From Anthoceros angustus (taxonomy: Eukaryota; Plantae; Anthocerotophyta), in contig VJWM01000222.1 of NCBI GenBank assembly GCA_010909165.1, positions 62,001-126,000 on the forward strand: 64,000 nt of DNA, in the 5' to 3' direction. The notes beneath the pieces were generated by a model. That model was not told the DNA's origin. It did no database searches and saw only the letters and a list, made by a program, of their open reading frames with translations. How positions within the stretch are numbered: position 1 is the stretch's first letter; the number at the start of each line of letters is the position of its first letter. Position numbers and translations under genes: made by a program. Shown one piece after another: positions 1-64,000 of the stretch.

Positions 1-440
1 CCATTGCCGAGGGTGTAGCTACGAGTGAGCACCATCAAGGTTAAACTCAGAAGTTAGTTTCTCCCCATTGAGGTGTAGCTACGAGTGAGCACCATCAAGG
101 TTAAACTTTTCATAATCTCCTTGATGTATTTTTTCCGATGGAGAGTAATTGTGCCCGGATCCTGCTTCGCAAAATCAATACCAAGGCAAAATTGAAGGTC
201 TCCTTGATTAGTCATCTCGAATTCGACGAGCATGTCCTTGACCCGAGCTAATGACCCGGCTTGCCATCACGGCCATTCTGTGGCTTGAGACGACGGTGGA
301 TCCGCCTAACATCCAAACATGTAAGTCTCGAAACATTAGCACTGTCGTCAATCGCCGATATGGGCTCAACCCATTCCTCACGTGATCGCCTTTCTCTTGT
401 TGGGTATCGAGGAGGAGGAGCAACTCCCACTTGAATGGGC
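1..440 (-). pseudogene. pol: Ty1/Copia pol fragment (IN-RT linker and RT)
   Basis: Minus-strand frames give EFEMTNQGDLQFCLGIDF and TITLHxKKYIKEIM, typical Copia RT motifs. Nearly the same sequence recurs at 11940-12320. Frameshifted, and 1-110 holds a short internal duplication. Confidence 0.8.
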
Positions 441-1010
441 TCAACCTCAACCGAAACATCAAGGTCGCAGATCAAACATGATCTTGAGTCGGATCTCAAG
501 ATTGTAATGACTATTCGCCTTTCTCTTGTTGGGTATCGAGGAGGAGGAGCAACTCCCACTTGAATGGGCTCAACCTCAGAAACATCAAGGTCAAGATCAA
601 ACATGATCTCAACCTCAACCGAAACATCAAGGTCAAGAAAGATCGTAAACATGATCTCAACCTCAGAAACATCAAGGTCGCAACGTAAACATGATCTCAA
701 CCTCAATCAAAACATCAAGGTCAAAGATCGTAAACATGATCTCAACCTCAACCGAAACATCAAGGTCAGCAGATCGTAAACATGATCTCAACCTCATCCG
801 AAACATCAAGGTCAAGATCAAACATGATCTCAACCTCAACCAAACATCAAGGTCAAGAAAGATCGTAAACATGATCTCAACCTCAACAAACATCAAGGTC
901 AGCAGATCAAACATGATCTCAACCTCAACCAAACATCAAGGTCGCAGATCGTAAACATGATCTCAACCTCAATCAAAACATCAAGGTCAAGCAGATCGTA
1001 AACATGATCT
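440..1010. repeat. Minisatellite, unit about 42-48 bp, about 11 copies (AACATGATCTCAACCTCAACCGAAACATCAAGGTC...)
   Basis: The core ACATGATCT recurs 11 times between 476 and 1010. The minus strand reads as repeated DLDVSVEVEIMFTI peptides (ORFs 248..706, 672..932). Confidence 0.92.
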
Positions 1011-1334
1011 TCTCGAGTCGGATCTCAAGATTGTAATGACTATTCACCATCTCCGAGTCATGTGCATCGCAGAAGATGAACAGCCTCACCCTCATCAACA
1101 CATGGTTCCCGAGATTGTGGGACCACATCATGCATCAAGCAAAATTGTCTTGAGAAGGAACCTCCGTCCTCGGATACTCATAAGGTACCGAGGTTGTTGA
1201 ATGTCACTGTCTGGGGAGAGCTCTGATGAAGATGATCTAGCACTGTGTGGATAATACAAATTTCATACATGAGTATCGACCTTGGCGCAGCCTGGGAAGC
1301 ATGCACTTATAGACAAGGTAATCTTCAAAGTGAC

Positions 1335-1610
1335 CGGGTCAAAGCTTGTAAGCCTTAGACTCTTCGTAATAGTCTAGAAAAATTAATGGTCGTGACTTGT
1401 CATCTAACTTGGCTTCGTGTACATAGGCAAACGTGACCAAGACTCGAGGTGTAAAATCCACAAGGAGACTAGAACCTTCAGCTACAATCCATGAAGAGTA
1501 GTCTAGAAAAATTAATGGCTGTGACTTGTCATCTAACTTCTTGCGTTTGGCTTCAGGTACATAGGCAAACGCTGGTGACCCGAAGACTCTGAGCTGTAAA
1601 ATCCACAAGG
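1335..1610 (-). pseudogene. pol: Ty1/Copia integrase C-terminal (SH3-like) remnant, internally duplicated (about 140-bp unit)
   Basis: ORF 1339..1608 reads FGSPAFAYVPEAKRKKLDDKSQPLIFLDY...EESKAYKL, matching the Copia pattern FGC.AY.HVP..KR.KLD.KS...IFLGY....KAY.L. Confidence 0.88.
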
Positions 1611-2042
1611 TGTAACGCGTCCAGCATCAAGTTCTATGCCCAGCCAGATCTTCCAGGACATAGTCTTGGTTTCTGCTAGAAGGAGCTCACGAAAGTGGTC
1701 GCCAGTTTTGGTCTCTTATAGTCAAGGCCAGAACAACCTCGCTTGGCCTAATAATTGAGCACGTTTCTTGTTCATGTAACCACTATTTACCCTATTTCTA
1801 CCTATCCGCTAATTAGGATTAATATTCCTATCTATCCGCTAATTAGGATTAATTCTACTTAATGCCTACGTTCCTAACGCTACATAATTAACCAAGTTTC
1901 TTATACACGTTTCTTGTTCATGTAACCACTATTTACCCTATTTCTACCTATCCGCTAATCGGCGGTGGCGGGCCGCTCCTCTTTGTAGCATGCGAGGCCA
2001 CAGCCGATTGTCTTTGCAGGCGTGTTCCGCCTCGCCGTAACA
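1611..2042 (-). repeat. 3' LTR of family 1 element
   Basis: Starts TGTAAC, ends GTAACA. Shares long blocks with 8045-8428 (e.g. CCACTATTTACCCTATTTCTACCTATCCGCTAATTAGGATTAAT). Confidence 0.88.
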
Positions 2043-2053
2043 TCCTCCCCACT
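2043..2053 (-). promoter_or_regulatory. Polypurine tract of family 1 element
   Basis: TCCTCCCCACT on plus (AGTGGGGAGGA on minus) abuts the LTR. The same junction occurs at 44484. Confidence 0.85.
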
Positions 2054-2059
2054 TAAGAG

Positions 2060-3330
2060 GCCTCGGGTCCTCCGGGCCCTCGTCTGTGGCGAGAAGCGGT
2101 CGGCAAAAATCTTGGCTCCCAAGTGGCGAAGAATCGGTTCGTGGCTCCACCCAACAAGGTAATCTCGGGCGATCTGTTTGAGCTTATGCTCGTTCTGAAG
2201 GATTACATGCGGTTGGGAAGGAGGAGGTGCAGGTCTTCTTGGTAGGCTGGTCGCGGTGATGGGTGGAAACCGATGGTGGTGTGGGCCGGGATGCAAGCTG
2301 TGGAAGAAGGGAATGGAGTGGCTGGAGGATCGAGGAGATGGCGGTAGGGAATATGAGCTTCAACATACTAACATGGAAGGTCCGCACATGCGCCACTGGA
2401 AGGTCGAGGGTATAAGCCACAAGATTCACTTGGCGAAGATGGGGAAGGGTCCCGCAAACGGTATGCGAGTTTGTGATGGGTGGATCGGTGTGGGTACACT
2501 GGGGACGGATACGTGGAACTCCTACGCATATGTGACCTCACGGCGTTGTTTGTTCTTGATCTTGGCTACATCTTGTCTTTGCCAAGTAGATTCTTCTTAG
2601 CCCGGCCGACTGGTGGTATATGTCTTGACCCCTCTGGCCTCCTCCACTTTTCTGTTGGTTGGCCATAATCCCGGAGGTGGTGGGTTGGCTCCATTGATAA
2701 CGAAGGGTGGCGGCCATGCATGCTTGGAGGTATTGTAAGCAAACTCCAACATAGGTAATGTGTCCTCCCATAATCCTTGCTTCTCACATGCATAGTGACG
2801 CAACATGTCTTCTAGCACTTGTATACGCTTCTCGTGACCATCGGATTCGGATGGCGGTGGTGGACAGCTCGATGAATGCCGAGGGTCTCTGTGAATGTCT
2901 TCCAACCTCGCTGTGAATTTCGGATCCTCGTCCAACGATGTCTTGCATGAGACATTGGAAGGTCCGCACATGCGCCACTGGCCGTGACCTTGAATGGACG
3001 GTATAAATGACAAAGTCCATAAAGCCCTCACAAAATCAAGAGCGATTGAGCCTTAAGCTACAACCCAACCCAAAAAAAAGAAGCTAGAAACAAAACAACC
3101 ATAAAGCGGATTGAATCGCCTTGGTATGTGTAAGGGTAACAACAACCCGGCGATTTCGATGTTCGGTTTTGCCTTTTGGCGACAAACACTGGATACGATC
3201 TGCCGCATGTTGGTCCAAGAGAAGTGTGTCTTCACGCTCATACGCCTTATCTATTCCGAGATGTCCGAGATGGGAGAATCGTGCAAATCGTGCATGATTC
3301 CCCGCTAAGTTCCATCATGTGTCCTCGATA
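2060..3330 (-). pseudogene. pol: Gypsy integrase plus C-terminal chromodomain (family 1)
   Basis: Fragments VKTHFSWTNM, DFV, LWEDTLPMLEFAYNTSKH and VAYTLDLP...TFHVSMLK, then DYLVGW...(W)EP chromodomain-like residues. Multiple frameshifts. Confidence 0.8.
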
Positions 3331-3479
3331 ACCATAGAGCTTCCTCCATAAGGATAGGCCTCAACCAAACATCTCCTTGATTGGTAGGTTTGCATAAGGG
3401 TCGAACTCCATTGCATCTGGACTGGCGTGGTATATGGTTTGCGGTGATCATCCGAATCGCATCACGACCGCTGGATGGT

Positions 3480-4850
3480 TTCGACCGTGATTTCATGGTC
3501 AGGCCCTCTGGAGCATCATCGGTGCGAGCTGCAGTGCCGATTTCCATGTCAAAGTCGCCAAGTACTCGCCCGGTCCTAGCGTTGAGATTTGGCCGCTTGA
3601 AGAAGTGTTGTAGCGAATGGTGGTCCGTGTGAACCACAAACCTCTGAGGAGGTAGTGGCGCCACACTTTCGTGGCATGGACGATCGCAAACATCTCCTTG
3701 ATGTATTTTTCCGATGGAGAGTAATTGTGCCCCCGGAGTTTGTGAGACTCGAGGCTATCACCTCCCTTGCCGAGACAAAGATCGCACCAATGGCACCATC
3801 CGATGCATCTGCATAGCGTAGGTTCCCATGCTCTGCAGCAGCCCGTTGCTCAAGGCTACCGCCTCAAAGGCACAGCGCCTCTGTCGGTTGGAACTCTGGG
3901 CGGTGGATCGCTTGAGGGCTTCGCCAAAGGAAGAGCAATTTGATCAAGCTCTTGATAAACTGCGATAGAAGCCCGCTAGCCCCAGGAAGCCCCTTAGTTG
4001 GGTGATGTCCTTGAGGCGCCACTCGGCCACCTGCACAGATCCATGCGATGCCCTTGGCACTAACGATGTGTCCAAGATACTCAACTTCTTCGCATGAAGG
4101 TACACTTGCTCCTCTTGGCCAGCTTGATGCTTCAAGAAGAGTGAATACCTTCCCGACGAGTTCGATGTGGGTGGCTTGGTCCGCAGAGTGGATCAAGATA
4201 TCATCTAGGAAGACCTCGACCCCTTGCCTAGCGTTGAGATTTGGTGAAGAATGTCTTGCATGAGACATTGGAAGGTCGTGGGGCATTGTAAGCCAGGCAT
4301 CACTACAAACTCGTAGTGACCATGCCGTGTTCTAAATGCGGTCTTGGGCTCATCCCCTCCTTGAGTCGAATTTGGTGAAACCGACCCGCGGTCGATTTTG
4401 GTGAACCAAGCACCCATGCGGTGGTCCAAAATCTCATCGATGCGGGCATCCGTAGACATTCGATGGTGGCCCGATTCAATCCTCGTAGTCGATGCAGAGT
4501 CTCCACCACCGTCGGTTTCGCCACCAACAACACGGCGCTCCATAAGGTGAGGTGCTTGGCCTCACAAACCCCTTGTCCAGAATTCATCTACCTTTTGATC
4601 TCCTCATTTTCCATCTTGTGCGGTATGGGGCTGTTGATTCTCGATGGTGGCCCGATTCAATCCTCTCGTAGTCGATGCAGAGTCTCCACCACCGTGTTTC
4701 GCCACCAACAACACGGGCGCTCCATAAGGTGAGGTGCTTGGCCTCACAAACCCCTTGTCCAGGAATTCATCTACCTGCTTTTTGATCTCCTCATTTTCCA
4801 ATACTGACGTGCGGTATGGCTGTTGATTTACAGGCCGATGCCCAGGCACT
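3480..4850 (-). pseudogene. pol: Gypsy RT and RNase H (family 1)
   Basis: QPYRTSVLENEEIKKQVDEFLDKGFVRPSTSPYGAPVLLV, KTAFRTRHGHYEFVVMP, VFLDDILIHS, VEYLGHIVSAKG, MFAIVHATKVWRHYL, FVVHTDHHSLQHF. Contains a tandem duplication of about 180 bp (4460-4810). Confidence 0.9.
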
Positions 4851-5879
4851 AGCTCGATGCTGTGATCAGTGGCCCGTCTTGGGGGTAGGGCGGTGGGATC
4901 TGCAAATAACCCATCAAATTCTGCCAGCAGAGCCTTAAACTCTTCATGTAAGAGTTCCTCCGAGTTATCATGCTGCCGTGATTCTGCGGTGCCCTCCGGA
5001 GGAACTACACTTGACAGCGATGTCTGACTTCCTTGGTGGTAGGGCGGTGGATCCGCAAATAACCCATCACCGCCAGAGCCTTAAACTCTTCTGTAAGAGT
5101 TCCTCCGATTCGTTGCTGCCCGCGATTGCATGTGCCTCCGGAGGAACTACCGCTCACCATGGCGGCACGTAAAGCTTCCTTGGCCTTGGCTTGCTCGATT
5201 GTTTCGACACAAGAAAGGTGCTTGTCCAAGGTAAGTTTCCTTCCAAAGACATACGATCCGTCCACGACCCCTAGGGTTACTAAGTTCTTTTCCGCCTATG
5301 AAGTTGGTGAGAATGGGCGGCCCACGGTTTCCCAATGACGTCATGTGCCAAGCTTGGCATGACTATGCATTCAAAGACTTCTACGAAACCTCGGGGAAGG
5401 TAAAGCCATCCGCTCGTCCTCACATCCTTGCTTCCAGTGGTACTGTTGAATCGACCAGTGTTGGATGTGCAGCCCGCTCTGCGGACCGAGATGTAGTGGT
5501 GGCTAGCACGAGTCTAGGAGAGGCTGGCAACATGTCCCGCTATGTGAACCTTTAGCTTGATCGGGACATGGGTCTTGCTACATGCATTCAAACGCAAAGA
5601 CCCATTGCAAGACCTAGGGTTTTGAGCGGTGTTCGTTTGGTACCTCTTCTAAAACCACCGAGTGGTTGCTTTTGTTGGCGGGGTTTGAGAAGAAGGGTTG
5701 GGTGGAATTCCTGTCTCCTTGACCATGCGATGAAGTCCCTCCGTGAGGGCACGTGAACCATGGTCGATGTGCAGTGCATTCTTCCTTTTTCTCTGTGTTC
5801 TTCTCTTCTTGATTAAGTTTAAAATGGTTTCTCGGTCCCGTTAATGACTTCCCCATTTCGATTTCTTTTGGAAGGGTTG

Positions 5880-6450
5880 GAGGTGCCCAAGTGTTTATAC
5901 TTATTGGCCATAGTTCATGGCGGCTTTCATGGCATCAACCGTGGTGTTGGGGTTGGTCCGTTGACATCGTATGATTCGAACGAAGGCCATCAATGAACTT
6001 CTCCACTTTTTGTTCTTCATCGAGGCGGGAAGATCCAGAGTGAGTCAGAAGAACTTGTCGCAGATTCTCGCATGCATCCGATAGATTTGCGGCTACGTCT
6101 GGTCTCATTGTGATTTGCAGGGAGGAAATGCTCTAAGAACACTTGCCTGAACACTGCTCAAGTGTATATGGCAGTCTCCATACCCAGATCGACTTGCCGT
6201 TCCCGTTGCCTCCACCAACGATACGCATAACCCTCGAGCGACATGTCGCAAAACTGTATGCGTTGGAGATCATCCTTCTCACTGGCCAGCAGGTATTTCT
6301 CCATCTTGTCCAGCCCAGCGTAGGCAGCTTGACAATCCGTCAAAAGTCGTGGTTTTATCTTCCGCAACTCCTTGTCAAGTAGTGGGCGGGTTTGAAGGCT
6401 CGTCTCCCTCCAACAAATCGACTCTTCCTTGGCCTTGGCTTGCTCCCAAT
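5880..6450 (-). pseudogene. gag: Gag (retrotransposon capsid-like) of family 1
   Basis: ORF 6158..6595 has LDKMEKYL...SLEGYAYRWW, and the downstream frame has EEQKVEKFIDGL. These are typical Gypsy Gag motifs. Confidence 0.72.
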
Positions 6451-6644
6451 TCTCGTACCTCATGAGGGGGTGTCGGCCAAGGCCTTGATGTCCTTGTTTT
6501 CTTTCGCCAACAACTCGACCACCAACCTCTTGAGGACTCGTCCTCACGAGCTCGTCCGGATTCTGGAGCAGGTGACCCTCGACCCTCTTCCTCATCTCTT
6601 CGCCATCCAGCCACAGGTGTCTTGAGGGCCGGTCTTTTTACAGG

Positions 6645-7760
6645 TACCCTGGTGAGGATTGCGGGGTGGGTTGGTGGGCCTTGACTGTGTCCCCTTGTGT
6701 TGCGGTTGGGCCGGGCGGTGAGTCTGCTCAACAATTGCGCGAGACGGTTGTCCCTCCAACTTGCTCGATTGTTTCGACACAACGTGCCGAGCTCCGCAGT
6801 TATTCTCCACACCACCACGGTGGTCGACTTGGGCAACCTTGCACGGTGAAATCAAAATTTGGCGGAATCCTCGGTTCATGTCCCTGCGGTTCACGAATTT
6901 GGGGCATGGCCATTCACTCCGTCTGGCCGTCGTTGCAGTGTCGAGAGCGGGCTGCGACCTCGCTTCCTTGGTGCGGATCCTGGCGTGTTGGATCTTGGCC
7001 AACCCGTTGCGTCGGTCGGTTCTTCTCGTTCGGTTGGAGCGGTCAGACTTCAGATCGTCTTTCGCGATCGTCGGTGTCGCCTCGCCCTTCAGTGGGATCG
7101 GTGGGGCGACCAATCACTGGATTTGGTCGGCCTCCCTCGATTGGACCAGGGTCTCTACCTCTTCGACCTCGTACTCTTTCGCCAATGCTTTCCAAGTGCG
7201 GGTCTTCTGCTGGTGGTGAGGATTGCGGTGGGTTCACCGCCTCTCGACCTGTGTCCCCTTGTGTTGCGGTGTCGAACCCACGGGTCCGCCCAACAAGACG
7301 CTGCATGCTTGTCCCTCCAACTTGCTCGATTGTTTCGACACAACGTGCCGAGCTCCGCAGTTATTCTCCACACCACACACGACTTGGGCAAGAACCTTGC
7401 TCAAGTGTCGCAAAGAAAAATTTCGAGGCGGAGATCCTCGTTCATGTCCTCGCGGTTCGACTGTCGGGCATGGCCATTCACCCACCGCTCTGGTGCCAGG
7501 TGTGTCGGGAACGCCGGCACGAGGCGGCCTCGCCTTGGTGCCGGATCGGGCGATGGATCTTGGCCAACTGCTGTCAGTCCTCTTTTCGCTCGATTCGAAC
7601 GCCCAGATCGCCGTTTTTCCGCTCCGCTTGTCGCCTCACGCCTTCCAGGATCGGCGGGCGACCAATCACCGGATTTCGCGCCTCCCTCGATTGGACCCGC
7701 AGGAGGTCTCCTACCGACTACTCTTTCGCCAATGCTTTCCAACAACCGGCCTTCATCAGG
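6645..7760. repeat. About 560-bp tandem duplication in the family 1 leader/gag N-terminal region
   Basis: 6645-7200 and 7210-7760 share blocks such as TGTCCCTCCAACTTGCTCGATTGTTTCGACACAACGTGCCGAGCTCCGCAGTTATTCTCCACACC. Confidence 0.85.
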
Positions 7761-8031
7761 TGAGCTCCGCTCCATTTCCCTTTGTGCGCGCGGTCTCCCA
7801 TGTCGTAACTACGGTGGTCTCCTTGCGGGATGTGGGTTGGGATGGTCTCCAGAGTGCACGAAGATTCGGAGATGTGAGAACTCAAGGTATGCCCAGTGCG
7901 AACTACCTCATGAGCCTCAATTCACTCATACATCCGAATCGGATCACAGCCGGGGAGCTGGAATTACGTCTCTTGCGGTTCCGGTGATTGACTCACGTTG
8001 TGGACCTCACGCTTCTGCGGTCGATTCTCTT

Positions 8032-8042
8032 GCTCGATACCA
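8032..8042 (-). promoter_or_regulatory. Primer-binding site, initiator tRNA-Met type
   Basis: Minus strand TGGTATCGAGC (canonical TGGTATCAGAGC with one base missing), 2 nt from the 5' LTR end. Confidence 0.85.
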
Positions 8043-8044
8043 AA

Positions 8045-8428
8045 TGTAGCGTCCGATCAAGTTCTATGTGACGGATCTTCCGGGACATAGTCTTGGTTTC
8101 GCTAGAAGGAGCTCACGAAGTGGGCTGCTTGTGCCTTTGGTCTTCGACTTACACCTGTGACAGAGCAGTTTCCGTTTGGCCTAGAAAATTGAGCACGTTT
8201 CTTGTTCATGTAACCACTATTTACCCTATTTCTACCTATCCGCTAATTAGGATTAATATTCCTATCTATCCGCTAATTAGGATTAATTCTACTTAATGCC
8301 TACGTTCCTAACGTTACATAATTAACCAAGTTTCTTATACCGTTTCTATGGCGGATCTCCCTAATCGGGCACGTCAATCTCCTCTTTGTAGCATGCTTGG
8401 TACAATTGTCGCGTGTCGCTCAAATACA
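8045..8428 (-). repeat. 5' LTR of family 1 element
   Basis: TGTAGC...ATACA, homologous to 1611-2042, next to the PBS. Confidence 0.85.
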
Positions 8429-8432
8429 CAGG

Positions 8433-8582
8433 AGACTAGAACCTTGCTACAATCCATGAAGAGTAGTCTAGAAAAATTAATGGTGACTTGTCATCTAACT
8501 TCTTGCGTTTGGCTTGTACATAGGCAAACGGTGACCAAGACTCGAGGTAAAATCCACAAGGAGACTAGAACGTTCAGCTACA
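8433..8582 (-). pseudogene. Continuation of the Copia integrase C-terminal remnant
   Basis: Repeats the 140-bp unit of 1465-1610 (AGACTAGAACC...GTCTAGAAAAATTAATGG...GTAAAATCCACAAGG). Confidence 0.8.
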
Positions 8583-8589
8583 ATCCAAC

Positions 8590-9580
8590 CCAAAAGGAAA
8601 ACAAAGAAACAAAAATGACCTCCCAAAAAAGAAGCTAGAAACAAAGCAATCAAAAAACCCTCACAAAATTCTGACGAGAGATTGGAGTCTTAAGCTACAA
8701 CCCAACCCAAAAATAAAAAATAACAAAGAAACCCAACCCAAAAATAAAAAATAACAAAGATAACCTCCATTTTTAGCAATCAAGAAACCCTCACAAAACT
8801 CAAAAGAGCGATTGGAGCCTTAAGCTACAACACAATCAAGAAACCCTCACAAAACTCTGAAGAGCGATTGGCCTTAAGCTACAACCCAAAAATAACAAAT
8901 AACAAAGATGACCTCCAAAAAAGAATAACCTCCACAAATAACACCTCCAAAAAAGAATAACCTCCATTTCTACCAATCAAAAAACCCTCACAAAACTCTG
9001 AAGAGCGATTGGAGCCTTAAGCTACAACCCAACACAAAAATAAAAAATAACATCCATTTCTAGCAATTAAAAAACCCTCACAAAACTATGAAGAGCGATT
9101 GGAGCCTTAAGCTACAACCCAACCCAAAAATAAAAAATAACAAAGATAACCTCCATTTCTAGCAATCAAAAAACCCTCACAAAACTCTGAAGAGCGATTG
9201 GAGCCTTAAGCTACAACCCAACCCAAAAATAAAAAATAACAAAGATGACCCCAAAAAAAAGAATAACCTCCATTTCTAGCAATCAAAAAACCCTCACAAA
9301 ATTCTGAAGAGCGATTGGAGCCTTAAGCTACAACCCAACCCAAAAATAAAGAATATCTTTGCCAACCCAAAAATAAAAAATAACAAAGATGACCCCAAAA
9401 AGAATAACCTCCATTTCTAGCAATCAAAAACCCTCACAAAATTGGAGCCTTAGCTACAACCCAACCTAAAAATAAAACCATTTCTAGCAATCAAAAACCC
9501 TCACAAAATTAATAGCGATTGAGCCTTAAGCTACAACCCAAAAAAAAAATAACAAAGATAATCTACAAAAAAGAAGCTAG
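8590..9580. repeat. A-rich satellite-like array, unit about 100 bp, about 9-10 degenerate copies
   Basis: AACCCTCACAAAACTCTGAAGAGCGATTGGAGCCTTAAGCTACAACCCAACCCAAAAATAAAAAATAACAAAGA recurs in tandem. Confidence 0.9.
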
Positions 9581-9769
9581 AAACAAAACAACCATAAAGC
9601 CCTCACAAAATTGGAATCTAGCAGTAAATGTTCCCAAATCCATAGGAAAGCTCTCCAAAACAGCAATTTGCGACAAAAGCTCATGGCGGCACAGACCCAA
9701 AAATAAAGAATAACAAAGATAACCTCCAAAAAAGAAGCTAGACATAAAACAACCATAAAGCCCTCACAA

Positions 9770-10015
9770 AATTGGAATCTAGCAGTAAATTGTCCCCAAA
9801 TCCATAGTCCGACTCACAATCAATTGCGCTTAAAGCTCATGGACAGCCATCATAGTCCGCGGAATCTAGCGGTAAATTGTCCCCAAATCCATAGTCGACA
9901 ACTTTCGACTTAAAGCTCATGGCGACGAATTCATAGTCCGCGGAATCTAGCGTAAATTGTCCCCAAATCCATAGTGCTCCGATTAAAAGCTCATGGCGAC
10001 GGAATTCATAGTCCG
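9770..10015. repeat. Tandem repeat, unit about 75-85 bp, 3 copies
   Basis: GGAATCTAGC.GTAAATTGTCCCCAAATCCATAGT...AAAGCTCATGG...CATAGTCCGC x3. Confidence 0.8.
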
Positions 10016-10239
10016 CTTAAGGAGGGTGTCAAAGTACCGTGGTCACAAAAGTCACAGATCCCTCGGGATATCTTCAAATACAAATCTTGGTCCAAGTTGG
10101 CTTTTTCAAGTCCTTCGAGGTCGAGCAAGTTAGTCCTTCCGAGGGGGTCCGAAGGATCTGTAACTTTTTGCGACCATGGTACTTTGGTGGCGCCCTGTCT
10201 CAAGCTTCGGCCTATGAATTCGTCATCCGCATGAGCTTT
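9986..10239. repeat. Imperfect inverted repeat (arms about 80-90 bp at 9986-10066 and 10149-10239, loop about 82 bp)
   Basis: Left arm AAAGCTCATGGCGACGGAATTCATAGTCCG...AAAGTACCGTGGTCACAAAAGTCACAGATCCCTCGG. Reverse complement of the right arm: AAAGCTCATGCGGATGACGAATTCATAGGCCG...AAAGTACCATGGTCGCAAAAAGTTACAGATCCTTCGG. Confidence 0.8.
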
Positions 10240-10306
10240 ATTAAAAGCTTCAATGCGTTAGGCTGGAGAGCCTTCCTTATGCCCTGCGAGGAGTGCCTTG
10301 TACTCT

Positions 10307-10474
10307 ACCTTAGTAGATGAGACCTGTCGGAGGCTTTGGCTCTGCAAGAATGCGATTTCCTAGAGTACCTTAGTAGATGAGACACCTTGAGGCTTTGGCT
10401 CTGCAAGAATGCGATTTCCTAGAGTACCTTAGTAGATGAGACACAGGCTTTGGCTCGCAAGAATGCGATTTCCC
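10307..10474. repeat. Tandem repeat, unit about 58 bp, 3 copies
   Basis: ACCTTAGTAGATGAGAC...GGCTTTGGCTCTGCAAGAATGCGATTTCC x3. Confidence 0.9.
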
Positions 10475-10924
10475 GATAGGTTGTTTCAACAATAAACCAA
10501 ATCCAGCCTCTTCTTGTTGGATGCCCCGAGCACCATAGCTCCTACGACGTCGTCCTAGGGATTCACTGGATTTCATAGTGTAGCTTCATCCTTTGAGAGT
10601 CGACACATCTTTCCGAGCAAGCTTTCCCCATAAAACCATGGAGATCCCTACATATATATAGTGCCCAAGTCGGATCGGGGTCCCCACGCCAACCTCCCCA
10701 CCACCCTCAGTCGCACTACCTCACTTCTTGCACATGGCGATAACCATAGAGCTTCCTCCATAAGGATAGGCCTCAACTAAAGTTGGGGCCCCCTAGAACG
10801 CCAACCTCGCACCCCGGTGCCCCACCAGCGTAAACTTTTACTCCACTTTCATTTCGGTCGCCAACCTCGCACTCATGGGGTATCTATTTTCTTTTTGGGA
10901 GGTTATTTTGTTATTATTTTTCCT

Positions 10925-11220
10925 TTTGGGTTCGATTGTAGTCAAGTCTTAGACTCAAGATTCAAGTGTTTGCTTGGTTTAAAACAAAATTGATTGGAGT
11001 CTTAGACTCAAGCGGCATTCAAGTGTCGCTTAGTTTAAAACCTAATTGATTGGAGTCTTAGACTCAAGCGGCATTCAAGTGTGCTTAGTTTAAAGCAATT
11101 GAAAATTGATTGAGTCTTAGACTCAAGCGATTCAAGTGTCCGCTTAGTTTAAAACCTAATTGATTGGAGTCTTAGACTCAAGCGGCATTCAAGTGTCTCG
11201 CTTAGTTTAAAGCAATTGAT
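10925..11220. repeat. Tandem repeat, unit about 55-60 bp, about 5 copies
   Basis: GAGTCTTAGACTCAAGCGGCATTCAAGTGT.GCTTAGTTTAAA...AATTGATTG repeated. Confidence 0.9.
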
Positions 11221-11284
11221 TGCTCACGCTAGCAAATGAAAGCTTTCTTTTTGGTTTATGGAAACCCTTCTAAAGTTATCTGGG

Positions 11285-11645
11285 ATGGTGGGGCACCAGT
11301 GCGAGGTTGGCGGTATTTAGAGGCAAAAGCTCGCTCGTGGTGGTGGGGCACCAGGTGCGAGGTTGGCGTATTTAGACGCAAAAGAAAGCTCAGGGTGGTG
11401 GGGCACTGGGGTGCGAGGTTGGCGGTATTTAGACGCAAAAGAAAGCTCGCAGGTGGTGGGGCACCAGGTGCGAGGTTGGCGGTATTTAGACGCAAAAGAA
11501 AGCTCGCCGTGGTGGTGGGGCACCAGGTGCGAGGCTCGCAGATTTAGAGGCAAAAGAAAGCTCATGAGTGGTGGGGCACCAAGGGTGCAAGGTTGGCGTA
11601 TTTAAAGGCAAAAGAAAGCTCATTGGGGTGGTGGGGCACCAGTAG
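11285..11645. repeat. Tandem repeat, unit about 57 bp, about 6-7 copies
   Basis: GGTGGTGGGGCACCAGGTGCGAGGTTGGCGGTATTTAGACGCAAAAGAAAGCTC repeated. Inverted partial copies (CCAACCTCGCAC...) lie at about 10685-10875. Confidence 0.9.
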
Positions 11646-11759
11646 GTTGGGATTTAGATCTTTCTTTTGGGTTTATAGAAACCCTTTAAAGTTCTGTGGG
11701 GTGGTGAGACCTTGAAGATCCGAGCAATTTTGCTGATTGTGTGTTTCCTTCGTGGTGAC

Positions 11760-12330
11760 AAGGCGTGATTTACAAACTCCAGTAGCGCAAAATGGGTTGG
11801 CTACTTAGATTTCGATCGCATTGGGGATCCACGCCTGTTGGCACATCTTGTCATTTTGAAGATCGCCGCATCGCCTTACCCATAGGTAATGCAATCACAT
11901 CCTACTTCTCGTGTGAAGTTTGTGGAGATAGTGTCAGTTAGTTTCTCCCCATTCTTTGAGGGTGTAGCTACGAGTGAGCACCATCAAGGTTAAACTTTTC
12001 ATAATCTCCTTGATGTATTTTTTCGATGGAGAGTAATTGTGCCCGATCCTGTTTACAAAATCAATACCAAGGCAAAATTGAAGGTCTCCTTGATTAGTCA
12101 TCTCGAATTCTGACGGAGCATGTCCTTGACCCGAGCTAGTGACCCGCCGATTGCCATCACGGCCATTCGTGGCTTTGATGCGACGGTGGATCCGCCTAAC
12201 ATCCAAACATGTAAGTCTGAAACATTAGCACTGTGAGTCAAGCGCGATATGGGGCTCAACCCATTCCTCACGTGATCGCCTTTCTCTTGTTGGGTATCCA
12301 GGAGGAGGAGCAACTTCCACTTCCTTCAAG
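11760..12330 (-). pseudogene. pol: Ty1/Copia RT fragment (second copy)
   Basis: ORF 11934..12206 SEFEMTNQGDLQFCLGIDFV...SKKYIKEIMK. Paralogous to 69-430. Confidence 0.8.
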
Positions 12331-12379
12331 TGATGGAACAAAGATGATAAGCCTCACCATATGAGTGACTTGTCTAGCG

Positions 12380-12770
12380 TCATAAAGCTACTACAATAGA
12401 CTAATCCAAGCCCTTTTACATGGGCGAGTGTTTAAACTTAGGCAAGGATTTAGTAGCCTCTTGTTGTCTGGTACATACTATACCTTACTATCCCCTTTCT
12501 ACATCATCACGAATATAGTGATATTGAATCTCTGTATGCCTTAAAGCTACTACTACTAATCCAAGCCCTTCTCTGTGGGCGTGTTTAAACTTAGGCAAGG
12601 ATTTAGTCAAGACATCCATGTGTTGTAAAATCATTGGTACATACTACTTTACTATCCCCTTTCGCAGATTACGAATATAGTGATGTTGAATCTCTATGTG
12701 TTTCGTGCATGGAACATGGGGTTTGCAACTAAAGCAATTCTTGACATATTATCATTAAGTATTGTTGGCC
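12380..12770 (-). pseudogene. pol: Ty1/Copia RNase H C-terminal remnant, tandemly duplicated
   Basis: Minus strand reads TKSLPKFKH...KGLGL twice, preceded by RFNITIF/HIDI-type residues, i.e. the Copia ...H.D...AD..TK.L...F.......LG end. Mirrored at 63390-63790. Confidence 0.7.
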
Positions 12771-12789
12771 CTTCTGCGTCATACCCAGA

Positions 12790-14050
12790 TCCTCACATAG
12801 CTTCCTTTCCCATTCAGCCTCTTTTGTGGCTTCAGTGAGAGCCTTGTACTTTGATTCTGTTGATGAAAGTGATATGGCTGCTTGTTTTCTACAAGACCAA
12901 TTAACAACAGTGGAGCCAGCGGACTTCTTATTTCGGCACTAACTTCCTTCAATTTTTGTGGAAGATTTCGAGAGGAGCCAAGCCGGATTGGGGCACCATC
13001 ATGTATGAGGCCTACATCCATCACAGGGAGAAGCTCCTTAGGCCAAATTCGGATGAGGAAGGGCCAAGGCCTATTATCAAAGACCTATTTGGTGCATTTG
13101 TGGGAGACCGAGGGCTCCTCACCGAAGAGAGCGGAGGATGCTTGGCATCCTTCGAAATAATTCACCTCCGGCCAAGCTTAGAGAGGCCTTTGCCTTCGCT
13201 TTGAGGAAGACGATGGGAGGCCACCTCGCCGGGGCCAAGGCGGAAGAAGTAGAGGCAACGAGGTTGCCGGTGGCCTTTCCCCAGAGCAAGGGGAAGGAGA
13301 GGAGGCAAGGTCCCGCCGAGGAGGGCCGGATGGTAGTCTATGAGAGGAGGGCTACCACGGGAGGGGTGACCCCAAAGGTGGGAGGAGTTCCCACCATTTC
13401 ATGGGTGCCTAGGGAAGAGGCACCCGGTGGGAGGCAGCCTACCCAGGGTGGCGACTACCTGGTAGGCGATCACCACGGTAGTAGGCGAACTACCGTGTGA
13501 GGAGCAGCCTATCGCGGTGCGCCCTGTAGGTGCCCAGCCTATGTAGGGAAGGGAAGGAGAAGCGGTGGCGTGGCGGCGCCAGCCATCACCCGCTTGGGTG
13601 GGAGAGCGGATGGGGCGACAGTGCGAGGGCTCGCCGTCGATGGCCCCGGAGTGTGGAAAGGCTGGAAATTTCCAGCAAGAGGCCACCAGTGGAATTTGGG
13701 CCCCTGAGTTCTTTGAGTGCTTGTGAAGCACTCACGTGACAGAAGGGGCTAGGGAACTAGCAGCCTCCTTGTGGGCATGTCGGAGGAAGGCCCAAGAGAT
13801 GAGGAGGAGGCGGGGACCAAGTGGCAACTGGAAGCCATGGAGTCCGATGAGAAGGCAGCCAAGTTGGAGAAGGCTGTGGAGAAGCTCCAGCGGGATCTTA
13901 TAGACCAGCGAAGAGCGGAAAAGGTCTTGGAGGGAAGGTTGGCTCAAACAGAGGAGAGAGCTGTCCGGAGGAAGAACTTTGGTGGAGGCGGACCCATTTG
14001 TTGTAGTGGGGCGGTCGAAGCACAGAAGCCCAGGTTAGAATAGGAGGAAG
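12790..14050 (+). pseudogene. Degenerate ORF of unknown function, probably a retroelement accessory protein with a C-terminal coiled coil
   Basis: Joined frames: FDSVDESDMAACFLQDQL...FALTSFNFVEDFRGAKPDWGTIMYEAYIHHREKLLRP..., then ESDEKAAKLEKAVEKLQRDLIDQRRAEKVLEGRLAQTEERA. Mirrored at 62050-63330. No family recognised. Confidence 0.45.
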
Positions 14051-14489
14051 AGGATGAGGAGATGAGTAGAGGATTAGAAGTGTAGGTGTTAGTGGAAGGC
14101 CACAGAGCCTAAGGGAATCCCAAACTGCAAGTGAAGAGGGCACTCCACAGTGGAGGAGATTGGTCTTAGGAGTAGGGACGAAATTGCGGTGCGGATCGGG
14201 GTCCACGGCGCAGTGGTAGGCTCCCTTGGCTAAGGCGTAACACCAATTGTGTCGTTGTAGGTTGAGAATTGGTAGGCTTTCGGGCGGTGCAAGCGGTGCA
14301 GTGTAAGAGGGTGAGTAGAGGCGCCTTGCTCGCTTAGAAGGTTGAGAAGTTGTGTCACTCATAGCTATCGGTTATCCACAGGACCTCGAATTTTCACACG
14401 AGTCTCATGGGACGAAACCCAACGACGGTTGGGATAAGTGTGGCGCTAGAGGGGAAAACTTGAGCCCCGGGTTTTCGCCACACAATCAC

Positions 14490-15480
14490 CAAGACATGTT
14501 TGAACAACTTTCAAGCTACTTGGCGATGAGGCGCTGGATTTGTATGAGGCACATCAAGCTGATTTGTCCTCTACCATCTCCATAGTGAATCCCACGGTTT
14601 AAGGAGCTGCGGCTTGCTTGGCAGCAAGTTGGCAACGGCGTGAGTGCCCACTGTGCAAAGATTGCTGCTGGGACGATTCGCCCTGTCAGCCACCATCCGT
14701 GGTGAGTCTGACTGCTGCTGAGCGAGTGGCAGCCACAGTGGGGGTCCGGAGTTCATCCAAACTCCCAAGTATCCCAACCCCGTGGAGGAGTTCATGGCCA
14801 TCCTTGAGAAGGCATTCCCACTCAAGACTCCCGAGAAGATAGCTAGCTGGCCAGTTTCGCTCGTAAGAAGGGTGAGACTGTCCAGATGACTTTTGCAGCT
14901 CGGTGCGAGAGGCACGGGATGTTGATGACCAAGAGGCGAGAAGTTTCTTCGGCGTTGGAGGGATCCATTGTTCCACTTTCAACTTGTCACCTCTTTGGTG
15001 GACAAGTATGGACAACTACACCACAGTCCATGAAGAAGTGGAGCGCAAGGAAATCGCGTTTTCAGCGTATGCTTCTCGACACTCCAAGGCCTTCACGCAC
15101 TATCAAAGCATGTTTTCCAGCAAGGGAACACATCCGAGGCGTGGGATCAGGGTTTCAAGCCCATTCAGGCCGGCCAATCAAGTCAGCAGCAACCACCTCC
15201 ATGCTATGCAATCGCTGTGGCAGCCGGATCATTTGGCTCCGGCGTGCAAGCTTCCTGTGGAAGGTTTGCATTGTTCCCATTGCAACAAGACTGGCCATTT
15301 GGTTACATGTTTCAAAAGCATCGGGCGCAAATATCGCAAGAAGTCCACACCTTCATGACTCCACAACAATGGCGGTTGAATGCGTCGAAGGGCCGATCAG
15401 TGAATGGGGCCAAGGCCAAGGAGCGGCTAACGCCGACAAGATTGCCGCATTGGAGGCAGCGGTGGCAGCACTTACGGCTG
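14490..15480 (+). pseudogene. gag: Family 2 Gag with two CCHC zinc knuckles
   Basis: Across a frameshift: CNRCGSPDHLAPAC (CX2CX4HX4C) and CSHCNKTGHLVTC at about 15205-15310. Upstream EEFMAILEKAFPLKT is shared with copy B (EEFMAILEAFPLKT). Confidence 0.8.
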
Positions 15481-15929
15481 ACTAGGAGCCCAGTGCATGG
15501 CGCACCTCCACCTCCAAGCCCCGGGCGCCATTTTGGCACCCCTGAGGAGGGAGAGGAGGATTACGGCTGCCACATGAGGCCTGTGTCCACTCTTGTGGAC
15601 TCCACGCCTGATTCATCCTACCCGCCACATGGGTAGGATGTGACTTGAAGAAGGCGCATTTGGATGTTGCTGGGCCGATCCTTACTCGGCAACGAGCGAG
15701 GGCTGCCATGCCTAGATCCTTTGCGCTGCCTCCCGCATGTCCATCCTGTTCGGGGCAGGATCACTGGATGGGCCGAGAGCCGCCTCACATTCAAGTCATG
15801 GGACACCCCGAATGTGCGCATCTACCACCGTACACCCCGACCTTGATCATGCGCAAGGTGTTGGAGATCTCCCTCCGACATGGGAGTTGGGCGTGCTCGA
15901 TTCTGAGGTGCTGGGCTTGGCAACATGAA

Positions 15930-16520
15930 GCCATGGTATCCCATACTCGGATTGCCGGAGAGTCCCAACGCCGGACACTTCCAATCCCACACATGGGGCT
16001 GGGGACACCTCAACACCTCCATGTTGACTGAGGAGAGCATTGGGATTCTCCAGTCCCATACTCGGGACAGCCGGTGGAGTCTCAACACGAGACTCGGTCC
16101 CATACTCGGATGCCGGGAATCTCAGCCTTGGTCCTCACAGTCCACCACAGGGTGACAGGCGAGAATGCCAAGCACCTTCAGCTCCATGCCAAGGACTGCG
16201 AGGAGAAACCCATCAGGGCCTGCAGTCCCATACTCGGATTGCCGGTGGATCCCACATGGGGCTGGGGACACCTCAACAGCACACAGCTCCATGTTCGAGC
16301 TGAGGAGAATTGGGATTCTCCAGTCCCATACTCGGGACAGTGGGGTGGAGTCTCAACAGGACGCAGTCCCATACTCGGATGCCGGGAATCTCGCCTTGGC
16401 CCTCAGGTCCCACACACAGGGCCCGGCAGTGAATCCCAATGCCAAGCACCTTCAGCTCCATGCCAAGGACTGCGAGAGCCATCACGGGCCTCCGCAGTCC
16501 CATACTCGGACGGCCGGGAT
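15930..16520 (+). repeat. Repetitive Gag-protease linker (unit about 250-270 bp, with 7 copies of CCCATACTCGG)
   Basis: CCCATACTCGG at about 15940, 16056, 16098, 16227, 16324, 16367 and 16498. Equivalent arrays at 25450-25750, 34450-34660, 51730-51950 and 59930-60250. Confidence 0.85.
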
Positions 16521-16699
16521 TGCGGTGGATCCCACATGGGCAGCCTCGGCGTTTTGGCTGGGTGTGCCCACCACCATCGACCATGTTACGATGGTGGGAG
16601 TGGCAGGCAGGCCACCCACAGCCATGAGGAGGGCCAGCCACTTGGAGGGCGATCGCGCCTGCCATGGTAGCGGAGTACTCGGGAGCACCCCGCATTCAG

Positions 16700-17110
16700 C
16701 CCACCAATCGCATGAATGTGCGAGTGAGCAATGCCATGGTGGACAATAGGGAAGGCCATGTCACGGTGAATGGCTATGCTCCCAAGCTTGTGCTCTTGGA
16801 CACGGGCGTGATCATTAGCAAGGCTCGCCAAACTGAACTTCAGGAACGGCACTCCGCCATTCACCCAATCGGGACAGCCATCTGTGGAACCCGTGTGTGA
16901 GGCTGTTCAGCCACATCACGCTCAAGCCGGGACAAGCTGCCATGACATTGGCCATTCATTGCCTTGTCACGACGGCTAACTTCGATGTCCTTCTCGGACA
17001 GGTTTTGTTTCCACCGCATCGTGGACAATTGACAGCAAGCTCACTACCGATTGGCGTGGTGAAGTGGCACTTTCCCTTGAATGCATGGCGGATTGGATCG
17101 ATCGCCACGT
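16700..17110 (+). pseudogene. pol: Family 2 aspartic protease
   Basis: RMNVRVSNAMVDNREGHVTVNGYAPKLVLLDTG(A)...; the downstream FDVLLG resembles the DxxLG flap motif. Confidence 0.78.
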
Positions 17111-17429
17111 CCTAGCTACTCCAGTCCTTATGGCGACCATTCAGGCTGTCCCCGAGGTGCTCCACAGCCAATATTTGGAATGCTGAGCTTGACCTTGTTC
17201 AGGATGGCTTTGATCAGACCACGAGGCTATCCGACTTGGTTCAGCTCTCACGCAGCTGCGCTTCAGATCACCTCCGATCCCCCATTGTTTCATGTCGCTC
17301 TCAGCATTGCTCTTCCAGGGACGATAAGTCCACCGCAGGAGCTCGACTATCAGCCCAGGACGCATCCCTCCACCACGGCAGCCAGCTCCAGCTGATCAGC
17401 ACGGACATGGCACCACCGCAGACTGTGCT

Positions 17430-18240
17430 GAAGTATGGTCCTCACAACTAATTGGTGGGTTGCGGCATCTTTCGTTACATTTTTGCCATTGCTTTTCGCC
17501 TTAGCTGCGGCTTCCCTTCACTACCCATGCTATCTCGTGCACCTTTTCTACTGATGCCCCAAGACATCCAGTAGCCGCCCATTCGCTCCACGGCCCCATC
17601 CACTTCGTGATTGCGGGATGGGAATGCCAAGGATTTTCTCAAGCCCAGGGGAGGATTACAAGACCCACGAACCGCCTTGTTTTGGGACCTTCACCGCATC
17701 TTGGTGGATGTTCAGCACTTGCCCAGGCTGCTGGAGAACACCTGGCAGTGGACACTCGGCTGCAAGTTCGCCAAGACATGGCCATCATCCAGCATGTGGG
17801 CACGCCCTTGCTCATGGATGCTGTCCAGTTGGCGGTTTGCTCATCGCGAAACTATTGGACCAACTGGCCCCTCAACCTTTGCTAGAGTTGGTGGTCACCC
17901 GCTACTCGGGACCCCACTCTCAAGCTCTCCAATGTGTTGGACCCTTGGCATCAGCCACGGGCGTGACAGTGCCGGCGTGCACCTTGGTACCCGCACCACC
18001 GGGGCAGGCAGCCCCTTCCCACCCTAGTGAGCTTTCCGGCTCCTATGCTCAGGGGACAAGGCAGGTCTGCTATTCAACAACACCCACCTGGGAGGAGCCC
18101 AATGTGGAGAGCGGGGCGCGTCATGGGTTTCCACACCCATGCCACTGCTGCTCCCAAGTTACCGTCACCGCCGGGCCGCCTTGGGCCGCTATGGATCTGT
18201 CACCCTCACTTGGCTCATCAGCATATGTCGGCCTTTCAGC
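17430..18240 (+). pseudogene. DNMT3-like C5-cytosine DNA methyltransferase domain within Gypsy Pol (copy A; motif I degraded here)
   Basis: PQDIQ...HGPIHFVIAGWECQGFSQA..GLQDPRTALFWDLHRIL (motifs III/IV, 17557-17705), LLENT (VI, 17728-17742), MDAVQ...AHR.RNYWTN (VIII), EPNVE...VMGFHTHATA (IX), RRAALG.AMDL..LTWLI (X). Confidence 0.88.
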
Positions 18241-18769
18241 TGTTGGCATTCCAGCTCCCCGCCCGAGGTCCTTTTCCCGTGCATCCATTTGCCCTTCCCG
18301 GATACACCACTGGTCATATTGGCTTGATGCGGGGGGAGGCAGTGGCATGGCCATGCATTCTCAGCATCAAGCTCTCGTGGACATGGGAAGCTGAATCTGG
18401 GGCGATCCAGTATGGGATCGTCCAGTATGGGAAGATTCGGAGTAGGGACTCCCAATTCAGCACCCAAGCCTCGCTTATGTCGAGACTTTCGTTGGGTCAT
18501 GGGGCCCCAACTCACAAGGCGGCAGATACATGCCCTTTTGCTCCAATACCGGGCTGTTTGCCTTCTCCATGCGGGAATTAGCGATGTAATGTGACCACCT
18601 TCGCATCAATCGACCAGCAAGGAGCCTATCAGGCGCTACTGGGCTCAGCAAACCGAGTGGGACATGGTGGATGCACTGTCAAGAGTTGCTTGAAGCCGGG
18701 CTCATTCGCCCCTCTAGCTCCGACTATCTGCTGCCACAGTGATGCCTCCCAAGAAGGACAACAGGATGT

Positions 18770-19240
18770 GGGCACGCCCTTGCTCATGGATGCTGTCCAG
18801 GTTGGCAGTTTTGCTCATCGCCTGCGAAACTATTGGACCAACCTGGCCCCTCAACCTTTGCTAGAGTTGGTGGTCACCCGCACTACTCGGGACCCCACTC
18901 TCAAGCTCTCCAATGTGTTGGACCCTTGGCATCAGCCACGGGCTGTGACAGGTGCCGAGCGTGCACCTTGGTACCGCACCAACACGCCGGGACAGGCCCG
19001 GCAGACCCTTCCCACCCTAGTGAGCTTTCCTGGCTCCTATGCCTACAGGGGACAAGGCGGCTGTTCAACAACACCCACCGAGCCCAATGTGGAGGAGCGG
19101 GAGCGCGTCATGGGTTTCCACACCCATGCCACTGCCTCCCAAGTTACCGAGCGTCACCGCCGGGCCGCCGGCGCTATGGATCTGTCGGCCCTCACTTGGC
19201 TCATCAGCATATGTCTGGCCTTTCAGCTGTTGGCATTCCC
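18770..19240 (+). pseudogene. Duplicated C-terminal half of the methyltransferase (motifs VIII-X)
   Basis: ORF 18591..19466 reads in one frame: GTPLLMDAVQVGSFAHRLRNYWTNLAPQPLLELVV...EPNVEERERVMGFHTHATASQVTERHRRAAGAMDLSALTWLISIC. Confidence 0.85.
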
Positions 19241-19559
19241 GCGGAGCTCCCACCCGCCCGAGGTCCTTTTCCCACATGTCAAATCCATTTGCCCTTCCCG
19301 GGATACACCACCTGGTCATATTGGCTTGATGCAGGGGGGGGGGGGCAGGTGGCATGGCCATCCCAGTCTGCATTCTCAGCATCAAGCTCTGGTGGACATG
19401 GGGAAGCTGAATCTGGGACAGTCCCGAGTATGGGACCGTCCCGAGTATGGGACAGTTCCGGAGTAGGGACTCCCAATTCACAGCCAGCACCCAAGCCTCG
19501 CTTATGTGCTGAGACTTTCGATTGGGTCATGGGGCCCCAACTCACAACGGGGCAGAAAG

Positions 19560-20850
19560 CACAGATACATGCCCTTTTGCTCCAATACCAGGATTGTTTT
19601 GCCTTCTCCATGCGGGGTGAAGCGATGTAATGTGACCACCTTCGCATCAATCGACCAGCAAGGAGCCTATCTACTGAGGCGCTACAGGCTCAGCAAAGAG
19701 TGGGACATGGTGGATGCACGCTGTCAAGAGTTGCTTGAGGCTCATTCGCCCCTCTAGCTCCGACTATCTGCGCCAGTGATGCCTCCCAAGAAGGACAGCA
19801 GGATGTGGACAGAGAAGAGGATGTGCGGAGACTACCGTCCTATCAACTCAGTGACAGCCCAGGATCGGTACCCCATGCCAACGCCGGAGGAGATTTTCGA
19901 CAACATTGGCAAGTCTACCTACTTCTCGATTTTGGATCTGCGTCAAGGCTTCAACCAGGTGCTGTTGCTGAAGAGGACATCAAGAAGACAGCCTTCCACG
20001 GCTCTCAACAGCTGTGGGAATGGCTGGTGATGCCCTTTGGCTTCAAGAACGCAGGTGATAGCGTAATGGACATAGTACTTGCGAGTTCAGAACCTCATGT
20101 GCTACATTGATGATGTCCTGGTCCACGAGGACTTTGAGTCTCATTTGGTGCACCTGGAAGATCTGTTCAAGAGATTGCGAAGGCGCGATTGACATGTCAC
20201 CAGTGTATTTGGCATGGACAAGTGGCATACCTTGGTCATAGGGTTGTGCACAGGCGTAATGCCTCATGCTGCCAAGGTACAGGCCATCTTGCAGGTGCGA
20301 GAGCCCACAACCTCTCGCCTTGCGAGCTTTCCTCGGCCTATGCAACTATTACCGAGTATACATTCGGGACTTGACCGGTGCCAAGCCCGAATGACTTGTC
20401 GGAAGGATGTTGTTTGGGCCTGGACGGAGAAGACCCAGCAAGCTTTAAACGCTGAGCTTGACGGAAGCTCCTGTCATGGCCAGACCTGACTTCTCCAAGC
20501 CGTTTGTGGTACATACGGATTGGAGCATCTTGGGCCTAGGGGCTGTGCTAGCCCAACAAGATGAAGATGGAAAGGAACGGGTGGTTGCGTATGCTTCACG
20601 CAGCAACAATCGTGAAGCCAACTCTGATAGCTACCAAGGGGAGTGCTGTATGGGGTTTGTCATTTAGGCCCTACTATGGCAAGCCCTTCACGCTAGTCAT
20701 CGACCATCAGCCCCTCAAATGGCTGATGACCAACACCAAGTTGAGTGGGAAGCTTGCAAGGTGGGCCATGATCTTGCAGGACTATGAATTTCAAGTGGTG
20801 CACCAGGGAGTCACACACCAAAACGCGGACACTCTCTCGGAATCCCGGTG
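19560..20850 (+). pseudogene. pol: Family 2 reverse transcriptase and RNase H
   Basis: MPPKKD...KRMCGDYRPINSVTAQDRYPMPTPEEIFDNIGKSTYFSILDLRQGFNQ, KTAFHGSQQLWEWLVMPFGFKNA, CYIDDVLVH, PDFSKPFVVHTDWSILGLGAVLAQQDEDGKERVVAYASR, KPFTLVIDHQPLKWLMT...LARWAMILQDYEF...NADTLS. Confidence 0.93.
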
Positions 20851-21129
20851 CTAGTTGCGAAGATGTTACAGAAGCGGACAGGACCAAGATGATGGAGATC
20901 TGCAGCATGTCGGTGGCTGCGATGGTGGCTTTGACAAGCACAGGTGGTCCAGTATGGGACAGTCCTTAGCATTGAGCACATATGCTGGGGACAGGAGGTC
21001 CAAGGACATCAGGAAGACTCAAAACTCTCCTATTTGTCCAAACAGGACAATTTGGATCAGCCATTGAGCACTGAGCAAGAAAGAATTAGCCGGTGCGCTT
21101 CCAAGTATCAATGGCGTGATGGGCATTTG

Positions 21130-21830
21130 CTGAGGAGGCTGACCAATGGGCTGGAACGATTGGTGCCACCACCTGCTGATAGGGAGCAGCTGATTTGTCG
21201 AGTGCACGATGACATGGGCCATTTGGAGTCAAGCGTGCACGGTTTGCTCCTCCGCATTTCCATTGGCAAGGGATGTACGCCCAAGTCAAGCGGTGGCTGT
21301 TGCAGGGGCTGACAGGTGAAGACCTCCTTCACCATCCGAACCCTCAGCTGCACCCTTTGCCTATCATGGGACTGTTCTTTAGGTGGTCTTGTGACTTGTT
21401 GGGTGAACTACCCAAGACACCACGAGGGCGTGTACATTCTCGTCATGATGGAGCACTTCTCCAAGTGGGTAGAGGTGGTGGCCCTGCCGGACAAGAGCTC
21501 CAAAAGCACCGCTCGGGCCTTTCTTCAGAATGTCTGAGTCGCTTTGGGAGGCTGCGAGTGCTTGACGGATCGAGTGCGAATTTGAGGAATTCCAAGACCC
21601 GCTGGGGCCGCTCATCGACCATCGCAGGACCAGCCGAGACCATCCCCAGGCTGATGGCCTGGCTGAACGGATGGTACAGACCATCAAGAAGGGTCTAAGG
21701 AAGCTCGCCTTCAAATGCCAAAAGGCAGTGGGACTTGGCTCTTCCTACATCGCCATGGCTACCGTGAGTCGGCATGCCTCCTTGGCACATTTCAGTCCCT
21801 ACTTCTTGCTGTTTGGGAGGGAACCCATGC
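21130..21830 (+). pseudogene. pol: Family 2 DDE integrase with H2C2 zinc-binding region
   Basis: RLVPPPADREQLICRVHDDMGH, FFRWSCDLLGELPKTPRG..YILVMMEHFSKWVEVVALPDKSSKSTARAFLQ, LTDR, AERMVQTIKKGL, FSPYFLLFGREP. Confidence 0.9.
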
Positions 21831-22229
21831 CGCCTAGCTCCATTGCCAAGCAACTCTATGAGGTAGTGGATCTGGATGATCCGCAATTTGAGCAGTCATC
21901 GGTCGTGCGTTGCTGCAAGCCATGCCGATGGCCATGGCTAATTTGAGGATTGCCCAACATCGGGACACCCTTAGATATGCCCACACTCGCAGCGACGGAC
22001 CCAAGCTCAAGAATTCGGTGGGGACTTTGTTTACTTGCGAAGCAAGTGGGACACCCTTGACACCACCACCCATCGACATGTGCTGCGAGTTCGGGAGGTC
22101 AAGGACAATGGTGTGCTAGTGCTACAAGGATCGAGATGGACCACCAAGGATCACATGAAAAATTGTGCGCCTTGCCATTTGCCCAACTGGATCCAACCAT
22201 TGTCACGGTGATTGGGTACCTCGGCTGAT

Positions 22230-22365
22230 TACCCATGCAGTTGCGGAGGAGACGACCACAGCTGATCTGCTGTGCGACCACGCAACGGGTACCACCTATT
22301 TTGCTTGCGGCCGCTCTCTCCGAGGTGCGGAGCAATGGTATTGTCCACTATGTGCTGCCTCTCCG
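22230..22365 (+). pseudogene. PHD finger at the C-terminus of family 2 Pol
   Basis: Joined frames: CSCGGDD...LLCDH..(N)GYHLFCLRPLSEV.(S)..WYCPLC, a C4HC3 PHD pattern. Repeated at 41620-41755 (+) and 55190-55310 (-). Confidence 0.8.
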
Positions 22366-22406
22366 GCCTCGGCGTCTGCACACACAAGCTTCAATGGCTG
22401 GGCAGA

Positions 22407-22760
22407 TGCTCTCCCAGCATATTTTGTTCTTTGCAAGGGGACCTTTGTGGCGGACTCATACTGGATCAAACTTTGGCCCCATTACTGTGATCCGAATCTT
22501 GGAGTGATGATAAGTGGGCTGGTAACAGGAGGCAAAGGCTGCAACGGGGATCAGCCATGGGACATGGCAGCCTGCTTGAGGCTGCCAGGGCTTGAGACAG
22601 CGTCGCCGGGGCTGGGGCCCATCAGCTTTGGGACATGGCAGTCACCGGGGACTAGGATCCCGCTATGGGACAAGGTCCCATAGTCCTCCAGCTAAGATTG
22701 GTGGAGTTGCCGGGACAAGCTCATACTGGGACCGTGGTCCCAAACTTTTCACGCTTCACA
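22407..22760 (+). repeat. Family 2 LTR (about 350 bp)
   Basis: TGCTCTCCC...TTTTCACGCTTCACA. Homologous copies at 23525-23878, 41805-42149, 43039-43398, 53672-54031 (-) and 54805-55141 (-). Preceded by a purine tract (GGGGTAGGAG in copies B and E). Confidence 0.72.
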
Positions 22761-23520
22761 CGGATCGGAGGTTGCCAAGACCATCCTAGACATGGGACAT
22801 GGCGTCCACAGCCGGACCGGGATCGCCATGGGACATGGTAGTCCCAGGAGGGGCAGCCAGCCATGGGACGTGGGTCCACTGCGGATTGCCGCAACCCACC
22901 AGCCCAACGTCAAGACACAAGAACTAAGGTACACATGCAAAGAATGTGAACTCGATGTATGCTTGCTTTTATATACTACGTTTGGTTAGGCATTTTCATT
23001 AACCAAGGACATGAAAACATATCCTTTATTTTGATTGGCCCATAGTCCAAGGATTCATTTCCTTTAAATACTAGTTATAGGAAATAGATCCGTTATGAGC
23101 GGATAACTAGGTAGGCTAGACAAAGCCACTTAGTTTAGGTGTGAAACCAAAGCGGACCCAAACCCAAACAAGGCACCGATCAACGTGGGAGGAGCACCAC
23201 CAAGCGTGAGGGTTGCTTTCGCATCATGGCGCAAACATCAGCTGGGAATCGAGCTGGGCGGGCGTGGAGATGATGGCGGCGGGAATGAGGACCGTGGGGC
23301 AAGGAACAGAGGGTAGTCTTGATCGTGGGCGGTTGGGGAGGAAAGCACTTTGTGAACCCTTGCAATCTGGAAATCCAAGATCGATTAGATCTGTGTTTTG
23401 CTCGTGCTTCCTACAAGGCGCCAAGGCTCGATTCTGGCTCAGCCAGCAAAGCTCGGCTGGCCAAGAAATCTTCAAGAAATCTCGTGATTCCGCCATTGCT
23501 TGGCGGATCCCTTTTAGGAG
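22761..23520 (+). repeat. Family 2 leader region between tandem LTRs (GC-rich dyad repeats, then an AT-rich block)
   Basis: Homologous to 30785-31650, 42150-43030, 45880-46680 (-) and 54040-54800 (-). Contains the conserved TTTATTTTGATTGGCCCATAGTCCAAGG...TTTAAATACTAG block. Confidence 0.75.
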
Positions 23521-23524
23521 CAGA

Positions 23525-23878
23525 TGCTCTCCCAGCATATTTTGTTCTTTGCAAGGGGACCTTTGTGGCGGACTACTGGGATCGAAACTTTGGCCCCATT
23601 CAACAAGTCCGAATCGGAGTGACGATAAGTGGGCTGGTAACAGGAGGCAAGGAGCTGCAACTAGGTCCCAGCCATGGGACATATCCATAGCCGGCTGGGC
23701 AGTCCAGCCTTGACAAGGCGATCCCAGCCGGGCGGGCCCCATCGGCTTTGGGACAGTCCCAGCCGGGCTGCCGCCAGCTATGGGACAAGCGGTCCCATAG
23801 TCCTCACTAAGATTGGTGGAGTTGCCCGGGACAAGCTCATACTCGGGACACGGTAGTCCCAAACTTTTCACGCTTCAC
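23525..23878 (+). repeat. Family 2 LTR, second tandem copy
   Basis: Same start (TGCTCTCCCAGC) and end (TTTTCACGCTTCAC) as 22407-22760. Preceded by TAGGAGCAGA. Confidence 0.72.
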
Positions 23879-23880
23879 GG

Positions 23881-25750
23881 CAGCGTGGCATGGGTGTGGA
23901 AACCCATGGCCTCCCGCCTCCTCCACATTGGGCTCCTCCTGGTGTGTTGCTTGAATAGCGGACACGCCTTGTCCCACAGCATAGGGGGAGAGAAGCTCAC
24001 TAGGGTGGAAGGGTGCGGGCTGTCCAGCATGTTGGTGCGGTACCAAGGTGCACGCTCGGCTGTCACAGCCCGTGGCTGATGCCAAGGGTCCAACACATCG
24101 GAGAGCTTGAGTGGGGTCCCGAGTAGTGCGGGTGACCACCAACTCTAGCAAGGTTGAGGGCCAGGTTGGTCCAATAGTTTCGCATGGCGAAGCGCCAACT
24201 GGACAGCATCCATGAGCAAGGGCGTGCCCACATGCTGCTGGATGATGGCCATGTCTTGGCGAACTTGCAGTGTCCGCCGAGGTGTTCTCCCCAGTAAGCG
24301 CAACCCGGGGCTGAAGTGCGAACATCCACCAAGATGCGGAGAAGGTCCCAAAACAAGGCGGTTCGTGGGTCTTGTAATCCTCCCCGTTGGCTTGAGAAAA
24401 TCCTTGGCATTCCCATCCCGCAATCACGAAGTGGATGGGGCCGAGCGAATGTGGCGGCGCTGTACCTGGATGTCTTGGGGCACGAAAAGGTGCCGAGATA
24501 GCATTGGCGGGAAGTAGTGAAGGGAATCACGCTCCCGAAGGCGGCGACAATGCATTGCGCCTTGGGACAATGGTCACAATAAATGTAACGACCGACCAAG
24601 ATGCCATTCAGCAAAAGGGCCTCCAGACTGTGCAAATGCCAGCAGTTCCAAAAGTAATGCAAGTGGGCGCCATCACGTGATGATCTGGCTCTCATTGTGG
24701 TGGAAGGTGCCTCAGCCCAAGGGGGAGTGCTGAAGCTGCAGAGCTTGCTGCACTCGTGGAAGAGCTTGCTGAACCTCGGACACTTTGAATGATGGTGGAG
24801 TGTCTCCTAGCATGCGTGACCAAATGGTCGGCCTCGTGATCCGATCCAAGTCGGCAAGCTCCAAAGATGTCACTCAAATCTTGGTCATCGTGAGGAGCAC
24901 CTCGGGGACAACGAATGGTCGCCATAAGGACTGGAGTAGCTAGGGGCGGTGGCGACCTCGGTGTCCAATCCGCCATGCATTCAAGGGGAAAGTCGCCACT
25001 TGGCGACCTCCACTACGCCAATCGGGCGATAGTGAGCTTACTCATCAATTGTCCACGCGATGCGGGGTGGAAACAAAAACTCCTGTCAGAAGGACGCCGT
25101 GTTAGCGTGTCGGAATGAATGGCCAATGTCATGGCGGCGGCTTCGAGCTTGAGCGTGATGGCGGTGGTCGAGCAGTCTCTCCACACAGTTCCACAGCGCG
25201 GAGTCCCTGTTCGGGGTGAATGGCGGAGTGTCGTCCTGCAAGTTCAACTGGCGAGCCTTGCCAATGATCACGGGCCCCGTGTCCAAGAGCACAAGCTTGG
25301 GAGCATAGCCATTCACCGTGACATGGCCTTCCCTATTGTCCACCATGGCATTGCTCACTCGCACATTCATGCGATTGGTGGGCTAAAATGCGGGTGCTCT
25401 ACTCCAGCTGGGAAGCATAGGTCGCCGCCTCCAAGTGGCTGGCCCTCCTCATGGCTATGGGTGGCCTGCCTGTCACTCCCACCATCGTAACATGGTCCAT
25501 GGTGGTGGGCAATACCCGGCCGCGTGGGTAAGGCTGCCCATATGGGATCCACCGGTCCGGGTATCCGAGTGTGGGACTGCGGAGGCCCGATGATGGGCTT
25601 CTCCTCAGCCCTTGGCATGGAGCTGAAGGTGCCCGCATTGGGACTACTGTCGATCCAGTGTGTGTTGAGGCCAAGTGAGATTCCCGTGTCCATGGAGTCT
25701 GTTGAGCCTCCACCGGCTGTCCCGTATGGGGAGAATCCCAATCGGGGCCC
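23881..25750 (-). mobile_element. Inverted family 2 fragment C: linker repeats, protease and methyltransferase motifs I-IX
   Basis: ORF 24063..24695 LEALLLNGILVGRYIYCDHCPKAQCI...GLQDPRTALFWDLLRIL; ORF 25086..25370 YAPKLVLLDTG. Ends at GFHTHA against the LTR. Confidence 0.85.
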
Positions 25751-28700
25751 TCACAGCCCACCTGTTAGTGGAGCCTGGTTGCAAAATTTGGAGCAAGCGT
25801 GCTGTGACCATCCCAAGGAACCCACGAAGTTCCTTCAGCGTTGTTGGAGCTTTTAGAGTGGCTATGACCTTGACCTTGTCGGGATCAACCTCTATACCTG
25901 CTCGAAATTCGATGTCCCAACAGGATTCCTTCGACATGCCGAAATAGCACTTTTCCGGATGCAAACATAAGCGTATCGCTCGCGTTCAAGGTGCATTAGA
26001 TGGTCCTTCATGCTCCAAACACGCAAAAGTCGTCCAAGAAAACTTCCATAAAGTCCCCGAGGAAGTCCTTGAAGATCTTGACGATGGTTCGCATGAAAGA
26101 CCAGCGCCCGTCAACCCGAATGCACCGCGCTTAGGCATATGTTCCCCGTCCGTTGTGAAGGTGGGTGGCCAATCGCTTTCCGGAGATGCATGGTTATAGC
26201 CTAAATACCCATCTAAAAGGAATACGCCATCCTACTGCGACCCGGATCCAAGATGTTATCGATGAAGGGCAATGGAAATGATCCTTTTGGTGACCTTATT
26301 CAACCGCTAGTCTTGGCAAACCCGAATCTTTCGGGTCTCTTGGGACCACCATCGGAGCCACCCATTATTGACGATAGGATAGATTACATCCGCCTTGAGA
26401 TCTGACTCAAGCGATCCTTTACCTTCAATGAGTACTTGGGATTTAACTTGTCTGCGGAATCCTCACTGGGCTCCAGTTCCAAGTCGATCCTATGCTCCCC
26501 ACTCCTTGGGTATACCCTTCATATCGGTCACCTCGAAGGCAAAGACATCAATGAATTGTGCAAGCATTGTTTCATCCTCTTCAAGCACTTCATCCATTGT
26601 TCGGGAGAATTGAGCACTTTTCCAGAAGCACCTCGACATCCTTAACCTCATCCGCTGCCCATTCACGCTCTCGTGCGGGATTCCAAAACCCTCTTACGGT
26701 TCCCTCGGTTCCTCTTCATGCCACTCTCTAACAGATCTTAGGGTGAAAGCAGCGTGAGGCCCTTTCATCCTCCTCATCCGTTTGTTCCCGCCGCTTTCTC
26801 CCTCTTCCCAATCCGGTCGCGTCTATGGTTACCCTGTGACCCACAGTTGATCGAGTGCGGAATATCTCTGCGATAATCCTGTTCTCGTCCGACCATGAGA
26901 TGTGTCGAAAGGAAATTTGTCTTCTTGTTCCATCTCCCCGATGTGTCTTCATGAGGTGTGTATTTCCGTTGGGGTCTCGCCAACGGTACATGTCCTTACT
27001 CCGAGTTAGGCAAATCCTACCTTCCTTGGTCTTAGGGTCCCATTCCATTGGTTTGAATCAAACCTCCTTTCTTCCCCATTTGAGCGTGCATTGAGATCCA
27101 TACATCCAAGTTCGACCAATTAAAACACTATACCTGGCGACTTGTGGATGACCACATAATCCATTAGATAGGGATGGTCCCAATGATCGTTAACACGTCA
27201 CAATTCTCCTCACGGCACCATTACGGACATATCGCCAACCGCAAAACCTTGCTGTATGTTCGATTTCCAACCCCAATTTTCGCCGTTTCCTCGTCATGAT
27301 ATTCACACCTACCCGTGTCGAGGTACCCTTTTATGACATCCGATCTCTACAGGTTCAGGGTCCTTGGTCAACCATGGATACTAGATTGGGAAGTGGCCTT
27401 GGACTGGTTTAGGAAGGGCATCGCTTTTCTTGGGTGGGCTTCCTTCAATGCCCTCGATCTGCTGCCTATCTGGGTTGTCTCGAAGGGTTGTCGAATGTGA
27501 TCATAAAATGATCCATGATGGCCTCCGCTAAGTTAAAGGAAGCACCTTCTCAGCTTTCCCCGCCCGGGGTTCGTTGGTTGTAGACCCAGTGTTAGGCTTC
27601 GAGTCTGGTGGCTTCTCGGTGGGGTGGCGGACTGGGTGGGCATTGAAAGGCATCTCCGCCTCCTCCCTTGGCCTTCTTACTCCCCTCCTGGATCATATCC
27701 ACAACCTCTTCCATCGTCCGGTGGAAATCCTAACCCATTTTCTCACCTTTCGGCAATTCTGCGGGAGCTTGTAAAGTTTCTCGACTATGTCCGTTGATTC
27801 CTTTTCCTGCTTTGAATTTCCACCGCCTTGGAACACTCAGTCTCACACACCTTCACCCCATTGGTTCGTCAGCCAAAGTACCGGATGCGCTTGGGTCCGT
27901 TCCACCTCTGAGCCTTCGCAAATTTTGACATTTCCTCGCTTGGGTGAGAACGCTCCCTCATCCACCAGTGGTCGTATCTACCTCCTTCTTCTTTTCTTTC
28001 CCCACGCCTCTTTTCCTTAGCTTTTGAGCTCCGTTCGACGACCATGGCGGATGCCTCCCATAATAATCGCTATCCGTGGCATCTAAACCCTCTAAGCTCT
28101 TAGGGTCTTAATCTTGGCGTCCTCCCATATAGCCATCAACGCGTCTTCTACATGCATGGCGGGGCACCTTGGCGCGGTGAACCCCGTCAGGCTGCGCGAT
28201 CCACGTGTTTTCGGGGTTTTGGCGAGTACACTTCACCGCCAAATGCCCTTTGACAATCTTGGCAGTTTATCGAAATCTCCATTGCCTTGCCGAGTTGGCA
28301 GGCAAGCATAGTGTCCAAGGTTGCGAGTTGTAGCAGCATTGGATTATTACTCCGCCCGGTGATTTGACACGCCTGCGGAATTTCGTAAGTTGGAGGGATA
28401 CATAGTCTTGGTACACTTTTGACTTCACGAATTTGGTATGTATCCTCCACGAGGTATCTTCCTCTTCCTCCTCATATCAGCGGATGCACTCTGTTGTCGG
28501 GCGGTTAGCCTTGGAGTGACCTACTGTCCACACGTTGAGCGAAGAGGTTAGCCCGTGGATTCGTGACGACTCTCCTTCTCTCGTGTTCCTTTTACGTTAA
28601 GATGGAATTTCTCAAATTTTGCCATCATCTCCTCCATCTTGTTTCCCTGTTGTTCCACTTTCTTGGCTGCCACCTCGGCCTCCCTCCTTGCTTGCTCCGC

Positions 28701-29826
28701 ATCCTTTTCGCGCTCTTGTTTCGCCCTTGCACTCTTTGTTGTCCGTGCGACCCTTCATTTTTCTTTTTTGGCGCTCCTCATCGATGGCGCTTCCCACTGT
28801 CACTCGTTTCTTCCTCCGTGGAACTTTTCATGGAATCTTCTTGGAGCTCTCTTCACGATGAACTTTCTTCCGAGGAGGATGAGAATCCCTTCTCTTTTTC
28901 CTGATCAGGCTTCCTCTTCTCCTTCCTAGCTCTCTTTATATCATGCGGGTTGGATTCCTCATATAATTTAGCGCCGCGATAGCCTTGCCCAAATTCTTCT
29001 CCGCTTTGCAACCTTCGTGTCTCCCCATCTTAGAACCCGGGCCTTTAGCGAACCACCGTATTGCTGCAACTCAGATGAGGGCCACTTGATCGCGTGGTAT
29101 GAAACCTCTCAACATACGCTTAGGTTTCCTTCCTTCCTCTCTCGCTTTTCAAGTTTGGACAACACGTATCCCTCCACGTCAAGCCCCTAAACCTCTCACA
29201 GGCGGTTTTAACTCTTCAAAGGTGGCGGAGGTGTGGGACTTGAGTATTCGCCTATACCACTTTTGGACCTCCCGAAGAACTCCATAGAACGGTGAATGTG
29301 CATCTCCGCTTCTGGTTTGCAAATGTCATGCTCGCTCAACAAATTCATCGGGGTCCTCATACCCTTCCCTCTCCCCTACAGGTAAGGTTGCTTGGTGGTG
29401 ACCACCACCGGCACAGTGGTGGTACATGACTATCGTGATTCGGTAAGTGGTTGATTCAACGGTTCTGTGGAAGATTGATCTGGGCGATTGGAAGAGAGTC
29501 GGGAAGATGGAATTGGTCGAGGTTCCTTGGTGTGGTACCTCGTCCAAGTCGAGGTTGGGGATCTTGCTCCAACAAGATCGGACCCCGCCCTGGTTGATTC
29601 CTTACTTCCCTTCTCCTCCCGGCAGTGCGTCTTCGGTTGGGTCCTCCTCAACTCCCGGTTTGCAACCCTTTTCAACCTTTCCGATTGCTTGGCTGTCGCT
29701 TCACTCAGGCTTTCCGTCCCGACTTAACTCAATCCTCCGACTCAACTCGTGGCATCCATCTACCCAACTAGATACACTCCAAACTAGACACCTAAGCTAT
29801 GGTTAGTCTTCCTATAACCAGTTTCA

Positions 29827-29841
29827 TTCCCGGCAGCGCCA
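29827..29841 (-). promoter_or_regulatory. Primer-binding site, tRNA-Asp type (family 3)
   Basis: Minus strand CCACA-TTT-TGGCGCTGCCGGGAA; the mirror at 47628 reads TGGGCGTTGCGGGGAA. Both approximate TGGCGCCGTTGCCGGGGA, the Athila-type PBS. Confidence 0.72.
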
Positions 29842-29844
29842 AAA

Positions 29845-30779
29845 TGTGGAATGGGTTTTGCATCCGAACGCAAAGAGGCCACATTTACCCTCTATGTCGT
29901 TATAGTCCTAGGATTCGATCCCAAGGGAATGGTTTTGTGTCAAGATGTTCTAAAACTATGGACTCTAGTCCTACCACAATCGATCACTACCCCTCCGTAA
30001 CTACCATGCCCAAACTCACCACCGTGGAAGACTCGCCACCACCTTGGAAGACTCGGCCACCACCGTGGAAGACTCGGCCACCACGTGGAAGGCTCTCAAC
30101 CGTGTGGTTGGCTCAACCATGGCGGGCCCCACCACGCGCCCTCGTGTCGCGGGTGACTATTTGTCACCCGGCTTCTCCGGGCGCGGTCCTTGGGGTTATG
30201 GACATACACACACACCTACATGTACTCTTACTTCTCTTCCAGGATACTCATGATCGGATCTTCTCCGAGGGTTATGCACCACGACCTCGAATGCGGCGCC
30301 TCACTCCGCCGCTAGTTTCCCGCGACCCACCATTCACTTCCACTCTTCTCGATCATTTCCCGACTTCCCATACGCATACACAATCCCCTACAACAAGACA
30401 CTCAACCGCCTCCGGGACCTTCCACTCCACAAATAAATCCTCTCCCTCTCTCCCACAGACCTCACCTCGGGCCACACTTCTCTCATGGAATGAAACAAAC
30501 ACGTGGCGCGGTTTGGGAAGGAGGGACAGAAGGAAAACACGTCAAGATGGGCGATTCGCCTTTGGCGGCCTCACCCCAGCCTTCCATGGAAATTCCTACC
30601 TCACCCCCATGCGCTACCCCCACCTCCCGGACGTGGAGCTTGGCCACTCCCTCGGATCTTCCCGGCCTTCTTGTACGAGAAGACGTGCATCGAACCGCTT
30701 GATCGATCGACGCTCTAACCAACCTCGCGTAGATTCATCACACGGAAGTTCACACCGAAATTGTCTCAAGAGAGACACA
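29845..30779 (-). repeat. 5' LTR of family 3 (about 935 bp; internal 21-bp repeat CCACCGTGGAAGACTCGG at 30015-30095)
   Basis: Bounded by TGTGG (PBS side) and GACACA. Mirrored at 46688-47624. No partner 3' LTR in the window, so the outer boundary is inferred. Confidence 0.6.
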
Positions 30780-33700
30780 AAAGGGTCAGAGGTTGCCAGA
30801 CCGCCCTGATATAGACATGGTACACAGGACGGCCGGGGCCCATGGGACATGGCCCCACTGGCCAGGGACGGGCCCCAGCCAATGGATGGCGGGCCCAAAG
30901 CCCGACCATGGGACATGGCGATCCACAATGGATGGGGCTGCAGGGGCCCCAGCCATGGGACATGGCGATCCGGCCCGGACACGGATTGGGCCGCCATGGG
31001 ACATTGCGTCCACAGCCGGATGCCGGATCGCCGGGGCTGCAGCCCGTCACCACCAACGTCAAACACAAGGACTAAGGTACTAAAAGAATGTGAAGTTGAT
31101 GTATGTTTGTTTTATAAACTACGCCTAGTTGGTCATTTTTAACCAAGAACATGTCCTTTATTTTGATTGGCCCATAGTCCAAGGATGCATTTCTTTTAAA
31201 TACTAGTTCTAGAAAATAGATCCGTTATGAGCGGATAAGTAGGTCAAGAATAGCCTTAGCTATAGGTGTGAAAGGGCTAAGTATAGGCCCCAAATGCTGC
31301 GTGTGTTCAAGCGTGGGAGAGGAAGAACCAAGAGCGTGAGGCTGTAGCATTGCATCATGGCGCAAGAATCTGGAGGAACGCTAAGCGGGCGTGAGGATGA
31401 TGACCAAGCGTGAGGATGAGGACCCGAGGCGAGATCCGAGGGTTTCGGTCAAAATCGGCGCTGGAGCGCTATTCTTTGTTGGGAACCAAAGCACTTTGTG
31501 AATCTGGCGCAATCCATGAATCAAATCGTGTAGATCTGCAGTTTTGCTCACCATGTGTCTCCGCTGCAGGCGTAAGGCGTGATTCTGGACTCAGCCAGCG
31601 CAAAGCTGGGCTGGCCAAGGAAGCTTCAAGAAAACCACGATTCGCACCCATTGCGGGGCAAATCTCATTTCGGCGATCTTCCAGGGACGTTCTCCAATCC
31701 GGGCGGCGATATTCTAGGCGCCTCCCCACCTAGGGCGGCGCCATTACGGGAGGGCCATTGGGCGATTCTGACATCAACGTCTTTTCCGAGGCCCAATCCA
31801 CGGGGCATTGGTCACCTGGGATTTGAGCTAACACAGCGGGTCCTCCATGTACCTGATCACTCCCGATTCAGATCTTGCATCCGGCAGTCCTAGCTTAGGC
31901 GGGCTACAGCCTTGTGCAACGACTAGGGACAAAATCAGTGAGTTTCTTGTTCATTTTCAATTCCGAGCTTAGCATTCGGGATCTCTAGCTTGGGTGGGTT
32001 CTGACTTTGCCGGACAATGAGGCAGATCCTACCCACTTCCATCTCCATCAAGGATCGAGAGGTAGGCAAGGTGCGGCTTAGCGAATTTGACATTTCAATC
32101 ATTCAATCAGCGGATCATTTGAGCTGTAGGCGTTGCTAGAACAATAGTCCACACGGAGCTACGGGAACCTCTGGAAATTCAAGCACATGGGTGAGGATAT
32201 TTTTGGCTGACCTCTAGGGTCCCTAGGAGGCATCCCATATTCGGGGCTCCCATCTGCCGGGGCTGGAGAGTCCCAACAAAAGGACATTACTGATCCCACG
32301 CCGGGATACTTTGGAAGGAGCTTTCACACGAGCTTGAGCAACAGGAGGCGGGTTGTCCTTGGGAGCTTGCTTCCCATCTTTTTGGGAGTGACTCGGCGAC
32401 CTCGTGTTTTGCTCACATGGGTGATGCACCACGAAGGACATGAGACCGATCCTCGCTACCGTTTGAGGCAGGATATCGGCGGCGGACCACTCCGGCGAGT
32501 CACAGCCGGAAGGAGGCGTTCTTTTCAACACGGCAAGCACGGAGGAGTTGTGGCGGTTTACGGGGAGCTGGCACGCCACTGCCACCTTGGAGGCGACAGG
32601 TGGTCTCCATTTGCGAGATCTCAACACCGGCAAAGAATCATCCGACTCCTTGGGAGATCGACCGGGACAAACTTGTCCCAATTTGAGCCTTCTGAGACAA
32701 GATCGAATCGGTGATCTTTGAGATCGGACACCATGGAAGGTGGAGGACCCTCATACTGACGGAGAGATTTTCCGGGAGGCGGGCACTCGATCGGCGAGAT
32801 TTTGTCCCTCAACGCTATCATCAACCGGGTCGAGGTTCAAACATGGCGCCGCTTATAATCACCGGTACATGTTTGAGAAAGCTACTTGGCGGACGGTAGC
32901 GCCGGATTTGTATGAGGCACATCAAGCGGTTTGTCTTCTACCATCTCCACGGTGAATCCCCGGTTCAAGGAGCGCTGCGGCTTGCCTACAATGGCAAGTT
33001 GGCCACGTTGTGGAGTGCCCACCAGGCCAAGATTGCTTGCTGGGACGATCGCGGCCACACCGTAATCCGTGGTGAGTCTAACGGCGAGGAGGGTGGCGTG
33101 GTTGGGGTCCGAGTTCATCCAAACTCCCAAGTACCAATCAAATCCGTGGAAGAGTTCATGGCCATTCTTGAGGCGTTTCCGCTCAAGACTCACGAGAAAA
33201 TAGTGAGCTGTGACTTCGATGCAAGAAGGGTGAGACTGTCAGATGACCTTCGCGGGCTCCGGAAGGCTGCGAGCACTAGGATGTTGTGACCAAGAGGCAG
33301 AAGTTTCTTTACTGGCGTTGGGGGATCCATTGTTCCACTTTCAACTTGTCACCTCTTTAGTGGACAAGTATGGGGACAACTACACCACAGAACAGGTCCA
33401 TGAAGAAGCGGAGCGCAAAAAATCAGCGTTTTCAGCGTATGCTTCTCGACACTCCAAGGCCTTCACGCACTATCAAAGTATGTTTTCCAAAAGGGAACAC
33501 ATGCAGGCGTGGGATCGTGGGTTTCCAAGCCCATTCAGGCCAGGCAGTCAAGTCAAGTAGCGCAAGCCCACCTCCACACTGTGCTGCAGCATGGCGGCCG
33601 GATCATTTGGCTCGGCAGGCAAGCTTCCTGTGGAAGGTTTGCATTGTTCCCATTACGCAAGACTGGCCATTTGGTTACAATTACGTTTCCGAGCTTGTCC

Positions 33701-35504
33701 GGGCTGAGATATCAAGAGACGGGTCCACACACCTTGGGACTCCCACAGCGGCTGGGCGGTTAAATGCGTCGAAGGGCCGATCACGGAATGGGGCCAAGGC
33801 CAAGGAGCGGCTAGCACGACAAGATTGCATTGGAGGCAGCGGTGGCAGCACTTACTCGGCTAAGCCCAGCTGATGGCGGCACCTCCACCTCCAAGCCCAG
33901 GCCATTTGGCACCCGTGAGGAGGAGAGGAGGATTATGGCCCTGCACATGAGGCTGTCTTGTCCACTGTCTTGTGGATTCACGCCTGATTACCCGCCACAT
34001 GGGTGGGATGTGACTTGAAGAAGGCGCATTTGGATGTTGCGGTGGGGATCGATCCTTACTCGGCAACAAAGAGCCGAGGGCTGCCATGCCTAGATCCTTT
34101 GCTCCGCTGCCAGGCGTGGCCATCCTGTTCGTGGGCGGGATCATCCGGATGGAGGCGCCGAGTGGCGGCCTCCACATTCAGTCATGGGGCACCGCCGAAT
34201 GCTTGTGGCCGCATCTGCCACTACACTGAGCCTTGATCATAAGGTGTTGGAGACTCCTTTGATCTCCCTCCGGACATGGGAGTTGGGCGTGCTCGATTCT
34301 GACGTGCTGGGCTTGGCCTTGTTGAAACCTCCGCATGTCCCCTGGATGCAGGAGGTCCCGGACACTGGGTCCATGCATGGGGCTGCTGGGGACACCTCAA
34401 GCAGGCACACCACAGCTCCATGTTCGAGGCTGTCGGAGAGTGACTGGATTCTCAGTCCATACTCGGGGCATAGTGGAGTCTCAACGGGACTTAGCGATCC
34501 CATACTCGGGGCTGCTGAGGCCTCGGCCTTGGTCCTCAGCAGTCCACACACAGGGGTAGCGACAAAGTAGCCCCAATGCCAAGCACCTTCAGCTCCATGC
34601 AGGATCTGCGAGGAGAAACCCATCACTGGACTGCAGTCCCATACTGGGAGCTGCCGGGGCGGTGGATCCCATGGGCCTCACCACCCGGGCTGGGTATTGC
34701 CCACCACCATCGACCATGTTACGATGGTGGGAGTGAGGCAGGCCACCCTGCCATGAGGAGGCCCACTTGGAGGCGGTCGCGCTTCTGCGTCCAGTGGAGT
34801 ACTCAGAGCACCTCGCATTCAGCCCACCAATCGCATGAATGCAGTGAGCAATGCCATGGTGGACAATAGGAAGGCCATGTCACGGTGAATGGCTATGCTC
34901 CCAAGCTCTTGGACACGGGCACGTGATCATTGAGCTCTCGCCGCCAAAGTTGAACTTGCGAGGCGGCACTCCGCCATTCACCCGAACATCGGAGCCTACC
35001 GCGCTGTGGAACTGTGTGTGGAGAGGCGCTGCAGCCATCGCCATCACGCTCAAGCCGGGCAGCCCTTCCATGACATTGGCCATTCATTGCCTTGTAAACT
35101 TAACTCGATGTCCTTCTCGGACAGGAGTTTTTGTTTCCACCGCATCAGCGTGGACAATTGGACAGACAAGCTCACCACGATTGGCGTGTGGAGGTCGACA
35201 GCGCACTTTCCCTGAATCGCATGGCGGATTGGACACCAAGGTCGCCCTTGTCCTAGCTACTCCAGTCTATATGGCGACCATTCGGGCTGTCCCGGTGCTC
35301 ACGACACCAGCATTTGAGTGACATGGAGCTTGCCGACGGATCCGAGATCACGAGGCCGACCATTTGGTCACAGCCGGCTGCCTGGAGACACTCCACCATC
35401 ATTCAAAGTGTCCGACCTGACAGCAAGCTCTTCCACGAGTGCAGCAAGCTACGTAACCAGCCTCCCCTTGGGCTGACGAGGCATCCTCCACCACGGTGAG
35501 CAAT

Positions 35505-38500
35505 AGATCATCACGTGGGCGCCCACTGCATTACCTGCTTGGGGGTATTTGCACGTGTCTGGAGGCTCTTGCTGAATGGCATCTTGGTCGTCGTTACATT
35601 CTGTGGCTGTTGTCCCAAGGCGCAATGCATTGCGCACCTTGGGGCTGGCGTGATTCACTACCCCCGCCACTATCTGCACCTTTTCATTTTCGGTGCCCAA
35701 GACATCCAGTTGTGCCAGGCCACATTCGACTCCCTGCCCCATCCACTGATTCGGGATGGGAATGGGAGAACACGATAATTTTGAAGGGGATATCATTGCC
35801 GGCGACACCTTGTCACGAAGAACACCTTACCTAGAGCGACATATGTGCCCTACTTTGATAATGCACACACCCTTTACGAGGTCATATCTTTGATAAAAGA
35901 TGCACTTTCAAGTCTACACCGAGCTGAGCACTAGGGTGTGGGCCCGTTGCGTTTAGTAGAATGCATAGAGGGCTGCCATTTCATATCATATGAAAACTTT
36001 TACTTTCAAGTGGTGGAACACAATGAAAACAATCTGTACTAGCGAGTCTCATTTAAGTGGTCGTGAGAACATTGCAACAAACAAGCTGCTGAAGGAGAAG
36101 TGGTCATCGGCATCGACAATAGCCATTCAAGAGTGCGGCTGGCGACTCATCCATGCCTTGCGGCGGAGTCAAGTACCACCGCCATATTCGGGTCCATATC
36201 CTCCGCCTCGAAGTTGTCGTTCTCCTCCATTGCTTGCTTCTAGTATCATTCTTGGGCCCGTCCGGTGTCGGCCACCACATCTAGGGTCTGCGACCCTCAT
36301 CCAAAAAGGTCGTCGTGGTCTTCAACCTTCGGCACTCAATGCAACCACTTGGGCTTTAAGGCAATGCTAGCGTCCTTAAAATGAACAAAGTTAGTTGCCC
36401 ATGCGCCATGCAAGCATCCTTAAAATCAACAAAATTGAACTGTTGAGGAGGCAGAGGTTTGAACACGAAACCTATTCATTACTACACTTATTTCCCAAAC
36501 ACTAGACCAACAATGAGTTGAATACTGAGGCGCTAAATATTTATTTTGGAAGGCGCCTAGGAGGAGGCCATGGGCAGGCATGGCGTGTGCTAAGGGCAGG
36601 CAGTGTGCTGGGGAGGCGGGCGGCCGGCGCATGGGCGGGGTTGCTAGGGGCGGCCCGGCGCATGTGTGCTAGGGAGGCGCCCGGCCCGGCGCCATGGCGG
36701 CGGGCGTGTTGGGGGGGCGTGGCCCGGCCCGTGTGTGCTAGGGGCGCCCGGCCCATAGCAGTGTGCTAGGGAGGCGGCGGCCGGCGAGCATGGAGGCGCG
36801 GTCGTGGCGCCCTCCCTCATCCTGGTGCATCTGGGTGAAGCTAGGGGGACAAAAGAGGGGCGGTATCCTATCACCGATGGAAGGTGTGGCCCATTTGCGG
36901 GAAGGGTTAAAAGATTTGCGTCCATAGGTGGTGTTGTTGAAGAGTATAAGTGGTGGGAAGCCTTTTGTTGGACGGAAGGAGATTGCTATCGTTGTGGAGA
37001 ATAACATTGGGCTAGTGCTACTGTCCTTGGAAGTGGTTTTCACGTGCAGTGGATCATCTGACTGACCACTTCAAGTGCGGATGAAGCTTTGCTAGATGAG
37101 GCATTATTGAGGACCTCCACGGTGATATGTATTTGGGGGCATATCAAAATGCGGGAAGGCAAGCTGCGGAAATGGCACGGATGAATGGGGACATAGAAAT
37201 CCGAGAGGATGTTTACGGCGGTGCCGTGCAATACGGACATGCATCCATTACGGATTGGGGAGGTCATTGGCGTGAAGCTAAGCGCACCACGACCTCACTT
37301 TCTTATCCACTAGTATCGGACCGAGCACATAGATGCGTATGAAGGGAGATATGTGCGAGGAACACATAGTCATGGTGGTAACCCATCGGTCCAATCTTAG
37401 GAAAAAGGGAATAAGATCCATTACCTAAAAACATCTGAGGTATTTGTAGATGAAACGGTCATCACTGTATTATGGGTTTTGTGTTGAGCATGGAAACATC
37501 GTATGCGGTGGACAAAAGCGATAAGGGATAAGCTCTGCGAGTTCGTGGCTTCATACAACTGCGGTGAAAGTGTCGTGAAGATAGTGATGACAATGGAGGA
37601 GAAAATTTGGACCAAGTGATGACGATGGATTGAACTACGGGGATGAGTGGCGAAATCTCGTTTTCCGGGGTCCCGAGTTAATGTTGTAAGTCCGGTTCTT
37701 GATGTTTACATGTTAGGAAATACCACACTGTGTGGCTTTTGTGGTGTCATAACAAAACCACATTTCCATCCCAAAAGCGAGTTCTGATCGTCTGCGGCGA
37801 GCAGCCTTCCTCACCGTTCCTACTTTGCATCATTCCCTAGGTTCGAGTTTGCGACCACCATTCGACACAAACATTCTTTGGATGGAAAGTAGTAACTTTC
37901 TTTGGGTGACACCCTTTTTGAATTTGTTTTCCGCAATGCCTTCATGTTGTTTAGGGCCCATCAAAACCCCTTGATTATTTGCGGAAAACCCTCCGAGATT
38001 ATTCACCCCTTAAAATTATCGTGTTCAGGATTTTCTCAAGCCGACAGGGGAGGATTACAAGATCCACGAACCGCCTTGTTTGGGACCTTCACCGCATCTT
38101 GGTGGATGTTCGAGCACTTGACCGGCCGCTTACTGCCGGAGAACTGGACACTTTGGACACTCGGATGCAAGTTAAGCAAGACATGGCCATCATCCAAGCC
38201 ATGAGGGCACGCCCTTGCTCATGGATGCCGCCCGTTGGCGTTTGCTCATCGCTGCGAAACTATTGGACCAACGGCCTCAACCTTTGCTAGAGTTGGTGAT
38301 CACCCGCACTACTCTGGGACCCCACTCCAGCTCTCAATGTGTTGGACCCTTGGCATCACCACGGGTGGCAGAAAGGTGCCGTGCACTGGTATCAAGACCG
38401 CCACAGCGGGACAGCTGGCACCCTTCCCACCCTAGTGAGCTTTCACGGCTCCTATGCCAGGGACAAGGCGGGTCTGCTATTCAACATACCCACGGTGGGA

Positions 38501-38640
38501 GGAGCCCAATGTGGAGGGCGGGGAGCGTCATGGGTTTCCACACCCATGCCTGCTGCGACTCCCAAATTACCAGCGTCACCGGCCGCCTTGGGCCGCTATG
38601 GACCTGTCTGACCCTCACTTGGCTCCTTGACATGCAGCCT
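35505..38640 (+). pseudogene. DNMT3-like methyltransferase of copy B, split at motif IV
   Basis: 5' part: LLGGICTCLEAL/LLNGILV..Y...CPKAQCIA, QDIQ, GW(E). 3' part resumes AGGATTTTCTCAAGCC...GLQDPRTALF...RNYWTN...GFHTHA. Confidence 0.85.
35768..38026. mobile_element. 2.26-kb insertion with about 21-bp terminal inverted repeats (probable non-autonomous DNA transposon)
   Basis: Left end GAACACGATAATTTTGAAGGGG; right end CCCCTTAAAATTATCGTGTTC (reverse complement GAACACGATAATTTTAAGGGG). Absent from the other methyltransferase copies. No transposase recognised. GC-rich internal repeat at 36545-36830. Confidence 0.78.
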
Positions 38641-41600
38641 TTCGGCTGTGGCATTCCAGGAGCTCCCACCCGCCCAAGGTCGCTTTTCCCACATGCTGGC
38701 GCTTCGTATTTGTCATTTGCCCTTCCCGGGATACACCACTGGTCATATTGATGCGGGAGGCGAGTGGCATGGCCATCCGATGCATTCTCAGCATCAAGCT
38801 CGTGGACATGGGAAGTGAATACTCGGGGCGATCCGAGTATGGGATCGCAGGGGAGTATGGGAACGATTCGAGTAGGGACTCCCAATTCACCGGCACCCAA
38901 GCCTCGCTTATGAGACTTTCAGTTGGTCATGGGGCCCCAACTCACAACAGGCACGAGATACATGCCCTTTGCTCCAATACCGTGTTTTGCCTTCTCCATG
39001 CGAGAATTGAGCGATGCAATGTGACCACCTTCCGCATCAATCGACCAGCAAGGAGCCTATCTACGAGGCGCCAGCTCCAAAGCCGAGTGGGACATGGTGG
39101 ATGCACGTCAAGAGTTGCTTGAAGCCGGGCTCATTCGCCCTCTAGCTCCGATTATCGCGCCAGTGATGCCTCCCAAGAAGGACAGACGGATGTGGGCAGA
39201 GAAGAGGATGTCTCGGAGACTACCGTCCTATCAACTCGGTGACAGCCCGGGATCGGTACCCCATGCCAACGCCGGAGGAGATTTTTACAACATTGGCAAG
39301 TCTACCTACTTCTCGATTTTGGATCTGCGTCAAAGGCTTCACATTTTGTTGCTGAAGAGGACATCAAGAAGACAGCCTTCCACGGCTCTCAGCAATGGGA
39401 ATGGCTGGTGATGCCTTTGGCTTCAAGAACAGCGGTGACATTCCGGTAGCGTAATGGACATAGTACTTGCGAGGTTCTGAACCTCATGTGCTACATTGAT
39501 GATGTCCTGGTCCACGCGAGGACTTTGAGTCTCATTTGGTGCACCTGGAAGATCTGTTCAAGAGATTGCGAAGCGATTGACATGTCACCCGCCAAGTGTG
39601 AATTTGGCATGGACACCGTGGCATACCTTGGTCATAGGGTCATGCACAGGCGGCGTAATGCCTCATGCTGCCAAGGTACAGGCCATCTTGCGGTCACGAG
39701 CCCACAAACCTCTACGCCTTGCGAGCTTTCCTCGGCCTATGCAACTATTACCGAGTATACATTCGGACTTGAGAATTGCCAAGCTGAATGACTTGTCATG
39801 CGGAAGGATGTTGTTTGGGCACACGAGAAGACCCAGCAAGCTTTGACACCTGGCGGAAGCTTGACGGAAGCTCCCCGACTGACTTCTCCAAGCCGTTTGT
39901 GGTACATACAGTTGGAGCATCTTAGCCTAGGGGCATGCTAGCCCAACAAGATGAAGATGGAAAGGAGCGGGTGGTTGCGTATGCTTCACGCAGCAACAAT
40001 CGTGCTGAAGCCAACTACGATAGCTACCAAGGGGAGTGTCTAGCTGTATGGGCGGTTTGTCATTTGAGGCCCTACACATGGCAAGCCCTTCACGCTGTCA
40101 TGACCATCAGCCCCTCAAATGGCTGATGACCAACACCAAGTTGAGTGGGAAGCTTGCAAGGTGGGCCATGATCTTGCAGGACTATGAATTTCAAGTGGTG
40201 CATCGAAGAGTCACACACCAAAATCACGGACACTCTCTCGGAATCCCGGTGCTAGTTGCGAAGATGTTAGAAGCGAGGCAGGACCAAGATGATGGATCGC
40301 AGCATGTGCCGTGGCTGCGATGGTGGCTGACAAGCACAGGTGGCTTTGTCGGGGCAGTATGGGGCATCCAGTATGACGAGGATCCTTAGCATTGAGCACA
40401 TATCTTTGGGGAAGGAGGGTCATCCATGGGACACTCTATTTGTCCAGGGGAGTTTGGATCAGCCATTGAGCATGAGCAAGAAAGAATTCGCCGGTAGCGC
40501 TTCCAAGTATCAATGGCGTGATGGGCATTTCTTGAGGAGGCGACCAATGGGCTGGAACGATTGGTGCCACCACTGGCGATAGGGAGCAGCTCATCGTGCA
40601 GTGCGATGACATGGGCCATTTGAGTCAAGCGTGCTACAGTTTGCTCCTCCCATTTCCATTGGCAAGGGATGTCGCCCAAGTCAAGCGGGTGGCTTTGTGC
40701 AAGGCTGCGCAGGTGAAGACCTCCTTCACCATCCGGAACCCTCATGCACCTTTGCCTATCATGGGTATTCTTTAGGTGGTCTTGTGACTTGTTGGGTGAA
40801 CTACCCAAGACACCACGAGGGCGTGTACATTCTCGTCATGATGGAGCACTTCTCCAAGTGGGTGGAGGTGGGTGGCCTGCCGGACAAGAGCTCCAAAAGC
40901 ACCGCTCGAGCCTTTCTTGAGAATGTCTTTGAGTCGCTTTGGGAGGCCGTGCTTGTGGATCGAGGGGTGCAATTTCGAGGGAATTCCAAGACCCCTCTGG
41001 ATCGCGCTCATCGACCATCGCAGACCAGCCGAGACCATCCTCGGCTGATGGCCTGGCTGAGCGGATGTGCAGACCATCAAGAAGGGTCTAAGGAAGCTAC
41101 GCCTTCAAATGCCCAAAGGCAGTGGGACTTGGCTCTTCCTTACATCGCCATGGGCTCTGCGTATGAGTCGGCATGCCTCCTTGGCGCATTTCAGTCCCTA
41201 CTTCTTGCTGTTTGGGAGGGAACCCATGCCTAGCTCAATTGCCAAGCAACTCTATGAGGTAGTGGATCTGGATGATCCAATGAGCATGTGGGTCATTGGT
41301 CGGTGCCTGTTTGACAAGCCATGCCGATGGCCATAGCTAATTTGAGGATTGCCCAACATCGGGACACCCTTAGATATGCCCACACTCGTGGCGACTTCGG
41401 ACAAGCTCAAGAAATTTCGGTGGGGACTTTGTTTACTTGCGAGCAAGTGGGAGACACCTTGACACCACCACGACATGTGTGCGAGTTCGGAGGTCAAGGA
41501 GAATGGTGTGCTAGTGCTACAAGGATCGAGATGGACGTACCACCAAGGATCACATGAAAAATTGTGCTTGCCATTTGCCCAACTGGATCCAACCATTGTC

Positions 41601-44362
41601 ACGCGTGATTGGGTACCTCGGTGATTACCCATGCAGTTGCGGGAGGACGACACGGATCATTTGCTTGCGACCTGTAGCAATGGATACCACCTATTTTGCT
41701 TCTGACCGCCTCTCTCAGGTGCGGGCGGTTGGTATTGTCCACTATGTGCTGCCTCTCCGGCTGCTCCCGCGGCACACAAGCTTCAATGGTCGGGGTAGGA
41801 GCGATGCTCTCCCGGCATACTTTGTTCTTTGCAAGGGGACCTTTTGCGGACTCATACTGGGCGCCAAACTTTGGCCCAATTAGGGCTGATCCGAATCTTG
41901 GAGCGATAAGTGGGCATGCAGGGAGGCAAGGAAGACTATCCATGATGGGACATGGCGCCACATGGGATCGGCCATGGGACATGGCATCCACGACCGGATT
42001 CGGGGCCGACCATGATGCATGGCGGGTCCACCGGAATGCCGGGGCTATGCCAGGACATGGCGATCCACGATCCTCACTAAGATTGGTGGAGTTGCCCGAG
42101 ACAAGCTCATACTGGACACCGGGACTCCCAAACTTTTCACGCGTTTCACGCGGTATGTCGAGGAGGTTGCCAAGACCCGGCCTGTTATGGTACATGGCGG
42201 TCCACAGTAGGGGCAGTATGTCCTGACCATGACATGGCCCAGGGGCAGTAGGGATTGCATAGTACATGGCGATCCCACACCGGGGCTGCCCATCGCCATG
42301 GGACATGGCAGTCCCGGCCGGCTGCGGGGCTGTCGCCATAGGACATGGCGATCCCACAAGTAGGGCGGCCAGTTGGGCAGCCATGGGACATTGCGATCCA
42401 CGGTAGGCTGCCGGGGCTACCGGGCGTCGCAACCCAACGCCCAAGGACTAGAATGCACACAAAAGAATGTGAACTTGATGTATGTTTGTTTTATAAACTA
42501 CGTTTGGTTGGTCATTTTTTAACCAAGAACATGTCCTTTATTTTGATTGGCCCATAGTCAAGGATGCATTTCCTTTAAATACTGCGTTATAGAAAATAGA
42601 TCCGTTATGAGCGGATAAGTAGGTCAGGCTAGACAAAGCCACTTAGCTATAGGTGTGAAAGGGCTAAGTATAGGCCCCAAATGCTGCGTGTGTTCAACGT
42701 GGGAGGAAGAACCAAGCGTGAGGTTGCTTTTGCATCATGGCGCAAAGCGGTGGAGAAAGTGGCGGGCGTGAGATGATGGACCGGCGTGAGGATGAGGACC
42801 CGTGGCGGATCAGGGTTTCGATCTTGGTCGTGCACAGGCCTTGGCTAGTTGGGGAACCAAAGCACTTTGTGAATCATAGCAATCCATGAATCGCGTGTAG
42901 ATCTGCGTTTTGCTCGCATGTGTCTCTCAAGGCGCCAAGGCGTGATTCTGAGACTCCCGGCCGGTATGGCCCAGGCTGGCAAAGCTTCAAGAAAACCACG
43001 ATTCACGCACCCATTCGGAAAATTCGGCTAGGAGCGGATGCTCGGCATACTTTGTTCTTTGCAGGGGACCTTTCGGACTCATACTCGGCCGAAACTTTGG
43101 CGGTCAGCTCGTGATCCGAATCTTGGTTGCCGATAAGTGGGCGGTAACGAGGCAAGGAAGCCACAACGGTTGTCCTGCCATGGGACATGGGATTCTGGCC
43201 GGGGCTGGGGCTGTCTGACCATGGGACGCCATGGTCCTGACACCGGGACCGTCTCATGATACATGGCGATCCACGGCCATGATCTGCATTTGCAACCAGG
43301 ACATGGCAATCCACAATCCTCACAGCTAAGATTGTGGTGAATTGCCCGAGACAAGCTCATACTCGGGACAGGACTCCCAAACTTTTCACGTTTGCACAGG
43401 TCTCTTATACATCCAACGCGGATCTCCACGACTCACTCCTCCTCGTCTGTACAGAAAATATGGCCCACTACCACAGTGGCTCACCAATTCCGGTAACTCT
43501 GACTCGCATGAACCTCAAAACATCCATACTAACCAGAAAGAGCCCTTGACTGCCGATGTCGCGCTTGTCATGCTTTGTTGGCTGGCCGGGGAAATGAAGC
43601 ACCTAAGACTCTGTATTTTGACTAGGGCGCATCACAGGCATAAGCCACAGATCTTTGAAATAAAATGAATCTTGGACATCTAGGGCATAAGCCACGATCT
43701 TTGAAGTGTGATGATGTCATGTACATGGCCATGGATGGCACACATGACATGTATGCTCATGTATGCATGTGTGTGCCATGTGCATGTATCGTATGGAGAT
43801 GAAGGATGACATGTGATGTGGCGGTGATGTGTCATGGCGCATGCTATATGCATGGTATGCATGTAGTATGCTATAGCGCATATATAGATAGATTTATATT
43901 AGAAAATACATAAAAATCATAAATCAAGGAAAAGGCGAATAGGCTGTTAAACACATAAAATATTATTATTTGAAGGCCAAGGAAAGTAGGATTATAAAGT
44001 GCCCACCATCGATATGGGTGGACACTTCATCGAGAACTCTGGGGTTTTGCCTATATGTAGGCACCCATGGATTCTCGGATTGTTGATGTTTGTCTTGTTC
44101 TAATAGACAGCCATACTTTCCCTGTGTCTTTGTCTCCTAGAGGTTCTTGTGGTTCGTTGCATTGTCGAGTTGGGAGAATTTTCCATCTTGATTTCACCAC
44201 ATCCTCCTTGTTGGGGACTAAGATCTGATCTTGGAGGCGTAGTGCGGAGATTGGAGGAAGAGGCGGAGTCGTCCATCCAACCAGGAGGCAGTGCGATCCG
44301 AGAAGGTTGAGTGTTGCAGCACTAAGAGATAGGCTGATGTTTTCGATGGAGAATTGCCATTG

Positions 44363-45850
44363 ATTATACACGCTGCTTTATGAAACATCATCGCCTAATC
44401 GGTCACCAAGGCCCCGGCCGGGCTCACTTTTGTAGCATGCTTCAGCCCACGGCAGGCCGGCAAGGGCCCGCCTCGTCGTAACATCCTCCCCACTTAAGAG
44501 GCTGGTCCTCCGTGCCTCGCCGGGCTTAGGCGAGGAACAATGTAAAAATCTTGGCTCCCAAGTGGTCAAGAATCGGTTCGTGGCTCCACCCAACAAGGTA
44601 ATCTCCCTGCTTCAAGCTTGCGCTGGGCAAGGATTCTGCCTGTTGGGAAGGAGGAGAGGTCTGCACTACCGGTAGGCTGGCCGACGGTGATGGGAAACAT
44701 GGTGGTGTGGACTGGGATGAACCGTGGAAGAAGGGAATGGAGTGGCTGGAGGATCGAGGAGATGGGCCGCCGGAATAAGCAACATACTAACATGGAAGGT
44801 CCGCACATGCGCCATCACTGGAAGGTCGAGGGTATAAGCCATGATTCACTTGAAGATGGGAAGGGTCCCAAACGGTATGCGATAATGATCGGTGGTACTG
44901 TGGGGACTGACACGTAACTGCACTCTGCCCTACCGCATATGTGACCTCACGTTGTTTGTTCTTGATCTTGGCTACCTGCCTCAGGCCGCAAGTAGATTCT
45001 TCTTAGCCCGGCCGACTTGTGGTATATGTCTTCACCCAAGACTCCTCCACTTTCGCTACTGGTTGGCCATAATCCCGGAGGTGGTGGGTTGGCTCCATAC
45101 AAGAATTGAAGGGTGAGGCACTGTCAAGATGCTTGGAGGTATTGTAAGCAAACTCCAACATAGGTAATGTCCTCCCATAATCCTTGCTTCTCCTGCATAG
45201 TGACGCAACATGTCTTCTAGCACTCAGACCGCCTCACCGACCATCGGATTCGGATGGTGGTGGAGCTCGATGAATGCCGAGGGTCTCGAATGTCTTCCAA
45301 CCTCTGAATTTCGGATCCTCGTCAAACGATGTCTATGCATCCATGTAGCTAAAATCTCGCGACGAAGATGGCCGCCACTGGCCGTGACCTGAATGGACGT
45401 AAAATGACAAAGATTGAAAGTCCGCATGACGACCCATATGGCGCTCCTTTCCAGTCAGTCCATGGGTGGTGACAAAGTCCATAGAACGGATCGAATCGCC
45501 TTCGTGTATGTGTAAACAACAACCCGGCGATTGACGTTTTGCCTTTGGCAGTGAGACAAACAACCCACGGATACCCTCCGCATGTTGGTCCAAGAGAAGT
45601 GTGTCTTCACGCTCATACGCCTTATCTATTCCGAGATGTCCCGAGATGGGAGAATCGTGCAAATCGATGATTCCCCGCTAAGTTCCATCATGTGTCCTCG
45701 ATAACCGTTTTACGGTAAACGCAATCCTTCGTTGGTAGGTTTGCATAAGGCTGTCAACTCCGCTGCATCCTCGGACTAACTGGTCGATGGTTTGCGGTGG
45801 TAGATCATCCGGAATCGCATCACGGATCACCGGATGGTTTCGACCGCGTG
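44363..45850 (-). mobile_element. Partial second copy of chromovirus family 1 (inner part of 3' LTR, PPT, chromodomain, integrase)
   Basis: GTAACA-TCCTCCCCACTTAAGAGG at 44478-44501 matches 2037-2060. 44500-45850 is collinear with 2060-3490. Confidence 0.85.
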
Positions 45851-46687
45851 ATTGTGGTCCGCCTCCCGCCGAGCATCCGAATCAGATTTGCCGAGCCGCG
45901 AGGTACTTGATTTCCATGGATTCGCGATTCACCAAAGTGCTTTGGTTCTAGCGTGGCAGCTCAGTGTGATTTTGAAGGCGGAAACCTGCTGGGATCCCCT
46001 CGCCTCGCGGTCCTCATCTCACGCTGGTCGTCATCCTCACGCCCGGCAGCACGAGTCCTCAGGCTGCATTTGCCGTGGTCTGAGCTCACTCAGTTTCTCC
46101 CGTTGAACACATGACATTTGGGCCCTATATGGCCCTTTCACCCTATAGCTAGCCTTTGTTCTTGACTCTTGGTTCTACTTGGATCTATTTTCTAGAGCAG
46201 TATTTAAAATGCATGTGGACTATGGGCCAATCAAAATAAAGGAGACATATTCTTGGTTAAAAATGGGCAGCTAGGCGTGGTTTATAAAACAAACATACAT
46301 CAACCGCATTCTTTTAGTGTTGTACCTTAGTCCTTGTGTTTAGCGTTGGGCTGGTCATTGCAGTCCGGCGATCGGCAGTCGTGATCCGGTTGTGGGGCTG
46401 TCCAATATCTCAGCTGGCCAGCCCAATCACATCCGTGTATCATTGTGGGGCCATGTCCACATAGGTAGGACAATCAAAGCGATCCGGCGCCTTAGGTGGA
46501 CGCCATGTCCCATGGGCTGGGGCAGATCCGGCGTAGTCCAGTGCATGGGGCGCCATGTTCTGTCGTGTGGGGCAGGTCCCAATTTGTCAGTGTGCGCTAC
46601 CATGTCCCATTTGTGGGGCCGATCATTTGTCCAGGCGTACGCCATCATACTCTCATAACGAGGCGGTCTTGGCAACCTCGAGACCTT

Positions 46688-49600
46688 TGTGTCTCTCTTG
46701 TGGACAATTTGAGGCTTTGAACTTCCGTGTGAGTAGATCTCACGCGAGGTTGGTTAGAGGCGATACGATCGGCATCAAAGCTGGTTCGATGCGTCTTCGT
46801 CACAGAGGCGGGAAGATCCACAGGTGGTCGAGGCGGGTGGCCAAGCTCCGTCACGGTGGGAGTGTTGGCATGCAGGGGTGAAGGTAGGAATTTCAGCGGG
46901 TGGGGTGAGGCGAGGCGGATCGTGAATCTTGGCTTTCCTTCTGTCCCTCCTTCAATGCCACGGGCGTGTTTCATTCCATGAGGAGATGCATGTGGCCCAG
47001 GGGTGAGGAATGGCTGTGAGAGAGAGAGGAGTTTATTTGTGGAGTGGAAGGTCCCAGGAGGCGGTTGAGTGTCTTGTTGTAAGGGGATTGCGTATCGTGT
47101 ATGGGAAGTCGGGAAATGATCGAGAAGAGTGGAAGTGAATGGTGGGGAATTGGCGGGGAAACTAGCGGGCGGAGTGAGGCGCCTGTGACATTGAGAGTCG
47201 TGGTGCAACCCTCGGAGAAGGATCCGATCATGATATCCTGAGAGAAGTAAAGGTACATGTGGGTGTGTGTATGTCCACTAAAGGACCCGGGGCCGGGTGA
47301 CAAATAGTCACCCAGCGACAGGCGGCTGGGCCAGGGCCCGCCCGCGATGGTTGAGCCAACCACTCGGTGGTTGAGGCCTTCCGCAGTGGTGGCGAGTCTT
47401 CCGGTGGTGGTAAGGTCTTCAGGTGGTGGTGGCAGGTCTTCCGGTGGTGAGTTTGGGCATGGTAGGCGGTTGCGGAGGTAGTGATCGATTGTGGTAGGAC
47501 TAGAGTCCATAGTTTTAGAACATCTTGACACAAAACCATTCCCTTGGGATGAATCCTAGGACTATAACGACATAGAGGGTAAATGTGGCCTCTTTGCGTC
47601 TTGGATGCAAAAACCCATTCCACATTTTGGGCGTTGCGGGGAATGACTAGCATCAAGGTTATGAGGAGACTAACCATAGCTTGGGTGTCTAGTTTGGAGT
47701 GTATCTAGTTGGGTAGATGGATGCCGCAGGTTGAGTCGGAGGATTGAGGAGTTAAGTCGGGACGGAAAGCCTCAAGAAACAGCGGCCAAGCGCTTGGAAA
47801 GGTTGAAAGGTTTGCAAGCGGGAGTTGAGAGGACTGGCCGGAAGGCACCCGGGAGGAGAAGGGTAAGGAATCAACGGGGGTGGGGTCCGATCTTGTTGGA
47901 GCAAGATCCCCAACCTGGACTTGGGAGTACCACGGCCAAGGAACCTCGGATCAATTCATCTTGACCTCTCTTCCGGTGTGTACGTTTGTGATCAATCAAC
48001 TTCCAGGGACGTTGTTGAATCAACCACGGTTGCGAATCGTACGATAGTCATGACCACTGCCGTCGATGGTCACCTGCTATGCAGATTGTATGGGGAGAAG
48101 GGTAGGGACCACGATGAATTTGTTGGCGTTTTGGCGGTGACATTTGCAAACCGAGGCGGGAGATGCAGTAGCGTCCAGTGTTCTATGGAGTTCTTGGGAG
48201 GTCCCGGCAAAGTGGTATGGTAGCGAATACCTCAAGTCGACCACACCTCCGCACCTTTGAAGAGTTAAAAACCATATGCCTTGAGGAGGTTTTGGGGAGG
48301 CAGCGTGGAGGATCGTTGTCCAAACTTGAAAATTGCTGAGAGGAAGGAAGGAAACCTTGCGGCGTATGTTGAGAGGTTTCCGACTTCTGCGATCAGTAGC
48401 CCTCATTGAGTTCGAACCCAATCGGTGGTTCGCTAAAGGCTGGGTTCTAAGATGGGGAGACACGTGAAAAGCGGAGAGTAAGGCAAGGCTATCAAAGGCG
48501 GCGCTAAATTATAACCAGCATGATATAAAGAGAGCTAAGAAGGAGGAGGAAGCCGGGGCAGGAAAAAGAAGGATTCCTCATCCTCCTCGGAAAAGTTCAT
48601 CGGTGAAGAGCTCACAAAGATTCCGAGAAGTTCCGGAGGAAGAAGCAGTGGCAGTTCGGAGGCGTCATTAGATGAGAGGCGCAGATGGAAAAAGAAAAAA
48701 TGAAGGTGCGGGACAACAAAGAGGTGGCAAGGGCAAACAGAAGCGATGCGAAAAGGGATGCGGGAACAAGCAAGGAGGGCCAGGGTGGCGGCCAAAGTGG
48801 AACAACGGAAACAAGATGGAGATGATGGCAAAATTTGAAATTCCATCTTAACGCGGTAAGGAACACGAGAGAAGGAGGCATCACGAGTCACAGGCTAACC
48901 TCTTACATTCAGCGTGTGGCCCAGGTCATTCAAAGGCTAAGCGCGGAACACAAGTGCATCACTCGGATATGAGGAGGAAGGAAGATACTCCCATGGAGGA
49001 TACATACCAAAGTCGGGAAATCTCAGTCAAACGGTGTGCAGAGACTATGTATCCCTCCAACTTCTTCTGAGCGTAGGCGGTTCGAAAGTGTGATAATAAT
49101 CGGTTGAGGCAACATCACATGCTACTGTGCTCGCAACCTTGGACACTATCATACTGCCTTAGCCAACTCGAGCAATGGAGATTTCGATAAAGCGTACCGA
49201 TTGCAAGCGGCGAGGGCATTTGGCGGAAGCGTACTCTGCCAAAACCCGGAAAAAGTCGAGGATGTGACCACCGGTGGCGGGGTTGGTTGCTCAGACCAAA
49301 TTACATGCCATGCATGTAGAAACGTTGATGGCTATGGGAGGCGCCAAGTTAAGACCCTAAGCTTAGAGGTTTAGATGCCACGGATAGTGTATGGGAGGCA
49401 TATACGCCATGGTTGTCGAGCAGCTCAAAAGCTAAGGAGAAGAGGCGTGGGGGAAAAGAAGGAAGGAGGATCGACCACGAGGTCGGATGAGGGGCGTTCT
49501 CGGGCGTCAAGCGAAATGACAAAATTTGCGAAGCGGCGTTCGGTGGAGCGGACCCAAGCGCCGGCACTTTGGCGGACGAACCAAGCGGCGAGGAGTGAAG

Positions 49601-51690
49601 TGCGTGTGAGATCTGAGTGTTCCGGTGGGCGAGGTGCAAATTCAAAGCGAGGGAAAGGAATTGCTGACGGACATAGTTAGAAACTTTACAAGCTCCGGGC
49701 GCAGCGGAAAAAATGGGTTAGGATTTCCACGGACGTGCGGGAAGAGGTTATGGATATGATCCGGAGGAGGCGGTAAAGGCCAAGGTGGTAGGCGGAGACG
49801 GTTTCAATGCTACCCACAGTCCGCCACCCACACAGGAAGCCGTACCTCGAAGCCCTAGCAGTTGGAATCTACAACCAACGTAAACTCAGGCGGAGAAGCG
49901 GCGAGGTGTTTCCTTTAACTTGGCGGAGGCCATCATGGATCGGCATTTTATGATCACATTGGACAACTCCTTGAGACAACCCACGGTATAGGCGGCGGTC
50001 GAGGAGGGCATTGAAGGAAGCCCGGCCAAGAAAATGCCCTTCTAAACGGGTCCAAGACCACTTCTTGTCAACCTAGTATCCATGGTTGACCAGGACGGCG
50101 GAACTCAGTGAGATCGCGGGTCATCATAAAGGGGTACCTCTCACAGGTGTGAATACCATGTGCGGAGAAGCGGCGGAAAAATTGGGGTTGGAAATCGAGC
50201 AGAGGCAAGGTTTTGCGTTTGCGGATATGTCGAGAATGGTGCGATGGGAGGAAGGCGGTGTGTTGCGATCATTGGAACCATTCCCTATCTAATGGATTAT
50301 GTAGTCATCGGCACAAAGTCGCGAGGTATAGTGTCTTAATTGGTGAACATGGATGTATGGATCTCAATGCTGCGCTCAAATGGGGAAGAAAGGAATTGAT
50401 TCAAACCAATGGAATGGGATCTAAGACCAAGGAAGGTAGGATTGCCTAACACTTTGGAGTAAGGACATGTCTGTTGGCAGACTGCGAAGCGGAAGGATAC
50501 ACCTCCGAAGACACGTCGGGAAGCGGAACAAGAAGACAAATTTCCTTTCGCACATCTCATGGTGCGGCGAGGAGCAGGATTATCGCGAGATATTCCTTGC
50601 GATCAATCAATTGTTTATGGGGTAATAACCTGCTGGGAATTTGATGAAGGAGGGAGAAGCGGGAACAAGCGGATGAGGAAGAAAGCAGGCCTCACGCGTT
50701 TCACCTCGGAGGATCTGTTTGAAAGTGGGGCATGCGAGAAGAATAGGGAACGGAAGAAGGGTTTTGGAATCGAGTTCCGCACCGATGGGCGTGAATGGAG
50801 TGGAGATGAGGTTAAGGATGTTGAGGTTCTTCGGGAAAGTACTCAAATTCTCAGAACAATGGATGAAGTGCTTGAAGAGGGATGAAAGCACTTGCAATTC
50901 ATTGATGTCTTTGCCTTGGTGGCCGATATGAAGGTATTCCCAAGGAGTGGGGTGAACATAGGATCGACTTGGAACACGGGAGCAATCCGATGAGGATTCC
51001 ATGATTACAAGTTAAATCAGTACTCCCTTGAAGGTCAAAGGATCGAGTTGGTAGTATCTCAAGCGGATGTAATCTATCCTATAGTCAATACCGAATGGGT
51101 GGCTCCGTGTAGTGGTCCCGAAGAGCGACCCGGGGAAAGATTCGGGGTTGCCAAGACTAGCGAAGGTTGAATAAGGTCACCAAAAGGATCATTTCCCATT
51201 GCCTTCATCGATAACATCCTTGGATGCAGTCGTGGGATGGCGTATTCCTTTTTAGATGGGTATTTAGGCTATAACCAGCTGCATCTCCGGGAAGCGTGTG
51301 GCCAACATAGGAGCATATGCCTACAAGCGGTGCATTCGGGTTGTGAGGCGCTGGGTCTTTCATCGAACCATCGTCAAGATCTTCAAGGACTTCCTCGGGG
51401 ACTTTATGGAAGTTTTCTTGGGCGACTTTTGCGTGTTTGGGCTGTGAAGGACCATCTAGTATGCACCGGAGTGTGGAGCGATGTCGAGCCACTGCAGTTA
51501 TGTTTGCATCGAGAAAAGTGCTATTTGGCATGTCGGAAGGAATCATCTGTTGGGACATGAATTTTCGAGAACACGGTATAGAGGTTGATCCGACAAGGTC
51601 AAGGTCATAGCCACTCTAAGCTCCAACTGCAGGAACATTGGGTTCCTTGGGATGGTCGGAGTCTGACCGTTCCAAATTTTGCGAGCAGGT
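46688..51690 (+). mobile_element. Family 3 Athila-like element, mirror copy
   Basis: LTR 46688-47624, PBS 47628. RT: KDHFPLPFIDNIL..MAYSFLDGYLGYNQ...FMEVFL.DF.VF...HREKCY (51180-51660). Confidence 0.8.
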
Positions 51691-53670
51691 GCTCCACTAG
51701 CGAGGTGGGCGAGAGGGCCCCAGCATTGGGATTCTCAGTCCCATACTCGGGACAGCCGGTGGAGGCTCAACAAGAACTCAGCGGTCCCATACTCGGGGCT
51801 CAGAGGAATCTCGGCCTTGGCCCTCAGCAGTCCACACACAGGGCCCGCTGATCCCAATGCGAACACCTTGACTCCATGCCAAGGACTGAGGAGAAGCCCA
51901 TCATCGGGCCTCGCGATCCCACACTACAGCAGTGAGTGGATCCCACATGGGCAGCCTTACGGCGTTTGGTGGGTATTGCCCACCACCATGGACCATGTTC
52001 GATGGTGGGAGTGGCAGGCGAGCCACCCAGCCATGAGGAGGGCCAGCCACTTGGGAGCGGCGCACCTATGCTTCCAGTAGCTACTCGGGAGCACCCCCGC
52101 ATTTAGCCCTGTCGCATGAATGTCTTGCAGTGAGCAATGCCATGAGTGGACAATAGGAAGGCCATGTCACGGTGAATGGCTATGCTCCCAAGCTTGTGCT
52201 CTTGGACCACGAGGAGCGCAGTGATCGTGATCATTGGCAAGGCTCTACTTGAGGTTGAACTTGCGAGGCGACACTCCGCCATTCACCACAGGAACATCGG
52301 GCAGCCTCTGCAGCTATGGAACTGTGTGTGGGAGAGCTGTTCAGCCAGCAGCCATCACGCTCAAGCAGGACGGCCAGCTGCCATGACATTGGCCATTCAT
52401 TGCCTTGTCACGGCGCTAACTTCTGATGTCCTTCTCGGACGGGGTTTTTGTTTCCACCGGCATCAGCGTGGACAATTGGGCGAGCAAGCTCACTACTCCG
52501 ATTGGCGTAGTGGAGGTCGACAAGTGGCGCACTTTCCTTGAATACTGCATGGCGGATTGGACAAAGTCGCCCTTTGTCCTGGCTACTCAGTCCTTATGGC
52601 GACCATTGAGGTTGTCCCAGTGCTCGGCGGCGGCCCGGCATTTGGTGACATCTTGGAGCTTGCGACTTGGATCGAGATCACGAGGCCGACCATTTTGATC
52701 ACGTGACTGCTAGGAGACACTCCACCATCATTCAAAGTGTCCAGGCTGGTTCAGCAAGCTCTTCCACAGTGCAGCAAGCTCTGCAGCACTCCCCTTGGGC
52801 GGGAGCTGCACCTTCCACCACAATGAGCCGGCGGATCATCACGTGGTGAGCGCCACCTCGGCATTACTTTCTTTGGGCCTGGGGGCATTGCCTGGTGCAG
52901 AGGCCCTTTTTCTGAATGGCATCTTGGTCGATCGTTACATTTATTGTGACCATTGTCCCAAGGCGCAATGCATTCTTTGCTTTTCCTTCGGGGAGGCTGT
53001 GACGTGATTCCCTTCACTACTTCCGCCAATGCTATCGGGCACCTTTTCTGATGCCCAAGACATCCAGTGTTGCCGCCACATTCAGCTCCAGCCCCATCCG
53101 CCGTGATTGCGGGATGGGAATGCGAGGATTTTCTCAAGCCGACACAGGAGGATTACAAGACCCGCGAACATGTTTTGGGACCTTCACGCATCTTGGTGGA
53201 TGTTCAGCCACTTCAGCCATTGCTTACTATTTGGAGAGAACACCTCGGCGGTGGACACTCGGTACAAGTTCGCCAAGACATGGCCATCATCCGGCGGCGT
53301 AGGCACGCCCTTGCTCATAGATCTTTATCGAGTTGGCGGTTCGCTCATCGCTGCGAAACTATTGGACCAACGGCCCCTCAACCTTTGCTAGAGTTGGTGG
53401 TCACCCGCTTTTCTCGGGACCCCACTCTCAAGCTCTCCGTGTTGGACCCTTGGCATCGGCCACGGGCTGTGCAGTGCGGCGTGCACCTTAGTACCGCACC
53501 AACATGCGGGGCGGGCGGCGACCCTTCCACCTAGTGAGCTTTCACGGCTCCCTATGCCTACGAGGGGACAAGGCGGTGCACTGTTCAACTTGACAACACC
53601 CACCGGTGGGAGGGCCCAATGTGGAGGAGGCGGGAGGCGTCATGGGTTTCCACACCCATGCCCTTCTTGT
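51690..53670 (+). mobile_element. Family 2 fragment D (mirror of C): linker, protease, methyltransferase
   Basis: FLNGILVDRYIYCDHCPKAQCI (52905-52975), VIAGWEC (53103-53123), AHR.RNYWTN, GFHTHA. Confidence 0.85.
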
Positions 53671-53671
53671 C

Positions 53672-56600
53672 GTGAGCGTGAAAAGTTTGGGACTACGGTG
53701 TCCCAGTATGCTTGTCCGGGGCAACTCCACCAATCTTAATGAGGACTATGGGTGCCTTGTCCCATAGGACGATCTGGCGATCCCATGTGGGCCATGTCCC
53801 AAAGCTGGGGCAGTCCGGCGATCCCATTTGAGGCTGCCTTGTCCCAATGGGGTCCCCGATCGCTATGGGGCCACCATGTCCCATCTGGGGCAGTCCAATT
53901 GCAGCTGCCACCCTGCCAGCCACTTATCGTCACTCCGTGTCGGGGCTCTGCTTTGAATGGGGCCAAAGTTTGCAGTCCAGTATGAGTCATACAAAGGTCC
54001 CCTTGCAAAGAACAAAATATCTTTGGGAGCATACTGCTCCTAAAAGGATCCGCAATGGCGAGAATCACGAGATTTCTTGAAGATTTCTTGGCCAGCCGAG
54101 TTTCTTGTTGAGAACTTCGAGCCGCCTTGTAGGAAGGCTGAGCAAAAACACCAGATCTAATCGATCTTGGATTTCCAGTTGCAAGGGTTCACAAAGTGCT
54201 TTCCTCCCTAACAGTGGCTCGAGGCGATTTGAAGACTACCCTCATTCCTTGCCCCACGGTCCTCATTCCGCTCGCCATCATCTCCACGCTCCGCCCGGCT
54301 CGATTCCCAGCTGATGTTTGCGCCATGATGCAAGCAACCCTCACGCTTGGTGGTGCTCCTCCCACGTTGATCGGTGCCTTGTTTGGGTTTGGGTCGGTTT
54401 GGTTTCACACCTAAACTAAGTGGCTTTTCTAGCCTACCTAGTTATCCGTTCATAACGGATCTATTTCCTATAACTAGTATTTAAAGAAATGAATCCTTGG
54501 ACTATGGGCCAATCAAAATAAAGGATATGTTTTCATGTCCTTGGTTAATGAAAATGCCTAACCAAGCGTAGTATATAAAAGCAAGCATACATCGAGTTCA
54601 CATTCTTTGCATGTGTACCTTAGTTCTTGTGTCTTGACGTTGGGCTGGTGGCTGCGGCAGTCCCGGTCCATGTGGGGCGCCCGTCCCGCCTGGGCCCGGT
54701 CGGCTATCCCGGTTATTGGGACTACCATGTCCCCAGTGGGGCGATCCGCTGTCGGTGTGGGGCCATGTCCATGTCAGGCCGGTCTTGGCAACCTCGGCGG
54801 TATCGTGAGCGTGAAAGTTTGGGACTACGGTGTCCAGTATGAGCTTGTCCGGGCAACTCCACCAATCCAGCTTGAGGACTATGGGGCGCCGCCTCAGAAC
54901 GATCCCGGTCCGGTGGGAGCCATGTCCCAAAATGAGCGATCCTCCGGCAATTTTAACTGTGTCAGCCATGTCCCGCGATCGGCTATGGCGCCATGTCCCA
55001 TAGTGATCTGGTTGCGCTTCCTTGCCTCCTCCCCACTTATCATCACTCCGTGATTCGGGAAGCTGCGAATGGGCCAAAGTTTGGCGATCCAGTATGAGTC
55101 CCACAAGGTCCCCTTGCAAAGAACAAATATCTTTGAGAGCATCTCCTACCCCAGCCATTGAAGCTTGTGTGCCCAATCTTTGAGGCTGCCGGAGGCGACA
55201 CATTGTACCACGCACCTCGGAGAGAGGCGGTACCAAGCAAAATAGGTGGTATCCGTTGCGGTGGTCGCCTGACATCAGTCGTCATCCTCCCGTCGCGCAT
55301 GGGTAATCAGCGGAGGTACCCAATCACGGTGACAATGGTTGGATCGAGTTGGGCAAATGGCAAGGCGCACAATTTTTCATGTGATCCTTGGTGGTACGTC
55401 CATCCTTGTAGCACTAGCACACCATTCTCCTTGACCTCACGAACTAAGCACATGTCGTGGTGGTGGTGTCAAGGTGTCTCCACTTGCAAGTAAACAAAGT
55501 CCCACAGAAATTTCTTGAGCTTGGGTGCAGGCGCGGCTGCAGTGTGGGCATATCTAAGGGTGTCCCGATGTTGGGCAATCCTCAAATTAGCCATGGCCAT
55601 CGGCATGGCTTGCCGCTCAATGGCAACCTGACTAATGTTGCCCAAATTCTTTGGATCATCGGATCCACTACCTCATAGAGTTGCTTGGCAATTGAGCTAG
55701 GCGGCATGGGTTCCCTCCCAAAGCAGCAAGTAGGGACTGAAATGTGCCAGGAGGCATGCCGACTCATACGGTAGCCATGGCGATGTAAGGAAGAGCCAAG
55801 TCCACTCTCTTTGGCATTTGAAGGCGAGCTTCCTTAGACCCTTCTTGATGGTACAGCCATCCGTTGGGCCATCCCGAGGATGGTCTCGGCTGGTCTGCGA
55901 TGGTCGATGGTAGCTGCGTCTAGCGGTCTTGGAATTCCCTCGAATTCGGACCACGATCCGTCAAGCACTCGACTCCCAAAGCGACTCGGCACATTTGAAG
56001 AAAGGCACGGCGGTGCTTTTGGAGCTCTTGTCGTGAGCCACCACCTCTACCCACTTGGAGAAGTGCTCCATCATGACGAGAATGTACGTTCCCTCGTGGT
56101 GTCTTGGGTAGTTCACCCAACAAGTCACAAGACCACCTAAAGAACGGTCCCATGATAGGCAAAGGTGCAGTGAGGGTTACGGATGGTGAAGGAGGTCTTC
56201 ACCACATGTCGATCCTTGCAGGCCACTGTGTTTGACTTGGGCGTACATCCCTTGCCAATGGAAATGTGGGAGGAGCAAGCGTAAGTCGCTTGACTCCAAA
56301 ATGGCCCATGTCGTGCACTCGGCGGATCAGCTGCTCCCTATCGGTGGTGGCACCAATCGTTCCAGCCCATTGGTCAGCCTCCTCGGCAAATGCCCATCAC
56401 GCCATTGATACTTGGGCCTGGCGAATTCTTTCTTGCTCAGCGTGCTCAATGGCTGATCAAATGTTTGGACAAATAGGAGAGTTTGAGTCTTCCCGGATGT
56501 CCTTGGACCTCTGTCCCCGACATATGTGCTCAATGCTGGGCATCCCATACTCGGGACGATCACCCGCTTGTCAAAGCCACCATCAGCCACCACATGCTGC

Positions 56601-59600
56601 GGATCTCCATCATCTTGGTCTGTCGGCCTAACATCTTCGCAGCTCTTGGGATTAGAGAGAGTGTCCAGCGTTTTGGTGTGTGACTCGATTGACCACTTGA
56701 AATTCATAGTCTGCAAGATCATGGCCCACCTTGCAAGCTTCCCTCAACTTGGTGTTGGTCATCAGCCATTTGAGGGCTGATGGTCGATGACTAGCGTGAA
56801 GGGCTTGCCATACAGTGTGGCCTGAAATGACAAAGCCCTTGTCTGTGACTAGACACTCCCTTGGTAGCTCATGGTTGGCTTCAACACGATTGTTGCTGCG
56901 TGAAGCATCGCAACCACCCGTTCCTTTCCATCTTCATCTTGTTGGGCTAGCCCTAGGCCCAAGATGCTCCATCCGTATGTACCACAAGCGGCTTGGAAAG
57001 TCAGCCATGCGGAGCTTAGTCAAGCTCGGTTTCAGCGTGTCAGCTTGCTGGGTCTTCTGTCCAGGCCCAAACAACATCCTTCCGACAAGTCATTGACAGC
57101 TTGGCGGTGAAGTCCGAATGTATACTCATTAATAGTTGCATAGGCGAGGAAGCTCGCAGGCGAGAGGTTTGTGGGCTCGCACCTGCAAGATGGCCTGTAC
57201 CTTGGCAGCATGAGGCATTACGCCGCCGAGCACAACCCTGACCAAGGTATGCCACGGTGTCCATGCCAAATTCACACTTGGCGGGTGACATGTCAGCGCC
57301 CAATCTCTTGAGCAGATCTTCCGGTGCACCAAATGAGACTCAAAGTCCTCATGTGGACAGGACATCATCAATGTAGCACATGAGGTTCTTGAACACCGCA
57401 AGTACTATGTCCATTCTGGCTGGAAGTCACGGCGTTCTTGAAGCAAAGGGCATCACCAGCCATTCCCACAGCTGAGAGCCGTGGAAGGCTGTCTTCTTGA
57501 TGTCCTCTTCAGCAGCACTGGTTGAAGCCTTGGCCTTAAATCAAAATCGAGAAGTAGGTAGACTTGCCAATGTTGTCGAAAATCTCCTCCGGCGTTGGCA
57601 TGGGGTGCGATCACAGGCTGTCAGCGTTGATAGGACGGTAGTCTCCGCATCCTCTTCTCTGTCCACATTCCGTTCTTTGTCCTTCTTGGGAGGCATCACA
57701 TGGCGGCATAGTCGGGCTAGAGGGCGAATGAGCCCGGCTTCAAGCAACTCTTGACATGCATCCACCATGTCCCACTCGGTTTTGCTGAGCCTGCGCCTCA
57801 CAGATGGGCTCCTTGCTGGTCAGATTGATGCGGAAGGTGGTCACATTCGCTTCAATTCCCGCATGGAGGCAAAAGCGATCACGGTATTGGAGCAAAGGGC
57901 ATGTATCGTGCTTTACACTTGTTGTGAGTTGGGGCCCCATGACCCAAAGTCTCGACACATAAGCGAGGCTTGGGTCTTGGTATGAATTAAGTCCCTACTC
58001 GGGCATCCCATACTCGGGGCGATCCCATACTCTGTCCCAGTTGACTTCCCATGTCCACGAGCTTGATGCGAGAATCTGTTGGGATGGCCATGCCACTGCT
58101 CCCCACACATCAAGCCAATATGACGGTGGTGTATCCGGGAAGGGCAAATGGGCGTCGGCAGCATGTGGGAAAAGGACCTCGGGCGGGTGGGAGCTCAGCG
58201 GGAATGCCAACTGAAAGGCCGGACATATGCTGATGAGCCAAGTGAGGGTGACAGATCCATAGCGGCCCAAGGCGGCCGGCGGTGACACTCGGTAACTTAG
58301 GGGCAGCGGTGGCATGGGTGTGGAAACCCATGGCGCTCCCGCTCCTCCACATTGGGCTCCTCCCAGGTGGGTGTTGCTGTTGAATAGCAGACCTGCCCTT
58401 GTCCAGGCATAGGGGCCGGAAAGCTCACTAGGGTGGGAAGGGTCTGGGCTGTCCGGCGTGTTGTCTTGATGCAAGGTGCAGCTCGGCACATCACGGCCGT
58501 GGCGATGCCAAGGTCCAACACATTGGAGAGCTTGAGAGTGGGGTCCCGAGTAGTGCGGGTGACCACCAACTCTAGCAAAGGTTGAGGGCCAGTTGGTCCA
58601 ATAGTTTCGCAGGCGATGAGCCGCCAACTGGACAGCATCCATGAGCAAGGGCGTGCCCACATGCTGCTGGATGATGGCCATGTCTTAGCGAACTTGCCGG
58701 CCGAGTGTCCATTGCGGGGTGTTCTCCGGCAAGTAAGCGCGGCCAGTGCTGAACATCCACCAAGATGCGGTGAAGGTCCCAAAACAAGGCGGTTCGTGGA
58801 TCTTGTAATCCTCCCCTGTGCCGGCTTGAGAAAATCCCTTGGCATTCCCATCCGCAATCACGAAGTGGATGGGGCCCAGATGTGGCGGCTGAGCTAGCTG
58901 GATGTCTTGGGCAGAGAAGGTGAGATAGGGAATGGCGGGGCGGTACAGCGGTTGGGGAAGCCGCGCGATTGACGATCATGTGCCGCCTGACCTGATCCGC
59001 ATAAGCCATTCCAGCAATGCCTTCAGCTCCGCCTCGGCCCACCGTTCCAGGTAATGCTGAAGCCGTGGCGGTCCAGGATGACATCTTGCTCAATGTGGAG
59101 GATGCTGTCAGCTGATTGCTGCAGCTGCACTCGTGGAGAGCTTGCTGAACCAGGTCGGACACTTGAATGATGGTGGAGTGTCTCCCAAACCTGTTGTGAC
59201 CAAATGGTCGGCCTCCTGATCCAAGTCATCAAGCTCCAAGCTCCGATGTCACTCAAATATGGCTGTGTGTGAGCACCGGGGCAGCCTGAATGGTCGCCAT
59301 AAGGACTGGAGTAGCTGGGGCGGTGGCGACTCGGTCCAATCCGCCATGCAGATTCAAGGGAAAGTCGCCGCTTGCGGCCTCCACTCGCCAATCGCGATGG
59401 TGAGCTTGCTCTGTCAATTGTCCACGATGCGGTGGAAACAAAAACTCCATCCGAGAAGGACATGTGTAGTTAGCATTTGTCGTGACAAGGCAATGAATGG
59501 CCAATGTCATGGCGTGGTTGTCAGGCTTGAGCGTGATGGCGTGGTGAGCGGTCTCTCCACACAGGTTCCACAGGCGCGAGGCTGTCACGATGTTCGGGGT

Positions 59601-61620
59601 GAATGGCGGTCGTTCCCTGCAAGTTCAACTGGGCGAGAGCCTTGCCAATGATCACGGGCATGCCCCGTGTCCAAACACAAGCTTGGGAGCATAGCCATTC
59701 ACCGTGACATGGCCTTCCCTATTGTCACCATGGCATTGCTCACTCGCACATTCATGCGATTGGTGGGCTGAATGCGAGGTGCTCCGAGTACTCCCTTGGG
59801 GCCAGGCGCGCATCGCCTCAAGTGGCTGGCCCTCCTCATGGCTGTGGGTGGCCTGCCACTCCACCATCGTAACATGGTCGATGGTGGTGGGCTCAACTGA
59901 AACGTCAGTGAGGCTGCCCATGTGGGATCCACCGGCAATCCCGGGCGAGTATGGGGCAGAGTCCCGATGGGTTTCTCCTCGCGGTCCTTGGCATGGGCAT
60001 GAAGGTGCTTGGCATTGGGGCTGCTGTCGTCCAGTGTGGGGCTGAGGACCAAGGCTGAGATTCCCTCCAGTATGGGATGAGTCTGTTGAGACTCCTATCC
60101 CGGTATGGGGTGGAGAATCCCAATCTTGAGGCCCTCGGCAGTTGAACATGGAGCTGTGGTGTGCAGCTGAGGTGTCCCCAGCAGCCCCATGCATGTGGGA
60201 TTGGGTGTCCGGCTGGGACTCTCCGGGATCCGAGTATGGGATAGCCGGAGACTTATGTTGCCAAGCCCAGCTGCAGGGAGATCAAAGGAGTCTCCAACAC
60301 CTTGCATGATCAAGGTGTGTCCGGTGGTAGATCTTGCGCAGTGCCCATGACTCGAATGTGGAGGCTGCTCTCGGCGCTCCATCCAGTGATCCATCCAGGC
60401 AGGATGGCCACGCCCGGAGCAGGGCAAGGATCTAGGCATGGCAGCCCTCGCCCTCTTGCCGGATCGGCGTCCCGCAACATCCAAATGTGCCTTCTTCAAG
60501 TCCTACACCATGTGGCGGGTAGGACTAATCGGCGTGGAATCCACAAGGCGATGGACAGTACAGGCCTCATGTGGCGGCCATAATCCTCCTCTCCCTCCTC
60601 AAGGGTGCCAAAATGGGCTGTCCGGCGGGCTTGGAGGTGGAGGTGCTGCCAGCTGGGCTCCCTAGGCGGGTAAGTGCTGCCACTGCTGCCTCCAATGCGG
60701 CAATCTTGTCGTTAGCCGCACTCCCTTGGCCCCATTCATTGTGATCGCCCTTGCCCTTGACGCAGTGGCTGTTGTGAGTCCAGTGAAGGTGTGGGTGTCC
60801 TTGCGATATTTGCGCTCGGATGCTGTAACCAAATGGCCAGTCTTGTTGCAATGGGAACAATGCAAACCTTCCACGGAAGCTTGCCTTGAGCCAAATGATC
60901 CGGGCTGCCACGATTGCACTTGTGGAGGTGGCTGCGGCTGCTGACTTGATTGGCCTGGCTGAATGGGCTTGAAACCCCTGATCCCACGCCTCCGGATGTG
61001 TTCCCTTGCTGGAAAACATACTTTGATAGTGCGTGAAGGCCTTGGAGTGTCGAGAAGCATACGCTGGCGATTTCCTTGCGCTCCGCTTCTTCATGGACTG
61101 TTCAGTCTGTCCCCATACTTGTCCACCAAAGAGGTGACAAGTTGAAAGTGGAACAATGGATCTCCCTCCAACGTGAAACTTCTCGCCTCTTGGTCGATCA
61201 ACATCCGTGCCCTCGCCACGGAGCTGCGAAGGTCATCTGGACGATCTCACCCTTCTTGCGAACTGGCTAGCTCGCTATTTTCTCAGGAGTCTTAAGTGAA
61301 TGCCTTCTCGAGGATGGCCATGAACTCCTCCACGGTTGGGTACTTGGGAGTTTGGATGAACTCGGGACCCCCGTGGCTGCCACCCTCGTGACAATCGGAC
61401 TCACGGATGGTGGGCTGGGCGGTGGCGCGCTCAGCGGCAATCTTGGCACGGTGGGCACTCCGGCCGTTGCCAACTTGCCGTTGTAAGCAAGCTGCACTCC
61501 TTAGCGATTCACGTGGAGATGGTAGAAGGACAAATCGACTTGATGTGCCTCATACAAATCCAGCGCCTCGTCCAGCCAAGTAGCTTGAAAGTTGTTCAAA
61601 CATGCTTGGTGATTGTGTGG
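53672..61620 (-). mobile_element. DNMT/PHD Gypsy family 2, copy E (mirror of A) with tandem LTRs
   Basis: LTRs 53672-54031 and 54805-55141, PPT 55142-55152, PHD about 55190-55310, IN about 55700-56330, RH about 56650-57010, RT about 57050-57860, methyltransferase about 58230-58900 (GLQDPRTALFWDLHRIL, RLRNYWTN, GFHTHAT), protease about 59350-59780, Gag about 60640-61610. Confidence 0.85.
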
Positions 61621-63329
61621 TGGCGAAAACCCGGGGCTTCGAGTTTTTCCCCTCTGGCGGCCACTTATCCTTGTCATAAACCGTCACGTTGGGTTTAGTC
61701 ATGAGACTCGTGTGAAAATTTGAGGTCTGTGATGGCAGGTAGCTACACGTAGTGACACAACTTCTCAACCTTCTAAGCGAGCAAAGGCGCCCTCTGCTCA
61801 CCTCTTACGGGCTGCCGCACTTCTTGCTCAGCCAATTCTCAACCTACAGCGACACAATTGCAAGTTACGCCTTAGCGACAAAGCCTACCACGGGCGCCGG
61901 GGACCCCACGATCCGCACGCCAATTTGTCCCTACTCCTAAGACCAATCTCCTCCACTCAAAGTGCCCTCTTCACTTGCGGTTGGGATTGCGTCCCTTAGG
62001 CTCACGGTGGCCTTCCACTAACACCTACACTTCTAATCCTCTACTCATCTCCTCATCCTCTTCCTCCTATTCTAACCTCGATTCGGGCTTCCGAGGCTTG
62101 ACTCGCCCTTAGCAACTGTGACTGAGGGTCCGCCTCCACAAGTTCTTCCTCCGGACAGCTCTCTCCTCTGTTTGAGCCAACCTTCCCTCAAGACCTTTTC
62201 CGCTCTTATTTGGTCTATAAGATCCGCTGGGCTTCTCCTGACCTTCTCCAACTTGGCTGCCTTCTCATCGGACTCCATGGCTTCCGATTTGCCACTTGGT
62301 CCTGCCTCCTCTCGATCATCTCTTGGGCCTTGACTTCCCTCACGACATGCCCACAGGAGGCTGTAGTTCCCTAGCCTTCAAGTCCTGGTGAGTGCTTCAC
62401 AAGCACTCGGCAAATCTCATAAGGGGCCCAAATTCCGCCCCTGGTGGCCTCTTGCTGGAAATTTCCAGCCTTTCCCACCTCCTCGAGGCCATGTGGCGCG
62501 GGCGTGAGCCCTCACCTTGTCGCCCCATCCGCTCTCCCACCAGTAGCGGGTGATGGCGGCTGGCGCCGCGGCGCCCTCATGTTCTCTCCTTCCCTTCCCT
62601 ACAGCCAGGCACCCCTCGGCGTGGGGTGCCCGCGATGGGCTGCTCCCCTACCCATGGTAGTCGCCTGCCTACCATGGTAGGCTGGCGCCTATGATAGCCC
62701 TACCCAGGTGAGGTGCCTCCCCAGGGGTGCCTCTTCCCTAGGCACCCATGAGATGGTGAACTCCTCCCACCTTTGGGTATCACCCCTCACATGGTAGCCC
62801 TCCTCTCATGGACTACCATCCGGCCCTCCTCGGGGACCTTGCCTCTCCTTCCCTTGCTCTTGTGGGGGAAAGGCCACCCATTCAAGCAACCTCGTTGCCT
62901 CTACTTCTCGCCCTTGGCCTGGCGCTTGTGGAGTGTCTGGTCTCCCGCGTCTTCCTCAGCGAAGGCGAGGCCTCTCTAAGCTTGGCGGGGTGAATTATTT
63001 CGAAGGATGCCAAGCATCCTCCACTCCTTCTTTGGTGAGAGCCTCGGTCTCCACAAATGCACCAAATAGGTCTTTGAGATATGAGGGCCTTGGCCTTCCT
63101 CATCCACAATTTGGCCTAAGGAGCTTCTCCACATGATGGATGTGAGCCTCATACATGATGGTGCCCCAATCAAACTTGGCTCCTCTGAAATCTTCCACAA
63201 AATTGAAGGAAGTTAGTGCGAAATAAAGTCCGTGGCTCCATTTTGTTAATTGGTCTTGTAGAAAACAAGCAGCCATATCACTTTCATCAATAGAATCAAA
63301 GTACAAGGCTCTCCTTTGAAGCCACAAAG

Positions 63330-64000
63330 AGGTGAATGGGAAAGGAAGCTATGTGAGGATACAGGTATGGCCAGGAAGGGCCAACAATATGGCTGATAAT
63401 ATGTCGACCAATTGCTTTGGTTGCAAACCCATGTTCCATGCATCTGAAACACATAGAGATTCAACATCACTATATTCGTGATGTAGAAAGGGGATAGTAA
63501 AATGGTATGTACCAGCAGAGCGACAACCAGGATGTCTTTGACTAAATCCTAAGTTTAAACAACCTTCCACGAGAAGGGCTTGGATTAGTAGTATAGTACT
63601 TTATGGCCTAGAAGTTCAATATCACTATATTCGTGATGATGTAGAAAGGGGATAGTAAGGTATAGTATATACCAGCAGGCGACAACACATGTCTTTGACT
63701 AAATCCTTACTAAGTTTAAACACTTCCACAGAAAAGCTTGGATTAGTCTATTGTAGTAGCTTTATGGCCAGACAAGTCACTCATATGGTGAGGCTTATCA
63801 TCTTTTGTTCCATCACTTGAAGGAAGTGAGTTGCTCCTCCTCACTGGATACCCAACAAGAAAGCGATCACGTGAGAATGGGTTGAGCCCCATATCAGTGA
63901 TTGACTTGAAGGCAGTGCTAATGTTTCGAGACTTACATGTTTGGATGTTAGGCGGATCCACCGTCGTACTTTGAAGCCACGAATGGCCGTGATGGCAAGC
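63330..64000 (+). pseudogene. Copia RNase H/linker remnant, mirror of 12150-12800
   Basis: Reverse complement of 12150-12800 (ACTAAATCC...AAGTTTAAAC twice; GATAAGCC; TTTGGATGTTAGGCGGATCCACC). Confidence 0.7.

What the first reader, a model, noticed from the sequence alone, without database searches (positions are those of the whole stretch)
17430..19240. Gypsy retrotransposon family carrying a complete DNMT3-like cytosine methyltransferase between protease and RT
Seen in sequence: a consensus from six segments (17430-18240, 18770-19240, 23885-24680 minus, 35505-38640, 52860-53665, 58230-58900 minus) gives the C5-MTase motifs in order. These are L.GGICT.LEALLLNGILVDRYIYCDHCPKAQCI (I/II), PQDIQ...HGPIHFVIAGWECQGFS (III/IV), LLENT (VI), MDAVQVGSFAHRLRNYWTNL (VIII), EERERVMGFHTHAT (IX) and RRAALG.AMDL (X). 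Established: the corresponding mammalian DNMT3A segments, recalled from memory, are [76 protein letters not shown] and RQRLLGRSW, so the domain is DNMT3-type in sequence and spacing. Retrotransposon-borne DNMTs were reported in Symbiodinium and charophyte algae (de Mendoza et al. 2018, Nat Commun; recalled, please verify), so the concept is not new. This family, host and architecture may be. Inference: because the domain sits right after the protease, it could be released from the polyprotein, packaged with RT and used to methylate the new cDNA or the insertion site.
Basis: partly seen in the sequence, partly recalled or inferred. Interest (0 to 1): 0.92.

Follow-up and report, generated by a model that had tools for sequence, protein, structure and literature searches.

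The report
Plant retrotransposon carrying a DNA methyltransferase
This plant genome holds several copies of a jumping gene that carries its own DNA-methylating enzyme of the type cells use to silence such elements; the design is already known from a green alga, but the papers I could search do not report it in land plants.

Summary
All six segments match, in order, a profile built from 30 intact relatives of this methyltransferase (MT); the best piece, 18759-19208, scores 158 bits, E 3e-47.

The window holds three copies of one Ty3/Gypsy-type family, plus two inverted PR-MT fragments. Gene order is PR - MT - RT - RNase H - integrase - PHD finger. Intact relatives carry the same order in one open reading frame: a 2358-aa metagenomic polyprotein, Closterium proteins, and a nearly intact copy in the liverwort Calypogeia fissa.

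The MT is DNMT3-type. The profile's best solved-structure match is DNMT3A (9e-20), ahead of DRM and bacterial enzymes. A predicted structure of a relative (pLDDT 90.8) matches only DNMT3A/B/C in its top 50.

Most algal and metagenomic relatives instead place the MT between RNase H and integrase.

The element has split direct repeats (b-coding-a-b-a), the layout published for KnitGypsy-Dnmt3 of Klebsormidium. I therefore class it as a land-plant member of a known kind.

Caveat: the assembly is full of indel errors, so the frameshifts do not show that the copies are dead. The proposed self-methylation of the element's DNA copy is untested.

First readers of this scan noted the same element at least 32 times elsewhere in this genome.

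The parts
16688..16822 (+). Copy A: aspartic protease core (LLDTGV at 16793-16810)
   Evidence: tblastn with the protease-bearing ORF of the Calypogeia fissa element L005, 46% identity; motif scan
17418..18167 (+). Copy A: DNMT3-like C5 methyltransferase, motifs III to X, read across several frames
   Evidence: tblastn with P0002 and P0232; profile A1 pieces at positions 86-306; three-frame translation
18762..19808 (+). Copy A: tandem duplicate of 17790-18771 (MT C-half, linker and start of RT). It contains the one long unbroken MT piece, 18759-19208
   Evidence: Self-blastn shows 2.2% substitutions and 11% gaps. Profile A1 scores 158 bits, E 3e-47. Related contigs of run X1 skip 17792->18762 and 18760->19803, so they lack the duplication
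19454..20845 (+). Copy A: reverse transcriptase (YIDD at 20103) and RNase H
   Evidence: Pfam RT_RNaseH and RT_RNaseH_2 on window pieces; tblastn
21010..21990 (+). Copy A: integrase (zinc-binding and core domains)
   Evidence: tblastn with P0002, P0232 and L005, up to 66% identity over 101 aa
22020..22380 (+). Copy A: PHD finger after the integrase, broken by a frameshift
   Evidence: tblastn with P0232 and the L005 PHD ORF; cysteine/histidine pattern visible in two frames; Pfam PHD in relatives
22402..23878 (+). Copy A: 3' split direct repeats a-b-a (a 22402-22759, b 22791-23682, a 23520-23878)
   Evidence: blastn; same layout in copy C, copy B and Calypogeia L005
23880..25686 (-). Inverted partial copy: protease (25394-25257) plus MT (24629-23884)
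   Evidence: Self-blastn; profile A1; tblastn
30906..43390 (+). Copy C with the full repeat layout: b 30906-31652; gag-like 32879-34657; protease region to 35293; MT N-part 35505-35770; unrelated 2.26-kb insertion 35770-38027; MT C-part 38027-38640; RT/RNase H 38896-40314; integrase 40605-41392; PHD 41422-41747; a 41793-42141; b 42296-43188; a 43026-43390
   Evidence: Self-blastn; tblastn; Pfam rve on 40631-41230
51729..53662 (+). Inverted partial copy next to copy B: protease region plus MT (52879-53662)
   Evidence: Self-blastn; profile A1
53671..63998 (-). Copy B, which runs off the window end: protease 59726-59343; MT 58906-58249; RT 57946-57151; RNase H 56974-56699; integrase 56596-55403; PHD 55585-55213; repeats a-b-a 55171-53671
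   Evidence: Self-blastn; tblastn; profile A1

Best explanation
The window holds copies of one Ty3/Gypsy-type retrotransposon family of a land plant. Earlier unchecked notes of this scan say the plant is probably a hornwort.

The polyprotein order is (gag)-protease-DNMT3-like C5 cytosine methyltransferase-reverse transcriptase-RNase H-integrase-PHD finger. The element ends in split direct repeats (b-coding-a-b-a) rather than plain LTRs. It is a land-plant member of the streptophyte 'Gypsy-DNMT3' kind first described in Klebsormidium nitens.

Shown here:
- the domain identity, order and repeat layout;
- the same order in one reading frame in intact relatives;
- conservation of the catalytic Cys, the ENV Glu-Asn and the RxR arginines across the family;
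- strong purifying selection on the MT in three relatives.

Inferred, at about 40% odds: in working copies the MT is made as part of Pol, is cut out or stays joined to a neighbouring domain, travels with RT and integrase, and methylates the new DNA copy or the insertion site. The PHD finger would read histone tails to steer integration.

Whether the copies in this window can still work cannot be told, because the assembly is full of indel errors.
For: Domain order in the window.

Family profile on the window: 158 bits, E 3e-47 for the best piece, with ordered pieces in five of the six segments.

Relatives: 481 hits, 270 of them at E<=1e-10, mostly polyproteins. PF00145 exceeds its gathering score in P0011, P0043, P0139, P0141, P0136 and P0232.

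Same order in single ORFs: P0136 (2188 aa) and P0232 (2358 aa, PR-MT-RT-RH-IN-PHD), plus Closterium proteins. Junction-spanning ORFs occur in L003 and in Calypogeia fissa L005.

DNMT3 type: profile against solved structures gives DNMT3A 9e-20, ahead of 3C and 3B, then DRM 1e-11, M.HhaI 2.5e-8 and DNMT2. The AlphaFold model has pLDDT 90.8, and the top 50 Foldseek matches are all DNMT3A/B/C with TM about 0.8.

Conservation: Cys, Glu-Asn and Arg-x-Arg are invariant in 30 sequences with a mean column identity of 45%. Among three intact relatives the MT has dN 0.20-0.26 with dS saturated, so dN/dS is about 0.1 or less.

Tree: the window's MT falls in the cluster of PR-MT-RT elements (SH-aLRT 84).

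Repeat layout: b-coding-a-b-a in copy C and in Calypogeia L005 (b 676 bp at 96.9%, a 125 bp at 100%). This matches the 'A-coding-B-A-B' layout stated for KnitGypsy-Dnmt3 (PMC5890265).
Against: No window copy reads through, and Pfam finds no PF00145 in the window's own pieces.

Motif IV reads Trp-Glu-Cys instead of the usual Pro-Cys throughout most of the family, which could lower or change activity.

In the published yeast test the Klebsormidium retrotransposon MT gave no detectable methylation; the authors call that result inconclusive (PMC5890265).

No run on record as RNA holds the stretch, and the two runs guessed to be RNA may be DNA.

Placement in a DNMT reference tree was not done. The land-plant and hornwort identity rests on earlier unchecked notes.
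Confidence: 0.8

Rival explanations
1. The MT domain is kept but no longer methylates DNA. It would serve as a DNA- or chromatin-binding module, or as a DNMT3L-like partner that recruits or blocks host methyltransferases.
For: Motif IV has Glu (WEC) in place of the near-universal Pro of the Pro-Cys pair in most family members. The Klebsormidium retrotransposon MT showed no activity in yeast, though the authors call this inconclusive (PMC5890265).
Against: The nucleophile Cys, the ENV Glu-Asn, the RxR arginines and the motif I glycine are invariant across 30 diverged sequences. That pattern is not expected for a dead scaffold such as DNMT3L. A minority of members keep WPC. The SymbioDIRS-Dnmt3 enzymes of the same general kind do methylate CG in yeast.
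Confidence: 0.2
2. The copies in this window are dead relics of an extinct family, so the MT has no present role in this plant.
For: Every copy shows many frame breaks and stops. Copy C carries a 2.26-kb insertion inside the MT. Copies A and B are tied to inverted fragments. Substitution differences between copies are 2-14%. CpG observed/expected is 0.57-0.65 with excess TpG and CpA, a sign of long methylation decay.
Against: Gap letters make up 9-14% of every copy-to-copy alignment, whatever the substitution level. Short DNA contigs of the same organism match with 0 substitutions but 3-12 gap letters per 100-120 bases (table 8). Most frameshifts are therefore sequencing or assembly errors. 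Contigs of 3.1-3.2 kb from the family, 90-95% alike, exist in another run.
Confidence: 0.35
3. The MT is a piece of a host DNMT3 gene, or a separate insertion, that happens to lie inside the element and is not part of its Pol.
For: None beyond the broken frames in the window.
Against: The same junctions occur in copies A, B and C. Intact relatives encode PR-MT-RT-RH-IN(-PHD) in one ORF. ORFs in L003 and L005 span the junctions. Label changes on the trees are far fewer than in shuffled labels: PR-MT-RT elements group together in the MT tree (SH-aLRT 84) and all but one do so in the RT-RNase H tree (SH-aLRT 87).
Confidence: 0.02

Closest known systems
KnitGypsy-Dnmt3 of Klebsormidium nitens (de Mendoza et al. 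2018, PMC5890265; called 'streptophyte Gypsy-DNMT3' in bioRxiv 10.64898/2026.05.21.726589)
   Same: Both have Gypsy-type domain content, an unrearranged DNMT3-type MT inside the Pol ORF, a DIRS-like split-repeat layout (A-coding-B-A-B), conserved catalytic residues with purifying selection, and a streptophyte host.
   Different: The host here is a land plant rather than a charophyte alga. The element carries a PHD finger after the integrase, which the held text of the paper does not mention. The MT position in the Klebsormidium element could not be read, because the figure is not held. No Klebsormidium sequence was on hand for a direct comparison.
Relatives with the order RT-RNase H-MT-integrase-PHD (P0002, P0011 and others; Haematococcus lacustris, Cymbomonas tetramitiformis, many metagenomes)
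   Same: The MT is homologous (36-48% identity to the window's C-half) and has the same WEC-type motif IV. The RT, RNase H and integrase are homologous, and a PHD finger follows the integrase.
   Different: The MT lies between RNase H and integrase, not between protease and RT. These elements form a separate, well-supported group in the RT-RNase H tree (99).
SymbioDIRS-Dnmt3 of Symbiodinium (PMC5890265)
   Same: A DNMT3-type MT sits inside the Pol of a retrotransposon with split repeats. Two different domain orders exist, and CG methylation was shown in yeast.
   Different: These are DIRS elements with a tyrosine recombinase instead of a DDE integrase, in a dinoflagellate host, and the acquisition was independent.
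Mammalian DNMT3A/3B catalytic domain
   Same: It is the best match by profile (9e-20) and by fold (TM about 0.8). Motifs I-X are in the same order, and the motif VIII and IX sequences are similar.
   Different: Identity is about 20%. The retrotransposon MT has Trp-Glu-Cys instead of Ser-Pro-Cys in motif IV, a longer segment between motifs VIII and IX, no PWWP or ADD domain, and is part of a polyprotein.
Chromoviruses (Gypsy elements with a chromodomain after the integrase)
   Same: A chromatin-reader domain is attached to the C-terminus of the integrase.

Membership tests
C5 cytosine DNA methyltransferase (Pfam PF00145) | Motifs I, IV (catalytic Cys), VI (ENV), VIII (RxR), IX and X in the canonical order | tested here: met
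   Motifs are found in the window. Pieces lie in order on the family profile. Cys, Glu-Asn and Arg-x-Arg are invariant in 30 relatives.
C5 cytosine DNA methyltransferase (Pfam PF00145) | Score at or above the Pfam gathering threshold (22 bits) | tested here: inconclusive
   The window's own ORF pieces give no hit, because frameshifts fragment the domain. Relatives pass: P0136 46.1 bits, P0139 41.3, P0232 32.5, P0141 29.5, P0043 26.9, P0011 25.2.
C5 cytosine DNA methyltransferase (Pfam PF00145) | Pro-Cys pair in motif IV | tested here: not met
   The window has GWECQGFS, and the family mostly has WECQDLS. Only a minority has WPC. The Cys is kept and the Pro is replaced by Glu.
DNMT3 subfamily | Closest to DNMT3 among characterised methyltransferases, by sequence profile | tested here: met
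   DNMT3A 9e-20, DNMT3C 1.5e-17, DNMT3B 5e-17, DRM 1e-11, M.HhaI 2.5e-8, DNMT2 1e-4. DNMT1 is not listed.
DNMT3 subfamily | Fold closest to the DNMT3 catalytic domain | tested here: met
   This was tested on the relative P0136:965-1320, not on the window copy. Model pLDDT is 90.8, and the top 50 Foldseek matches are all DNMT3A/B/C.
DNMT3 subfamily | Motif order not permuted (this separates it from DRM) | tested here: met
   Profile positions rise along each copy from motif I to motif X.
DNMT3 subfamily | Placement inside the DNMT3 clade in a tree with reference DNMT classes | not tested
   No reference set of DNMT1, 2, 3, 4, 5, 6, DRM and CMT sequences could be obtained.
Ty3/Gypsy LTR retrotransposon | Pol order protease-RT-RNase H-integrase with Gypsy-type RNase H and integrase domains | tested here: met
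   Pfam RT_RNaseH, RT_RNaseH_2 and rve hit window pieces. The order is shown, with the MT inserted after the protease.
Ty3/Gypsy LTR retrotransposon | Two plain long terminal repeats | tested here: not met
   The element has split direct repeats instead: b-coding-a-b-a in copy C and in Calypogeia L005.
Streptophyte Gypsy-DNMT3 (KnitGypsy-Dnmt3) | DNMT3-type MT inside the Pol ORF of a Gypsy-type element | tested here: met
Streptophyte Gypsy-DNMT3 (KnitGypsy-Dnmt3) | DIRS-like repeat layout A-coding-B-A-B | tested here: met
   Copy C: b 30906-31652, a 41793-42141, b 42296-43188, a 43026-43390. Calypogeia L005 has the same layout. The paper's wording is quoted.
Streptophyte Gypsy-DNMT3 (KnitGypsy-Dnmt3) | Sequence kinship with, and the same domain order as, the Klebsormidium copies | not testable with these tools
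   No Klebsormidium sequence turned up among the named hits. The figure showing the domain order is not held.

The most novel reading that the evidence does not exclude
One retrotransposon lineage carrying both a DNA-methylation writer (a DNMT3-like MT with a WEC catalytic loop) and a chromatin reader (a PHD finger) may have persisted from green algae into bryophytes. In this reading the MT moved once from the RNase H/integrase junction to the protease/RT junction, in the line leading to Zygnematophyceae and land plants. The lineage would still be active in bryophytes, where it methylates its own new DNA copies. TE-borne DNMT3 copies would then also inflate or confuse counts of DNMT3 genes in early land-plant genomes.
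Probability: 0.3. Interest if true: 0.7.

Novelty: new member of a known kind. Interest (0 to 1): 0.5.

Why it matters
Cells use DNMT3-type enzymes to silence transposons, so a transposon that carries one is a striking reversal. It has been documented in dinoflagellates and one charophyte alga.

This result extends the Gypsy-DNMT3 kind to land plants: this genome and a liverwort. It shows that the kind is widespread in Closterium and in environmental sequence. It also shows two gene orders with related methyltransferases, both paired with a PHD finger.

That gives plant systems in which the self-methylation idea could be tested. It also warns annotators that DNMT3-like hits in bryophyte genomes may belong to transposons.

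Tried and rejected
- Pfam on eight window ORF pieces of the MT gave no PF00145 hit. This reflects fragmentation, not absence.
- phmmer of P0002:600-960 against solved structures gave nothing. The profile was needed.
- I looked for close relatives of the window's own family in the protein collections. The best identity was only 48%, so no intact copy from this plant was found.
- RNA evidence is inconclusive. No holder is on record as RNA, and runs X1 and X5 are only guessed to be RNA. Expression is neither shown nor excluded.
- I could not find the domain order of KnitGypsy-Dnmt3 in the paper's text or supplements, and no Klebsormidium proteins appeared among the named hits.
- I looked for a 5' copy of repeat b upstream of copy A (11000-14600) and found only a weak 90-base match.
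- The RT-RNase H tree could not decide whether the two gene orders are sister lineages. They meet MT-less Gypsy elements at a weak node (support 49), and many 'MT-less' rows are cut gene models.
- The low CpG of the copies is compatible with self-methylation, but host methylation explains it equally well.
- I considered and rejected a host-gene fragment or nested insertion as the source of the MT (see rival explanations).
Full report
**What is in the window**

The region 17430-19240 and the five other segments carry the quoted methyltransferase (MT) motifs at the stated places. No copy reads through; the motifs lie in different frames. Pfam finds no PF00145 in eight ORF pieces taken from the window.

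The longest unbroken piece is the 291-aa ORF 18591-19463, which covers motifs VIII-X. Searched against 1.84 billion representative proteins, it finds 481 relatives, 270 of them at E<=1e-10. Many are polyproteins of 1200-3400 aa with the match in the middle. Several of these pass the PF00145 gathering score.

I built a profile from 30 intact relatives (A1) and searched it against all stop-free stretches of the window. It finds pieces in the right order in five of the six segments. The best is 18759-19208 at 158 bits, E 3e-47. In the sixth segment, 35505-38640, only one piece scores, and the motifs carry the rest.

**Anatomy**

Self-comparison and tblastn with intact relatives show three copies of one family.

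- Copy A (+ strand): protease 16688-16822, MT 17418-18167, RT/RNase H 19454-20845, integrase 21010-21990, PHD finger 22020-22380.
- Copy C (+ strand): 30906-43390, with an unrelated 2.26-kb insertion inside the MT.
- Copy B (- strand): 63998-53671, cut by the window end.

Two inverted protease-MT fragments lie at 23880-25686 and 51729-53662. A and its surroundings (12151-30805) match B and its surroundings (63998-46662) as one inverted 18.6-kb duplication. A and B with their fragments are therefore not independent.

Copy A also has a tandem duplication: 17790-18771 matches 18762-19808 with 2.2% substitutions. Related contigs of another run lack it.

Downstream of the PHD finger all three copies have repeats in the order a-b-a. 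Copy C has a further b upstream, giving b-coding-a-b-a.

**Quality of the sequence**

Gap letters make up 9-14% of every copy-to-copy alignment, about one gap opening per 13 bases. This holds whether substitutions are 2% or 14%.

Short DNA contigs of a run from what appears to be the same organism lie on the window with 0 substitutions but 3-12 gap letters per 100-120 bases, mostly letters missing from the window (tables 4 and 8).

Natural decay does not look like this. The assembly is rich in indel errors, as two earlier agents noted elsewhere in this genome. The frameshifts therefore say little about whether the copies are dead.

**Is the methyltransferase part of Pol?**

Yes, in relatives.

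- P0232 (2358 aa, metagenome) has protease 663-711, PF00145 953-1137, RT 1443-1596, RNase H, integrase and PHD 2300-2344 in one ORF. Its 8.26-kb unit occurs in tandem at 99.8% identity.
- P0136 and four close relatives have gag zinc knuckle-protease-MT-RT-RNase H-integrase.
- Closterium proteins in NCBI have the same order.
- In L003 (Logan contig) one ORF runs from the MT into the RT.
- In the liverwort Calypogeia fissa (L005, GCA_965154635.1) one ORF holds the protease and the MT N-half. After a single in-frame stop come the MT C-half, RT-RNase H, integrase and PHD.

**Which kind of methyltransferase?**

The family profile matches solved DNMT3A chains best (9e-20). DNMT3C and DNMT3B follow, then plant DRM (1e-11), M.HhaI (2.5e-8) and DNMT2. 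The three aligned blocks cover motif I, motifs IV-VIII and motifs IX-X, in order.

An AlphaFold model of P0136:965-1320 has pLDDT 90.8. Its 50 best Foldseek matches are all DNMT3A/B/C, with TM about 0.8 on the target.

The catalytic Cys, the ENV Glu-Asn, the RxR arginines and the motif I glycine are invariant in 30 sequences with a mean column identity of 45%. Among three intact relatives the MT has dN 0.20-0.26 while dS is saturated. The MT is therefore under purifying selection.

One oddity stands out. Motif IV reads Trp-Glu-Cys in most members, the window included, instead of Pro-Cys.

**Two gene orders**

Of the multi-domain relatives found with the MT, most have RT-RNase H-MT-integrase-PHD. 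These include Haematococcus, Cymbomonas and many metagenome contigs.

The window, Closterium, Calypogeia, L003, P0136 and P0232 have protease-MT-RT instead.

In the MT tree the protease-MT-RT elements and the window form one cluster (SH-aLRT 84), and each order needs only one change of label.

In the RT-RNase H tree the RNase H-MT elements form one group (99). All but one of the protease-MT-RT elements form another (87), which also takes in cut gene models from Calypogeia and Closterium. Their mutual relation to MT-less Gypsy elements is unresolved.

A shared WEC motif and a shared PHD finger argue for common descent with one move of the MT. This is inference.

**Comparison with what is known**

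De Mendoza et al. 2018 (PMC5890265) described KnitGypsy-Dnmt3 in Klebsormidium nitens. It is a Gypsy-type element with an unrearranged DNMT3-type MT in Pol, conserved key residues, Ka/Ks below 0.2, and repeats laid out as in DIRS elements, A-coding-B-A-B.

Copy C shows that same unusual layout. So does the Calypogeia element, with b 600-1275 matching 11146-11821 at 96.9% and a 11019-11143 matching 11822-11946 at 100%.

A 2026 preprint refers to 'streptophytes (Gypsy-DNMT3)' as known. The kind is therefore known.

Searches of the held literature found no report of it in land plants. The 2018 paper treats the acquisition as specific to the Klebsormidium lineage.

The domain order of the Klebsormidium element could not be read, because the figure is not held. 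I therefore class this as a new member rather than a new variant.

**Mechanism**

What supports a working enzyme is conservation and selection, plus the published CG methylation by SymbioDIRS-Dnmt3 in yeast. What weighs against it is the Glu in motif IV and the inconclusive negative result for the Klebsormidium MT in yeast.

CpG observed/expected of 0.57-0.65 in the copies, against 0.79-0.83 elsewhere in the window, shows a history of CG methylation. It does not say who did the methylating.

I put about 40% on self-methylation of the new DNA or the insertion site, and about 20% on a non-catalytic role. The rest is open.

**Limits**

- The host identity (land plant, probably a hornwort) comes from earlier unchecked notes.
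- Expression is not shown.
- First readers of this scan noted the same element at least 32 times on other pieces of this genome. That fits a high copy number but is not independent evidence.

Noticed in passing
whole window; measured on the copy pairs listed and on 17400-22400: The assembly has a very high indel error rate. Gap letters make up 9-14% of every repeat-pair alignment, whatever the substitution level. Short DNA contigs match with 0 substitutions but 3-12 gap letters per 100-120 bases. Frameshifts in any gene of this genome should not be read as pseudogenisation.
   Followed up: partly
12151-30805 (+) and 63998-46662 (-): An inverted duplication of about 18.6 kb (7-8% substitutions). 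It contains a whole element copy, its 3' repeats, an inverted protease-MT fragment and about 5 kb of unexplained sequence. On both sides it is followed by another copy of repeat b (30906-31652 and 46377-45907).
   Followed up: partly
17790-18771 and 18762-19808: A tandem duplication inside copy A (MT C-half, linker and start of RT) with only 2.2% substitutions. Related contigs of run X1 lack it. It may be recent, or it may be an assembly artefact.
   Followed up: partly
35770-38027: A 2.26-kb insertion inside the MT of copy C. It has no match elsewhere in the window, and I identified no protein family in it.
   Followed up: no
22020-22380, 41422-41747, 55585-55213: A PHD finger follows the integrase in all three copies and in nearly all relatives of both gene orders. 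It sits where chromoviruses have a chromodomain.
   Followed up: partly
52-432 and 11936-12322; 3857-4945 (-): A direct repeat pair of about 390 bp (92.9% alike) lies 11.9 kb apart and encloses weak RT-like matches on the minus strand. It is probably another LTR retrotransposon without an MT.
   Followed up: no
L005 (Calypogeia fissa, CBCUJL010000031.1:3116264-3134768), element at 600-11946: A nearly intact liverwort copy of the same design. The public annotation calls only the RT-integrase part as a gene and leaves the MT unannotated.
   Followed up: yes
L006 (ENA ERZ25067493), 1-18272: An 8261-bp unit encoding an intact 2358-aa PR-MT-RT-RH-IN-PHD polyprotein is repeated head to tail at 99.8% identity. 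This is either tandem elements sharing repeats or a circular assembly of a repeat.
   Followed up: partly
family-wide; window 17616-17639 and 24395-24418: Motif IV of the MT reads Trp-Glu-Cys in most members of both gene orders, in place of the Pro-Cys of nearly all C5 methyltransferases. A minority keep Trp-Pro-Cys.
   Followed up: partly
P0254, P0256 and P0257 (Haematococcus lacustris); P0073 (Cymbomonas tetramitiformis): Chlorophyte genomes carry the RT-RNase H-MT-integrase(-PHD) version, annotated only as hypothetical proteins. The Cymbomonas protein may or may not be one of the 'EpiLTR' elements of the 2026 preprint.
   Followed up: no
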